From Botryllus schlosseri (Eukaryota): 64,000 nt of DNA. The stretch's first letter is position 1, and each line of letters begins with the position of its first letter. Where the stretch lies: assembly GCA_051294905.1 (NCBI GenBank), contig CM119372.1:27654001-27718000 (forward strand), in the 5' to 3' direction. The position numbers were made by a program, and so were the translations under genes. Below, piece by piece: positions 1 through 64,000 of this stretch. The notes beneath the pieces are model-generated. The model had not been told where the DNA came from. It made no database searches and worked only from the letters and a program-made list of their open reading frames with translations.

Positions 1-11
1 AGCTTCAGAAA

Positions 12-578
12 GTGAGTTGGGATGAGATCGGGTCCTACTGGGATGTGTACATTCATCTACCTTGGATTGGCCCGGTTTCTTATCGATTTGAGAAACAGAT
101 CACTTCAGCAGTCCATCGCTGTTATCCAGCGGTGAAAACCAATGTTGTTTTTACCACGATACCAATGTTTCCTGCAGTCCGAAAGGACGTTCTCCCGGCT
201 TTACAACAAAGTAACGTCATTTATGAATTCAAGTGCCACTGCGATTGTCGGTACGTAGGGAGAACTTCCAAACGGTTGCAGGACCGAATTAAAGAACACA
301 TCCCACCGTCTGTCAAATCATATATCTCGAAATCGCAGCATAACAATCCGCTTGTTCTAGAACATAACCAGGCCATGAGTCAAAAATCTTCTATTGGCAA
401 ACATTTACTAGAAAATCATACGTGTGCTGCTAACTACCACGAGGACATGTTCTATGTATTGGCTAAGGGTCGCAATTTATTTCATTTGTCTGTTCTTGAG
501 TCCACCATCATCATTATGAGTAAACCTAGTTTATGCCAACAGAAAGAATTTGTGTATCATTTGAAAATCGCGCATTAA
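12..578 (+). CDS. Penelope-like retroelement ORF, C-terminal part (linker + GIY-YIG endonuclease); 5' part missing or outside the window
   Basis: VYIHLPWIG linker, then VIYEFKCHCDCRYVGRTSKRLQDRIKEH (GIY-YIG with CxC), SSIGKHLLENH and LESTIIIMSKPSLC: the motif order of Penelope/Poseidon endonucleases. The RT domain is not in the window. Confidence 0.92.
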   Translation: MSWDEIGSYWDVYIHLPWIGPVSYRFEKQITSAVHRCYPAVKTNVVFTTIPMFPAVRKDVLPALQQSNVIYEFKCHCDCRYVGRTSKRLQDRIKEHIPPSVKSYISKSQHNNPLVLEHNQAMSQKSSIGKHLLENHTCAANYHEDMFYVLAKGRNLFHLSVLESTIIIMSKPSLCQQKEFVYHLKIAH

Positions 579-720
579 CTTGTTTGGCTTCGCTATCTCC
601 ATGCCAACGCCTCAGTTCTCTCGTTTTCCTAACTTTGTATATTTTCTGTGTGCCGTCATAATTAGCGATATATATTGTTGCTGAACATAGTTATTCGAAT
701 TCTCGCATTATTGCTGACGA

Positions 721-760
721 TATTCCCCTGACGAGCGTCAGCCGAAAAGCTTCGGGAATA
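721..760 (+). ncRNA. Minimal type I hammerhead ribozyme in the Penelope 3' (pLTR) region
   Basis: Stem I TATTCCC (721-727) / GGGAATA (754-760); core CTGACGA (728-734); short stem II 735-743; GAAA (744-747); palindromic stem III AAGCTT (747-752); TC cleavage site at 752-753; overlaps AATAAA (757-762). Confidence 0.88.
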
Positions 761-1928
761 AATATGAATATTTTATTCACAGCTACTTGCAATATTTTAG
801 ACACACCGTAGTGCAACACTTATATAACAAATCCCCGTTTTTTTTGGTGTAACATATAAGTGTTTTTCTGGTGCGCATTTGGTATTTGAGAACGTTCTTT
901 AAAAATTTGGAGTAGGTTCCAGATCCGCTTCAGCGACATCAACATTCTTGGTTATTGCTGACATATCGCAAAGCTTGTCAGATAAGATTTGCATAATGCA
1001 ATCTCGCAACTAATCCTCGATTGGCATATTTTTATAGTATCATAATTTTGGCAAGTATAGAAAATCATTCACATTCTAAGAAAACATGCACGGACCATCG
1101 TCGACTTGTTGGTACCCTAATAGAATACTGCCTTTCAACCTGGCCAATAATATCCCCCTGGTTTTGTTTCGTTATTACATTCAACCGTCACTGCTTTCTT
1201 GTTTGTGTTGTTTCTGAAGGAAACAGCCTTCTTCGATTTTCACACGCTGTTCGCTGTGGGATATAATACCTAATTCGAAACATTTTGTTGTAAATAACCA
1301 CAGCATGCGTGACGGTAGTGCTTTAACGGGAATATGGTGATCTAAAAGTACGCGCAATTCGTTTTACATGAATCATAATAGCTCACTACAGTTATGAAAA
1401 CATATGCAGTAAACATCGTCGCGTATAGCGCAACCAAAAATTTCGGTATGTTACATGTTTTGAGCAACGTTGATTACTTGCTCTGAATGCTCATTAAAGA
1501 TTTGTCCTACTAACGTATCATCTACTGCGAAACCATTTGTCTTCAGCGACCTCCATATCGCCCCCTGACCGTTTCCGTGCCTAGGGGGCGCTAGAGGCAA
1601 GGTCAGGAACCACTGGCGTATAGTGATTATCGTTGGTTGATTAGGAGCTGTGTGCTTCATCATCTATATGTTGATTGGGCGTCGCCTCTCCAGGTCGGTT
1701 GGTTTGCTGTATATACGTTGTTGGATACGTTGCGTTATGTGTGGTCGCTATAGAGTCACTAACTTGTGTTTTTATCGTGCAGGCTTGTCTCTATATCTAA
1801 CTCCAACATCATGCAGGCTATCACTATTTTAAAACCTAATTTCACGATCCAGTTTAATTTGCTGAATTTGGACATTCCTTCGTTACATCAGTTATAGCAA
1901 TACATATCATTTATACCTTCATCTAGAT

Positions 1929-2320
1929 TAGTGGTTCCCAAATGGTGGGGAACTCCCCAGTGGTGGAGAATTCTATGAGTTTTGATTGGGAATAGACGGA
2001 TTTGTTCAAAATTATATACAATTACCGTCAATTACCGTCACCAGTTAACCGCTCTGGGATGTATGCATCGAGAATTATATAGCGTGTTGTTCACAAAACT
2101 ATATGGCCAGTCATGGCGTCACAAATGCATCCAGCACGACTAGTTTGACGTGAAATAACGCTTTTGCGAAATTCTGAGCGTTACTGGTATCGGTTCACAA
2201 TACGTTGCAGTTAACGCCGATTGTCTTGCGCGTATACTGGTGTGGTTGTGTCTCTTGTGTAGTCACATCAGCAGATGGCTGCTCTGTGATGACAAAAGTG
2301 CTGGGTAGTGGGGAGCAGGA
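1929..2320. mobile_element. hAT-type MITE, left part; same family as 10996-11424
   Basis: Begins TAGTGGTTCCCAA; body aligns by eye with 10996-11390. Confidence 0.65.
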
Positions 2321-2766
2321 CCGTAAATGCCACACCCCGAACCCCTAATTGGGGGGAGCTCGAAGAGGCTCAAAATTATTTCGTGAATTAACATAAATTA
2401 AAGTATTTTTTGGAAATTTATGCCACTTTATCAAAAAATTTTCGCGCAAGGTGCATGCTTATTTAGTGTTGATTTTTTTATGCTGCCAGTGCCATGCATA
2501 GAGTGGCCCGCTGTTGAAAGACAATAAATTTCAACCAAAGATACTACAATGAAGTGAAAATTGTAATGTATAAAAAAGTTCACAGCACAGAACCTACAAA
2601 GGTTTGTTCGCGAACGTGAACCTCTAAATTTCTGAGGTTCACAACACACACAGAACGCGAACGTGAACCTCACGTCGAACACTTTACGGCGAGTTTTGTA
2701 AAGTAGATATATAACCTTTCTTCTCTGATGTACAAAAGACTTTAACACTATTTGGATTTTGTAGAG

Positions 2767-3892
2767 CACGGGTGGGCAAACTATGGCCCGCGGGCCGCAT
2801 GCGACTCTCCACACCGTTCTGTGCGGCAGGCGAGAGTCTAAATAAAATTATTAAAAAATATTGATAAAATGCGTACTAAAAATCGAATTAATGCAGATAC
2901 TTAATCAAATTTTTCTTAGTATATTTCATCATGATAATTCTAAGGCAGTGGTTCTCAAAACTGGGGGCGTGAAAGCATCTAAAGGGGGGCGCGAAGCTGA
3001 GCTCAACTTAAAAATATTTTCGCGATCCACGCGATTTACTTCCCGTTCATAATTATTGCTCGGTATTGAATTTCATGTTTCAAATTCTCTCATCCACAGT
3101 CATAACCTTCCATGCAATCATATGCTATTCGCTAGGTTTGCGAGCATCCTGGTTGCGTTTTGTGATATGACGATAAGGGGGATGCGAAATATGTTACCAT
3201 CATATGGGGGAGGGGGCGTGATGTCTTAAAAAGTGTGACTACCACTGTTCTAAGGTAAATACTTCCTATATCGTTTTTTATGTTTAATTTCTGGAGCGAC
3301 GACCAGATCTCAAAGCCCACCCAAAAGGTTTTAACTGCTAAACATCACAGAAATCCTAAACGAGATTGACATAATTCGGATCACGAATATGATTTCAGAT
3401 TGGCCACTCCAGTTTCAGTTATTTCAGTGATGTGTTCATAAAAAACGATTCGCGCATGTCTTGGGTAGACTCGTTCTCTGCATGCGCATAATTAGGGTAT
3501 TTATACTCTATCTACACATACTAGAAGCGTGTTTGAAGCTAACATGATTATGATGCTGCCAGCATTGCTTGTCCTGCAACAGATCTCTGCTCACAGATTT
3601 AAATTTTAATCCTGTTCTAAGAACCGACTTTCATCTCTATAGTTTTGACAAATTGGTGATTGGGTAAGACTAGCCTATGACATGTCGCCACTGCTTCGGA
3701 CGCATGTACGATATCATCAAAGCAATATTTGGGTTGTTTTAAATAAGCATACATATTATCTCCATGTCCTCATTATATTATTAAATACCGATATTGCGTT
3801 TTGGTTAATATTCCAAATTTTACATGGTGCGACCCGCGAATGGATTCAGATGTTGAATGCGGCCTGCGAGTTGAAAACTTTGCCCATCCCAG
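2767..3892. mobile_element. hAT (Charlie-like) MITE with a nested MITE at 2946-3247
   Basis: Outer ends CACGGGTGGGCAAA...TTTGCCCATCCCAG with degenerate TSD TTGTAGAG/TTGTTAAG. Inner element CAGTGGTT...TACCACTG has exact TSD TTCTAAGG. Confidence 0.8.
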
Positions 3893-6045
3893 TTGTTAAG
3901 TATATACTAATTTTACTACACGGCATCGAATTTTATAAAGTTGAAAGAAACTACTTTTTTTTCAATGTATTAAAGACTTTACACTATCAATTTTGTAAAA
4001 TGAATGCTATCTTATCAAGCTATCAAACAATTTTAGCTTAATTTTGTAAAGTAGATACAAAAAAATACACTTCTTCAATGTACCAACGACTTTTACGCTA
4101 TGGATTCTATACAATATATACTAATTCTATTATACCGCGTCGGATTTTCCAGAGTAGAATGATATTATTTTTCCCGGTGTAATAAATACTGTTAACATAC
4201 AAGTTTTCCAGAATTCATGCTAAACTTTTATTCGTCCCCTGAGCTTGAAATGTTGTTAAGTTAGAATGTTCTTGACTCTCGTTTTCGACATAAGGTGCTC
4301 AAATTTGTGGAAGCGCTCAGAGACGTTAAGTAAAGAAATACTTGTTTTTACCTACATGCACCAACTACTCGAATGTTTTAAGATTATTTTTGTATTAAGC
4401 AAAAATAGACCCGAAATACCAACTTCTACCCATGCTATTTTATACGCATGAACAAAGAAAAGTCACTTTTACAATGAATCGGCTTGGTTATTACAACATT
4501 CCTCTAGCCCGCGTTATGAGGCTGTGGTCTCATCCTGAGCTGTGTCTCGATGCCCGGGACCAGACATGGGGTAATCGCGATTAGTAATCGTAATCGATTA
4601 CGACGATTACAGCATTTTGAAGTAATCGTAATCGCAATCGATTACATTCGGAAAAAATCCGAAGTAATCGTAATCGTAATCGACTACTTCCCATATGTAA
4701 TCGATTTCTTGGTGAAAGAACGATTACTTTTTGTTTGTACAAGGACTATGACACAAACTGAATATTCGTGGACAAGAATGAGATAATATACCACGTTAAC
4801 GATAGCACAAACGTCTGATTTTCAAACACCACTACTCATTCTTACGTCAGAAGTATTAGCTCCGCTCGTCAATGCGTAAGAAGTATCCACACATAGTAAA
4901 CAGACATGCGATGGACATTGTAGTGTGATTGTAAGAACACCCCGTGGTGTATATCGAGTTATCAGTACACTACAGACGCCCCTACCTCGCAGCAGGATAT
5001 TGATCACCATTCTGCCTATAAATTTCAAATAGTAACTTATGTATTGATGTTTAGTTGTTCTTAGTTAAACGCAGTTTTACCGTTGCTGCTTGGCGAGCAG
5101 TACGCCTATGTACGCACGTACGTCGTACATCTGACAAAGATTCGGAATTTTGTACTCGTCGAATAAAACATTGCAGTTTCCACAACGAAGCATTACAAAT
5201 AAACAGCTGCTGATATATATCATAATCGAGCCGTGCTCAGCCGTTTCTCGTAACAGCAGCTTGCAGTATATGTATTAAGTTGAAGGCAGAATTTTTATGT
5301 TCACTATATCTTATTCTCATATAGCTACTTGAAACGGGCGCCAATCGTTATTTCACAGTTCGTTACTCGGCATTTGGACATGTCGCCATAACCATCCGCT
5401 TATATAGCCTGACATATTAGCGTGGGTTGTAGCTAGAATCAGAACCATAACAACAATTCGTCCCCCAGTCCAACCGTTGGTCAATTTTCAAAACTGAATT
5501 TCGTCAATAATATTGGTAATTGCATTATATTACTATTCATTTTAACCTCTCTCAGCCCCGAGTGTCAAATTTACCTGTAGAACTGGGGTACGTAATTCAT
5601 AAGTAAAGCATCTGGTATGTTGTTATAATTACTTTATTGTATGTTGTTAATTCGTGACCTCCAGTCTGTTGTAGAATGATAAGATATCGTACTCGCCAAA
5701 TAGTAGCAGACTAAAAGAATATCTTTCGTGAGACGCGCACACAAATTTTCATGGCTTTATTCCTTTGTGAATGCGCCGGGTCGCATTTGCATTGTGGGCT
5801 CAGATTGGAAGGACAGGACTTATTAGTCACGCCCACCCAGCGCGGCTATTGACAATGGATGAACACCCTAAGCTTCGGTCAAGGTATTTCATTGGTATCA
5901 CATCCCGTGGAGTTGCGTGTTGGTGTGTTGTGAGATCGTGGCGCGGTAATGACCGGCTCCGAAATGCCTGTTCCCATAAAATAGCCTATGCATGTTTTTT
6001 CTTGAGGGGGGAGGTATGCATTTCAAATCCAGCTATCTACTGGAG

Positions 6046-6527
6046 TAGGGGTCAGCAACCGTTTTGAAACAAAAAGCTACTTCTAGTGTAATGTGTACTG
6101 ATTATTGCGACGACCGACGGTTTACCGCCTACTCCCGCCGTTTATCCGAGCTCAGTTGGATTTCTTCACTTAGAGTAAGACAATCAGAGCACTGGGCCGG
6201 GTTTCCGCCCCTTACCAAGAACAAAAACTGCTCACTCGCCGGGACTCACACCAGCTCCTCCGGGCTCGATTGCGTTGCTGCAGTGCGCGCCGAAGCGCCA
6301 ATCTCCGCGTCGAGACTCGGGAATATTAACTATAGATTACCGTTGAGCCGCCGCGTGGGCGAAGACGAGCAATGCCCCGAGCGACTGCGTTCGTATATTC
6401 CTTGGGGTCGGCCGACCCACGTTCAACTGCTGCTCATATGAAGCCAGCTTCAACTTTCAAATCTCTCATTTGGATATTTGCTACAGCGACCGCGGGCGAC
6501 TCATTTGGTCCGCGTTGGTGACCCCTG
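6046..6527. mobile_element. hAT MITE carrying 28S rRNA-derived sequence
   Basis: Ends TAGGGGTCAGCAAC / GTTGGTGACCCCTG; degenerate TSD TACTGGAG/TATTAGAG; nested in 4561-7028. Confidence 0.75.
6130..6484 (-). pseudogene. Two decayed, non-contiguous 28S (LSU) rRNA fragments
   Basis: 6130-6197 (TACTCCCGCCGTTTA...ATTTCTTCACTT...TCAGAGCACTGGGC) and 6209-6484 (...GACCCACGTTCAACTGCTGCTCATATG...CATTTGGATATTTGCTAC) match the reverse complement of conserved eukaryotic 28S segments, with many substitutions. Confidence 0.85.
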
Positions 6528-7959
6528 TATTAGAGACATTTGAATCGCGAAGCTCGAAGAACATTTTCAAGAATTAATGAAATTCTCGAAAATACTCTAT
6601 AATTTATGTTGGTTTACGAAATATTTGATTCCCCATGCTCCCCACCCTATTAAGGAATTTAGGGTGCGGCAGATAAAGACCTGGCAATAATTCAAATCGT
6701 TGGGTGCGATAAATCATCCCCTATAAAGTTGGGCAATTGGTATATTATGACGTAATAAGCAAATGACGCATGATGTATGAAGAGAGTTGATATCCCATTA
6801 AGCCTTTTCATCGCAATCCTTGTATTCTCTTCCAATATATCATTTAAGATTATAGTCCTAAGAAGCAGAACAAATGTAATCGTAAGTAATCGTGATTACT
6901 TTTGCAATGTAATCGTAATCGTAATCGGCTACTTCCTGATTTTGCTGTAATCGTAATCGTAATCGCGTGATTCTGAAGTAATCGTAATCGCAATCGATTA
7001 CATTCATGAAGTAATCACCCCATGTCTGCCCGGGACTCTGTAAATTGTTTCGATTTATTCTTCCCGTCTTAATTTAACATATGGACGCTACTAAATTTCT
7101 AGTCAAGTACCAGAAGTGGTGATTTCCGAGCGAGTCAAAAATAGGTATGGAAGATTTAGTTTATTGCCTAAAAACTGAAAACTCTGAACTACGAGTAGAT
7201 GCATTGTATAAAGAAAATCACTTGATTAAGTATAGTGCAAGCAGGCAAAACCTGTCTGAGTAACCTACTCCAAAATGTAGAGGTACTTGGCTATCGAGTC
7301 CCTCCCCATAAAAAGTGTCTCACGATTTCGACTATACTTTAACTAATACTTAATAGTTTCAGTTTTAGATTAAATTCGAAATAAAACACTATGGCTCATT
7401 CACCTATTTGGAAATCTCTCCTTTAACCTATACTTGAGTGGATCAAGTGAATCTCATTTAATAATAATTCCACTGGTATACTTGACTATATTTTACAACT
7501 TACATAACACCATGCAGCAAAATTCTGCAAAAGTTTTAGTTGGCTAATAATATTCATGTATTGTGTGTCAGTATTCCAAACTGATTACCAAAATACCAAA
7601 AGTTTTCCTGAATAGTCCCAAATTTTGAAGAAATGTCCATTTCTCTAATTTAAATTTTACTCATAATTGCTCCGTATTAATCACAATAATCCTTTATTGC
7701 ACGTAAGAAAACGCTACCGAAAAGGATTATATATGAACAAATATGGATGACTCATACATCAGGTATCAAATCAACACTTTGAAAATGGACAGAAGTGGTC
7801 TTGTTTGCGTAACTTGCGTCTGTGAAATGAGAAATATCCTCTACTATGGACCAAAAATATCACCATTTAACAAAATATTGCAAAATTCTAGTTGAGTAAA
7901 AGTTTTATGTATTGTGTTTTGCTATTCCAAACCAATCACTAAAATACACAAATTTCTGA

Positions 7960-9040
7960 AGTGGTTTTGTTTGCATGATTTGGGTCTATGAACCGAGAAA
8001 TCTGCTGGTATAATGGACCGCAAATAATCCCCAATCATGATGCAACTACACTAAACCACCATTGGTCTATTTTTTCCAAACCATACATATCCTGCTGAAG
8101 CATATCACTATGTTCCTCGCTTTCATCACCCTGAACTAATAAAATGAAGGTGAAAGTGTTGTAATGCGTTTCAAGGACATACCTCATTATATATTTTTTC
8201 GTACATCTCATTAGTGTTGTTTACCGAGGTTTATATTCATTGCTTCGTTCATTTCCAACAAAATTTTCAACTACATCTCGAAATGCCTTGAAGGCCCCTG
8301 CTTCTCTTATTGACAAGTGCTTTACAAGAGATTGCCAACATTCCCGCATAAGCAAGGAGAACCTGACACAGGAAAAAAACGTGAAAATCGTTCATGCCCT
8401 TTTCTCGACGAAGGATCGATATCGACGCGATGAATGCAACAAGTTCCCTAGTTTCAACCTGAGTCAGAATTTCAGCATTTGATTTAGCGAGTCCTAATTA
8501 AATAATTTTAAGTTCGTTTCAGTTCGGAAAATATTGTTCTGGGTTTATTTCTATATGAGAGATGTTGAAGTCGTCATTGGATACCTTTTCTGTATCTTTG
8601 AGCCCTGTCGAGTAATCTGGATCTTTTTTGCTGATAGTTTGGGTAGTGATAACTTACTGCAATACGGAACAGGTGCTTGAAAGGAGAAAGCATAGAAAGA
8701 TATGCAATGTCAAGTCGTTATTTCATTATTTTGAACCTCGGAATGTCACCCATACCTAAAAAACATATATAAAGTTTCTAATTTCCCTCCAGATTATTCA
8801 ATAGCAAATGACATTAAATGCCGATCTCCTTAGAGCCATCATCCATCAATATTTCATCGGAATGTTTCGCAAATTACATGAAATGTCAAGTTTTTATTTT
8901 TGTCTCCAATTTTCATGCAAATGTGAAGTTAATAACTATAAAAAACCTTACTTCTATATATATTTCGTACTTCACTTATTTCAAATTGATATACAGACCA
9001 CAGATATATCAAAAAGAGCCACCAGGCAGATTACATATGT
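7960..9040 (-). pseudogene. Chapaev3-type (CMC) transposase remnant, internally deleted
   Basis: Frameshifted motifs in order: SF*YICGLYI, MKIGDKNK..HVIC, MSFAI/IWRE, APVPYC, LGLAKSNAEILT, then a jump to AFKAFRDVVENFVGN, MSLK, SEEHSDMLQQD, MIGDY, QNHF. Matches the remembered Chapaev3 transposase layout. Confidence 0.82.
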
Positions 9041-9199
9041 GATGCTGATATTATTCGTGAGATTATATTTACTAGATCCACAATCTGTGCATTAACAGAG
9101 TAACACGAAAAGGAATTTGAGATTTCTTGCTGTAGCCAATACTGACTAACAGACTCAGAATAAGACTGCTACTAACAAGCAACTATTATGAATTGAATG

Positions 9200-9423
9200 A
9201 TGGATCAATGTCGCTTGCGTCTTCTCTTATACTCTCTGCATTATTTTTCATTCAGTGTGCAGTGCATGCTTCTTATTTGCTTCGCCTAGGGCCTAGGCTA
9301 AGGTGGGTGTCTGATCTTAATGGCTACTCCAAGTTGTTTCGACACCTTCCTATCTTTTCATTGTATCGCAGTCTTGTGATGTTTTGAAACGATGAAAATA
9401 TTAATAAACCTGATTGATAGATT
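9200..9423 (+). repeat. 3' end of a non-LTR retroposon; second, inverted copy at ~17895-18100
   Basis: Both loci share TTTCGACACCTTCCTATCTTT..CATTGTATCGCAG; ends in AATAAAC plus a short TGAT-type tail. Confidence 0.55.
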
Positions 9424-10017
9424 GTGGCGTCACAGTTAAAAAAGGCGCTTGAAAAACGAGGTGCGGGAAGATAAAAAAGCTTTAAAAAGTATTTTTAAAC
9501 GATACCTGAGACAAAACAATACCGAAATATGTTTTATCAAGGTATATGGAATAGGAAATATCAAATAAATCGGCTCAACTAAATTTTTGTTTCATGATAA
9601 TTAATTTACGCTATATTTGAAGTCTGTCAAATAGCAGTATATGTTACGGTGACCTCATATTCGCTACGTCGAGCTCGTTCTCCTTGATCAACTTGGCTAA
9701 CGATATCCATTCGTCGACCTCGTCAGTGATAGGCTTGAAAATTGGAACAGGTATACAGATGACATTATAGCGATAGGGAGTTACGGCAGTAAACAAGCTA
9801 CCTTACGACACCAACTTTCCTTAATTATCCACCTTCAAATATCATGTTCTACAAATACTGTGTATATGGAACAAACAGAAATATGGTTATGTTGTTGCTA
9901 TTTACAAAATTACTTCGCTCTGTAAGCAAATTCGCGTGAATTCCAAACGGCTAAATATGCAAATGAGGAAAGTTTCATCAACGTGTGTTAACTTCCAGTA
10001 TCATGTAGCCTACCTAC

Positions 10018-10840
10018 TCATTTAGTGGTAGTTGCAGACGGAACAGTGGTGGTTTCAGAATCTGTTGTTGTCGGCGTAAATGAGGGGGTTGCAAACGGAT
10101 AGGTGGTGCTTTCAGAATCTGTTTTTGTCGGCGGAAATGAGGGGGTTGCAGACGAATCAGTGGTGGCTACGGAGGCAACAGTGGTGGTTTCAGAATCTGT
10201 TGTTGTCGGCCTAAATGAGGAGGTTGCAGACGAATCCATGGTGGTTGTAAATGGAACAGTGGTGGTTTCGGAATCTGTTGTTGTCGGCGTAAGTGAAGGG
10301 GTTGCAGACGAGACAGCGGTGGTTCCAGAATCTATTGTTGTCGGCGTAAGTGAGGGGGTTGCAGACGAAACAGCGGTGGTTGTAGACGCAACAGGGATGG
10401 TTTCAGAATCTGTTGTTGTCGGCGTAAGTGAGGGCGTTGAAGACGTAACAAAGGTGGTTGTAGGCGGAACAGTGGTGGCTGCAGACGGGACAGTGGTGGT
10501 TTCAAAATCTGTTGTTGTCGGCGTAAGTGAGGGCGTTGAAGACGTAACAAAGGTGGTTGTAGGCGGAACAGTGGTGGTTGCAGACGGAACAGTGGTTGTT
10601 TCATAATCTGTTGTAGTCGGCGTAAATGAGACGGTTGCAGACGAATCAGTGGCGGTTGCAGACGGAACAGTAGTGGTTGTAGAATCTGTTGTTTTTGCCG
10701 TAAATGAGGGGGTTACAGACGAAACAGCGGTGTTTGAAAACGCAACAGCGGTGGCTTCAGAATATGTTGTTGTTGGCGTAAAAGAGGTGGTTGCAGGCTT
10801 TGTGGCTTGGTCCGTTGCATACGTATCTTCTGGGCAAGTC
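10018..10840 (-). CDS. Host exon encoding a mucin-like Thr/Ser/Pro-rich repeat region (273 aa, ends in TGA)
   Basis: Acceptor TATTTTTTAG immediately before 10840; phase-2 start G|ACT TGC CCA GAA; open frame TCPEDTYATDQATKPATTSFTPTTTYSE... then about ten variable repeats of TTTDSETTTVPSATTT.SSATPS(F/L)TP, ending TTTK*. Confidence 0.8.
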
Positions 10841-11574
10841 CTAAAAAATATACGTCTTATCTAATCGACTGAGCAATTGGTATTATCAACTGTATGTCAA
10901 CGCTCAAAATATATTAAGAAAGTCACATTTCATTGGGAAAATGCTGGTTCGGAGCCGATGCTGCATTTGCTTGTGTCGGAGATAAGGATTTAGATCAGTG
11001 GTTCCCAACCGGTCGGGAGTTCAATGGTTTTTGGTTGGGAATAGACGCATTTGTTAAACATTATATACAGGATAGTATACATATTTACGGACACACATGC
11101 AAGATTACCGTTACCATTCAACTGCTCTGGAATGTATGTATCGAAAATTATATTGCGTGTTGTTCACAAAAACACATTTTGACCACTAGATAATCAATAA
11201 CGCCGTCACAAACGCATCCAGTCCGACCAGTATGTCTTGAAACAACTTTTTCGCTCAATTTTGAGAGTTACTGGAATCGGTTCGCAATAGTTTTATGATG
11301 CAGTTATCGCGATCGGCTTGCGTACTGGCGTGGTTGTGTGTCTTGTGTGTTTAAACTAGCAAATAGTTTTGGGTAGTGCGGAATGAAGACTCGGAATAAA
11401 TCTGAAGTGGGGAATGAAAACAAAAGTAGTATAGGTTTGGGGATATGGGCGCATTCAAGCTATTTTAATAAAGCAACGAACTTCTCTAATATAATAAAGA
11501 AACAAAGGATACCGGACTTGCGCATTTTGCAGAAATGCCGAGGGTGCTTCCCCGCGTGACCGATTGCTGCAAGC

Positions 11575-11773
11575 TTTTGTTTTGGTGTATTCATGGTGTT
11601 TGTCGACTACTATGGTCATTTACACCAGGCCGATATTCTTCTTATTTTCCGTGACTGTCGACTTATAGCACGGCCCACCTCTAGGCTTTTGTGAGACACC
11701 GATGACGCGGATGAGGTGGCGAGGAGAAGCCTAGGTAAACCTACGACACTTAGGTATCGGAATTCGGAAGTCG
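11575..11773 (-). mobile_element. 5'-truncated tRNA-derived SINE
   Basis: TSD GATTGCTGCAAG (11562-11573, 11774-11785); absent from the right arm (empty site 24847-24859); body matches 54118-54387. Confidence 0.88.
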
Positions 11774-12102
11774 GATTGCTGCAAGTGGTCTGATCGATAA
11801 ATTATGTGGCTGACTGGGCTGATTTCCGATGTAAATGAGTTTGATCTAATTATATTTCTAGCGTCATTTTCGAGGCTGGAAAATAGCGTGACTCGCTATC
11901 AGAGTTGGATCAATTGTAATTTTTAATTGAGCTGAATGTAATTAATACATTTTTCAATATAATTGTAATGTAATTGAAATTGAAGCATTTTTATTTTGTG
12001 TAATTGTAATTAAAATTTGACAAAAATTTTGCTCAATTGCAATTTCAATTACATTAAATTGCTATTGAGACCTGACAAGCACAACATGAAATAATTGACT
12101 TT

Positions 12103-12974
12103 TAGGGCGTTTTTTTTTTACCTAAAAAAAAGAAAATTTCGACATAAAAAATCCAAATTTTGACTTTTTTTGACCTAAAAAAACTGAATTTTGACCAAAT
12201 TTTGACCTAACGTATGCAAATGAGGTGTTTTCCCACATAATGTTAAAACTGTACCACTTATCTTCATTTCTGGTTGGATCTGACTGTCCTAACGAAGTAG
12301 TTTGGCCTGAAAAAGCGTTTTTGGCTTAGAAACAGGCAACTTTTTACATGAAAAAAAAACAATATTTTAACGAAATCTGGCCCTATGAAGAATTCCAGTG
12401 GTTACAATATGTATTATGGTAGAAATGATGGAAATATTTTGTCGTACAACGAAAGATACTTTCCTACATTCTTGGGTAGAAAGTGCACGTCCTTACTAAG
12501 AAGCTTGCCAAGGACGCTCAACAGCAGCAGTTGTTGGCTGACAACACTCAAGTTGTACGTACACTGCTGGTGCTGGTGACACACCGTGTTGCTTCACTCT
12601 GACAATGTTGTCTACATCACAAATTTTCATCATGCGCTTCTTAATATAAGAATGATGCAATGCACTAGAAGTCTTTCTTCAGTTAGGATATTGCGGTACG
12701 TTGACCATAACACCATGTCTACCTATTATTTGTTTTATTTGACTGTTTATGATTCACGATGAGCAGACGATTAGCCGTTTACAACGGTAGGCCTATAAAA
12801 TAGGCTAACAGCGGTAAAATATCAAATTATAAGTTCACCGACAGTGCAAAATCTACGATACAAACAAAATGCAGGCGTCAAAAATTTTTTGACTTCATGA
12901 AAAATTTTGACAAATTTTGACCTAACGCTACAATATTGACAAAATTTTGACATGTCAAAAAAAAAATCGCCCTA
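12103..12974. mobile_element. MITE with TAGGGCG...CGCCCTA ends and TTTTGAC repeats
   Basis: Inverted ends and repeated AATTTTGAC motifs near both ends; no matching TSD. Confidence 0.55.
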
Positions 12975-12982
12975 CTTATAAT

Positions 12983-15235
12983 CAGGGCATGGTATGATAT
13001 GGTATGGTATGGTATGGAAGTATGGTATGGTATGGATTGATATTTTGGTATGGAATATGGAACAATTCAAGTATGGTATGGAATAGAAGATTTTAATCTA
13101 TGGTATGGAACGGCATTTCCATACTTCCATACTTAAGTGTTTTATACATTTTATCCTGATCTGTGCAAGCTTCATGAAGCGTACGTTGATCGCTGTTCAT
13201 GGAATACGATCGCTTTTGTTATGTGTGAACGTGAACTATTGAATGCTGTGTAGGAAAAAATACACGCTTGTGCAACTGTTTTAGGAGCACTTGGAATGAC
13301 ATGATTTTGTGATGCAATAATGACAACAGTAATGTTGATCCGATATTCTACTGAGTCTAGACACGACGTCTCCGAGCAAAGTATATCGTGTGACGCAATA
13401 ATTGGTAATGTGTAACTCCAACTACCTCATTCCTTGAGTGACGACAGCTTACAAGCAATCAAAGATGCAACGTACTAATTGCTCAATGCCAGTGGTGGCT
13501 ATTGGGGTGGGCGAGGCGGGCGGTCGCCCGCCCCCCCCCCCCCCCGTGGTCGAAGGGGCCCCCTATTTGGATTTTGCACTTTTTTCAAGGAGACTGACGA
13601 ATAAACATGGAAATCCGTGCACCAAGCAAGAATATGATTCCGTACAGGTGTGTCAATCATCATCAAATCACTGCATTTGTTAGAAAAGTCCCGTATCCCG
13701 ATAATCATCACGTCTCTGCATGCGGTAGAATTACTTAGTTTTGATGTAGTCTATCCTTGCACAGATGCAAAATAGACATGGCCGAATCCAGCACCTGGAC
13801 CAACCTTTGCGGTGGTGAGAGATAGATAATAATAACCGATGCGGAAGGGGGGTCGGGGGGCGTAGCCCCCCGGAAGTTACGGATAGATACTAATAGCCCC
13901 CCCCCCCCCGGTAAGTCTCGCCCAGGGCCCCCCGTTCGTAGGGCCACCACTGCTCAATGTGATTGATAATTACATTTCTTCTGAAATATTGTCCGCACAT
14001 TTATACTATTTACATAGCGAGATGTCTTATTGGTCACATTTCAAACGATCTCATATTAGGATTATAGATCAGGGAGTGGGGTGGATATAGTTTGAAATTC
14101 TGGCCACGCTAACCTCAACCAAATACTGTACTAATAATCACGCAGATCGCTGCAGTATTGATCGCCTGCAGCTGGGAGGGGATATTTTATGGGTGCGCCT
14201 ATATTATAGATTATTTGGCGAGTATTTACTTCAAACTTGCATGTATCTCATGCCAATGTACGGAACAGGGGCGGGCAACTTCTCCAGTTAGCGGGCCGGA
14301 TATAGGACAATTAAGTACTTTGCGGGCCGGATTGCTGAATGGATACATTATTCGCGCATATATACAAGGAATAAATCGTTTTTAATGAATATATTTTATC
14401 GACAACAATATGTCACTTCAGAGCCATTTCTCGCCGATAATGAGAATACAATGTGGATTTGAGAACAGCATTGTCATACAGGCGCCGCCATGTCTGCTTA
14501 GCTCTGATCAACTAAATCTCGGTGCAATCCTTAATTAAGATTTCAAAGCGTTTGATAAGCCCAGTACCCAAAATTTACCAAGATTTCAATTCATTAGGGT
14601 TGAGTACATCGTAAATGCCGATAATGCAAGTCTTCTCGATTCGACGAACTTACGCGTAAGCTCCATTCTCGCACGCTGCGCAGTGCGCACACCTATATAA
14701 TAACATACAGTCACTAAAATTTGATGTTTAGGCAAGTGTGGAATCTCGGCAGACTGGGGCCCCGGGCCACATTATCATGTAAGAGGGGAAACTGTCCGCG
14801 AACCGGACAAAATCTCGTCGCGGGCCGCATTTGGCACGCGGGCCGTATGTTACCCGTCCCTTTTATGGACTGTCCTAGATAACAATCTGCTGACTATCTG
14901 ATTTTGCTCGCGAAAGCTGCAGGGTAGACGTTCATGGCACCTCACCACCGTGAACTAGACCTCACCAAAACAGACTCTGTAAAACTATCACCAGGAATTA
15001 GATTCGCATCATGGCTAGTTTGAGCAAAAATGACTTCCGAAATATCAATAATATGGGTGCTAGAAAAGGTACTATACGTATGATATTGAAGTATTTGAAA
15101 GTATGGAATATGTATCACGTATGGTATGGAAGAATGTTGGTATGGTATGGAAAATTGCAAGTATGGTATGGAGAGAGTAAGGCAAGTATGGAGTATGGAA
15201 AATTGCCGTTCCATACCATACCGTACCATGCCCTG
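12983..15235. mobile_element. Non-autonomous hAT element with (GTATG)n subterminal repeats
   Basis: TIR CAGGGCATGGTA / TACCATGCCCTG; exact TSD CTTATAAT. Contains MITEs at 13490-13952 (TSD CTCAATGC/CTCAATGT) and ~14266-14862. Confidence 0.92.
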
Positions 15236-18200
15236 CTTATAATGCATTCTCTTTAAATGTCGACAAGGAATTTGGTGGATCCATTCGCGGAAGCCCTTGA
15301 CTGCGCCCTTGCGGGCGAAGTTTTTTATTTTTACCGCTATGCTGGCCTCGGCTGCCATTGTATACAATTATTAGATTACTAACCAACGGATGGATTCGCA
15401 ACACGTGACTCACGATTGAATACGCCGAGAAGCGAACTGCTGAGCCGACTAAAAGCAGCAGAATTGATAGTCCCATAGCTGGCGATCCAAGCGTCGAAAT
15501 TTGATATGTATGGTCCTAATCGAAAGCTAGTGTCGCACTGATTCCGCAATAAAAGTATATTTCCAGGCAATGGTACCATCCCAAAATAGTCGTGAAAGTC
15601 TGGGAATCGGCATTGTTCTGAACAATCGCTGGGCGTAATTGGTCATTGTTGTGGTCATGCTGCTGCGGCGCTCTCACTCTTCGGAACAGTCGGCCTTAAA
15701 CGGCTATTTTGGAGCAGTTTCATTGCCCTGACGAGATTTTAATTTGTATTTTTGGAATTAGTGCATCAATAGCTTACGATGAAGACCAGATGCATCCAAT
15801 TTGGACGCTTGGATCGCCAGCTCTAGGACTACAAAGTTTGCTGCTTTTAGCCGGCTCTGCAGTACGTTTGTCGGTGCATTCACCCGTGACTCACTTCTTG
15901 CAAATCTATCCGTGGGTTGGCAATCTACAATACGATTTCAGATCACGATGCTGCATCGTTACTTCGTCTGGCTAACTAACCATACCACTGGATATTATAT
16001 AACGTCTTATCTGACAAAGCACGGTTTTGTTTTTACTCCTCATCCTAATTCCTACGTCCCTCGATAAAAATAATATTATTTCTTTAATTATATATTATAT
16101 ACGCAAATCCAACATGGGCATATATTATAATACTTTTTCAACGACATACTGCATACTGGAATAGTTCGAAAACGTTTTTTCTTTTCATTAATAAACGGGT
16201 ATTTGCGTATCATGAATGAAACATGAATACTTGAATTGTTGTTTATTACGACGCTACGGTTGTCAAGGAGCACGGTTGAATTTATGATGATTCAATTACA
16301 TGTTCAACAGCAGCAATTGTAATTGTAATTGTAATATAATTGAAGCATGCAAGGAGTAATTGTAATTGTAATTTGATATTTTTAGCATGGAGTAGGCTAA
16401 TTGTAATTGTAATGTAATTGAAACATGCATGAAAGTAATTGTGATTGTAATTGTAATTGAACTGAAATAATGTAATTGGTCCAACTCTGCTCGCTATTGG
16501 ACGATGAGTGGATTGGTAAATTGTCCTGTCTGTTGTTTTCAAAACTCGACTGACCTATCGTGTCGCGATTTCCGGTTCAATTGAGTACGGCTGCTACCTT
16601 CGTGTAATCAAAACTGGTTTGCAGTGAATAAAGTTTTATTATCAGGCGAATATTTTCAAGGTTATTGTATTCTTTGCTGTAATCTCTATGGAGTGTACTC
16701 CGACGAAACGGAAAAGTCCTCCCGGCATGACTCGGCGTGTAATCCCAATCGTGGGTTGGTTGATCCAATATTTCTTGAATGTGATAAGGTGAGGGAATAT
16801 TTGCCCATTGAACATCACATCTGTGAAGTGAACGCTCCTCTTAATCCGTATATCGGAGCCTATGCTCTATCTCAAGTGTGCGGTCAAGGCGTTGGGCCAC
16901 ACGAAACGATATAAATTCAAGCTTGACGTTTGAGCTGACATATTCTGGTCCGGATCTTTGCTGTAATTTTTCACGTATGAAGATCGAATCTTTCTGGATC
17001 TTTATGGTGTGTAACCCGACGAAACGGAAAAGTTCGCTTGGCGTGACTCGGCGTGTAATGGCGAATTGTTTGACTTAGGGGTAAATATAATGACTACTTA
17101 TGCCATGTTTCAAGGTCGTCAAGTTCGTCAATGTCACATGAATCGATGTAAAGTCCCGATTGGTTGAATTGTTGTTCTTCGAAGGGAGTGGGGAACGGTT
17201 TGCTGTTTTTAAGGGCTACATCCAAAATTACTACCGTAACCCGCTGTCAGTCAGGCGCAGAGACGAGCGGATGTGAAGATTTGATATTACGAAACCATCT
17301 TGCTCCGGTTTATATGTTAAAACTCAACTGGCGTATGATTTCTCTTGGATCTCTCGATCAATGATTTCCGGTTCAATCGAGTGTGACTGCAAGCTATCTG
17401 TGTGATGCACGGGTTATCAAATCAAACTCGTTTGTGTTATTGACTCCACATTGACATGACCGTACGCAGACAGTTTTGGATAACTATATGGGATTCGATT
17501 GAAAACGGCTTTATTACAAACAAGCTGAGATAAATCCATTGTTCTTGCTACTTGCTAGCCGTCATTTTCAAGCGGTTGTTGACGACGTCCAAAACTACTT
17601 AGCAGTTTAGGACAGTAGATGGTGTGCAAGGAGCGAGACTCGTATAAGATACAAATGAGGGTGAATTTGGATGAAAAAGCAACGCATTGAAGGATCTTTA
17701 CGGGATTACTTTTGGATTTACGTTTATCCGGACCTGGATTTGTGGAATTTACATGCTACTGGCCAAATAATTTCGCTGGCAAGTGATGCCAATGAATCAA
17801 CCGTGATGGGTTCTGTATCACACACAATAAAATATCGCAAATATATACACCTCAAACGTTACCGTATTGCAGCTGTTCTTGAGACAATTTAGTGTCAGTT
17901 TAATTATATTTTCATACTTTCAAAATACTACAAAACTGCGATACAATGAAAGATAGGAAGGTGTCGAAACGAGTTGGAGTAGTCTTTGAAATCGGACACC
18001 CACGTTGGCATAGGCAAAGTGCAGAAGAGGAATACACAGCGAATGAAAACTAAAGCATATAATATGAAAGGCAATCGAAAAAATGAGGTGACATGGGACG
18101 GAAGGCTAGATCGAAATGTTAGTTTGTGGTCCGGTAATGTTACTAGTATTGTAGTATGTGTGTGTGTGTGTGTGTCTCTGTGTGTGTGACCATGGCTATG

Positions 18201-19283
18201 TCTTTGTACGATGCATGTCGATCCTCGCTTCATCGCAATGTCCTGTCCAATACCGCTTTCTGCCTGGTATTGTAGCAGGTACGAATGTTCGACTATATTT
18301 TCAGATTGCACATGATTGTTTCCTGATATGAATGATTGTTTACCACGGTGAACCGTCCGAGATCGCACCGTTGTAATCAATATTCACATTTCTATACACA
18401 AAATCGCCCGAAAGAACGTTAGCCGATAACGACGAATCTCGTATTATTGCCGCCCTAAAAGATGGTTCATTTGTAAAAACTCACTGCGTTAAGGTCAGTA
18501 TTGAAAATATTAGGAATGAAATTTACATATCTAAATATATTGAAAATATATCCTGCTGGAGTTGATATCATGGCGGGTAGAGTTTGTTTCATTTTTTTTG
18601 ATATTCACGTTGCTTGTAGACTACTACGGTCATTTACAACAGGATAATTATAGTCATTTATTTGTGTTCCGTAGCCGCCGACTTGTAGCACGGCTCACTT
18701 CTGAGCTTCTTGAAGACACCGCTTACATGGATTATTTGAAAAATAGGAGCCCACATAAACCTCCAACACTTGGTTAGGAATTCTCAGTGGCGGCTCGTGA
18801 CAATATCGGGTGGTGGGGCAAGGGCTGCAAGCGACTTTTTATCAAGATGACGTCACAATGGCGTTTTCCAACGTAAACAAATAACTTGGTGGTACAGTAA
18901 CACGAACTTCCCAACGACAGTGATTTTAACGTATGTGCCGCGAGAGGTCTGCAGGTGAGCTGTGACTTGAAGTGGGGTAAGTTCGTAAACGGCGTACGGA
19001 ATAAAGATTCGGCACGGTTCATGTTCGCACTATACCTGACTAATTATCTGCGGAAATGGAAATTAATATAACTCGAGAGATTGCGTAAGCCCTGGAAAGG
19101 TCAACGAGTTCGGACACATACGCAATTTTTATCTCATAGATTGGACATGTCATATTGAATCCAAAACATAATTCTGAAGAACTACGGATAGCAGCCTCGG
19201 AAATTCGGTCCCGGTACAGCATAGGAAATTTTGGCCTTGAGGCTGGAGACTGTCACACGTCACATACGGCTTACAGTCTATAG

Positions 19284-21284
19284 CAGTGGTTCCCAAACTT
19301 TTTCGATGTGAGGGCCAAATTTAGAATTTCGGAGTACGGTCGGGGCCGCACGAATACTACGGCTATGAAACGGAACCAAACAGTCATCATGGTTATATCG
19401 GAGTAGTTTTATTGCCCTGGCCAGATTTCAAAACTGTTTATCGCTACTTATCTGCGGCATTGGGTGTCGGTTGTGTGAATCAGCTTTTCTCGCCTAAAGG
19501 CGCGAAGCGCGAGAAAGTTCTTTAGTTTCATGACTGAATCGGTCAATATGATCAGGAATTGCATGTATTGCTATCAGTTTTCATCCTGTCTCTGTTCATG
19601 TAATCTGATTTACCGGTAGAGCTGAGTGAGGTGTGTTTGAAAAGGTAAAGGCCCCCTCAATAGGGATTAAACATCTCCGGGGGTATACCCGTTGGCAGGA
19701 ACGTAGTAGCACTTCTTCAGGACCCCGGGCTCCCATGGGGTGATAAACTGACCACGCATCACGTTGTTCGCCTTTGTCACGAAATTATAGTTGTCCCGTT
19801 TAGTGAGACAACACTACGCGCGAATATGTCGATAATTCATGATAAAATTGGTAAATAAGATCGGGAATTGCATGGTTGTCCTCTTTGCCCACGTAATCAG
19901 ATTTACCAGTAGAGCAGAGTGAGAGGTGTCTTTGAAACTGCAGACCCCGTAAAATTAAACATATTCGGACGTGTGAACGAACCCCTAGGAATGACTTCTT
20001 TACATGATGTTATTTCGTGACCTCCTGTCTGCAATATCAAAAAATGTAGAATTGCCCTAACCTACTAAACTGAAAGATCACGCGATTTCAGATTGGTATT
20101 TCCTCACTGGCATATAATTTTCTTTTCTGCGGGATGGTGTTTGTCTTGTGAGGTTCAGACTGCCAAGACAAGAACATTCGGCGCCAGTCATTCAGGCGCC
20201 TATATGGACAATTAAACCTTAATTTTTTTCGTATATTTAAAGAAGTTAATCGTATTTCGAAGTTTTTGGTCAGCCTAAATGCAGTCCTTTACGGCCAAGG
20301 CTTTCTCGCTCCCGATCGTTCTGACACACTTCTTGAAGTCACATGTTATATGGCCTAAAACTTTATGTCTTGGTGCGTTGTGGTGCGGTCATGGCCAACG
20401 CTAATATGCCCATTTCTATGAATCTTGCGTATTTTTTCTTGGGGAAGAGTACCCAATAACCAAAGTTGCATAAATTGTCAAAAAATACTCTATTATTTAT
20501 GCTAATTCACGAAATAATTTTAGGCGCCCGTTCGAGCTCGGCCCTCCTCAATTCGGGGGTTTGGGCTGCGGCAGTTACCGCCCTGACTATATGACTAATT
20601 ATTATGCTGCTTTTAGCAAGCTATAGCTTATAAGCAGTATGCAATATGCATCTCGACGTATTCAGCCATGAGTCACGTGTTGCACATCTAGTTATTATAG
20701 CGGTGCCATACGACCTCTTTTAAGATGATTTGTCCTCTTTTTGTGTCCTCTGAGGACGCCCAAATGTCTTCTTTTTTGAGGATTTTGGTTATATATAAGG
20801 GCCAAATTCGACTGATATACATTAAGTCAGCACTGTATGAACGCTACTGCGGCTATTTTTGGAGCTGGACCGGAAAGTTGACCTTTTTTTTCAGTCAACC
20901 ACCTGTTACCGTGAAAGAAAAACTGCATTTTCCGGGTGTTGAGCCTCTTTTTCTTTTTTGGTCAGGCGACCACGAAGTGGGAAAATTTACCAGGTTTTCA
21001 GGATTTTCCTTCGGTTTCGAAAGTTATCAATACCTATTTATATCAATAGCTACTGCTCGTTCAACTGGAAAGTTAGGGCACCACATTGCATTGAAACAGC
21101 AGTGACGTAACGTTAGCAGTCTATACTCACAACTTTCCTGCAATTCTATAATTAAAAACTACAGAGGCCAAGCCAAGCAAGAGTATTTTATAAATTTTAA
21201 TTTTATTTTTTGTAATAAATCCATTTCTCAATATATTTCGGAGGCCGCAAGAAGGCTATCTGGGGCCGCACTTGGGAATCACTG
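19284..21284. mobile_element. hAT-type non-autonomous element; interior ~19500-20500 is an inverted homologue of ~48500-49160
   Basis: CAGTGGTTCCCAA / TTGGGAATCACTG ends; TSD weak. Confidence 0.6.
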
Positions 21285-21289
21285 GTCCT

Positions 21290-22415
21290 AGTGTCTATAT
21301 GTCTGCTGCAAAATCGCCTTTGCAAAATATATTACCGAATAAATACGAGGATGAAACTTGGTACACTGTTACATGAAATCATCGAGAAGTGGCCTGATGA
21401 CCGTTTTCGGTATGGTACACTGTCAAAATTAATACGAACAGACCAACACCGAATTTTGCGTAAAATTTACTGAGGAATAGGCTGATCAAGCGATCAGCTG
21501 TTAGCCGCCATCGAAAACGAAAAAGCTATCACGCTTGACAGGGGTTGTAATGGTAAGCAAATGGCCTGACGGCCTCAACTTCACGGTGAAATTGACATTG
21601 GAGAATATAAAATAAAAGTAAATATTTGAATGCAAACCGAGGATGATAGTGAACGGTTTCATGATATCATCATCTCATCACCTATCTCAGTATGGAACAC
21701 AGTTAGCGTTAACACAGATACAGCAGCTTTTGCTTGAAATCCGCAATGCGTTTGGTAGGCTAAGTGTAAGACCAGCGCACATCTCTACCATACTCGACAT
21801 TGATAACGAAATTGCTGCCCCAATCATTGAATGCCAACCTTGAGACTCGGCACAGCGTTCGATACTAAAATCAAGACATACCATGCCAAAGCTCATGACG
21901 GATCTAGGTAAGGAGCATCTTTAAAATCAATCGAGACTAATACCGGCTTTGCGTAAAATATGTTTGCGATAAATGACGAGTCAGCTCTCACTCGACTTAG
22001 GAAACGAAATTACCACTAACATAGCTCATTGACAAACTTGAAACTTGACATGACCGATCTCGGTATGAAACATCGTCAAAATCAATGGATACCAATACCG
22101 GCTTTTGAGTAAAACCTGTTTGCGATATATGACGGATCAGCAAACACTCAACTTCGGAAACGGAATTGCTACCCTAAACTTTAAGTAGAAACCCTGAAAC
22201 TTGGGACAGTGTTGAATACCACCATCACGACATGACATACCAAGTTTCAAGAATTATCATGGTGTTAAACATCATCAAAATCGACCTATACCAGCAAAGG
22301 TCGACTAAACGCATATGACGGTAACCGAGTTCAGATATAAATACGATTGTTACATCACACCTTAAGGGCAACCAGGCTATGTTGCCCCACCTGCTCGGTA
22401 ATTTTATGAATAGGA
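21290..22415. repeat. Interspersed repeat, possibly Helentron-associated; related pieces at 29090-29600 and 33629-33708
   Basis: Recurring AAACTTGGTACAC / TACCAAGTTT and TTCGGTATGGTACA motifs; internal direct repeat ~21922-22020 / ~22078-22180. Class assignment is weak. Confidence 0.4.
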
Positions 22416-25244
22416 GAAAGTAAATCACTTTTTCTTTATTGTGCGCGGCTTTGAGAGAATAGACAGTGAAAGCTTGTTATGAGCGCTACCGGGGCATGCC
22501 CCGGCTAGGCATGCGCAAAGCGAAATCACGGAAGAGATTCGATTTTCGCAGAGACTTCGCTATATATGGGTATTTACAAGCGAAAGGACTAGAAGAATAC
22601 GATTTTCGCTGTGATTTCTGTATATATAGATTGCTGTGCGTCTATAAATGGATAAGAATTGTTATTGAACATAATTTTAGGGGGGGAGCAATGCCCCAGT
22701 TGCCCCATAGGACGAGCCGCCACTGGGAATTCTGTAGTCGAACTCAGTCAGACTCGAACTGGCAACCCATTGGTGTTGTAGCTGCGGAATCGACCACTAC
22801 GGTATTTCGACACAGCGGGTGAAGTCATTATTCACTCTGCGTCATGGATTATATTTTCTTTAACATCAAACTGTTGATATACTTCCATTTCTTGTGTTCT
22901 TGAAACAGACAACATACCTATTTAAAAAATGGGTCACGTATTTTCTTCATACACAGGCTCTAATAACTCTAGTTTTTTCACTCAATTTTACCGGCAAATA
23001 TTCTCAAACTCGTGTTTCAGCGACACTAAGTCAGTCCATCAGTATCCTACGAAACGGAAAGAACGTTCCCGATACGTCCGCGTACAATGGAATCGAGTAT
23101 CGTAGTTCTCGATACAGGAAACACATCGATGCAAGAGTCACGAGTCGGAAGAAAATGAATACATTGAGGTAATTATTCCAAACAGGTATTTTAAACCCCG
23201 ACTGACGTCATCTTATCACACTCGATCGATCACGACTGATTCATGGCCCTCACTTGCCAGCGCAATTATTTCGCGAGTAGCAAGTAAAATTTTGAAAAAT
23301 TTGGGTCAGGATAAGCGTGAATACAAATGTAATCCAATAAAAATCATCCAATGCGTTGTAGGCCTACTCCTTACCGATATTCATGCTCATTTGTATAGTA
23401 TACGAGCCCCGATTGGTCGGCGTATAATGGAATCGAGTATCGTAGTTCTCGATGCAGGAACCACATCGATGGAAAAGTCACGACTTAGGAGAAAACTGAT
23501 TACTTTGATGTAATTGATCCAAACGAGTATTTTGAACCCCGATTGACATCATCGCAACACACTTGATCGATCACGGCTGATTCATAGGCATCACTTGCCA
23601 GGCTCACTCCTTGCACACTCGCCATCTACTATCCTAAACTGCTTAGTAGTTTTGGACGTCGTCAACAACCGCTTGAAAATGGTGGCTAGCAAGTAGCAAG
23701 AACAATGAATTTATCTCAGCTTGCTTGTAATAAAGCCGTTTTCAATCGAATCCCATACAGTTATTCAAAACTGTCTGCGAACGGCCATGTCAATGTGGAG
23801 TCAATGACACAAACGAGTTTGATTTGATAACCCGTGCACCACACAGATAGCTTGCAGTCACACTCGATTGAGCCGGAAATCAGTGATCGAGAGATCCAAG
23901 AGAAATCCTACGCCAGTTGAGTTTTAAAATATAAACCGGAGCAAGATGGTTTCATAATACAAAATCTTTACATCCGCTAGTGTCGGCGCCTGACTGACAG
24001 CGGGTTACGGTAGTAGTTTTGGATGTAGCCCTTGAAAACAGCAAACCGTTCCTCACCCCCTTCGAAGAATGACAATTCAATCAAGCGGGACTTTACATTG
24101 ATTCATGTGACATTGACGTCCTTGACAACCTTGAAACATGGCATAAGTTGTCATAATATACCCCTCAGTCAATCAACCCGCCATTACACGCCGAGTCACG
24201 CCAGGCGAACTTTTCCGTTTCACACCGTAGAGATCCAGAAGGATTGGATCTTCATACGTGAAAAATTACAGCAAAGCTCCGGACCAGAGTATGTCAGCTC
24301 AAACGTCAAGCGTGAATTTAAATCGTTGACCGCACACTTGAGATAGAGCATAGGCTTCCATATACCGATCAAGAGGAGCGTTCACTACACAGATGTGATG
24401 TTCAATGTGCAAATTTTCCCTCACCGCATCACATTAAAAAAAAATGGATCAACCAACCTTAGATTACACGCCGGGTCATGCCGGGGGAACTTTTCCGTTT
24501 CGTCGGAGTACACACCATAGAGATCCAGAAATATTCGATCGGTATACGTATACCATAAAATTACAATAACCTTGAGAATATTCACCTGATAATAAAACTT
24601 TATTAGCCGCAAACCAGTTTTGTTTACACGCAGATAGCAGCCGTACTCAATTGAACCGGAAATCGCGACACGATAGGTCATCCGAGTTTTGAAATCAACA
24701 GACAGGGCAATTTACCAATCCACTCATCATCCAATAGCGAGTCACGCTATTTTTCAGCCTCGAAAATGACGCTAGATGTGTAATTACATCAAACTCATTT
24801 AAATTGGAAATCTGCCCAGTCAGCCACATAATTTATCGATCAGACCGCTTGCAGCAATCAGTCACGCGGGGAAGCAGCCTCGGCATTTCTGCAAAATGCG
24901 TAAGTCCGTTAACCTTTGTTTTTTCATCATATTAGAGAAGTTGGTTTCTTTATTAAAAAAGTTTGAATGTACCCATATCCCCCAAACCTATACTACTGAG
25001 AAAAAGGTTGCGAACCACTGCTCTATTGTATTATATCAAGTAAGGAAACTTTTCATGAATGTAATTAGAAAGTACACTATATTTGATAGGAGTTCTCATT
25101 TTTTTTCATGAGATCCAGTTCAATATATAAGGGTGGTAATACAACATTGGATCTGTCGATCGATAAGAGCTGGCTCTGAAGCATTTAAAACCTTGGTGTA
25201 AGATACCACCTCATCTGCTGAGTCATCGGCCACTTATGATATCT

Positions 25245-27211
25245 TAGGGTTGCCATACGTCCGGAATTTCCCGGACATGTCCGGAATTTCACTGTTAAAG
25301 CTGCGTCCGGGAGGAATTTCTAAAATATGCCTAAATGTCCGGAATTTTGAAGTAAGCTCATTATTTTTTGCTAAATCAACAGAAACAATGTTATTTTTGA
25401 ACAGATTAATGCTACATGAAATTTTTCTTCGCGCTGCGCGCGATTTAGTAACACATACATTGGTTTTAATATGGATACTACCACCCTCGCAAAAACTGCG
25501 ATCAAAAATAAATAAAGATAACATTCAGTTACAGAAATCAGTCTAATTGTAATCGCAGTTACAAGATAACGGTATACTCATAGAGTCGGTTTATGCCGCT
25601 TGAACATGACTTAACAATGTACAAGATAGCGACAAGATAGCGTAAACCGACAAGATATCGTAATGGTGAAGCGTCCGGCTTCTTGATCGGTAGGTCGTGC
25701 GTTCGGTCTCCGGCCGGGTCAGACCAAAGACCTGATTAGTAAAATTGATATCCATGACTTCTCCGCTTGGCCCATTGGGATAGCATGGAGGGGTGGTGCA
25801 AGACTTAGAAAGCCGTGTACAAGGCTATATCTGCAACTTCCTTGTCCTGCGGCATATGCACATCATGCACTCATGATATGCATATGCACAGAGCGTATGT
25901 AGGTTATGTATATTGTATATATCACGAGTCGGTGTATATGCCGCAAAAATATCAACTCTGACCTTGTATAGTAATATAAGGAAGAACAAATTATTGACAT
26001 AATTCATTCAAATAATTTACCTAAGTTGCATCGATTACCCTACAGTCGGCTCAAGATCAGTGTTCATTTGAGCGGGAGGCCGCTGAAAAAAATGTGGCTT
26101 CGGCCCTGGTTACAACTTAAAACTACACAACCACATACCAGTGTTAGGATGACTCGACTCATGACTTGACTCGAGTCAGACTCGAGTCACCTTTTTCGTA
26201 TGACTTGACTTGACTCGAGTCACTTTGCTAGAATTACTGGACTTGACTTGACTCGGCGTATCAGAAATGTGGATTGACTCGTGAGTCGAAGCAAAATTCA
26301 ATTCAAATTCAATTTCGAGTCATAAAGCAATCGATATCGATAAAAATCACTGTGCCTTACATGTGGTCGGATTGTTCGCGAAACGCTGTTGTAACCTGTG
26401 AGAGCGACCAATCATTCATTGATCGTGTCTTTTACTGAGCCTCAATTGTTCTCTCGCAATAAATTGACCGCTAACGAAGTAATTGAAGCTTACAGCTTTC
26501 GGTGTCGCAAACTGGTATAGTAAAGTAATTTAATAGCAAAATGCATATTTCTGTTCTCTGCTATCATACCTTGATCAAACCTCATGTTTTATTGAAATTG
26601 AATTCGAAGATAGTTTATATAGTCCTCAACCATTGGCACAGGCTAGAATTGTATTATATCAATTTGTAAATGGGTAATGTATTGCATTTTATCAATTCGT
26701 TTCTATATTTTGGCTGGTAACTATAAACTGAGGCTATGCAATTACTTACGTAGTTTAGCATTTCTACGCATATGAGAGCGATTCATCGGCTCAGAATCAA
26801 TAACCACTCAATCTGTATTTGAGACAGCTAACAAAATGCAGTTACGTAAGCATGCCCCATATTTCGAATAGGCAACTTGACTTGAAATGTGACTTGACTC
26901 GTGACGTGACTTGACTTGACTTGACTCGACTTGACTCGAGTCACCTCTAAAGTTCGAGTGAATTGACTTGACTCGAGTCACCTCCAAAAATCGATTGACT
27001 TGACTTGACTCGAGTCAAAATGTGCAATGACTCGAAATGACTCGTGACTCGAAGGTAGTGACTTGATCCCAACACTGCCACATACTCATGAACCGGAGAG
27101 TGACCCTCTCTAGTCGATTGACAGAGCTTTGCTGGTGCGACGTCATTTTGAAGTCCGCTAGTGGGCGCTAAAGAGCGTCCGGAATTTGTGGTTCAAAAAT
27201 ATGGTAACCCA
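25245..27211. mobile_element. TIR element TAGGGTTGCCA...TGGTAACCCA with 7-bp TSD
   Basis: TSD GATATCT (25238-25244, 27212-27218); GTCCGG subterminal repeats; contains a tRNA-SINE fragment (~25658-25800) and the element at 26139-27077. Confidence 0.82.
26139..27077. mobile_element. hAT MITE with GACTT/GACTC repeats
   Basis: TIR CAGTGTTAGGAT / ATCCCAACACTG; exact TSD CCACATAC. Confidence 0.92.
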
Positions 27212-27304
27212 GATATCTACTCTCCTATTCGCACATAAAACAAGGATGTCTTGTAGTTATGGCTAGACAGTTAAACCAGTAGCATATTAATGAGTACTAT
27301 AGTT

Positions 27305-28280
27305 CAGGGCTCTTCAACCGGGGTTGTTGTACACCCTAGGGTGTACCAAAATCGTAAAAGGGTGTACCACTCAGATGGGGTGTTCTGGATTGTACCAGAT
27401 GCACGAATTAACGAATTGGCTCCCAAATCTTCGAGATTTTTTTTTTCGTTTTCAATCTTGGTGCGATTAAGGATGACTTAGATCTTTTTTAATATTGTGT
27501 GTAATCTGAGTCCCATAATACAAATGTGAACCGCAGAGGAAAATGATGCACCCAATAAATACCAATTCGGAATCGTGTGTGTTTTACAAATGAAGGTTTT
27601 TCTCGTACCGAATTGGCCGAATCTAATACATATTTCGACTATGCCTACAGTCCTGATGGAAGGTCAAAATAAACAACATTGAACAAAGTGATTATTAAAA
27701 AGCGGATGATGCATCATAATTAATTTTCTTCCCGAAGTTTTTGAAGACACTCCCTCCCTCAATAGGCTCCATCGGTCGTCTGATCCCGTGGACTAATATT
27801 GGATAAATATTTGACAGTAATCTATGAAACAACCAATATTATCGACGAAATTAATTTTCCAGATTGAAAAATTTTTACGCGCTACGAGCTCCAGTTGCTC
27901 TTTCCTAACATTTATGCTAGCGATTTGGGTGATGAGATAGTAAGCCTGTGTTTTGCTGCAACAATGTCAAATTGTTATGGGCAAGATATATCTCAAGAAA
28001 TCAGTGTTGGTGCAGAACACCACAAGGGCTCTCTGCGGTGCAAAGGTCCCCGAAAGACAATTTAACATGAACATGGAGAGTATATGACGTCCAGATATGC
28101 CATGACGACTCTCCGTCGGGATACGGCCGTATGCTATATATGGGACCTAAGCAAGGAGTTGGAAAATCCCTGCATTAAGCTTACTATACACGGAATCAGT
28201 GAGTTATGTGGTCAGGGGAGTACGAGTTTCGAGTAAATGTTAAAAAGGTGTACCACGACGAATAAGGTTGAAGAGCACCA
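27305..28280. mobile_element. hAT-type MITE
   Basis: CAGGGCTCTTCAACC / GGTTGAAGAGCAC ends; interrupts the Chapaev3 frame; no TSD seen. Confidence 0.65.
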
Positions 28281-29767
28281 AATTTGAATTCAACAGTTTC
28301 AATTCTTGTAATACCCCTTGATGCCACATGTACCGGCTAGGCTACCATCTACAGCGAAGCACATTAATTCGTATTGTGCGACAATTTAGAGCTCTCAATG
28401 TCTCTATGAGACCTTGAACATCGACACAATAGACTAAAGAGGATTCGGATGCGAAGAACCGTGTGTACTCACTATCACGATGCATATAGCAAGCAAAGGG
28501 GGTATCAGTGCAACGTATTATATGTTTGACTTTAAATTCGGAACGTACAACAAGAGCAGATTCATTTGGCGAATTTAAATTTATGACAAAGTTATTTAGT
28601 TCAGCTTGCTTCAACTTTATATAGCTGCTGATCGCCATCACACTCATGCTGAGAACATTCTTCGAACAAAGACTCTTCACTGAGAGAATCTTATCCAACA
28701 GTTGGTAAAACTTTTGAAGGCAATGAAATTGTGACATCTGACCCGTGAGGAATCGGTCGTGTTGCGCAAATCAAATTGGATATTGAATTTGATGCTCATT
28801 TTGACGTAGTTAAAAATACACGAGCAAAAGTAACAATTTTTCTTCATGTACTTTTTTTCAAATAGCCTAGGCCAGTGGCTCCCAGCCGGGGGTCCAAGGA
28901 CCCTTGAGGATTCCCAAAGCAATTTCAGGGGGTCCGAGAAGCTTCTTAATTTGAAAAATTATTAATACACTAATTCTTTTTTTAGTTATAGGGAAATCAC
29001 GATGCAGTTTTGTTTCACACCAGCTAGAACTTCAAGATTCAAATCAACAGCATGGCCGTCTGAGATGAAACATCTTACTGTGAATTCGCAAAAGCCGGTA
29101 TTGATAAGTGTACAATTTGAATGAATTTTATACGGCGATGGATAACAAATTTTCGTATTATATACCTTGATGAGGGAATGTAACACTGTACCAAGTTTGA
29201 AGGCTATGACTCACTAATTACATTAGTAAGTGCGTCATCAAAGTCGAGTATCCAGGGTCTACGTGCACATAAAAGAAATTTAATATAGGTTTATGTGAAT
29301 TTTGAAAGTGTTCTATACCGAGATGGATGACGAAATTCGGTATGGTACATCTTGGTTGTGTTATCTAGCTTTGCAGTAAGTTTCAGGATAGTCACGCAAT
29401 GATTAGCATGGTGATTCCTTTATCAAAGTCGGCAATATATCAGTGTGCGCTCATCCACCAAATACTCGACTTTGACAGCAAAATTACTACGTTAATCATT
29501 GAGTCACAGCCTTTTAACTTGGTACAGTACTAGATGACAGCAACAAAATATACCATACTAAATCCTGTCACCGACCTTCAAATGGAACACAGTCAATATC
29601 AACAAAGACCAATAGCGACTCTGCCTTTAATTAGTGCTGCAGACGGATCGACAATACCAAAGTCATGAAAGGTATCAGGGCGTGACGGTCACGTGATTTT
29701 TCGAGTGGCCACACCACCTTTGAGTACACGCTGGTAAAACTATAGATAACTAGGTTAAACCGTAGAT

Positions 29768-32700
29768 CAGTGATGAGCGGATGTTGGATTTTGAGAATCC
29801 GAATCCGTCCGACAGTTTTGGTGTCTGCGGAACTATCCGTCCGACTCCGGATAATCTCATCCAACTATCCAAATTTATCCAGAAATCTCCTACAATAATC
29901 CGAAAAATCCTTATCGAATAATGATATCGCAGAATATCAATTGTACAGCTGAGCTTAGTTACAGTTCTGCACTAGAAGATCACGAATTGTATCTATGGAA
30001 TGAACAAAAATTGGCATTTCATTAATAGGAAAGTTAACGCAAAGAAACAACGCTACTAATTTGAAGTAAGTGTGCGAATGAAAGTGGTATCTCGATCAAA
30101 TGTAAAATGACAAAGATTATTAGGCCATGGCCATATGTAACAATCAGGCATTTAACCATATCACCCAATATATATCAAGAAGTAATAGTAGCAAGTTGTG
30201 ACCATGGAATTTCACAATTGGGAGATGGTCAATATTAGATGCAGATAAGCCACATTTTGCCCACAAGTGCTGGAAGGCGTGAAGGCCTGTTTAGTAGCAA
30301 CTTGCTGATGCTTATAATACCTTTGGTCAATCAGTTCAAAGCTTCGAGCATGACGCTTATAGTCGTGTCACACAAAATGTGAATAATAGCACCATCCTGA
30401 TTCCTGAATGTCCCACAATCTGTCCAAATTTCCTCTCCAGTAGCTGGTTAGTAGTTGTCTTGCCGACTTGTTTATTGGACGAGAAGAAACTCATCTTCAA
30501 CTGTGCTGTATCCTTGGCCTTTTGGATATGGTTTGTAAGGTTCATTGTACCACTTGATAACGTGTGGTGTTTCACTTGAACATAGAAATTATAGCATTCA
30601 GCAGAGCCAGTGTCCCATAAATCCGGATGCAATCGCTCTACACTCCACTCTGGCTGTGCTATCTCTCAAGACGTCGACTTTCTTCAATCCATTATAATTG
30701 AGAAACGAAACTCCGACAGTACGGAATCATAGCTCAAATCGACACTCAGACGAGGAGTTGGACAACATTCAAGGTCTTCAAATAATGCAATGCACATTAT
30801 GCGCTAGTTGAAGGAGCTCCACTCAAGAGATATGACGCATCACTAACGTACTGATCAACACTCCTTGGCGTTGACTTTCAAACTGTTTACATGGTCTCTC
30901 GTTGAAATCATATGGAAAAGCACCATAATCACGCCAAAGTCTTTTTTCACAATTCTTCCACTGAAATCAAATTTACTTAAACAGACCATTGCTTGACAAA
31001 AAAACTAACAGCTTTTTCTTGTATGGCTCAGTGGTTCTGGATGATTGATTCCGTCAATCATATTGGAGAAAATATAGCAGCTGAAGAAAGGGAAGAGTAA
31101 GCAGGACAGTTGAGTAGGTTTGCTTTCGTTGTAACGGTATATAGGAATTTTGGATTTTATAGCCTTGTTATATGCAGAGGTGGTCAGTAACGAAGTACTT
31201 ATACTTTTTCGAAGTACTCAAGTAGTTTTCCTCTACTTCTGGTACTTACTCAAGTAGATCTGAATTTCACTACTTCTACTTCTACTTCATAATATTTTAT
31301 GATCTACTTACTTACTTTTCGCTATTTCCAGTTTGTCAAGTAGAAGTAGTTTAATCCTCCAATCAGGAAGATAGCCTGAGAAATTTCGGGGCTGTTTTCA
31401 CGGAGTATCGACATTCAATTTTAATAAAAGTTGAGTTAAGCCCAGAATTTTCGTCGCGCTTCGCGCGCAGTGAATGCGAAGTGACCAGTATGATTTCACG
31501 AAGGTATCGGTGAATATAATTTAGGTAGCGGGTTGGCGTGGTTTATTTCACACCGCATTGTCGCCCTTCGCCATATCAAGTATTTCATTACAGTATATAT
31601 GGCTTATCATAACGTTTGAAACTGATGTTTCGCAATCTAGCATTTACTAATCATATTGTAATCAAGCTGTCCATGGCGTGTCCTAATCTGGAATAGTTGA
31701 CTCTGACTTTTTTTAGTTTTAGAGCTGTTTTAGCATACCAACCTTCGAAATTTTCTGGACTAAAGACATTAAATACATGTTCCGTTTTTAGATTTATAGT
31801 TCACTTTCAATACCATATATTTTGATTTCTAATTTATATCAGTTCTTTTGTCTGGATAACGTACATGTTGAAGTATAAAAACAAGTGTAATGTCTTCAAT
31901 TTCCAGAAATAAAGCTACACTATATAGCTTACGGACCACCATATTTTTTAAACGTTTACTAATCGCACAAAGTGTTTACACCGTATCCAACACAACATCT
32001 CCATATTGCTCTTCGACTAAACTACAGGCCTTATAATATGGGGGAGTGCGCACTGTGCAGTACCATGATATTTTCTAAAACGTGGTGTTTGAGTAAACAG
32101 AGAATTAGTATCGCATTTCCATATCAATACTATCATTTTCATCCCATGATGTGGGCGAATGCTTATATGCTGTCAAAAATTGGAGACCTGCTGGTATGCA
32201 TCAATATGAATCAAGCTCGTCGTCACCTTTCGCATAGCTCAATTTGCACCTTTTTACAATCCATGTGAACGAATTAGGATCGTTTTCACAACTACTTACT
32301 TACTTGAGTACTTTTAAAGTCAGTCAACTCTACTTCTACTTCAAGTAGTTTTAGGTTGCTCATGGAAGAAGTACTTCTACTAGTACTTGAGTAGATTTTT
32401 TCGTCGCTACTTCTACTTCTACTTGAGTAGCTTTCTTGACTACTTTGACCACCTCTGGTTATATGTTATTAGTGTGCCTTAGTATGATATGCATGTATCT
32501 TGAATGATTTCAAAGAGGCTGCTAGGCTGCTGTATCGTCAAGGCATCATTATATTAATTATCATACATTTTATCTATATATCTTCCTACATAATTTTCTA
32601 TATAATTATCTGACTCCAGAAAGTTACTTGTACATGTTTGTATGCATATTCTTATTTGGTTGACCGGGCTGCAAGTGTGTGAATAGCTATTAACTCGATG

Positions 32701-33584
32701 TGCCAAGCTGACAAGAAGTCCAAGTCCACACTGGGAATACCTTCTCACAGAATGGAGTTATTACATTGTTGAACGTCATCAGGATATATTCCGTTATGAT
32801 CATGAACTGCTGAAAGACTCATGGTAGCCAAAGATTGTGCCATAGCACAAGCACCGCTGTATAGTGTTGATCGAAAGGGTATCGCAAAGTACGCAAAGAG
32901 GGATTTGACTTACCGCTATATTAATCTACAGAAGACTGCCACAACAACAATTTGAGGATTCTAGAAATTGTATGCCCTATTGTGACATTCATCAGCAATG
33001 GGTTAAAAAACTACATGTGAAGGCGAGAAGCAAACGCAGTTTTGTGACAGATGTTGAAACTATACCTTCAATTTTGCGAAGTTCAGACACTGCTCTGCGA
33101 GAATACCGTACTGATGATAACCATTTCAGGCGAGCTCATGTCCAATCATACCATCTTTTATCAGTTCACATATTATATATCGTTAGACCGGCAAGTATGG
33201 TATACTTTATGTGTTTTAGCTAATAAATCTGATAACATGGCTGATCTTATAGTATTGTCTATTCTTGAATGGTTAGAATGGTAGTGGCAATAGTTGATCT
33301 ATATTATCTTGGACTCTTGACAAACATTTTTAGACTGCTACCAGTCATATCGCAAGGTGTCAGCTGTCTGTATTTGGTTATTGAATTGATGACTTCTTTC
33401 TATAGGCCTGTAATCAAATCTCACATAAGGTTACAACTATCCGGAAATATCCTATCAAAAGTTACAACTATCCGACAATATCCGAAAAAATATTTGTGAT
33501 AATATCCGAGTCCTATCCGACTGCCACAAAATCGTCTAATATCCGGTCCGAATGCCATCCGAGTCCGTCCGATGCTCATCACTG
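29768..33584. mobile_element. hAT element with decayed transposase-like pieces and (ATCCG)n subterminal repeats
   Basis: TIR CAGTGATGAGC / GCTCATCACTG; exact TSD CCGTAGAT. BED-like SSGTMNLTNHI on the minus strand at 30357-30632. A short relative lies at 60238-60741. Confidence 0.9.
31175..32457. mobile_element. hAT MITE with TACTT repeats, nested in 29768-33584
   Basis: TIR CAGAGGTGGTCA / TGACCACCTCTG; exact TSD GTTATATG. Confidence 0.92.
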
Positions 33585-35623
33585 CCGTAGATGCAACACT
33601 CGCGAGCGTCACGTTATTTCACGCTCTACCAGCGAGATGGATGACGAAATTCGGTATGGTACATCTTGGTTGTGTTATCTAACTTTGCAGTAAGTTTCAG
33701 GATAGTCAAACAATGACGGCATACATTACGGCACGGTTATTGTGTTGCTTGGCGCTTATGCAGTCGGAGGCAGATTTCAGCATTAGGTTGGTAATATCTA
33801 TGCATGGGGTATGGTTAGCGAGTAAATGCTCCATATGGTTACTAACCGAGATTATTGGATCCATGCTACACAATCGGTGCTGGGAAAAGTGGCAAGCAAA
33901 TACATTTTTTTAGTCAATAAATACGGCTGCCCGAAGCGAATTTCTAATATCTCAAGATATAAATTCCTAGGTGTAAGTGTAAGGTGTCGTATTGAAAGTG
34001 ACGACTCTAATCGCATGTCAGCTGACGTGGTCTCGATGCCTTCAAATTCTGTAGATATAGGTATGTAGATTAGCTTGGAATCACGCCATATATAATAGGA
34101 ATTTTTATTACTTGACAGGCGATTATTTGTCTGAATCTAATTGTAACTGTTGCGACTTGGCCTAGACAAGGATATTTGATTGAGACTACTCACTGCTGAT
34201 CTTATTCAAGATCTGCTGAATAATGTACAATGATATGGAGGACAGGAGAGTGACGGCAAGGAAGCAAGTGGCAGCTGGTGATGAAGTCTGAAACCTTCAG
34301 CATTGCTAACAATAGCTTTAATACTATACCGCCTACCATCTATCTTCATTCATTAAGTATGTATTGGAATCAGGCTGTCCCAATACGCAAGCAGAAGACT
34401 GATGGCTGTCGATCTGAATTTCAGTCGGAGCAGGTGATAATCCAGAAGCATTTCACGAATGGGACTAATTCTATGAAAGTTTATTTAGGATCAAATTTAT
34501 CAAACTTTTGCTTGGTAGAACGCAGCTAATGAGTTGGATCAAAGAAGATGAAACTTGAGGAGGAAAATTTGGTGCGTTGTGAGCAAAAGTCTTGAGTACA
34601 TTGCATGGTGCACTTTCAACAATGCACGTGGCCCTCTCGGACGAGGACACTGTTGTTTTGAAATTGTAAATCTACTTTGCAATTTCCAACCACGTGGCTC
34701 CTTCATTTCATTTATCAAGAATAAGGATTGACAAAATATTCATATTTTGGATAAGGAAAAAGGTTGTTCTTGGCTAAGTTTTAAAGTAGTCAAATATCAT
34801 AACCATGTTAGTAAGTCTTGCAAGTAGGAAAACCTACTTGAATACTTTGAAAAAGTATGCACATGTTGGAATCTGCCAAAATATATCTGAATGTGACAGG
34901 TTTGTAACCAAGTCACAAGGCTCCGAGTCACAAGTAGATTTCTCATTTAGAATTTTGACTCGAGTCATTTTGAATTCACCACCAATTCAAGTCCGAATCC
35001 AAGTCATCGAGCAGGGGATCAAGTCTGTGTCATGGTATTATGACTCAAGTCCGAGTTTAAGTCAATATGTTGACTGCTCAGTTTCCAGTTAAAGTCTAGT
35101 TAAGCTCAATGTTATAACTCTGCTTGGTGATATCGAATGGTTCACAATTACAATATACTAATTTTCCTCACTTTTAACAGTTTCTGACCGCACTTTCAAG
35201 TATCAGTAGCAATAGACGAAACCCCAATAGGCTGGTTACTTTATTATTCTTCGAAATTACAATGAAATGTCGGCCTTGGCCGTCTGAGTCTCGAGTCATA
35301 TATGACCTGGTTCGGGTCATGCGCAATGACTCGAGTCCAAGTCGCGTCAATACACTGATTGAATCGAGTCGAGTCATTTCCGTATTTTGAGAAAATGACT
35401 CGAGTCAAGTCGTGTCATCGATAATAGTGACTCGAGTCGGGTCATTACAACTCCACTGTGACACAACCAACGGTCCGTGTGTTTCTGTTTTTATATTCCG
35501 TATTTCGTGGTTTATTGTCTCTATATCGTCATGAAGAAGGAAGCAATGAAATGCGATTTTACCAAATTTGTCTCATTTGGGAGAGCTCAACAAGAATTAG
35601 AGAGCCGAGTCAATGGTCATAAG

Positions 35624-36094
35624 TAGGGCAAGTTTTTGCAAATTTTTTTACAGCTTCCTGCAGCTTCCTAAATAGTCGTATGATATGTAGAATGCTGTTT
35701 CAAGCTGTTTGAAGGAATCTTAAAGTGCAACTTTTTGCAACTTTTGTTCATTATTCTTCATGCATTTTTTTGCAACATTTTGCAGCTTTTTCGATTTTTC
35801 ATGAAAGTATTTTCGATGTTGGTGAAATTCACTGCTAAATTCGACTGCAATGCCTCAAATCAGTACTGAAGGAACTCTCTTACGTGTATTTCGGAAGCTG
35901 AGCCGGAAAGATGACTTTTTTTAGTCAATCTGGAGTGGAACTGGGGAGTTGACCTTTATTTTTTTAGTCTACGGAGCAAAATGTGGTCTTTTGGTGCTAC
36001 CTTTGTGAAAAAAATAAATGCAACTTTTTACTGCAACTTTTGTCACAAATAAATGTAACTTCCCCGGATTTAGCTGCAACAGAAACTTGCCCTT
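35624..36094. mobile_element. MITE with TGCAAC repeats
   Basis: TAGGGCAAGTTT / AAACTTGCCCTT ends; exact TSD GTCATAAG. Confidence 0.85.
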
Positions 36095-37740
36095 GTCATA
36101 AGTCATAGTAGGGGGGCGTCTATATTTTAATCAAACCGAAAGACATAAAAGGCCGCATCAATATTGACATGTGCGATGTAGCCTACACATGCGCAATACA
36201 GGATAGGAATGAGTGACGAGACCTTCGCATTCAACTTGTCGGATCACAACCACATCAAACATGTTGTACACCGTCTCTGTATAATCTGACTGTATGTAAA
36301 CATATAAGATTGGAATAATGTCAGGGTTAAGTAGGGTAACAGCGTTGATACGACGACAAGATGTAATCCAGTAAATATTTTCTACATCTATCATCCGAAT
36401 GTCCACGGATAGCCTATTTGTTGTGACAGTGATTCCATATGAGAAGCCCTGAGTGTTTAATAGATCTTGAGCCAGGTTACTATTACATGCAGATAAATAT
36501 AGATTTGCCCGTTGACAAGGATCTCGTAGTCTGAGAGTGAAAATATTTGCGTGTAACTGTTATCTTGCAAAATTCAATGCTTAAGCTGTCAGTGAAATGA
36601 TTTTTCACATTTGACATCATTCAACTGGATTATTTGATACCGCAAGGCGGCTTCTATTCGCCACATTTTTGACACCCAGTATTTTTAAAACATGAAGTTC
36701 AACCAGGGGGATTCGCATCCCATCTGCTTTCAGATGTAGGAGCACCTCTACGTATCAGTTTATCACCTATCCTCATTAAAATGATGAAATTGACATTGCA
36801 CTGATCTTATGGGATTTTATGCTTCTGAGATAAATTCCAGCGATAATTTGGATATCTGACTGTGGAGTTCCGCTAGTCCCACCATATTGCAGGCATTCAC
36901 GTAGTCTCTTTGTCAAAGCTGTGTAATGATAAAGGGGTCATCAATGGTGTTATATGGGTCTTATATCACACAAATTTCACAACCTTTACTTTCATCCTAT
37001 TCGACTAGCCTCAGGATCGTCATTTAGTTTCAATGTGTCGAGAAGAAACTCAGTGCCTGATAAATTTCTATAGAAATAGTCCCACGCGTGAAATGCATAG
37101 TGGGATCACCAGCTTTGAATAAAATTTTACCAAAAGCCATCAATTTTTTTGTATTAAGATAGCGTGACTTCATTACTGACTGCTCCAATGAAGATAGATG
37201 GTAGGTGATACGATAGCGACCCTTGTATAACTTACATAGCCAGTAATCACTTGCTTCTTTGCCATTACCGTTCTCCATGTCATTGGACATTATACAGCAG
37301 ATCTTGAATAACATCGTCAGTGAGCAGTTACTTTTAATCAAATCTACTTTCATCGGCCAACTCACAACAGTTAAAATTAGATTCTAAGAATTATTCCTCT
37401 GTCAAGTAACAATAATTCATATTACTATAAGGCGTGATTCCATGCTAAGCAGCATAACGTTGTCTACAGAATTTGAAGGGGCCGAGACCGCGCCAACTGA
37501 AATGTGGTTTCTTATTCTGATTGATATTATACCAACACGTCATTAGTAGTATAACTACTTTTAATATGACACCTCGGAATTTCTATCTCGAGAAACAAGA
37601 AACCCGCTTCGAGCAGCCGTATTTATTGGCTTCAAAATTGTATTCGATTGCTCGTTTTCCTAGCACAGATTGTGTAGCATGGAACCTTAGTTAGTAAACA
37701 TACGGAGCGGCTACTCGCCAAACATATCCCATGGATAGAT

Positions 37741-38020
37741 GTATGTATGTATGTATAGGGGGGAGGGGGTGCTTCTCGGCTAACTGGGGCCTTTGGCACC
37801 ATGCCTGTTTTGTTCACTAATACAACTGTAAGTCTCTATAGAGCTTGTATCAAGCATTTATTAGCTTGTTACAAGCTACTTTACAAGAATTATTTTTACA
37901 GTGTAGTGGACAATATAACAAAGTCTAACAGTGATTGTAGCGTGTGAGGACTTTTCAATAGCGAACTAAGCGAAAGTGGAATATTGTGTCTATGTGCGGA
38001 TTGAATTAGATGGACCCTGG
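37741..38020 (-). mobile_element. Short retroposon-like insertion with (ATAC)n tail
   Basis: 12-bp TSD CCATGGATAGAT (37729-37740, 38021-38032); absent from the homologous left arm near 33800. Confidence 0.7.
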
Positions 38021-38763
38021 CCATGGATAGATATTACCATCCTAATGGTGAAATCTGCCTCCTGGTGCAAAAGCGCCAAGCAAAACAAAAACATTGCCGT
38101 ATAGTATAATTAGAGCGTGAAATCACGTGGCGCTCGCGAGTGTCGCATCTACGGTTTGCCTTAGTTATCTATAGGTGAATAGTGCACACTGAGTTGAAGT
38201 ATTCGGGAAAATGGACCAAATAACTGGTAATCGCAGGAGCGAAAACTCCAATGCGGAACAGTTGAATACGGTTAGGGTCGCATTTAAAACAAAAATCAAT
38301 TTAAAACAAACAGATTAAAAACATGGCTCTTGTTTTATACATGATTTTTAGCATGGACGTCATGAGTCTTTAATGTGACGTCACCGTGGATTGACGTTTA
38401 CAATTAAAAAATAAAGGGCTCCTTCGGCGAAAAGAGCTTGTCGTAAACAGACCAAAATATATTTATTCAGGACTATATCAAGATGCAGCATTTTCACGGT
38501 CGGTGACCACCATCATAAGAACAGCCATTCCCTACCAATATTCTATATCTACAAGCTATAAATAACGAACATACGACGATTCCGGGGGTTCTAGCCACTC
38601 CATATTGTATATTTCGACTAAATTGGGTGCACACCGTCCGTATAAGCTAAGACTACATGTCTTTCGAAAGTATTCTCACAATTATGACATGGCTATACTA
38701 CGTTTGAAAAAAGCACACTTTTGTTCTTTTTAAAAAGGCATTTGTGTAAAACACTGTTTAAAA

Positions 38764-39916
38764 CAGAGGTCTCAAACTCAAATGTGCTCGCGGGCCAGTT
38801 TTCCCGTTTTGACGACGCCGCGGGCCGCACCACTTAGAAGGGTATTCTATGTCTTTCCAAGTAGGCCTTATTTGACGGGAATGAATTGTCCTATTGAAAG
38901 TGAGCCGATCCAGCAGACTGACAGTAAACACACATCGTCAAAATGTGATTTGCTCTTGTATCAATTTAGGCCTGGCACGTAAAGAATCATCACATTTATA
39001 ACTATTTGAATAGAATTGTTGTTGTACTTGATATATAATAATTATAAGATATAGACACCATATGGGCGGACAAATGTATGATGCCATCATAAAAGCTATC
39101 GGGTTATAATTTTGCAGCTACTATGAATATACTGAATTTAACAGATTGATAATAATAGAGACTGATCTGATGTCAAAACATTTTTAGGTTAAGCATTGTA
39201 ATTCCAATCCAAGATTCGGTTGTACTTCTGATAGGCTATTAATCTCATGGCCAAATATCTTCAAATACAGGAGCAGAAAAAATATAAATATGATATAAAT
39301 ATATTAATGAATGTGTCTTAGTGATTGAAATGTCGGAACGCCGAACAGCCCATTGTCGTTACATCGTGGGAGCGTACCACTACGGTAACAGATTGCCCAT
39401 AGTTGCCATAACTACTTGCTTGGTTAGCAAAATACCAAGCTGCGACCTTCTGATCCATTACTAACCCCTGATACGCGATAAGTTTGTTGCGTCCACGGTT
39501 CTAACAAATTCACGGCATTCCGAGTCACTCCGAGTCAACTTAAGTCATTTTCATTTTGCCATCGAGTTAGCCCGAGTCTGAGTAATTCTAAGAAAGGTCG
39601 CGTCCAATTCCAACTGACAAATTTCAGTCACGAATCGTCTTAGAGTCAAGTTTTGTCATCATGAATTGGAAATGTGGCGAAATAGTGAATCTTCCCCTGC
39701 CTGGTAGCGTTTGCAATGGATGTGATAGTGAAGTTTGACGAATAGTTTCAGGCTTTCGGAGCAATTTAAGAGGGAATTTTGACTTTATAACCTGACAAGA
39801 TTTATGTGACACTTATACATTGTCAAATTATTAAAAATCTAAAATGTCGTCGCGGGCCGTACGAAATGCTCTGGCGGGCCGCATGCGGCCCGCGGGCCGG
39901 GTGTTTGAGACCTCTG
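38764..39916. mobile_element. hAT (Charlie-like) MITE; inverted relative at 53771-55588
   Basis: CAGAGGTCTCAAAC / GTTTGAGACCTCTG; GCGGGCCG subterminal motifs; degenerate TSD GTTTAAAA/GTTGAAAC. Confidence 0.82.
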
Positions 39917-39984
39917 GTTGAAACATGTTGCAAATAAGGCCTACTTGAAAATACTCTTTTTGCGACCCGTGGCGCCACCTAAAA

Positions 39985-40538
39985 CTAGAAAATTGGTTCA
40001 CTTGCACATAAGAGTTTGATACATTTAAAAATACAATTGTTCTCTCTCGAGGCATTCTGATAGCAATTTTCATAGTATCGACGTAGGCCCTCTATCTTCC
40101 GATCGACGGACCCGAATTCACGAATATGATGTTCAACGTTATCGTCTGTCTTAGTTACAGATACCATGAACAGCAACAGATTCATAATCGGTTGTTCGTG
40201 TATCAAGATAATGTGTCGCCATTGGTCTACATATTCAGTTTCTTCATCGAACTCCGCGTTTGACGGAGTACAAAACATATATAGCGTCATCATTTTTTAC
40301 CCACTGATATTGTTTAAATTTACATCCAAACGACAGTGACCATTCCTTTGGCGTTCATTCGCGGGACCATCGATAAATCTATTGATACTTCATAGTTTAT
40401 CAACTGTAATATATGCCCGCTGAAGTTGACTATACAGCTACCCACGATAACCGTCAACTTTCCATAACGTAATGGACTTACGGAAGTCTCATTGGATTTT
40501 TCATACAGCCTCCTCATCATAATATTTAGCCACACCAT
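39985..40538 (-). pseudogene. Possible decayed transposase C-terminus (hAT-like)
   Basis: Two adjacent minus-strand ORFs. EFDEETEYVDQWRHII...NLLLFM...DNVE loosely resembles the D..W...P.L...N...ER.FS pattern of hAT dimerisation regions. Confidence 0.3.
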
Positions 40539-40657
40539 AATCGCATTCCTAGAATCAGATATATGTTGAGAATGTTATGACGGTGAGTGGTGTTGCTCTC
40601 AGGATAATCCGGCATATCAACGTTTGTTGATTTGGTTGCCTAAACCATTGTCTACGG

Positions 40658-42135
40658 CAGGGGTTCTCAACTTCCCTTGCATAACGGGCCGCATTTTAAC
40701 AGCAAAATACGTCGCGGGTCGCAGAACATTATTTCCATGTATTTGTGGGCTACTATTAAATTTAGGCTAATGTAGCCTATTTGCGAGTCGTATACGGGCG
40801 TTTAGTACATTTTTCTGCATTCTAAAGCATTAATGGACAGTGTTCGTTAGTTTGCGGTTTTTGTTTTTGTTAGAATAATATTTTCCAGCGGCGCAAATAT
40901 TTCCCGTCATTGAGAGTGCATTGCATTAGTGGCCAAGTCGATATATGCACCTTCAAACCCTTTCACCAGAGAACTGAACTCTCTGTTTCAATGCGCGAGC
41001 GAGGAAGTATATAATTACGGTAGCCTTTTCGTAACAGAGGTCATTGTCACTTTGAGCTCCAGGTGATATGAGAAGTCTGGCATTCGGGTCATTTCAGAAC
41101 AAACCAATCAACCCTACTCCTTTCCTTCTATGGCTGGAGCCCTGCACCACTCGTCATACAGATAGGAGTCAGCGTTGTCAAATTGATGTTTTTCGATCGA
41201 TCCTCCCCGCGTTTGCCCTGCCAGCATTTCCACTCTGATAAAAAGCACCCAGATAATTTGCTATGCAATGTCTGTGAAGTCAGTGGATTCGTCCGATGCT
41301 AGGCTAAAGTACTCTACGCAGCAGCGTATTTCAGAGCATGCGATGAAAGATCGACTGACATTGCGGTTACTCTTCTGGTTATGGTTTCATCAGACAACTG
41401 TAGCTTCAACATTTGTCAGGTGATGTTGTCCTTGCTGTTAAGTTCGGGAAGCAGCGAATATTCGCACAGTATGTTTAGGTTTTATTGAAATGACAACTTC
41501 TCTGACAAATTTCATGGATTTAGCGATATTCCAAGCAATTTTGAACCATGCGTCTGTAACATCGTCGACAATTTTAACAATGCCACGAAATATGGATTGG
41601 TGGGTTTGCACCTAGCTAGCAATGTTTTTTTCTAACATCAGGCGATACGTATAACTTCAGAAGAAAGTGTCTTAGTATAAATTTAAGCTTCTACGCTTCG
41701 TTACGACAACTGATCTTCGACAAATATGTCACATTGGTTTTCTATTTGTATCTGAGAAAGCAAATTGATTGTTCCACGCAGACTTACAAACCCAGTTCCA
41801 GCCGTCTAATTTCCCCTTCCTTGTTCTTGCATCTGTTCAAACCATTCGTGGTGAGTGAAACAGTCCTTAAAAGTGTACTCCACAACGGAATTGTCTTGAA
41901 CCAGCGTCCAGCCGAATATCGATTCAAAACAATAACAATCTACACTCGAGCATATATCAAGAAACCAGAAAACATCAGAGAATCAGAAATCAAGCGAAAC
42001 AGAGACTGTACGATAAGAGAGCTAAGTAGCGAAATTATAATTTAACAATATCGTGCCAGTAGAAATTGCGTCTACAATGAATGATGTTGCGTGCCGCAAA
42101 ATAGCCGTCTGCGGGCCGCGGGTTGAGAATCCCTG
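40658..42135 (-). mobile_element. hAT (Buster/SPIN, GTF2IRD2-like) deletion derivative with N-terminal transposase remnant
   Basis: TIR CAGGGGTTCTCAAC / GTTGAGAATCCCTG; exact TSD GTCTACGG; motifs KPM*HIC, FKIAWNIAKS, LSDETITRRV, YFSLASDESTDFTDIA. Confidence 0.92.
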
Positions 42136-43069
42136 GTCTACGGCGACGGCAGAATTGTTTACTAACCCGGTTTCACAATAGTATGCTGAGCTCTTACCTT
42201 TCTCTACATTGAATCAAATCTTCTCTGTAAATCGCAATCAGTTTCTTGTATATGTATGATTGCTCGCGGTTGATTATTCGAAGAACTGTGTTGTCTAGTA
42301 TAGAAATGCAATCGGATTAGACCAGTGGCTCCTAAAGTGGGGGCCAGCGAATGGGGTGTTCGCAATGAAATGAGTGATTTAGGACGCTGACTATAAAGTG
42401 GGCGGTGCTGGGGCGCTGATAGCAAATGAGGGCTGTGCAGGTTCAATATGAAACGATTGATGAACGATTTTGAAACGATTGATGTATAAGGGGCAAAATA
42501 CGTAGTAACACATGCAAAATCAATTCAGCCAAGGCAATTTATGGCGGATATAACAATCGGTCTTTTATCGATCAGCTCAACCGGAAAAGTTCATTGTTGC
42601 TTAACAATTTTGATCCTGACCATCAATGGACTTATTCAGCAATCGGCATAATCACAAGAAAGCGTGGTTCATTGTGTGTTTTGGGAACTGCGAAGAATTT
42701 GAACACTTATTGCTGCACAGCGTGGCATCGGGAAACTGGCTTGCGCCATTGTACACTCCATTTCAACTATCGTGAACTTTTCATACATTGCGAGAGGCGT
42801 TATCGCTTATACTTAACGGAGATATTCTCCAAATTTTACGAGTCCAACTTATACGGTCTTTGTGATGATGAAATCTGATCAAGGTGGCAATGACACTCTC
42901 CGGATTCAGTAATAATCACGTGATATATCAACGATATTTATCAATACGTGAACTTTTCCAACTCTCAACCTTGCCTGAGCTTGATGCCCGTCCCTTCCGC
43001 ATATCAAATTTTGATGTATAAAATAATCCTTCCGAGAAACTGAACAAATAATAGGGTAATTTGATTTCA

Positions 43070-44460
43070 GGATATCTTCCGAGAGGGATCGACTGTCCTA
43101 GAACTGATGCATATTTATTTCTATTGTAAAGTAACAAGCACTTCAGGTTTCGTGTGGAGCTGTTAGTAAGCAGTCTCCATTCATCAGGTTGTCTAAAATA
43201 GACGATGCAGAAGAACCCTTCATATCATGTCAATAAACCAAATGAAAAACAGTTCAGAAACAGCTTTCTTCGATTCCCATAAAATGTGACAATCTGTGGC
43301 AGTCGTCGGGAATCTTTTTTGTCCGAAGAGCCATATTGCCCTTTTATTTTCCATTTGAACTCCAAAAGAGCCATACATGTCAATCAACAACTACGTCACA
43401 GTTGAAAAATCGTGACGTCATGTTACCACAAATTCGAAATCACTACATGGCATTTGTCGTTTTCACCGTATTTTGTTAGGGGAGGAAAGTGTGGTAGTAC
43501 CTCACCTGTCTACTAGATTTTGTACATTTTTACCACCAAAATCACGTAACTTGCCTATTTATTGTTCAAAAATACACCACGAAAGAAGAGGTATGGTATA
43601 GGTGAGGCACGGCCGGGCGATGCCTTATTACCTGTGATAGCTCAATTCATCATAAATATCAAAGAATTTACAATAACTGATACTCATCGATTTAAATTGT
43701 CGCACTGATGTAGATTTGACTTCTAAATTAATAAAGTATTCAGCGATAACATAACATTGCGCCACCCGCCTACAGCGACTACAAATGTACGTTATCAATC
43801 AAGGACGTGGATAGCTATGGCGTTGTTTGTAATGTGAATTTCGAATTGTGAAAGTCACTTCCACAATAGTTTATTTCTCGCCATCCATCATGAAGACAAT
43901 GTGTATTTGAAAACTGCATTGTAAAACAGGCGTCGTCATGTCTCCTAGCCTCTTAGATCAATCAAGATATCGTGGTGGGTGCATCAAATTTGCGAGTAAT
44001 ATTGTTCGTCAGCGCGACGGTAGCCTAAATTTTGTGATTTTGAAAATAGGGTCTGAGCCCCTACTCCCGAATACGCCACTGTATTAACCTCTAAAAGACA
44101 TGTTTATACTGCCACAAGAATACTTATACTGGCCGTGTTAAAGATTTATAAACAAATTGTCGCAATATTGATAAATTAGGCACAAAAATGAAAAGTTCGC
44201 AAAGAGCCATATCTTATTCCCAAAAGAGCCATATATGGCTCGCGAGTCATAGGTTCCCGACCACTGATATATGGGAACTGGAGAAGACGAATTAGCATGA
44301 TAACTACTCGTGGTGATTAATGATGATAAATTTTTTCAAGTTACCATGATAAGCACTTTTTCCATTGGAAAAGCATATATCCAGTTTCTTTTACTGTTTC
44401 AAGACTAGTTTAAAGGGCCACATATTCGGGTCATGTACCAGAGTGAACAATTTTCTTCTA
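43070..44460 (-). pseudogene. Chapaev3-type transposase remnant interrupted by a hAT MITE (43300-44266)
   Basis: SSSPVP, LVY*HDMKG, PDEWRLLTNSSTRNLKCLLLYNRNKYASVLGQS. MITE ends CAGTCGTCGGGAA / TTCCCGACCACTG with TSD ATCTGTGG/ATATATGG. Confidence 0.8.
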
Positions 44461-44629
44461 CATAATATACCAACAATACAATGTTTATTGTTTGCAAAAT
44501 TTTACGTTTTACAGAAGAGCAGTGTGCTGTCAGATAATGTGTGACCGAATTACTCTACATGACAGATGTATAAAGATAGATAACGTGGAACTAAACTAGG
44601 TACATAGCTACTAATCACAATCTTTAAAC

Positions 44630-45508
44630 CAGTGGTTCCCAACCTTTTATTCCCCGTGGCCCCCTTGCGCAGGCTTCTACCACCGGTGGCTCCCTGCTTA
44701 CCGTGACGTCACGTAGGGCCATTCTTTCTTCACAAGCGTGACGAACCCCCCTTTGACACCAATCATCGCTGGAGCACCATCCGTACATCTTGACGTAGCC
44801 TAATACAACTATACCGGGATACCGGCATTACAGATTTCTCACGTACGGCATACCGCATGATTTTCATACTGGCATACCGCCCACCCCATACGGCAGAACA
44901 ACACACAGGTACAGGCTCAAGTCACTAACATTGCCCAGCTGGGAACATCCACCGTAGGCCACCATTCGCAAACCCTGCCCAGGGCTGCAATGAATGTACC
45001 TTTGATGTAGTTCTTCGGGCATCACGTTCCGGGAAAGACTAGCCCTAGAACGGTGCGATCTGCGTTTTTTTCGTAGACCCGAGATATTTACTCGATATCG
45101 TCGAACCGTAAATTCATTACTCATATTGTTTAATATCGTACCAACCCCTTCCTCCCGACAGAGAGTGATAGAGAAACTACAACTAGCCTGCTGAGGAGGT
45201 ACAACCGCTAACTAGGACCTCGTCTTCGTTATCTGCATGTCAGATTCAGCCATCTCTGATCCTCGACTTTACCACAATTGTGATCATATTTGAAACTTCA
45301 CGCGCTATCGTAACAGTGACGTACGAAGCACCCACTGTGATGCAGTGGATCCGATCTTACGCAGCAGACTGCACGACACCGAAGAAATAGCACGAATTCA
45401 AAATAGTCAAATGAAAAAGTTGGTGAAAAATCTTTCGTTATCGTGGCCCCCCTGTAACTGTCTCGTGGCCCCCCAAGGGGGCCACGGGCCCCCGGTTGGG
45501 AACCACTG
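44630..45508. mobile_element. hAT MITE
   Basis: Perfect TIR CAGTGGTTCCCAACC; exact TSD CTTTAAAC. Confidence 0.93.
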
Positions 45509-46865
45509 CTTTAAACGAAGGGGGGTATATAAATATGACAACTACTACCGACTAAAATTAGTTGCGTCCACATATAAATTTATGGGTCGAAAAGGGGTCC
45601 TGATCGAAGGAAAATAGAGTACCACCGGATTCAAGTTCAACAAAAACTCAGTTATTCTGTTCTACAACAAATCCGGTTTCATCTTTGTAGATGATCTCGA
45701 TAACAATTTTTGATGTGCTGTTGTTGTACGCTGACCGCAATGTCACTAACGAATGCCTAAATTTGATTATTTTATGAAAATGTTGAAAATTCATACGGAA
45801 AGAATCTGATTTGATGGAGAAATTCTTAGCAGGGAATCGGATTCAGCAATTTTGAATTAGCCCAAGTCAATCATAAAAATTTTGGGAGTCGAAAATTCTT
45901 TTGAAATTTGTAGACCAGTGATATTCGTGAAATTTTATTCGCGCTAGGACGCAGTTAAACTCGAGTTGATATTCGATTTTAATATAGTAGTGTCCTATTG
46001 TAATCTGAGCCCCACTATGCAGATGCGAACTATATCGACAATCCTGATGGGATGTCAAGAAATCAGTATGCAACAAAGGAGACTAATAACATTTGGCTAA
46101 CCCATAGATGCAGCAGAGCATTAATAAGTATTGACCTTGAATTTTCGAAGACTCCCCCTTTATCAACTCTACCGGTGAATCTAATCACATGGGATGAAAA
46201 GGATTAATATTTGATAGTAATATGTGAAACTACACTAATATTAATGACAAATTTCACTCATGAATATGCGAAATTTGTGCTTGGTGCAAAGTGGCCCGCG
46301 ACCCGTTTTGAGTTGACTATCCCTGGCCTAATCCATCTTTGGACTCTATTATACTGTATACAATTCGATATTTCGGCAGCCTTTACTCACGAGACATTAA
46401 ATGCTTACTATTATAACGGCCATCTTCGCAGAACACGACTGTGCAGTTAAAAGGGTCCTTCTTCGAAATCCGGGCGGTTTGATTCACGCATTGAATCCCG
46501 GAAAAGTCCGAGCATTCAAAAAGCGACGTCCAACTCGTATCGCTCTTATTGGCAAAGCTGAAAAACAAGTATAATGTGAATGAGTAAGAACTTCCGTAGT
46601 AGTACAGTGCACATTCTATTCATATTCGGCCATGCAAACCTGCAGTTGGCAATTCGCTACCATGCCGATGATAACTTTGAAATCTATGCATGTGAAATGA
46701 AGTAGCGAGGTAATTCCACGTATTCATGTCGGTTTTGACTACTCTTGCTAGTAACTTAAATTCGTTATGATTTGGCACAGCTTTTACTTACCTGCTTAGT
46801 GCTTGCACGCCTTTTGCAATCAAACCACTTCTTTTGTAAGATTTGATATTTAGCAAGTTTAAAGT

Positions 46866-47303
46866 GGTTCTATACCAATACCGAGAAAACCATTACCGAG
46901 AATGGACATTACCGAGAATGTCATTACCGAGAATGGACATTACCGAGAATGGACATTACCGAGAATGGTCATTACCGAGAATGTCATTACCGAGAATGGA
47001 CATTGCCGAGAATGACCAATGTCAAGAATATAGCTTACTGGGACTGACGTTTTCGAGAAATTTATACCTGAGCATCGATACCGAATGTGGCGACGCCGTG
47101 ATGCACAGACACGACCTGTGCATATGCATAACATGCCTGCATTGCATATATTACATTATCGGTAATGTCCATTCTCGGTGGTGTCCATTCTCGGTAATGT
47201 CCATTCTCTGTGGTGTCCGTTCTCGGTAATGTCCATTCTCGGTGGTGTCCATTCTCGGTAATGGCATTCTCGGTAATGGTTTTCTCGGTATTGACCGGAC
47301 ACC
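46866..47303. mobile_element. Foldback/MULE-like MITE with 15-17-bp tandem repeats in its TIRs
   Basis: (CATTACCGAGAATGGA)n on the left, inverted on the right; exact 9-bp TSD GTTTAAAGT. Confidence 0.88.
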
Positions 47304-47850
47304 GTTTAAAGTAGTTTCCAGATCAGACCTGGACATTATGCGGCCGGCGACATGATTCTCCTCGACCCGCGAATGGATCATTGGAATTTAGATTGTTATA
47401 TCTATTTGTTAGTGTTAATGCGCGGATAAAAACTGCTGTATAAACTGATCCAGAAATACATTTACTTTGAAGTCTAGTTTATTTATGTACCGTGATTACA
47501 CTACGCATACGTCGTGTGAGTAATCCAGGCTCACAATAAAGCTAATTTTGCCGCAACAATTGAGGTTTCAAGTCACCATTTTCATATTCATGTTCAAATG
47601 TTGTTAGTTGCCAGGTCTATGCTTTTAACTGTTACGATATACCGTTCATAATCCTTATTCTTAAATATTACAATCAGTGCAAGGGATCAGCGGTCATCTT
47701 TCCTCAAACGAATGTAGGCCATGCAATCAAAGATGATATACTGAAGGCCCACATTTCAACAATATTTAGAGCATGGGTGGGTAAACTACGGCCCGCGGTT
47801 AGCATGCGGCCTTCAACACCATTTGTGCAGCCCGCAAAAGGCTTCAGAAG

Positions 47851-49338
47851 CAATGTTCCCTCTAAGCTGCGCACGTGCGCAAATGCGCAGTGCTGAAACG
47901 GTCTCTGCGCACAGAAAATCTACGCTGCGCACAAAAAATCAGAAATTATGTTTCTTTTATAGTTGTTGCGCACTGTTGTCCAATGGACCACGCAGGCGCG
48001 CAGATTCTTGAAAATTAAGATGGAACATTGTCAGGGCCAAATAGTATTATCACTAAAGTCTGAAATCGAGGTCTAAGTGCGCCCCACAAAGTTATCTATT
48101 GCGCTCCGTGAAGAAATAAGAATTCACAATCACGTGTGCCTCACGGAACATATTTATTTAGCATGGCCTCGTACGCGTGAGCGATACTGATATCATTTCA
48201 ATAGTGCATTATTTTCTGGGAATGATGAAATAACATGGTTATGAACAATAATGGGGTAGCTTGAAGTTAATCTCCGAGAAACTAACGAATAGTCTTTTCC
48301 GCGTGGCATGGACATTGCGTAAGATTTACTCAGGACCGTAACTTTCGCACCCAAATCCCCCAAGTGGAGGGGCCGAGCTCGAAGGGAGTCCAAAATTATT
48401 TCGAGAATGAACATAAAATATGGTGTAATTTTTTTTTAAGTTTTCAGGAATTTTTTTTGCGCTACGCGCGTTTTACTGTTGTCAGATATCTGATTATTGG
48501 GTACCCTTTCCCAACAAAAATTACGCATTATTTATAGAAATGGGCAGTTGAGCGTCGGCCATTACCGCACCATGACGCGCCAAGACATATGAAGTTAAAG
48601 GCTATGTAACATGCGACTCCAAGAAGTGCGCCAGAAAGATCAGCAGCGAAAAATCCTTGGGCGAAAAAGACTGCCCCGGTGCTGACCGAAAACTTCGATA
48701 TTTACAAATATATGTGTAATTGTCTATGTCCATGTCCATATGGGCCTAAATGGCTGGCGCCGAATGCTCCTGTCCTGACGATCCGAGTCCCACAACAAGA
48801 CAAATGCCATATCGAGAGAACATTATTTTCCAGTTAAGAAATACCAATTTAAAATCGTGTACGTCTTTTACTTTAGTACGTTTTGTCGATTTCAACATCT
48901 TTTGACATAGCAGATAGGGGGTCACGAAATAGCATCATGTAACGAAGTCATTATATCAACGGGTACGCCCAAATATCTTTTATTATTATTTAGAGGGCAT
49001 ATCTATTCCAACACACCTCACTGGATCAGCTCTACCGGTAAATCTGTTTATGTGAGCTGGGAGAGGATAAAAATTGATAGCAATATATATATGCAATGTC
49101 CGATCATATTGGCCGATGCAATCATGAATTATACAAATTTTTCGCGGTTCGCGCGTTTAGGGGCGCTGCTACTAAATGGGCACCCAATGTAGATGATAAG
49201 TACCGGAAAATCCTAGAGCCCTGGGGAGTCTGGGGGGCAAAACCCCCAGTAGTTAGTTTTATCACCCTATTGGTTGCGCACTATTGTCCGAAAGTTGGTG
49301 TGTTTGCGCAGACTCTTGAAAAATTAGAGGGAACATTG
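47851..49338. mobile_element. hAT-type element with TGCGCA repeats
   Basis: TIR CAATGTTCCCTCTAA / TTAGAGGGAACATTG; exact TSD TTCAGAAG; an extra internal right end at ~48013-48030. Confidence 0.9.
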
Positions 49339-49451
49339 TTCAGAAGTATTAAAAATAATAATTAAATGCGTAACCTACTACAAATCTAATCACTGCAGGA
49401 CGCCATTAAACCTTATAAGATATATCACCAATTATCACGATAATTATATAT

Positions 49452-52400
49452 GAGAGAGAGAGAGAGAATAAATTTATTCGTCAACTATGAAATGTAGTGT
49501 AGGCAATGTCCACAAACATTCACGTCCAATAGTACACATTTGTTTTTCAAATATTTTGCTAACTATATTAGACTGGGAGTCCCGATATGACCGGAGTCTT
49601 CTAGGCCGTAGTCACCCAAGCATATTTGGCAGTATTAGTAATAATATGGATCAATTTCTTCTCTCAGTCGAGTAACACAGCAAAGAGTAACGAAATAAAC
49701 AAAAGTAAATAGACAGCAACACCAATGAAAGACGGTGTTCACTGTAAACAGTGTGGTCACAAAAATAACAATTTCACCCATGAACACAGTGGTAATATTA
49801 TTGTAACATACAAAATGAAACAAAACAACAGTAAAAACAACATGACCAAGGTCATGAGATATGTTATTCTGAATACTTGGATAAGATAAATTTGCAATAG
49901 TGAGCTTTAAACTTATGATAAGGAAGAGTACGGTCGATAATTGGTTCGTTGTTCCAAAATCTCACACCTATATGAATTAGGGAATTTCTTGACAGTCTTG
50001 ATGATTTCAATTTAACAAATAGGGACTCATTCTATGAGAATCTCGTGTTGTAATGGTGAATTGAATTGGGGCATTGAAAGACGCTGTCTGAATAGTCAGG
50101 TAATGTTCTTTCAATATATTGTTATATGATTTTTACAATTTCAAATTCATACAAATCCGAGACCTTGAGAATGCCCTATTTATTAAATTCAGGACAAACA
50201 CTGCTACGTGCAGGTGTATTGGATATAATCCTAATGGCTTTGTTTGGTAATACCTGGAGCTTGTTGATGTGGTACTTGTGAGATGGCAGTATGGACGAGC
50301 GCAGGATAAACAGGTTGGAGAAGTGATATTCGAGCTAGCCTCTTCAGGCGATAGAGTGCAGCAATGCCACGAGATATTTTGCTTGCTATGTGGTTGATGT
50401 AATGGTCCCATACTAGATTATCATCAATAATAATACCTAGATACTTGACATTTGACTAGTTTTAATCAAAGAGTCCTTCAGTTCGAATCCTGCAATCACA
50501 TTGTTAAGAGATCCTTCAGTGTCGAATACTAGATTTTTGGTTTTGAGAGGATTGATGTAATTTATTTGAAGATACCCAATTGCTAATGGAGGCTCGCTCA
50601 GAGTTAGTATTGGTAATAGCAGATGCATAGTCAAATCCAGATGTGACAATGCTAGTATCATCTGCAAAGAGTGTGATATTTCCTGGGGAGGAGTAGACAA
50701 TATCATTTTTAAATATGATTAATAATAGTGGCCCTAACACAGAGCCTTGTTGAACACATGTAGTACTGGTAGTTCAAATGACTTGATTGAGTTCATTTCA
50801 ACAAATTGTTATCGATTTCTCATGTAGGAACTGAAAAGTGTTTTTTTCAATTCTACGGACTCCGTATAGGGATGGTGTGAACGTGAGGTTCACGTTCGTG
50901 TTCTGTGTGTGAACCTCTGAAATTTAGAGGTTCACGTTCACAAACGAACCTTAGTAGGTTCTGCACTGTGAACCTTTTTCATATATTATAATTTTCACTT
51001 CATTATAACATATTTGGTTGAAATATATTGCGTTTCAACTGCGGGTCACTATATGCATGGCGCTGGCAGCATAAAAATGAACACTAAACGAGCATGCACC
51101 TTTGACAATCTCAAAAAAATTAGTTGCTTTATACAAACGTATGTCTGAATAGTCAATGACGCTGCGAGCTTGACCCGCTCCCGCAATCACACAACATCAG
51201 TACAGAAATAAACTACATGTAGGTAGGTAGTCCGCGACGGATGCTTATTCAACCAATCAATGAAATTGATATCATTGTGTATAAGAAATCTAGCAGGCGT
51301 ACTGCGTCAATCTTGAATTCATATGTTTATTGTATGTTTATTGTATTGTATTGACTACGGTTGTATAACTTGTTAACGGGGTGATATCGGTAGCAAGTAG
51401 AGAAACCCGCTTTACACTCTTGCTCAATAGCTCAGTATCAACAGGGCAATTCTCAGACGCCGAATAAGTTGTGCGGTCCTGCCTGGACCGTGAAGGCAGA
51501 AGCTTATATTCCCATGCAAACACTCGTCGAAATTGTCGGCAAAGCGACGGAGGATATTGATTTTATGGGAATATTATATCATTTGATTGCCCCAGTTGGT
51601 ACATTTGACGACCTCTAAAACGTCAATATGTACTTCAGCATTGTGGCATTGTGTGGCACGAGTCGTCGCTAAGTATCGTGTTCAACAATATAGGCTCTCA
51701 CTTCACTGAAATGCAGCGATGGAATTAGCAATATGATGTCACGTGACGTCATGAGGTTCACGTTCGTGTTCACACAGAACCTTTCAAAAAGGTTCGCGTT
51801 CACACGAACCCGAACCTTTCAGAGGTTCACACCATCCCTACTCCGTAATACTCAAGTTTTTTTTATTAAGATAGTATGATCAACGGTGTCAAACGCTTTT
51901 TTCAGACCGAGAAATACTCCACATCCAGTTTGCTTAGCGCACAATTAATGATATAGTATCGAGGTCATATGAATAACAGCTTAAGAGGTAGTATTATTCC
52001 GTCGAAATCCGAATTGGCATTGATTTAACAATTTTTCGTGGCATAAGAAATCATTTAGTCTTCGAAATAGCAGTTTTTCAAAGATAATTGCAAAGGGTGA
52101 CATGATAGGTATTGGCCGGTAGTTCGAGATAATGTCTCTGTCACCATTTTTAATAAAGGAATTACTCTAGCTATTCTGAGATAATTTGAGAAGATTCCTT
52201 GACGTAAAGAGTGATTATAGAGAGTAACCAAACTATCACTGAGTTGCCTTCCAATTATTTAACAATATAATTTGGTAGCATATCATAACCTTGAGACTAT
52301 TTGTTTTCTAGTGATGCATTCATTTTTGTTTTAAATGCAATCCTAGACGTACAACTAACTTGTTTCTCACCACACGTCGTACCAACTGAATTACGTATGT

Positions 52401-52530
52401 TACTTGAAAGTACCGGTGTTCATTGGTTATTCCTGTTAGCACTATACCGCAACACCAATGGACAGCAAGAAAGAAACTTTTAATGAGAGAATTAAAGCTC
52501 GTCAATACGAGGTATGACAGTACTCCCAAC
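49452..52530 (-). mobile_element. 5'-truncated CR1/L2-group LINE with RT pseudogene
   Basis: NYRPI, QFGFRR, GVFLGLKKAFDTVDH, VQQGSVLGPLL, LFADDT in order; 3' AATAAA plus (TC)n tail; interrupted by 50867-51840. Confidence 0.92.
50867..51840. mobile_element. MITE with GTGAAC/GTTCAC repeats; partial inverted copy at ~2445-2682
   Basis: TIR TAGGGATGGTGTGAAC / GTTCACACCATCCCTA; TSD CTCCGTA (7 bp). Confidence 0.9.
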
Positions 52531-52694
52531 ACTCTTCGCCTACTACCCGCAGTTTCAGAACCACTGGTCTAAGCTTTTGTCTCGGCCCGTCAACACATCT
52601 TATACTTTAAATTAGACCGCCAGGAAATATAAATGCCCACCCCTGTTCTAGAAGAATTTACCGAGTGATCACCATCCACTAAGTTGCTCTATAG

Positions 52695-53755
52695 CAGGGG
52701 TCACCAACCCGGTGCCCGCGGGCACCAGGTAGCCCGCGAGGACTAGATGAGTAGCCCGCGAGCCCGTTCTAAAAAAGGTGGAATAGCTGCATTTACTATT
52801 CGTCAGATTATTACCAGTGATCTTTTAAATATATAGATTGATTGATTCAGCTATTCTTGTTTCAAATACACTAACATGTAACTTACATAAATAAACACTT
52901 AAAAATATCCTCAATTACAATTAGTAATATATAGATGTATGTGATAGAATCACCGGCAGAAATTGAAGATACGCCGCATTGCCTATACAGGCGACATGAC
53001 GAAATGGCATTCACGATCTTCTTGAAATGGCGGGGGGTTCCGTTATGATAGCTCGACGTCCAGGACAATGCCAAAGTAGTGAACAATATTACTATTCGGA
53101 GTTAGATGGCCGTGAAGTACTAGCAGATTTTGAATATCTGTATACCCATTACGTATTGCATCTTTTGACACAGCTTGTTTCTGTTACACTCAACGCAGTT
53201 TAGTATATCAGGTTTCTAACTTTATGTAATCGTTGCCGCTGTCCGATATAATGAAATCTTGTCATTTCTGGATGCTGAACAGTTAGAGATTGAAATTGTA
53301 ACACTGCAAAATGACCCCCACCTCAGTCTGCAGCAAACGTTTGGTGCCTTGTTTACACGGTAAAGTACAGTGGTGTATGCGCAGCAGCTATGAAGGTTGC
53401 AAGCGTCTATGGTTCAACTTATCGTTGTGAATCAGCCTTTCCGGACATGAACTTCATCAAAAACAAACACAAAACACGCTTAATCAATGCACATCTGGAA
53501 CACTCACTCAGAATTGCAGTGTCAAGTTACATACCAGAGTACAGCGCACTAGTTGATATCATACAATGTCAGGCTTCCCACTGACTGCTATAGAAACAGA
53601 TAACATGATGTCCACTGTCCAGTCCTGCCCAGTGTTATGAATATCAAAGCAGAAATACAGTGTGGTACGGGTAAACGACGGGAGTAAATAGTAGCCCGCC
53701 GCTTCAATCGTTACGCAAAAGTAGCCCTCGGTTGCAAAAAGGTTGGTGACTCCTG
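52695..53755 (+). mobile_element. hAT (Buster/SPIN) deletion derivative retaining the C-terminal dimerisation region (53390-53584)
   Basis: TIR CAGGGGTCACCAACC / GGTTGGTGACTCCTG; exact TSD CTCTATAG; GSTYRCESAFPDMNFIKNKHKTRL...QCQASH. Confidence 0.93.
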
Positions 53756-54117
53756 CTCTATAGTGTATATCAGAGATCTCAAACACGCGGCGCGCGGGCC
53801 GCATGCGGCCCGAAATGAGCAATTTGTGCGGCCCGCCACGACATTTTGAAATTTCAAGTACTCAACAATTTATTCAAGTATAGGAATAAGAACTTACATT
53901 TCACCCTAAAACTACTATGAAAATCACTGACATCTCAACAAACTCAACAACACGATATCAAATCACTTTTAAAAGCTATACCATGTGGTAGAATATCAGC
54001 TTACGTCACATTTCTAGTTCATGACGATAAAACATGACCCGTTGCTGATTTGTGACTGAAAATTGTGATTTGGTTTGGTGCGACCTTCTCGTAAAATTAC
54101 TCGATTTTGGATTAATT

Positions 54118-54387
54118 GTGTTGCTGTTTGTGGTATTCATTGACTTCATTGACTACTATGGTCATGGTCATTTACACCAGCCCGATATGTTTGATTTTCA
54201 TTCCGTAACTGCCGACTTATAGCACGGCCCACGACTTTTTGTAAAACACCGCTAACACGGATGAGATGGCGAGGAGGAGCCTTGATAAACCTCCAACACC
54301 TATCGGAATTAGGAAGTCGACCTCGGTCGGACTCGAACCCGCAACCCATTGGTGTCGCAGCTGCGGATTATACCACCGTGCTATCTC
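54118..54387 (-). mobile_element. Near full-length tRNA-derived SINE; other copies at 18585-18785, 22727-22815, 58534-58697, 58777-58975 (+) and 62680-62945
   Basis: A box TAGCACGGTGG, B box GGTTCGAGTCC, shared body (GCCGTGCTATAAGTCGGCAG, GTAAATGACCAT), CAA-rich tail. Confidence 0.87.
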
Positions 54388-56059
54388 ACCACATGGATTG
54401 ACTGGGTAATTGACTCGAGTTGAGTCGGGTCAAACTTGAAAATCAGAAAAGGACTTCAGACTCGGAACGGTGCCTTGTTAATCCTGCGGACGCAACAATC
54501 TATGAAACTGTCATGATAATAGTAATATATCAAAGGGTCGTATAGCTGGCGTTGAGTAGGGTATATAGCTATCTAATCAGGTCAGTATGGCAACCATTGG
54601 CATTCCATGACGTATAGTTGGTTACATGCTTGGTGCTGTTTGTTCTCTTTATTGATGTTATTATCGGTGGCGAGGTGGATAGTAGTACGCTCTACAGCTG
54701 TAACACCAATTATTCGCCGATTTGACATATCTATTCCAGGGTTCTTAACCAGGGTCTGTAGACCCTATCCTGGTACGAAGCACCACATCAGGGTGTGCGA
54801 GATGAATTGTGGAATGAGGCCTATGCTGTGGAATATGTTCTTGGCCAATTTAATTCAACTGGAAAATAGTCTTCGCGCTTCGCGCGATTTTATGTGCATC
54901 CGCTTTCTGATTTTAATAGGTACCACCAGAAATTGCGCTGAAAATGGACAGGGGCTGCAAGAAATCACATCGAAAGTCCAAGGGGTACGATTGCTAAAAC
55001 GATTATGAAGCAATGCCATTGCTATGGGTCAATAATGATTATATTTAAGTTGTTATTGATATGTTCCAATAATAATTATAGGCAAAATCTAACGCTGATT
55101 TAATTTGAAATTGGCAATGATAATAACAATAGCCTATACTTATGACGACTTTATCAAGACCAGGATTAGGCTACACCGCTCAAATGTCTGATATCAGATC
55201 AATCTTCAGTAGATTGCAAAATATTCTACATCAAATTGTGGCACGTCAAAGGTCCACTAGTTACAATATTATAACCCGACAGTTTTACGATGTCATGATG
55301 CAAACTCTCATATGATGTCTATGACTCATTAATTAAAAAAGTTATGTCCGGCACAAAAACAATATTATTCAAATATTCGAAACTGTGATTTTTTTCGTGT
55401 TAAGCGTGAATAATGCAATCCTAAATTAAATTTCCACGAGGTTTGTGGAATGCATGTCTCCAAGGTCCCGTCAAATAAGGCCTACTTTGAAATTATACAT
55501 TGAATATCCCTATTATTGATGCTGCGGCCCGCGGCGTCATCAAAAACTAGAAAATGGCCCGCGAGCACATTTGAGTTTGAGACCTCTGGTCTGTTATATA
55601 GCTGACTAGATTTGTCCGATGCATAACCCCGGATAACTTGACTTAACTTACGTATCGGAGAAAAATATTATATTGGTAATGAGCAATTACAATTATCAGC
55701 AGAAAATATTTGGTATCAACATGATTTTGAAAAGGGGTTTCTGATCCCCTAAACCCCATATCATGTCACTATTTTGACCACAGAAAGACTTGTCTCAGCA
55801 ACAAAAATAATTTTGATTCCATCGGCTTTAAAAATTCATCAAAAACCTACGGAAATATTGGTAAATTAAATGCTAATTAGGTCCCAAATTAGAAACTTAT
55901 AAAAGAGCCATATTTCATTGTCAAACCCATAGTCAGCCATATCGTGAGCCATAGGTTTCCGACCCCTGATCTACGCATTATCGAGTGCCTACAATGATTA
56001 TTTTGATCACCACAACCAAGGCTCACTACACTTTGACTAAATTGTACATAATTCATGCG

Positions 56060-56650
56060 CTAGCGATGCTTCCTCTCTCAGGTGTGATCATGAGCAAGCT
56101 ATAGAATACTGATTGTTTTTCTGCTCTCTTGCCCTAGTCAAAACCGACACGTTTCACACGTGAGTGAATCACCATATCGGGACGAAGATTATGGTATATA
56201 TCACAGTTGATTATAAGACTGATCTTTGTTTGTTTGTAATCATAACAACAACTACCATGCCGTCAATTCTTCCATTTGTTCGCACGGAGTCACATTACAA
56301 TTCGGTCACGACCCATTATCTCTAATGTCTAGTAAGAAATTTTCAGTAATAGGTTCCATATGGACTGTTATGCGCTAATATTTAAGTTATATCTAATTTG
56401 GTTCTCTCCATACAAGTAAAATACAGTCGTTCCCACAGGGCCTATCAAACGGAGCCTATTTCCTTTGACAGCAAAGAAATTTGAAGCGGCGCCGAAATCA
56501 ACGCAACGTGGCGTCGACGATTATATCGTTCTATAGAGAGCGAAGTATCTGTCTTAGTAATATTCAATGATGATTAGTCCATTACCTATTGCTTCACCAA
56601 TGACTTTGGATTACTTGATGCGTTAGTTGAGAATTACCACTGCTGCCGTA
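56060..56650 (+). pseudogene. Highly decayed Chapaev3-type transposase remnant
   Basis: TDCF, ISFYRER, ITYCFTNDFGLLDAL in the expected order. Confidence 0.45.
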
Positions 56651-57129
56651 AATGACTTTCTTCCATGAACGATGTATACAAATGTCACAACCGCTCTCAA
56701 AATAGTATAATTCGAACCAAATCCTTGTCTAGTTCAGGGCTCTTGAAACCGGGTGTACGATACACCCTGGGGTAGAGGTGGGCAATTGTTTTTCCAGTCG
56801 GTGCAAACTAAAGGCAAAAAATAGGCTGGCAAAGGTTTAGACTAAATACCGTGTCGTATTTTATTTCTAAATGGACAATATGAATTACATTGTTAACGGA
56901 AGCTGTTAAGTCAGTGGTTGCCAACCTTTTTCGTCTAGTAGTGATGGCATGAGCAAATGTTTCTCCTCATCAAGACTGCGATCTCTTTATAAAGTGCCTG
57001 TCCTTACGAAGTAGCTTACCAAGAATGGAGAAACAACATTCAACGGCTGCAGTTGTTGGCTGACAACTCTAAAGTGGTGCGTACACTGCTGGTGACACAC
57101 CGTGTTGCTTCTGACAATGTTGTCTACAT

Positions 57130-58321
57130 CAGTGGTTCTCAACCGCCGGTCCGTGACGACTTTCCATCCGGTCCGCAAGGTATATTACAATTTTGGACCT
57201 TTATTTCAATATGCAATTGTTTACGGCTTGTCCATTGGTAAAATAAATCAGACATCTAATTTCAAAATCATTCAGAACTTCGTGAAGTGACATTAGGTCT
57301 GGAAACATGTTCGATTTGACTTGAAGTTCAGGCCGTGTCATTTGACAACATGCGAGCGACAAGTACGAGCTGACTCCCTGAACCGCGCAGTTTTCGCGAT
57401 CATTCGTTTTCGATTCATTTATTTTGTTAAGCATCGTAGCTGCCGCACCCCAAAACCCCAATTGGAACAGGGCCGAGCTTGAAGGGGGGTCAAAATTATT
57501 TCGTGGATGAACATAAATTATAGAGCGTTTTTTGAGACTTTATCTAAATTTATTCATTTTTGCGCATGGCGGGGTTTAGTGTCACTAAATGTCCTGGGTA
57601 TTGCGTGTTGTTGTTGCTGTTGTTCTTATTGTATTACATGTTGTTCGGCTATTATGGCCTTTCACACCAGATCTAAAGAGCCTGATAAATCTATTAGCGT
57701 CACAACTGTATGCCGGCGGGGATACCGAATTCCGCCACTGGTAGTGAAATCTGTGCATCTGATAATAGTTTTGTGATTTATAGAAATAGGCATTTTGGGT
57801 CAGCCATCACCGCGCCACGACGCACCAACACATGACGAATTTTTGCGCCAACATAAGGTGGTTATATGTTACACTGCATACTCCCAACACTAAGCAGAAT
57901 CAATGTTTCCACGAGTACTGGTGAAAACATATTTTACCAACTGTGGGGTTTGGGAGCGTAGCCCCCCAGCAGTTTGGTTTATCCCCCTGTGAAGGGCCCA
58001 AGACCAACGTTTTTGGACGGGTAGGCTGATGATCGGCCCTGACTTTGTGGAGGGCCAGGTATAGCTGTTGTCAGGTATTTTCGTGCGGCGCATTGTATTC
58101 ATAGTAGCCAGAGTAGCCTATATGTCTGGTGGTAGTGGGCAATTAGCAAAAACATAACCACAAGATCTCACTCTCTAGCAGTTTAGCACCATATACTTGA
58201 AAAATAACGGTTGCGTAACTCACGTTTTTAGTTGATTTTGATTTTTGAAAGTCGACCGGTCCGCCAAATATATTTTTGAAATTGTACCGGTCCGCAAGGT
58301 GAAAAAGGTTGAGAACCACTG
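57130..58321. mobile_element. hAT MITE
   Basis: CAGTGGTTCTCAACC / GGTTGAGAACCACTG; degenerate TSD GTCTACAT/GTCTATGA. Confidence 0.8.
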
Positions 58322-59786
58322 GTCTATGATGATTCTCGAGGAAACCGCTGCGATAGCTCAGACATTTTGAATTGGTACTTCTTGCGATATTATTATTGAT
58401 AGCGCAGTGCACATAATTGGAGTGGCGTAGCCAGGGGGTCTCGGGGTCGAATTTAAGAACGACTGTGTTAGATGGTGATATAGTAACCTCAAGCCCTGAT
58501 TAGTATTTACAATTTCTTGTACGATGCAGCCGTTATTGTTTGTTATTGTGGTATTCATGGTGTTTGTCGACAACTATGGTCATTTACACCAGATCGATAT
58601 TCTTCATTATTTTCCGTAACTGCCGACTTATAGCACGGCCCACCTCTAGGCTTTTTGTAAGACACCGCTTACGCGGATGAGGTAGCGAGGACGACGCAGC
58701 CGTGTTTATAATGGCTTCGATTAGGCCAGGGTCGGCCAACCTGCGGACGTACGGCCGCATGCAAAAAAAAAACAATAATAGCGTCGTGGTATACGCTCCA
58801 CGGCTGTGACACCAGTGGGTTGCGGGTTCGAATCCGACCGAGGTCGACACCAGAATTTTCACGCCTACCTAAGTGTTGGAGGTTTTCCTAGAATTCTACG
58901 TGCCATCTCATCGGTGTAAGCGATGTTGCATAAAAGCCAAGTAGGACGTGCTAAAAGACCGGAGCCACAGAATAAAAATGAAGAAAATTGGCTTGATTCA
59001 AATAACCATTTTAGTCGACGAAGATCATGAATAGGCCTACCAAAAATTATAAACATTTGAAAATTAACGTGTGTTGGCTACCGCCAATATGCAATGTACG
59101 AATCGGTCACCAAATTCTTCGAAAGATTTTAATTCGACTTAAAAAATTACTTTACGATTAGCGCTATTCAGGGCGACTAGGATTTTCGTTTTTAATAAAA
59201 TAGTTTGCCTGCAATCTGAGCCCCACCGTACTCACGAGGATTGCAGAGGAAAATGATCCGTCCCATAAATAAATAGGCGTGCCTAATTGGAATCATGTGT
59301 GGCTCAAGGTTTTCTCGGTACGTTTGGGCGATATTTGATATATTTTGACTATACCGACAACCCTGTAGCTAGACTGAAAATTCGGAGAAACACCTAAAAA
59401 AAATTTGGGAAGGGAGTGGGAGTCGGGGAGAGTCAAGAACAATGACCTGACGTCATGAATCTATTGATTGGAAAGTTGACGTGACACTGTATCAGTAAAA
59501 AGTTGCGGGTCATAAAAGGCACTTTTCGGTATGATTTCTACGACAGCTACTTCTATTTGTTTTCTTGAGTAGAATTTGATTTCAATATATGAGCATCATT
59601 AGCGACTTAAGCCAATTATGATCCCGCTTTGAACGTATAATTTTGTTGTATACAATATCGGGTAAAATGAATACTATTGGAATAATATTCCGGGCACTGA
59701 AAGGTGGAAAGAAGCTCTTTTTAGCTCAGAACACCATAGTGGGATTCGAACGTTATCGATAAGAGATTGTGGATACTATCATATAC

Positions 59787-59916
59787 CAGCCGCGCTCCAC
59801 TTGATCTTTCCATTCCGCTACGTTTCCGCGCCAATCAAGAAGATCATTTATCCATTCACTTCCATCATCTCCGATGTTATCGTACGATGATGCCGCTGTC
59901 AATTGCAGGATATGCA
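59787..59916 (-). CDS. Candidate small host exon (HILQLTAASSYDNIGDDGSEWINDLLDWRGNVAEWKDQVERG)
   Basis: Acceptor TCTCTTCCTAATTTGCAG; open 42-codon frame; weak donor TG|GTATAT. Confidence 0.25.
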
Positions 59917-60237
59917 CTGCAAATTAGGAAGAGATTTGCATTGGTTTCGACGGAATGGGAATTCCGCCCGCTGATTGATGAAAGTGGACGACGAGACGAA
60001 AGTATATGTGGGCACTGATTCATCTGCAAAGGTTTCATCGTCATGTGAACTGTAACTTATATGAATACGAATATGATATTGCCAGGTACACTGCATTGGA
60101 ACAAATTTGGTGATTTGTCCATATCTCTTTTATAGGGCTTTTAAGGCAAAGCTGTGGGTCAGTCACAATTTCACAAAAATAACGTGCGTACTGGGCAACG
60201 TTGTGTTACATGTTTTGGATGATGTAGTGCTGGTTTC

Positions 60238-61562
60238 TAGTGATGACCATCGGTTGGATTTTGCACAATTTTGAGACAGTCGGATCGGATTCGGATGCTA
60301 TTGCATATTTTGTTTCGGATTTTTTCTGATAGTTGTAACTTTGCTTCTGATATTTTTGGATAATTTTGACCAGACGTGACTCTTGATTTCAACTCAATTG
60401 AAAAAAGTCGTCAGCTCGACAACCAAAACGGATGGTGTATAGGCCTACCCTTTGTAATAGGAATCTAAAGCTGGTCCGTCCAGGGTCCAAGCAAATATAA
60501 ATCAGCCAACGCAAGGCTTACCCTTTGTAAAGGCTACGCCCTAGATGTGTTTCTGTTCTGCTGTACATTCGGGATTCTTCGAAAAATGTATTCTATTCGG
60601 ATTTTTCGGAATTTCGACGAGATTTTTCGGATTAGCATGGATATTTTGACGTGATTGTTCGGATTCGGAAGGATATATTTTCAGAGACTCGAGCTGTCGG
60701 GTGGACTTTGATTCTCAGAAATCAATATGCGCTCATCACTGGTGGTTTCAAGCAGACTTGGACAACTAGATAATTTTAATTGTCAAATTTCACTAAATTG
60801 GAGCAAAACGCCATTAATCTAATTTTAATCTAATTAATTTGTGAAATGTTCCTATGCTCATGATTATCACAAAATAAGTTATATTTTATTAAAGTTATTC
60901 AAATACAACAAGAAATACCATAGCTGAAAGACTATCTGAAACCTAAAAATTGATCTTATAGGGACGTCAAATGCCGTTTTCTGAGCGTCTCGGTCTTGGC
61001 GGTGTCTGGGCCATTGCATGTAAAGACAATATGCTTATTGATATCAGGTGACCCTTCAACGATGGAATTCTATTGCCATCGCCGAAGCCGTTTCAGCTAG
61101 TGTGGAATAGTGTTGTTGGGCACATGCGAATAGCCCATCTTATTTTGAAACAACAACAACGACAATACAATCTGAAACTGAAATCAATTTCAGCATTTCG
61201 CATTCTTCGCTTTATTTCGCACTCTTCCAAAATCATAAATCAGATCGCCGGCTGCGATTAAGGTGACCCGCAATATAGTACAAAACGAGCCCAGCTTGGA
61301 TTACAGGCGTCAAACATTCTCACGGTTATGGAAATGCACTGTGATTTAATATGAACTGATTTTTACTGAATTTATTTCCCATTCACAATTTCATTCAATT
61401 TTCCAGTTTTTGTGAATTCAGTAACTCTAATTCTAATCTAATTTGAAAATAGTTGTGGAGCTCTTATTGTAACTATATTTTAATTTGAAAAAAAGCTGTG
61501 TAGCTCTAATTCTAACTTTAATCTAATTCGGAAAAGCTGAAAATTTTTCAGTTGTCCCAATG
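60238..61562. mobile_element. Two adjacent hAT MITEs (60238-60741 and 60753-61562)
   Basis: First: TAGTGATGA / TCATCACTG with TSD CTGGTTTC/GTGGTTTC. Second: CAGACTTGGACAACT / AGTTGTCCCAATG with TSD GTTTCAAG. Confidence 0.8.
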
Positions 61563-61827
61563 GTTTCAAGGTCAAGGTAAGAGGAAAACTTCCTGCGGTC
61601 GGGAAAATAGGTTTACGTTGACCTTCTCTCTAGTGTGCTGCAAACGCGTGGACAAAAGCAAATCTCAGTGCTCTCAGCCCCACTAAATCAGTCTCGAAAT
61701 TTTGCTTTGCACAGTAGGTTTACATTGTGACGCAACAATAAAGCTTAGAATATTACGCCGCAGCTCAGGAGCAGATGGATTTCTCAGTTAGTTTAGTCTG
61801 GCACGTTTGCGTTCGAGTGGGCTAAGA

Positions 61828-62162
61828 TGGGGTTGCCATACGTCCTTCCTTTTCAGGTTTTTGAATATGCCCTCCGAGGACGCCTGAAGGTCCATCTTTT
61901 TAGCAATCCATCCTCCTTCACATCTTCTACAGTTAACATAATGGACAGAGAGAGAGATTCGAGTGGAAATGGGCATAAATGACGCTAAATAGCAAAGACG
62001 AGCGAAAATTCGTGGTTCGATCGAAAGTGACGACCTTTTTTTAGTCAACTTTTTAGTCAACAGCAAAAATACTGAAATCGGCTGTTTCCAGTCTTGCTCA
62101 ACTAACTTTTCTGATTTGGTAAAAGTGTCCTCCTTTTCCGATTCTAAAATTTGGTAACCCTA
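61828..62162. mobile_element. MITE of the GGGTTGCCATACGTCC family with 7-bp TSD
   Basis: TSD GCTAAGA (61821-61827, 62163-62169); same left end as the element at 25245. Confidence 0.82.
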
Positions 62163-63321
62163 GCTAAGAGATGTGTCCAAAATAGGAAGATCAAAGTATC
62201 GAGATGCGGACTTTGCACATTAATGTCTTGAACTAAAGCCTATCGATATGGTGAATATTTTGCCGCACTTCACGAGATTTCCATAAGCAGTTTGCGGTTG
62301 TTCTAACTGGCAACGGGATATGATTCCCAGGCGGGCAGAGTCATTTATGGTACTGTATACAAATAACGTATATTTTGCATTTCATTTTAAATGCATTTTA
62401 CTAGGTTCAGTTCTGATACAAGGAAAGGCCAGAACGCAGTCCTCGTTATTATAGTTGTGAATAGCTCCACCCATCACGTGGGAAAGTCATTCTATGTCAC
62501 TGGACAATTGGTGTTCATTTGGTTTGTATTTTAAATATATTCCACTGCGTCAATAGCGAGATCTAATGCAAATTCTACCTCCGTAGTATTGTGATGGTTA
62601 TCTCCGTCAATCACGTGTGGGACTGGGGTTCGGTACCCGACAGGGAGAGTCATTTCCGCACAATATGTATATTCCTATACGTTGTTGTTTTTGTTGTATT
62701 CAAGGTATTTGTCGACTACTATGGTCATTTACGGCAGGCCAATTTTCTTCATTATTATTCCGTAGCTGCCGACTTGTAGCACGGCTAAAATGTAGGCTTT
62801 TTATATGACACCGCTTACACGAATCAAATGATGAGAAGGAGCCTAGATAAACCCCCAACATTTAAGTAGGGATTCTGGAGTGTCGGACTCGAACCCGCAA
62901 CCCAATGATGTTGGAGCTCTGGATTATACCACTACGCTATCTCGCCTCTATAATCGTATATGTACAATATTTTTGTGTTACCAATTCTTAATGAGGTAGT
63001 AAGCCTCGAAACTTCTAGTAGGCCTGTCAGCAACCCGAGTTTTGACAAGCCCTGGCCTGGCCTTCTTTACTTCTTTAAAATTCGCTAATACTTGTATCAA
63101 TGCTATTATTCTTACCTTGCCCTTGAACGCGGAAATGAATTCCGCAAAAGAAGAGTAAGGCAGCCAGTGACGTCATCAGGACACTATCCTGCAACTTTCT
63201 GGTTATATCCGCGGCGATTCGGAACAGCAAAAATACAAGACTAGTAAGATCAGCGTTATGCACTTTCAATGCCGAGTTCTTAGAGTATAGTAGTTGAATG
63301 TTAACGAATTATAATGGACAA

Positions 63322-64000
63322 CACTGGTCAACACAGTTTTTGTTGACTTTGATCAGGCAATTGATTATGACTAACTTTTGGGCGCTGAAATCAAAAATGA
63401 CTTGCGTTTTTCTCTATCACGTCAAGTTTTTGGGTTAGGCACCCCCACATTGCCTCAAAACCCACATAATAGCATTACTTTTATTATTCTGTGTTTATTG
63501 TATAGAACGTTTCAACAACTACAACCAGTCGAAAGTAAATCATGAGACTTCAACTAAACATTTGCATTGCTTTATTGGGCTGATACTGATATTGCTTCTA
63601 AAGGACAAATAAAGTGCGAGTTTCAGGGTCCAAATTCACGCTAATAACCCATAATTCTGTAGGTTGTCTATAGTTTGATACTCGAGCAATAGTCAGCTAA
63701 CATATATGAGCTCCAATCTACTCTGGTATCTTATCCCCATCATCTTCAGATGTTGGGGGACATTTTCTCCTTGGCCTTCTTTGACTATGTCAAGGTTTCC
63801 AGAGAAATTATTGAGATATTTTAGTTTTTTTTTAATGTCTGCTGTCCGACATAAACATATGGCAGATGCACACGTGTATCAGGGTTGCATGTGCTGTGCA
63901 TCCTTATTGTCTGAAAATCCAAGAAAACACAATATTTCAAAGCTGACACATACGATCCAATAGTGCTCGTGATATTGCAACAACTCTATGTTTCTGTATT
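63322..64000 (-). mobile_element. 3' part of a Chapaev3-type transposon including its terminus
   Basis: NFSGNLDIVKEGQGENVPQHLKMMGIRYQSR, MLADYCSSIK; terminal CACTGGTCAACA at 63322. Confidence 0.85.

Follow-up and report, generated by a model that had tools for sequence, protein, structure and literature searches.

An old gene-less element with long inverted arms and Maverick/Polinton-type ends in Botryllus schlosseri, possibly a helper-dependent derivative

Results

The window, a 64,000-nucleotide stretch of the Botryllus schlosseri genome (assembly GCA_051294905.1, contig CM119372.1, positions 27,654,001 to 27,718,000), contains between positions 11425 and 24997 a 13.6-kb span bounded by two inverted arms and interrupted by host repeats (Table 1). 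Once the nested repeats are removed, the element's own sequence amounts to 4,216-4,324 bp, below the 12-25 kb of autonomous Mavericks/Polintons, and about 70% of it is palindrome. Approximately 9 kb of the 13.6-kb span consists of host-repeat insertions younger than the element. The first-pass annotation had proposed a gene-less, Maverick-ended element of 13.6 kb with a 5.4-kb core. Its general character stands, given the terminal motif, the sharp ends, a depth of tens of copies and the lack of genes, but the size does not, as the element's own DNA is only 4.2-4.3 kb and nested host repeats account for at least 4,439 bp (82%) of the 5,421-bp core.

Table 1. Features of the element and its flanks (positions within the window)
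Feature	Position	Strand	Evidence
Host hAT-type MITE, left part, lacking right terminal repeat; insertion target	10996..11424	+	hAT terminus at 10996; a copy at 1954-2276 matches at 70%; high depth; subterminal motifs also present at an intact distant hAT end (L001/L002)
Left candidate 6-bp target duplication, AACAAA	11419..11424	+	4/6 to right copy
Left arm, terminal part, AGTAGT start	11425..11574	+	91% to 24997-24847
Truncated host SINE, nested in left arm	11575..11786	-	12-bp target duplication; high contig depth
Left arm, second part	11787..11899	+	93% to 24846-24734
Non-coding hAT-type insertion of 4.6 kb, made up of stacked repeats, with its 8-bp duplication	11900..16497 (insertion 11900-16489)		Terminal repeats, 8/8 duplication; no Pfam match below E 0.045
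Left arm, main part	16498..17807	+	92% to 24733-23608; inner end pairs with 23570
High-copy repeat fragment, then TG run; candidate old-deletion site	17883..18188		Also at 9224-9409; high depth
Unpaired own inner sequence, left of SINE	18189..18581		Depth of a few hundred at 18411-18416, as in arms; no protein match
Second host SINE, split by later insertions	18582..22822	-	9-bp direct repeat with one-base gap, 18573-18581 / 22815-22823
3.9-kb high-copy hAT-type element inside second SINE	18785..22725		8/8 target duplication; depth about 1e5
2.0-kb hAT-type element inside the 3.9-kb one	19284..21284		Empty site in contigs and RNA reads; joint 19280-21289
Unpaired own inner sequence, right	22823..23569		Contains 340-bp spaced duplicated unit 23068-23260 / 23408-23601, 84%
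Right arm, unbroken, ACTACT end	23570..24997	-	Pairs with left arm; right junction spanned by contig X2 record 16
Right candidate duplication GAGAAA plus terminal 23 bp of hAT element	24998..25020	+	4/6 to left copy

The nesting order is clear: the element came first, and the SINEs and hAT elements later. The SINE and the 4.6-kb hAT insertion that had been recognized in the left arm are both real, with a 12-bp and an 8/8 duplication respectively, and the regions that had been suggested for HHpred (18200-19270 and 21530-21900) lie mostly within host repeats (18582-22822). No target duplication was found around the 17883-18188 repeat. Loss of the interior via recombination between the two SINEs was considered and rejected because the second SINE bears its own flanking direct repeat.

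The inverted similarity joins 11425-11574, 11787-11899 and 16498-17632 to 24997-23608, and additionally 17776-17807 to 23601-23570, with the main arm block giving a self-BLAST E of 0.0. Over 1,392 paired columns there are 109 mismatches (92.2% identity; K2P 0.07-0.10). The similarity ends exactly at AGTAGT (11425) and ACTACT (24997), as had been noticed in the first-pass annotation; this is the (AGT)2//(ACT)2 terminal motif of Mavericks/Polintons, whose alternative form is (AG)3, and the AGTAGT hexamer occurs in the window once per ~3,050 positions. The inverted repeat itself is real, but its inner limit, previously drawn by pairing 11425-17807 with 23229-24997, is not, as 17639-17807 and 23229-23406 are only 75-81% identical; on sequence comparison, this innermost match likely represents a paralogous unit. 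Because it is so weak, and because the innermost 32 bp on the left fit 23570-23601 better (2 mismatches, against 5 for the alternative partner), we take the orthologous arms to be 1,573 bp (left) and 1,428 bp (right), 92% identical and in keeping with Maverick/Polinton terminal inverted repeats (TIRs) of hundreds of bp to ~1.5 kb. Positions 17639-17775 of the left arm have no orthologous partner on the right, where about 140 bp have been lost. The description of these TIRs as unusually long does not survive comparison: at 1.4-1.6 kb they sit at the upper end of what is given for vertebrate Mavericks (46-1,447 bp) in the available text of PMC8097293, and under the ~2 kb of butterfly polinton TIRs in that of 10.1101/2025.02.07.637071. 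The former source also gives (AGT)2//(ACT)2 as the commonest vertebrate Maverick end motif.

Within the arms there are diverged, dispersed modules spaced 280-340 bp apart, and no tandem arrays were found. Compared among themselves and with the arms, the unpaired inner pieces have no more inverted similarity than shuffled sequences do, and the fold of a 64-bp hairpin at 18326-18389 is likewise not beyond shuffles (z -0.72).

No gene was detected in the element. None of the 36 six-frame read-throughs covering 11425-24999 gave a Pfam match better than E 0.023, PHROGs returned no match when queried with 18 read-throughs from the main native pieces, and phmmer found no match among 1.84 billion proteins for one right-arm frame. 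The earlier statement that no Polinton gene is recognizable in the core is thus borne out, as pPolB, integrase, ATPase, protease and capsid were found neither there nor in the arms by Pfam, PHROGs or phmmer; the accompanying idea of gene-bearing TIRs is not, since no search of the arms gave a match. Word-indexed protein searches, confined to near lengths, yielded nothing at E 0.01 for one loop frame, ORF 23106-23510 and a left-arm frame low in stops, and the ESM Atlas gave sub-0.9 matches or none. Rfam returned one chance-level match (E 0.033, far under its cut-off), and no tRNA genes were found. For the main block, the synonymous share between the arms stays at 0.20-0.31 whichever of the six frames is read, the pattern of neutral change. 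The low-stop left-arm frame has 12/469 stops (P 0.012 against shuffled sequences, among 8 tests made), a weak hint, and another is the synonymous share of 0.41 in one frame of the duplicated unit 23068-23260 / 23408-23601. In one raw RNA run, of which 6% was read, depth was 0-1.4 over the arms vs 5-60 over host repeats, which is uninformative at this sampling.

Arms, terminus and loop are present in roughly tens of copies in public contigs, far fewer than the host repeats. Contig depth in five arm-only bins, including the terminal bin, is 298-469 (X1) and 538-920 (X2), vs 7-12 for the locus's own haplotype contigs; this gives a rough estimate of 16-39 elements, summed contig depth not being a strict copy number. 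By this rough measure the element belongs to a multi-copy dispersed family, as a non-autonomous Maverick derivative would. A short form that is multi-copy should give a joint that bridges either the nested SINE or the 17883-18188 repeat, and no such joint is among the best 15 of 1,731 ranked by support. Similarly, none of the 24 loose ends listed falls at 11425 or 24997, so other copies ending at AGTAGT were not seen there. Of 15 rows of arm variants, taken by support from about 2,800 rows, 9 are confined to a single arm, 5 are common to both arms vs other copies and 1 is three-letter. Four of the five arm-shared rows belong to a single 20-bp segment and its mirror image (17521, 23718-23737), and the five therefore represent about two independent places. 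The terminal pattern had 0 matches in viral contigs and 0 in metagenome contigs, and 22838-24997 had no match in phages.

The flanks of the element are not mirrored. They match at 4/6 positions, as the first-pass annotation had reported, in an A-rich context where 5.8% of the window's 6-mers match the left flank equally well; other registers give 5/8, 6/9 and 4/10. At 8-10% decay, the chance of at least two changes in a 6-bp duplication is 0.08-0.11. That both ends abut halves of one hAT MITE, as had been claimed, is plausible but unproven, as the 8-bp flanks of the MITE match at 3/8, only at positions fixed by hAT target preference. The right flank supplies exactly the terminal hAT bases missing from the left flank. 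Measured against an intact distant hAT end, the spacing fits a duplication of ~5-8 bp slightly better than none.

Discussion

With arms, ends, nesting order, multi-copy status and the absence of detectable genes established, we suggest that 11425-24997 is an old, dead, helper-dependent Maverick derivative, gene-less and with 4.2-4.3 kb of its own DNA, a reading we regard as evenly balanced. A new autonomous element is unlikely, and an old helper-dependent offshoot of a small Maverick family is favoured; the element is likely a member of an older, small family of tens of copies. Weighing against this reading are the target duplication of only 4/6, the 3/8 match of the MITE flanks, and the fact that neither a helper Maverick bearing these ends nor another complete copy turned up in the sequences covered. 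As to the non-autonomous, satellite-like status proposed earlier, the short form may itself have moved as a putative satellite.

Under this reading, a separate Maverick/Polinton likely supplied the polymerase and integrase that copied the element and inserted it here long ago. The (AGT)2 ends would have served as protein-primed origins and integrase substrates, and the long arms would have let a single strand fold into a racket-like intermediate, as proposed for Polintons in the available text of PMC4196379. Such an intermediate could copy one arm onto the other, which would account for letters common to both arms but missing in other copies. Arm-shared letters of this kind are expected if copying between the arms preceded insertion; conversion after insertion gives the same pattern. 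Insertion into the end of the hAT MITE would have produced a 6-bp duplication that has presumably decayed since, and the copy would then have died, its arms diverging by 8%. We also consider a broader scenario, tentative and somewhat doubtful, in which the element is a fossil left by a separate and earlier wave of small hairpin-shaped Maverick satellites: a Maverick would have given rise to a gene-less fold-back genome of ~4 kb that depended on replication and integration in trans, snap-back satellites being a recurrent product of Polinton replication.

The main rival, which we consider unlikely, is a one-off relic: an ordinary gene-bearing Maverick, its TIRs ~1.5 kb long, would have inserted at this site and subsequently lost its 10-15-kb interior to a deletion at 17808-18188, the short form never having moved. 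TIRs of this size fall inside the vertebrate range or at its edge, the available text of PMC8097293 gives 96% of vertebrate Maverick loci as degraded, a depth of tens of copies suits an autonomous family, and the best-supported joints include none for a short form. The absence of a duplication around the 17883-18188 fragment and a left arm that ends mid-unit also fit a deletion. Against this, ~2.6 kb of right-hand own sequence (18189-18581 and 22823-24997) yielded no core or accessory gene despite decay of only about 4% per arm.

Still less probable is a foldback transposon, Mutator-type or other, whose TIRs are long and modular and whose AGTAGT is coincidental. The available text of PMC4079207 describes gene-less foldbacks, mostly Mutator-related, with modular TIRs and 8-10-bp duplications, a description that the arm modules at 280-340-bp spacing and the 6/9 match in the 9-bp flank register resemble; however, the exact Maverick end motif has a chance of about 1 in 3,000, and neither tandem arrays in the arms nor any transposase trace was found. 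We judge it very improbable that the structure arose without any single insertion, as a local inverted duplication or as a chimera whose two ends were inserted separately. The duplications of the element and of the host MITE are indeed both imperfect, but both arms end at a recognized terminal motif, the DNA of arms and loop occurs in multiple copies whereas the flanks show no mirroring, variants are common to both arms vs other copies, and the right flank provides just those terminal hAT bases missing on the left. Nor is the right junction an assembly artefact, because an independent contig contains it.

If the short form moved, virus-like Mavericks would need only their ends in cis and would repeatedly spawn hairpin parasites, and the element would define a minimal substrate for studying the model of Maverick replication, which is still indirect. 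Considered on its own, this copy is a decayed relic whose worth is as a pointer to an older family. Non-autonomous Polintons were reportedly described by Kapitonov and Jurka in 2006. Our literature search, which covered few subscription papers and no supplements, surfaced no paper on palindromic or non-autonomous Mavericks.

Compared with the Mavericks/Polintons in the available text of PMC8097293 and PMC4196379, the element has the same (AGT)2//(ACT)2 ends, TIRs that are likewise long (1.4-1.6 kb here, 46-1,447 bp there), a 6-bp-compatible flank register and a degraded state. It differs in being 4.3 kb long rather than 12.7-24.6 kb, in having no detected pPolB, integrase, ATPase, protease or capsid, in being ~70% palindrome and in a duplication matching only 4/6. 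Butterfly polintons, as far as the available part of 10.1101/2025.02.07.637071 describes them, likewise have kilobase-long TIRs (~2 kb), but theirs bear hexon and adenain genes, none of which was detected here, and flank full-length elements. Foldbacks such as Tetris (PMC4079207, available text) are similarly non-coding, with long modular TIRs and a variable middle; unlike our element with its Maverick end motif, they have 8-10-bp duplications and tandem arrays. The snapback defective genomes of AAV (PMC8235507) offer an analogy only: they are helper-dependent fold-back forms of a linear DNA virus, but that virus is unrelated and they do not constitute integrated transposon families.

Arms and nested insertions

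Self-BLAST resolves four blocks of inverted similarity linking 11425-17807 to 23229-24997, and global alignment shows this similarity starting at AGTAGT (11425) and ending at ACTACT (24997) with unrelated flanks, as the first-pass annotation of an inverted repeat with AGTAGT-type ends had proposed. The arms are 92.2% identical (109 mismatches in 1,392 paired columns), with a K2P distance of 0.07-0.10 that is uniform along the arm and a neutral-looking substitution pattern. The pairing of 17807 with 23229 holds as similarity but probably not as true arm partnership. The right side contains a duplicated unit (23068-23260 and 23408-23601, 84% identical), and because the left arm's final 32 bp are nearer to the outer unit (2 differences) than to the inner one (5), and the 23229 block is only 75-81% identical, we infer from the alignments that the orthologous partner of 17807 is 23570. 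The arms would therefore be 1,573 and 1,428 bp long, the right arm having probably lost ~140 bp.

The SINE and 4.6-kb hAT insertion previously recognised in the left arm are both confirmed by their duplications, and the right arm represents an empty site for both. The core (17808-23228) does have the 5.4-kb size claimed for it (5,421 bp), but it is mostly younger host DNA, with at least 4,439 bp of nested host repeats, rather than the element's own sequence; the regions proposed for HHpred analysis are likewise mainly nested host repeats. In total, the element's own DNA amounts to 4,216-4,324 bp, ~70% of which is paired arms.

Features nested in the element and observed elsewhere in the window
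Feature	Coordinates (strand)	Remarks
SINE in left arm	11575-11786	12-bp duplication
hAT-type element in left arm, 4.6 kb	11900-16489	8/8 duplication
High-copy repeat fragment	17883-18080	
Second SINE, split	18582-22822	9-bp direct repeat with one-base gap at flanks
hAT-type element splitting second SINE, 3,941 bp	18785-22725	8/8 duplication
2-kb hAT inside the 3,941-bp element	19284-21284	a joint across the empty site occurs in 42 RNA reads and in each of three contig sets
Repeat with the highest depth in the stretch, within the 3,941-bp element	21372-22799	depth up to 4e5 in public sequence set X2; internal direct repeats; relatives at 29091-29631
Open frame, weak GIY-YIG match	3-575 (+)	E 5e-4, below cut-off; possibly Penelope-type retroelement fragment
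280-codon open frame, 135 bp left of host MITE	10018-10860 (-)	Thr/Ser-rich, mucin-like, tandem units of 57-213 bp; no Pfam match; possibly host exon
Inverted pair within 33721-38107	33796-34484 vs 37740-37060	69%; probably old long-TIR element
Inverted pair within 38764-55588	38764-39916 vs 55588-53771	probably old long-TIR element
Intact non-autonomous hAT-type elements	40658-42135, 44630-45508	8/8 duplications
Small foldback	46872-47296	16-bp unit in two inverted arrays
Reverse transcriptase fragment	50519-50773 (-)	E 1.4e-4, below cut-off

Insertion site, copy number and age

On its left the element abuts a hAT MITE without its right end, and on its right it is followed by 23 bp that finish with a hAT terminal repeat. 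An intact, distant hAT end (the mutually identical L001 and L002) has additional subterminal motifs in common; its two anchor motifs lie 5 bases apart, compared with a spacing at the insertion site of 6 if the duplication is 6 bp, 3 if it is 9 bp and 12 if there is none. This comparison is weak, the search pattern having been designed to find such a layout. Two matches speak against a clean insertion. As noted earlier, the element's flanks match at only 4/6 as a 6-bp duplication, and two changes in six bases have a probability of 0.08-0.11 at the decay level of the arms. The host MITE's own flanks match at 3/8, which requires a rearrangement such as adjacent deletion, a known hAT behaviour; other paired hAT ends show an 8/8 match in four of the six examined.

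Four of the 24 listed runs were aligned to 10900-25150 at 80% likeness. Summed depth in five arm-only bins was 298-469 in set X1 and 538-920 in X2, the median over 20 bins classed as nested repeats was 82,000 and 217,000, respectively, and own-haplotype contigs of the locus had a depth of 7-12. Simple division gives 16-39 elements, to an order of magnitude only as depth is not copy number. The terminal bin is multi-copy in contig depth, which goes against single-copy termini, the outcome named beforehand as refuting the first-pass annotation, and the unpaired inner pieces are part of the element's family, since their depth is similar to that of the arms.

Two public contigs (X1 record 4 and X5 record 20), matching at 98% across the loop and the left arm, resemble alleles. 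The insertion therefore appears to be common to different individuals and old, arm divergence being roughly three to four times this presumed allelic difference. The right junction is covered without substitution by the public contig X2 record 16, whose sample may be the window's source. Among the 40 variant rows listed, a ranked subset of ~2,800, 15 fall in the arms: in nine the opposite arm has the other copies' letter (private decay), one has three letters, and five, representing about two independent places, have a letter common to both arms and absent from other copies. These shared rows are compatible with one arm having served as template for the other before insertion; later conversion between the arms could also be their source.

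Coding content

Pfam searches of 36 six-frame read-throughs (X at stops) of 11425-24999 gave no match better than E 0.023, and 18 sequences from the main native pieces had no match in PHROGs, upholding the earlier failure to recognise a Polinton gene in the core. The 114 ORFs of at least 75 aa in the window yielded three weak matches, none inside the element's own DNA. One right-arm frame returned 0 matches by phmmer against 1.84 billion proteins, and three word-indexed protein searches and two Atlas look-ups returned nothing usable. One frame (16490-17896, minus strand; 23068-24350, plus strand) has stop codons at half their usual density, and the duplicated unit shows conservative-looking changes; no homologue was found, and the frame could be a decayed family gene.

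Origin of the element

Passages of PMC8097293 describe vertebrate Mavericks with (AGT)2//(ACT)2 ends, TIRs of 46-1,447 bp and 6-bp duplications, 96% of loci being degraded, and PMC4196379 sets out a proposed cycle in which Polinton replication is protein-primed at short terminal repeats, passes via a racket-like single strand and is followed by insertion using the element's own integrase. An element with only its ends kept could be copied and inserted in trans, and long arms would favour a folded intermediate; we give such an origin about an even chance. Deletion of the interior of a gene-bearing Maverick in place, which we consider rather unlikely, would account for the ends and depth equally well. 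Its breakpoint could lie at the repeat at 17883-18188, which lacks a duplication, and the joints listed include none for a short form. Ranked less likely than either are a Mutator-type foldback, for which part of PMC4079207 offers a comparison and which we regard as improbable, and a duplication or chimera, which appears very improbable.

Kilobase-long TIRs are already in print, as part of 10.1101/2025.02.07.637071 attests, and a literature search of limited coverage found no publication on palindromic Maverick satellites. The element works like a non-autonomous Maverick, and differs from an autonomous one in both gene content and size.
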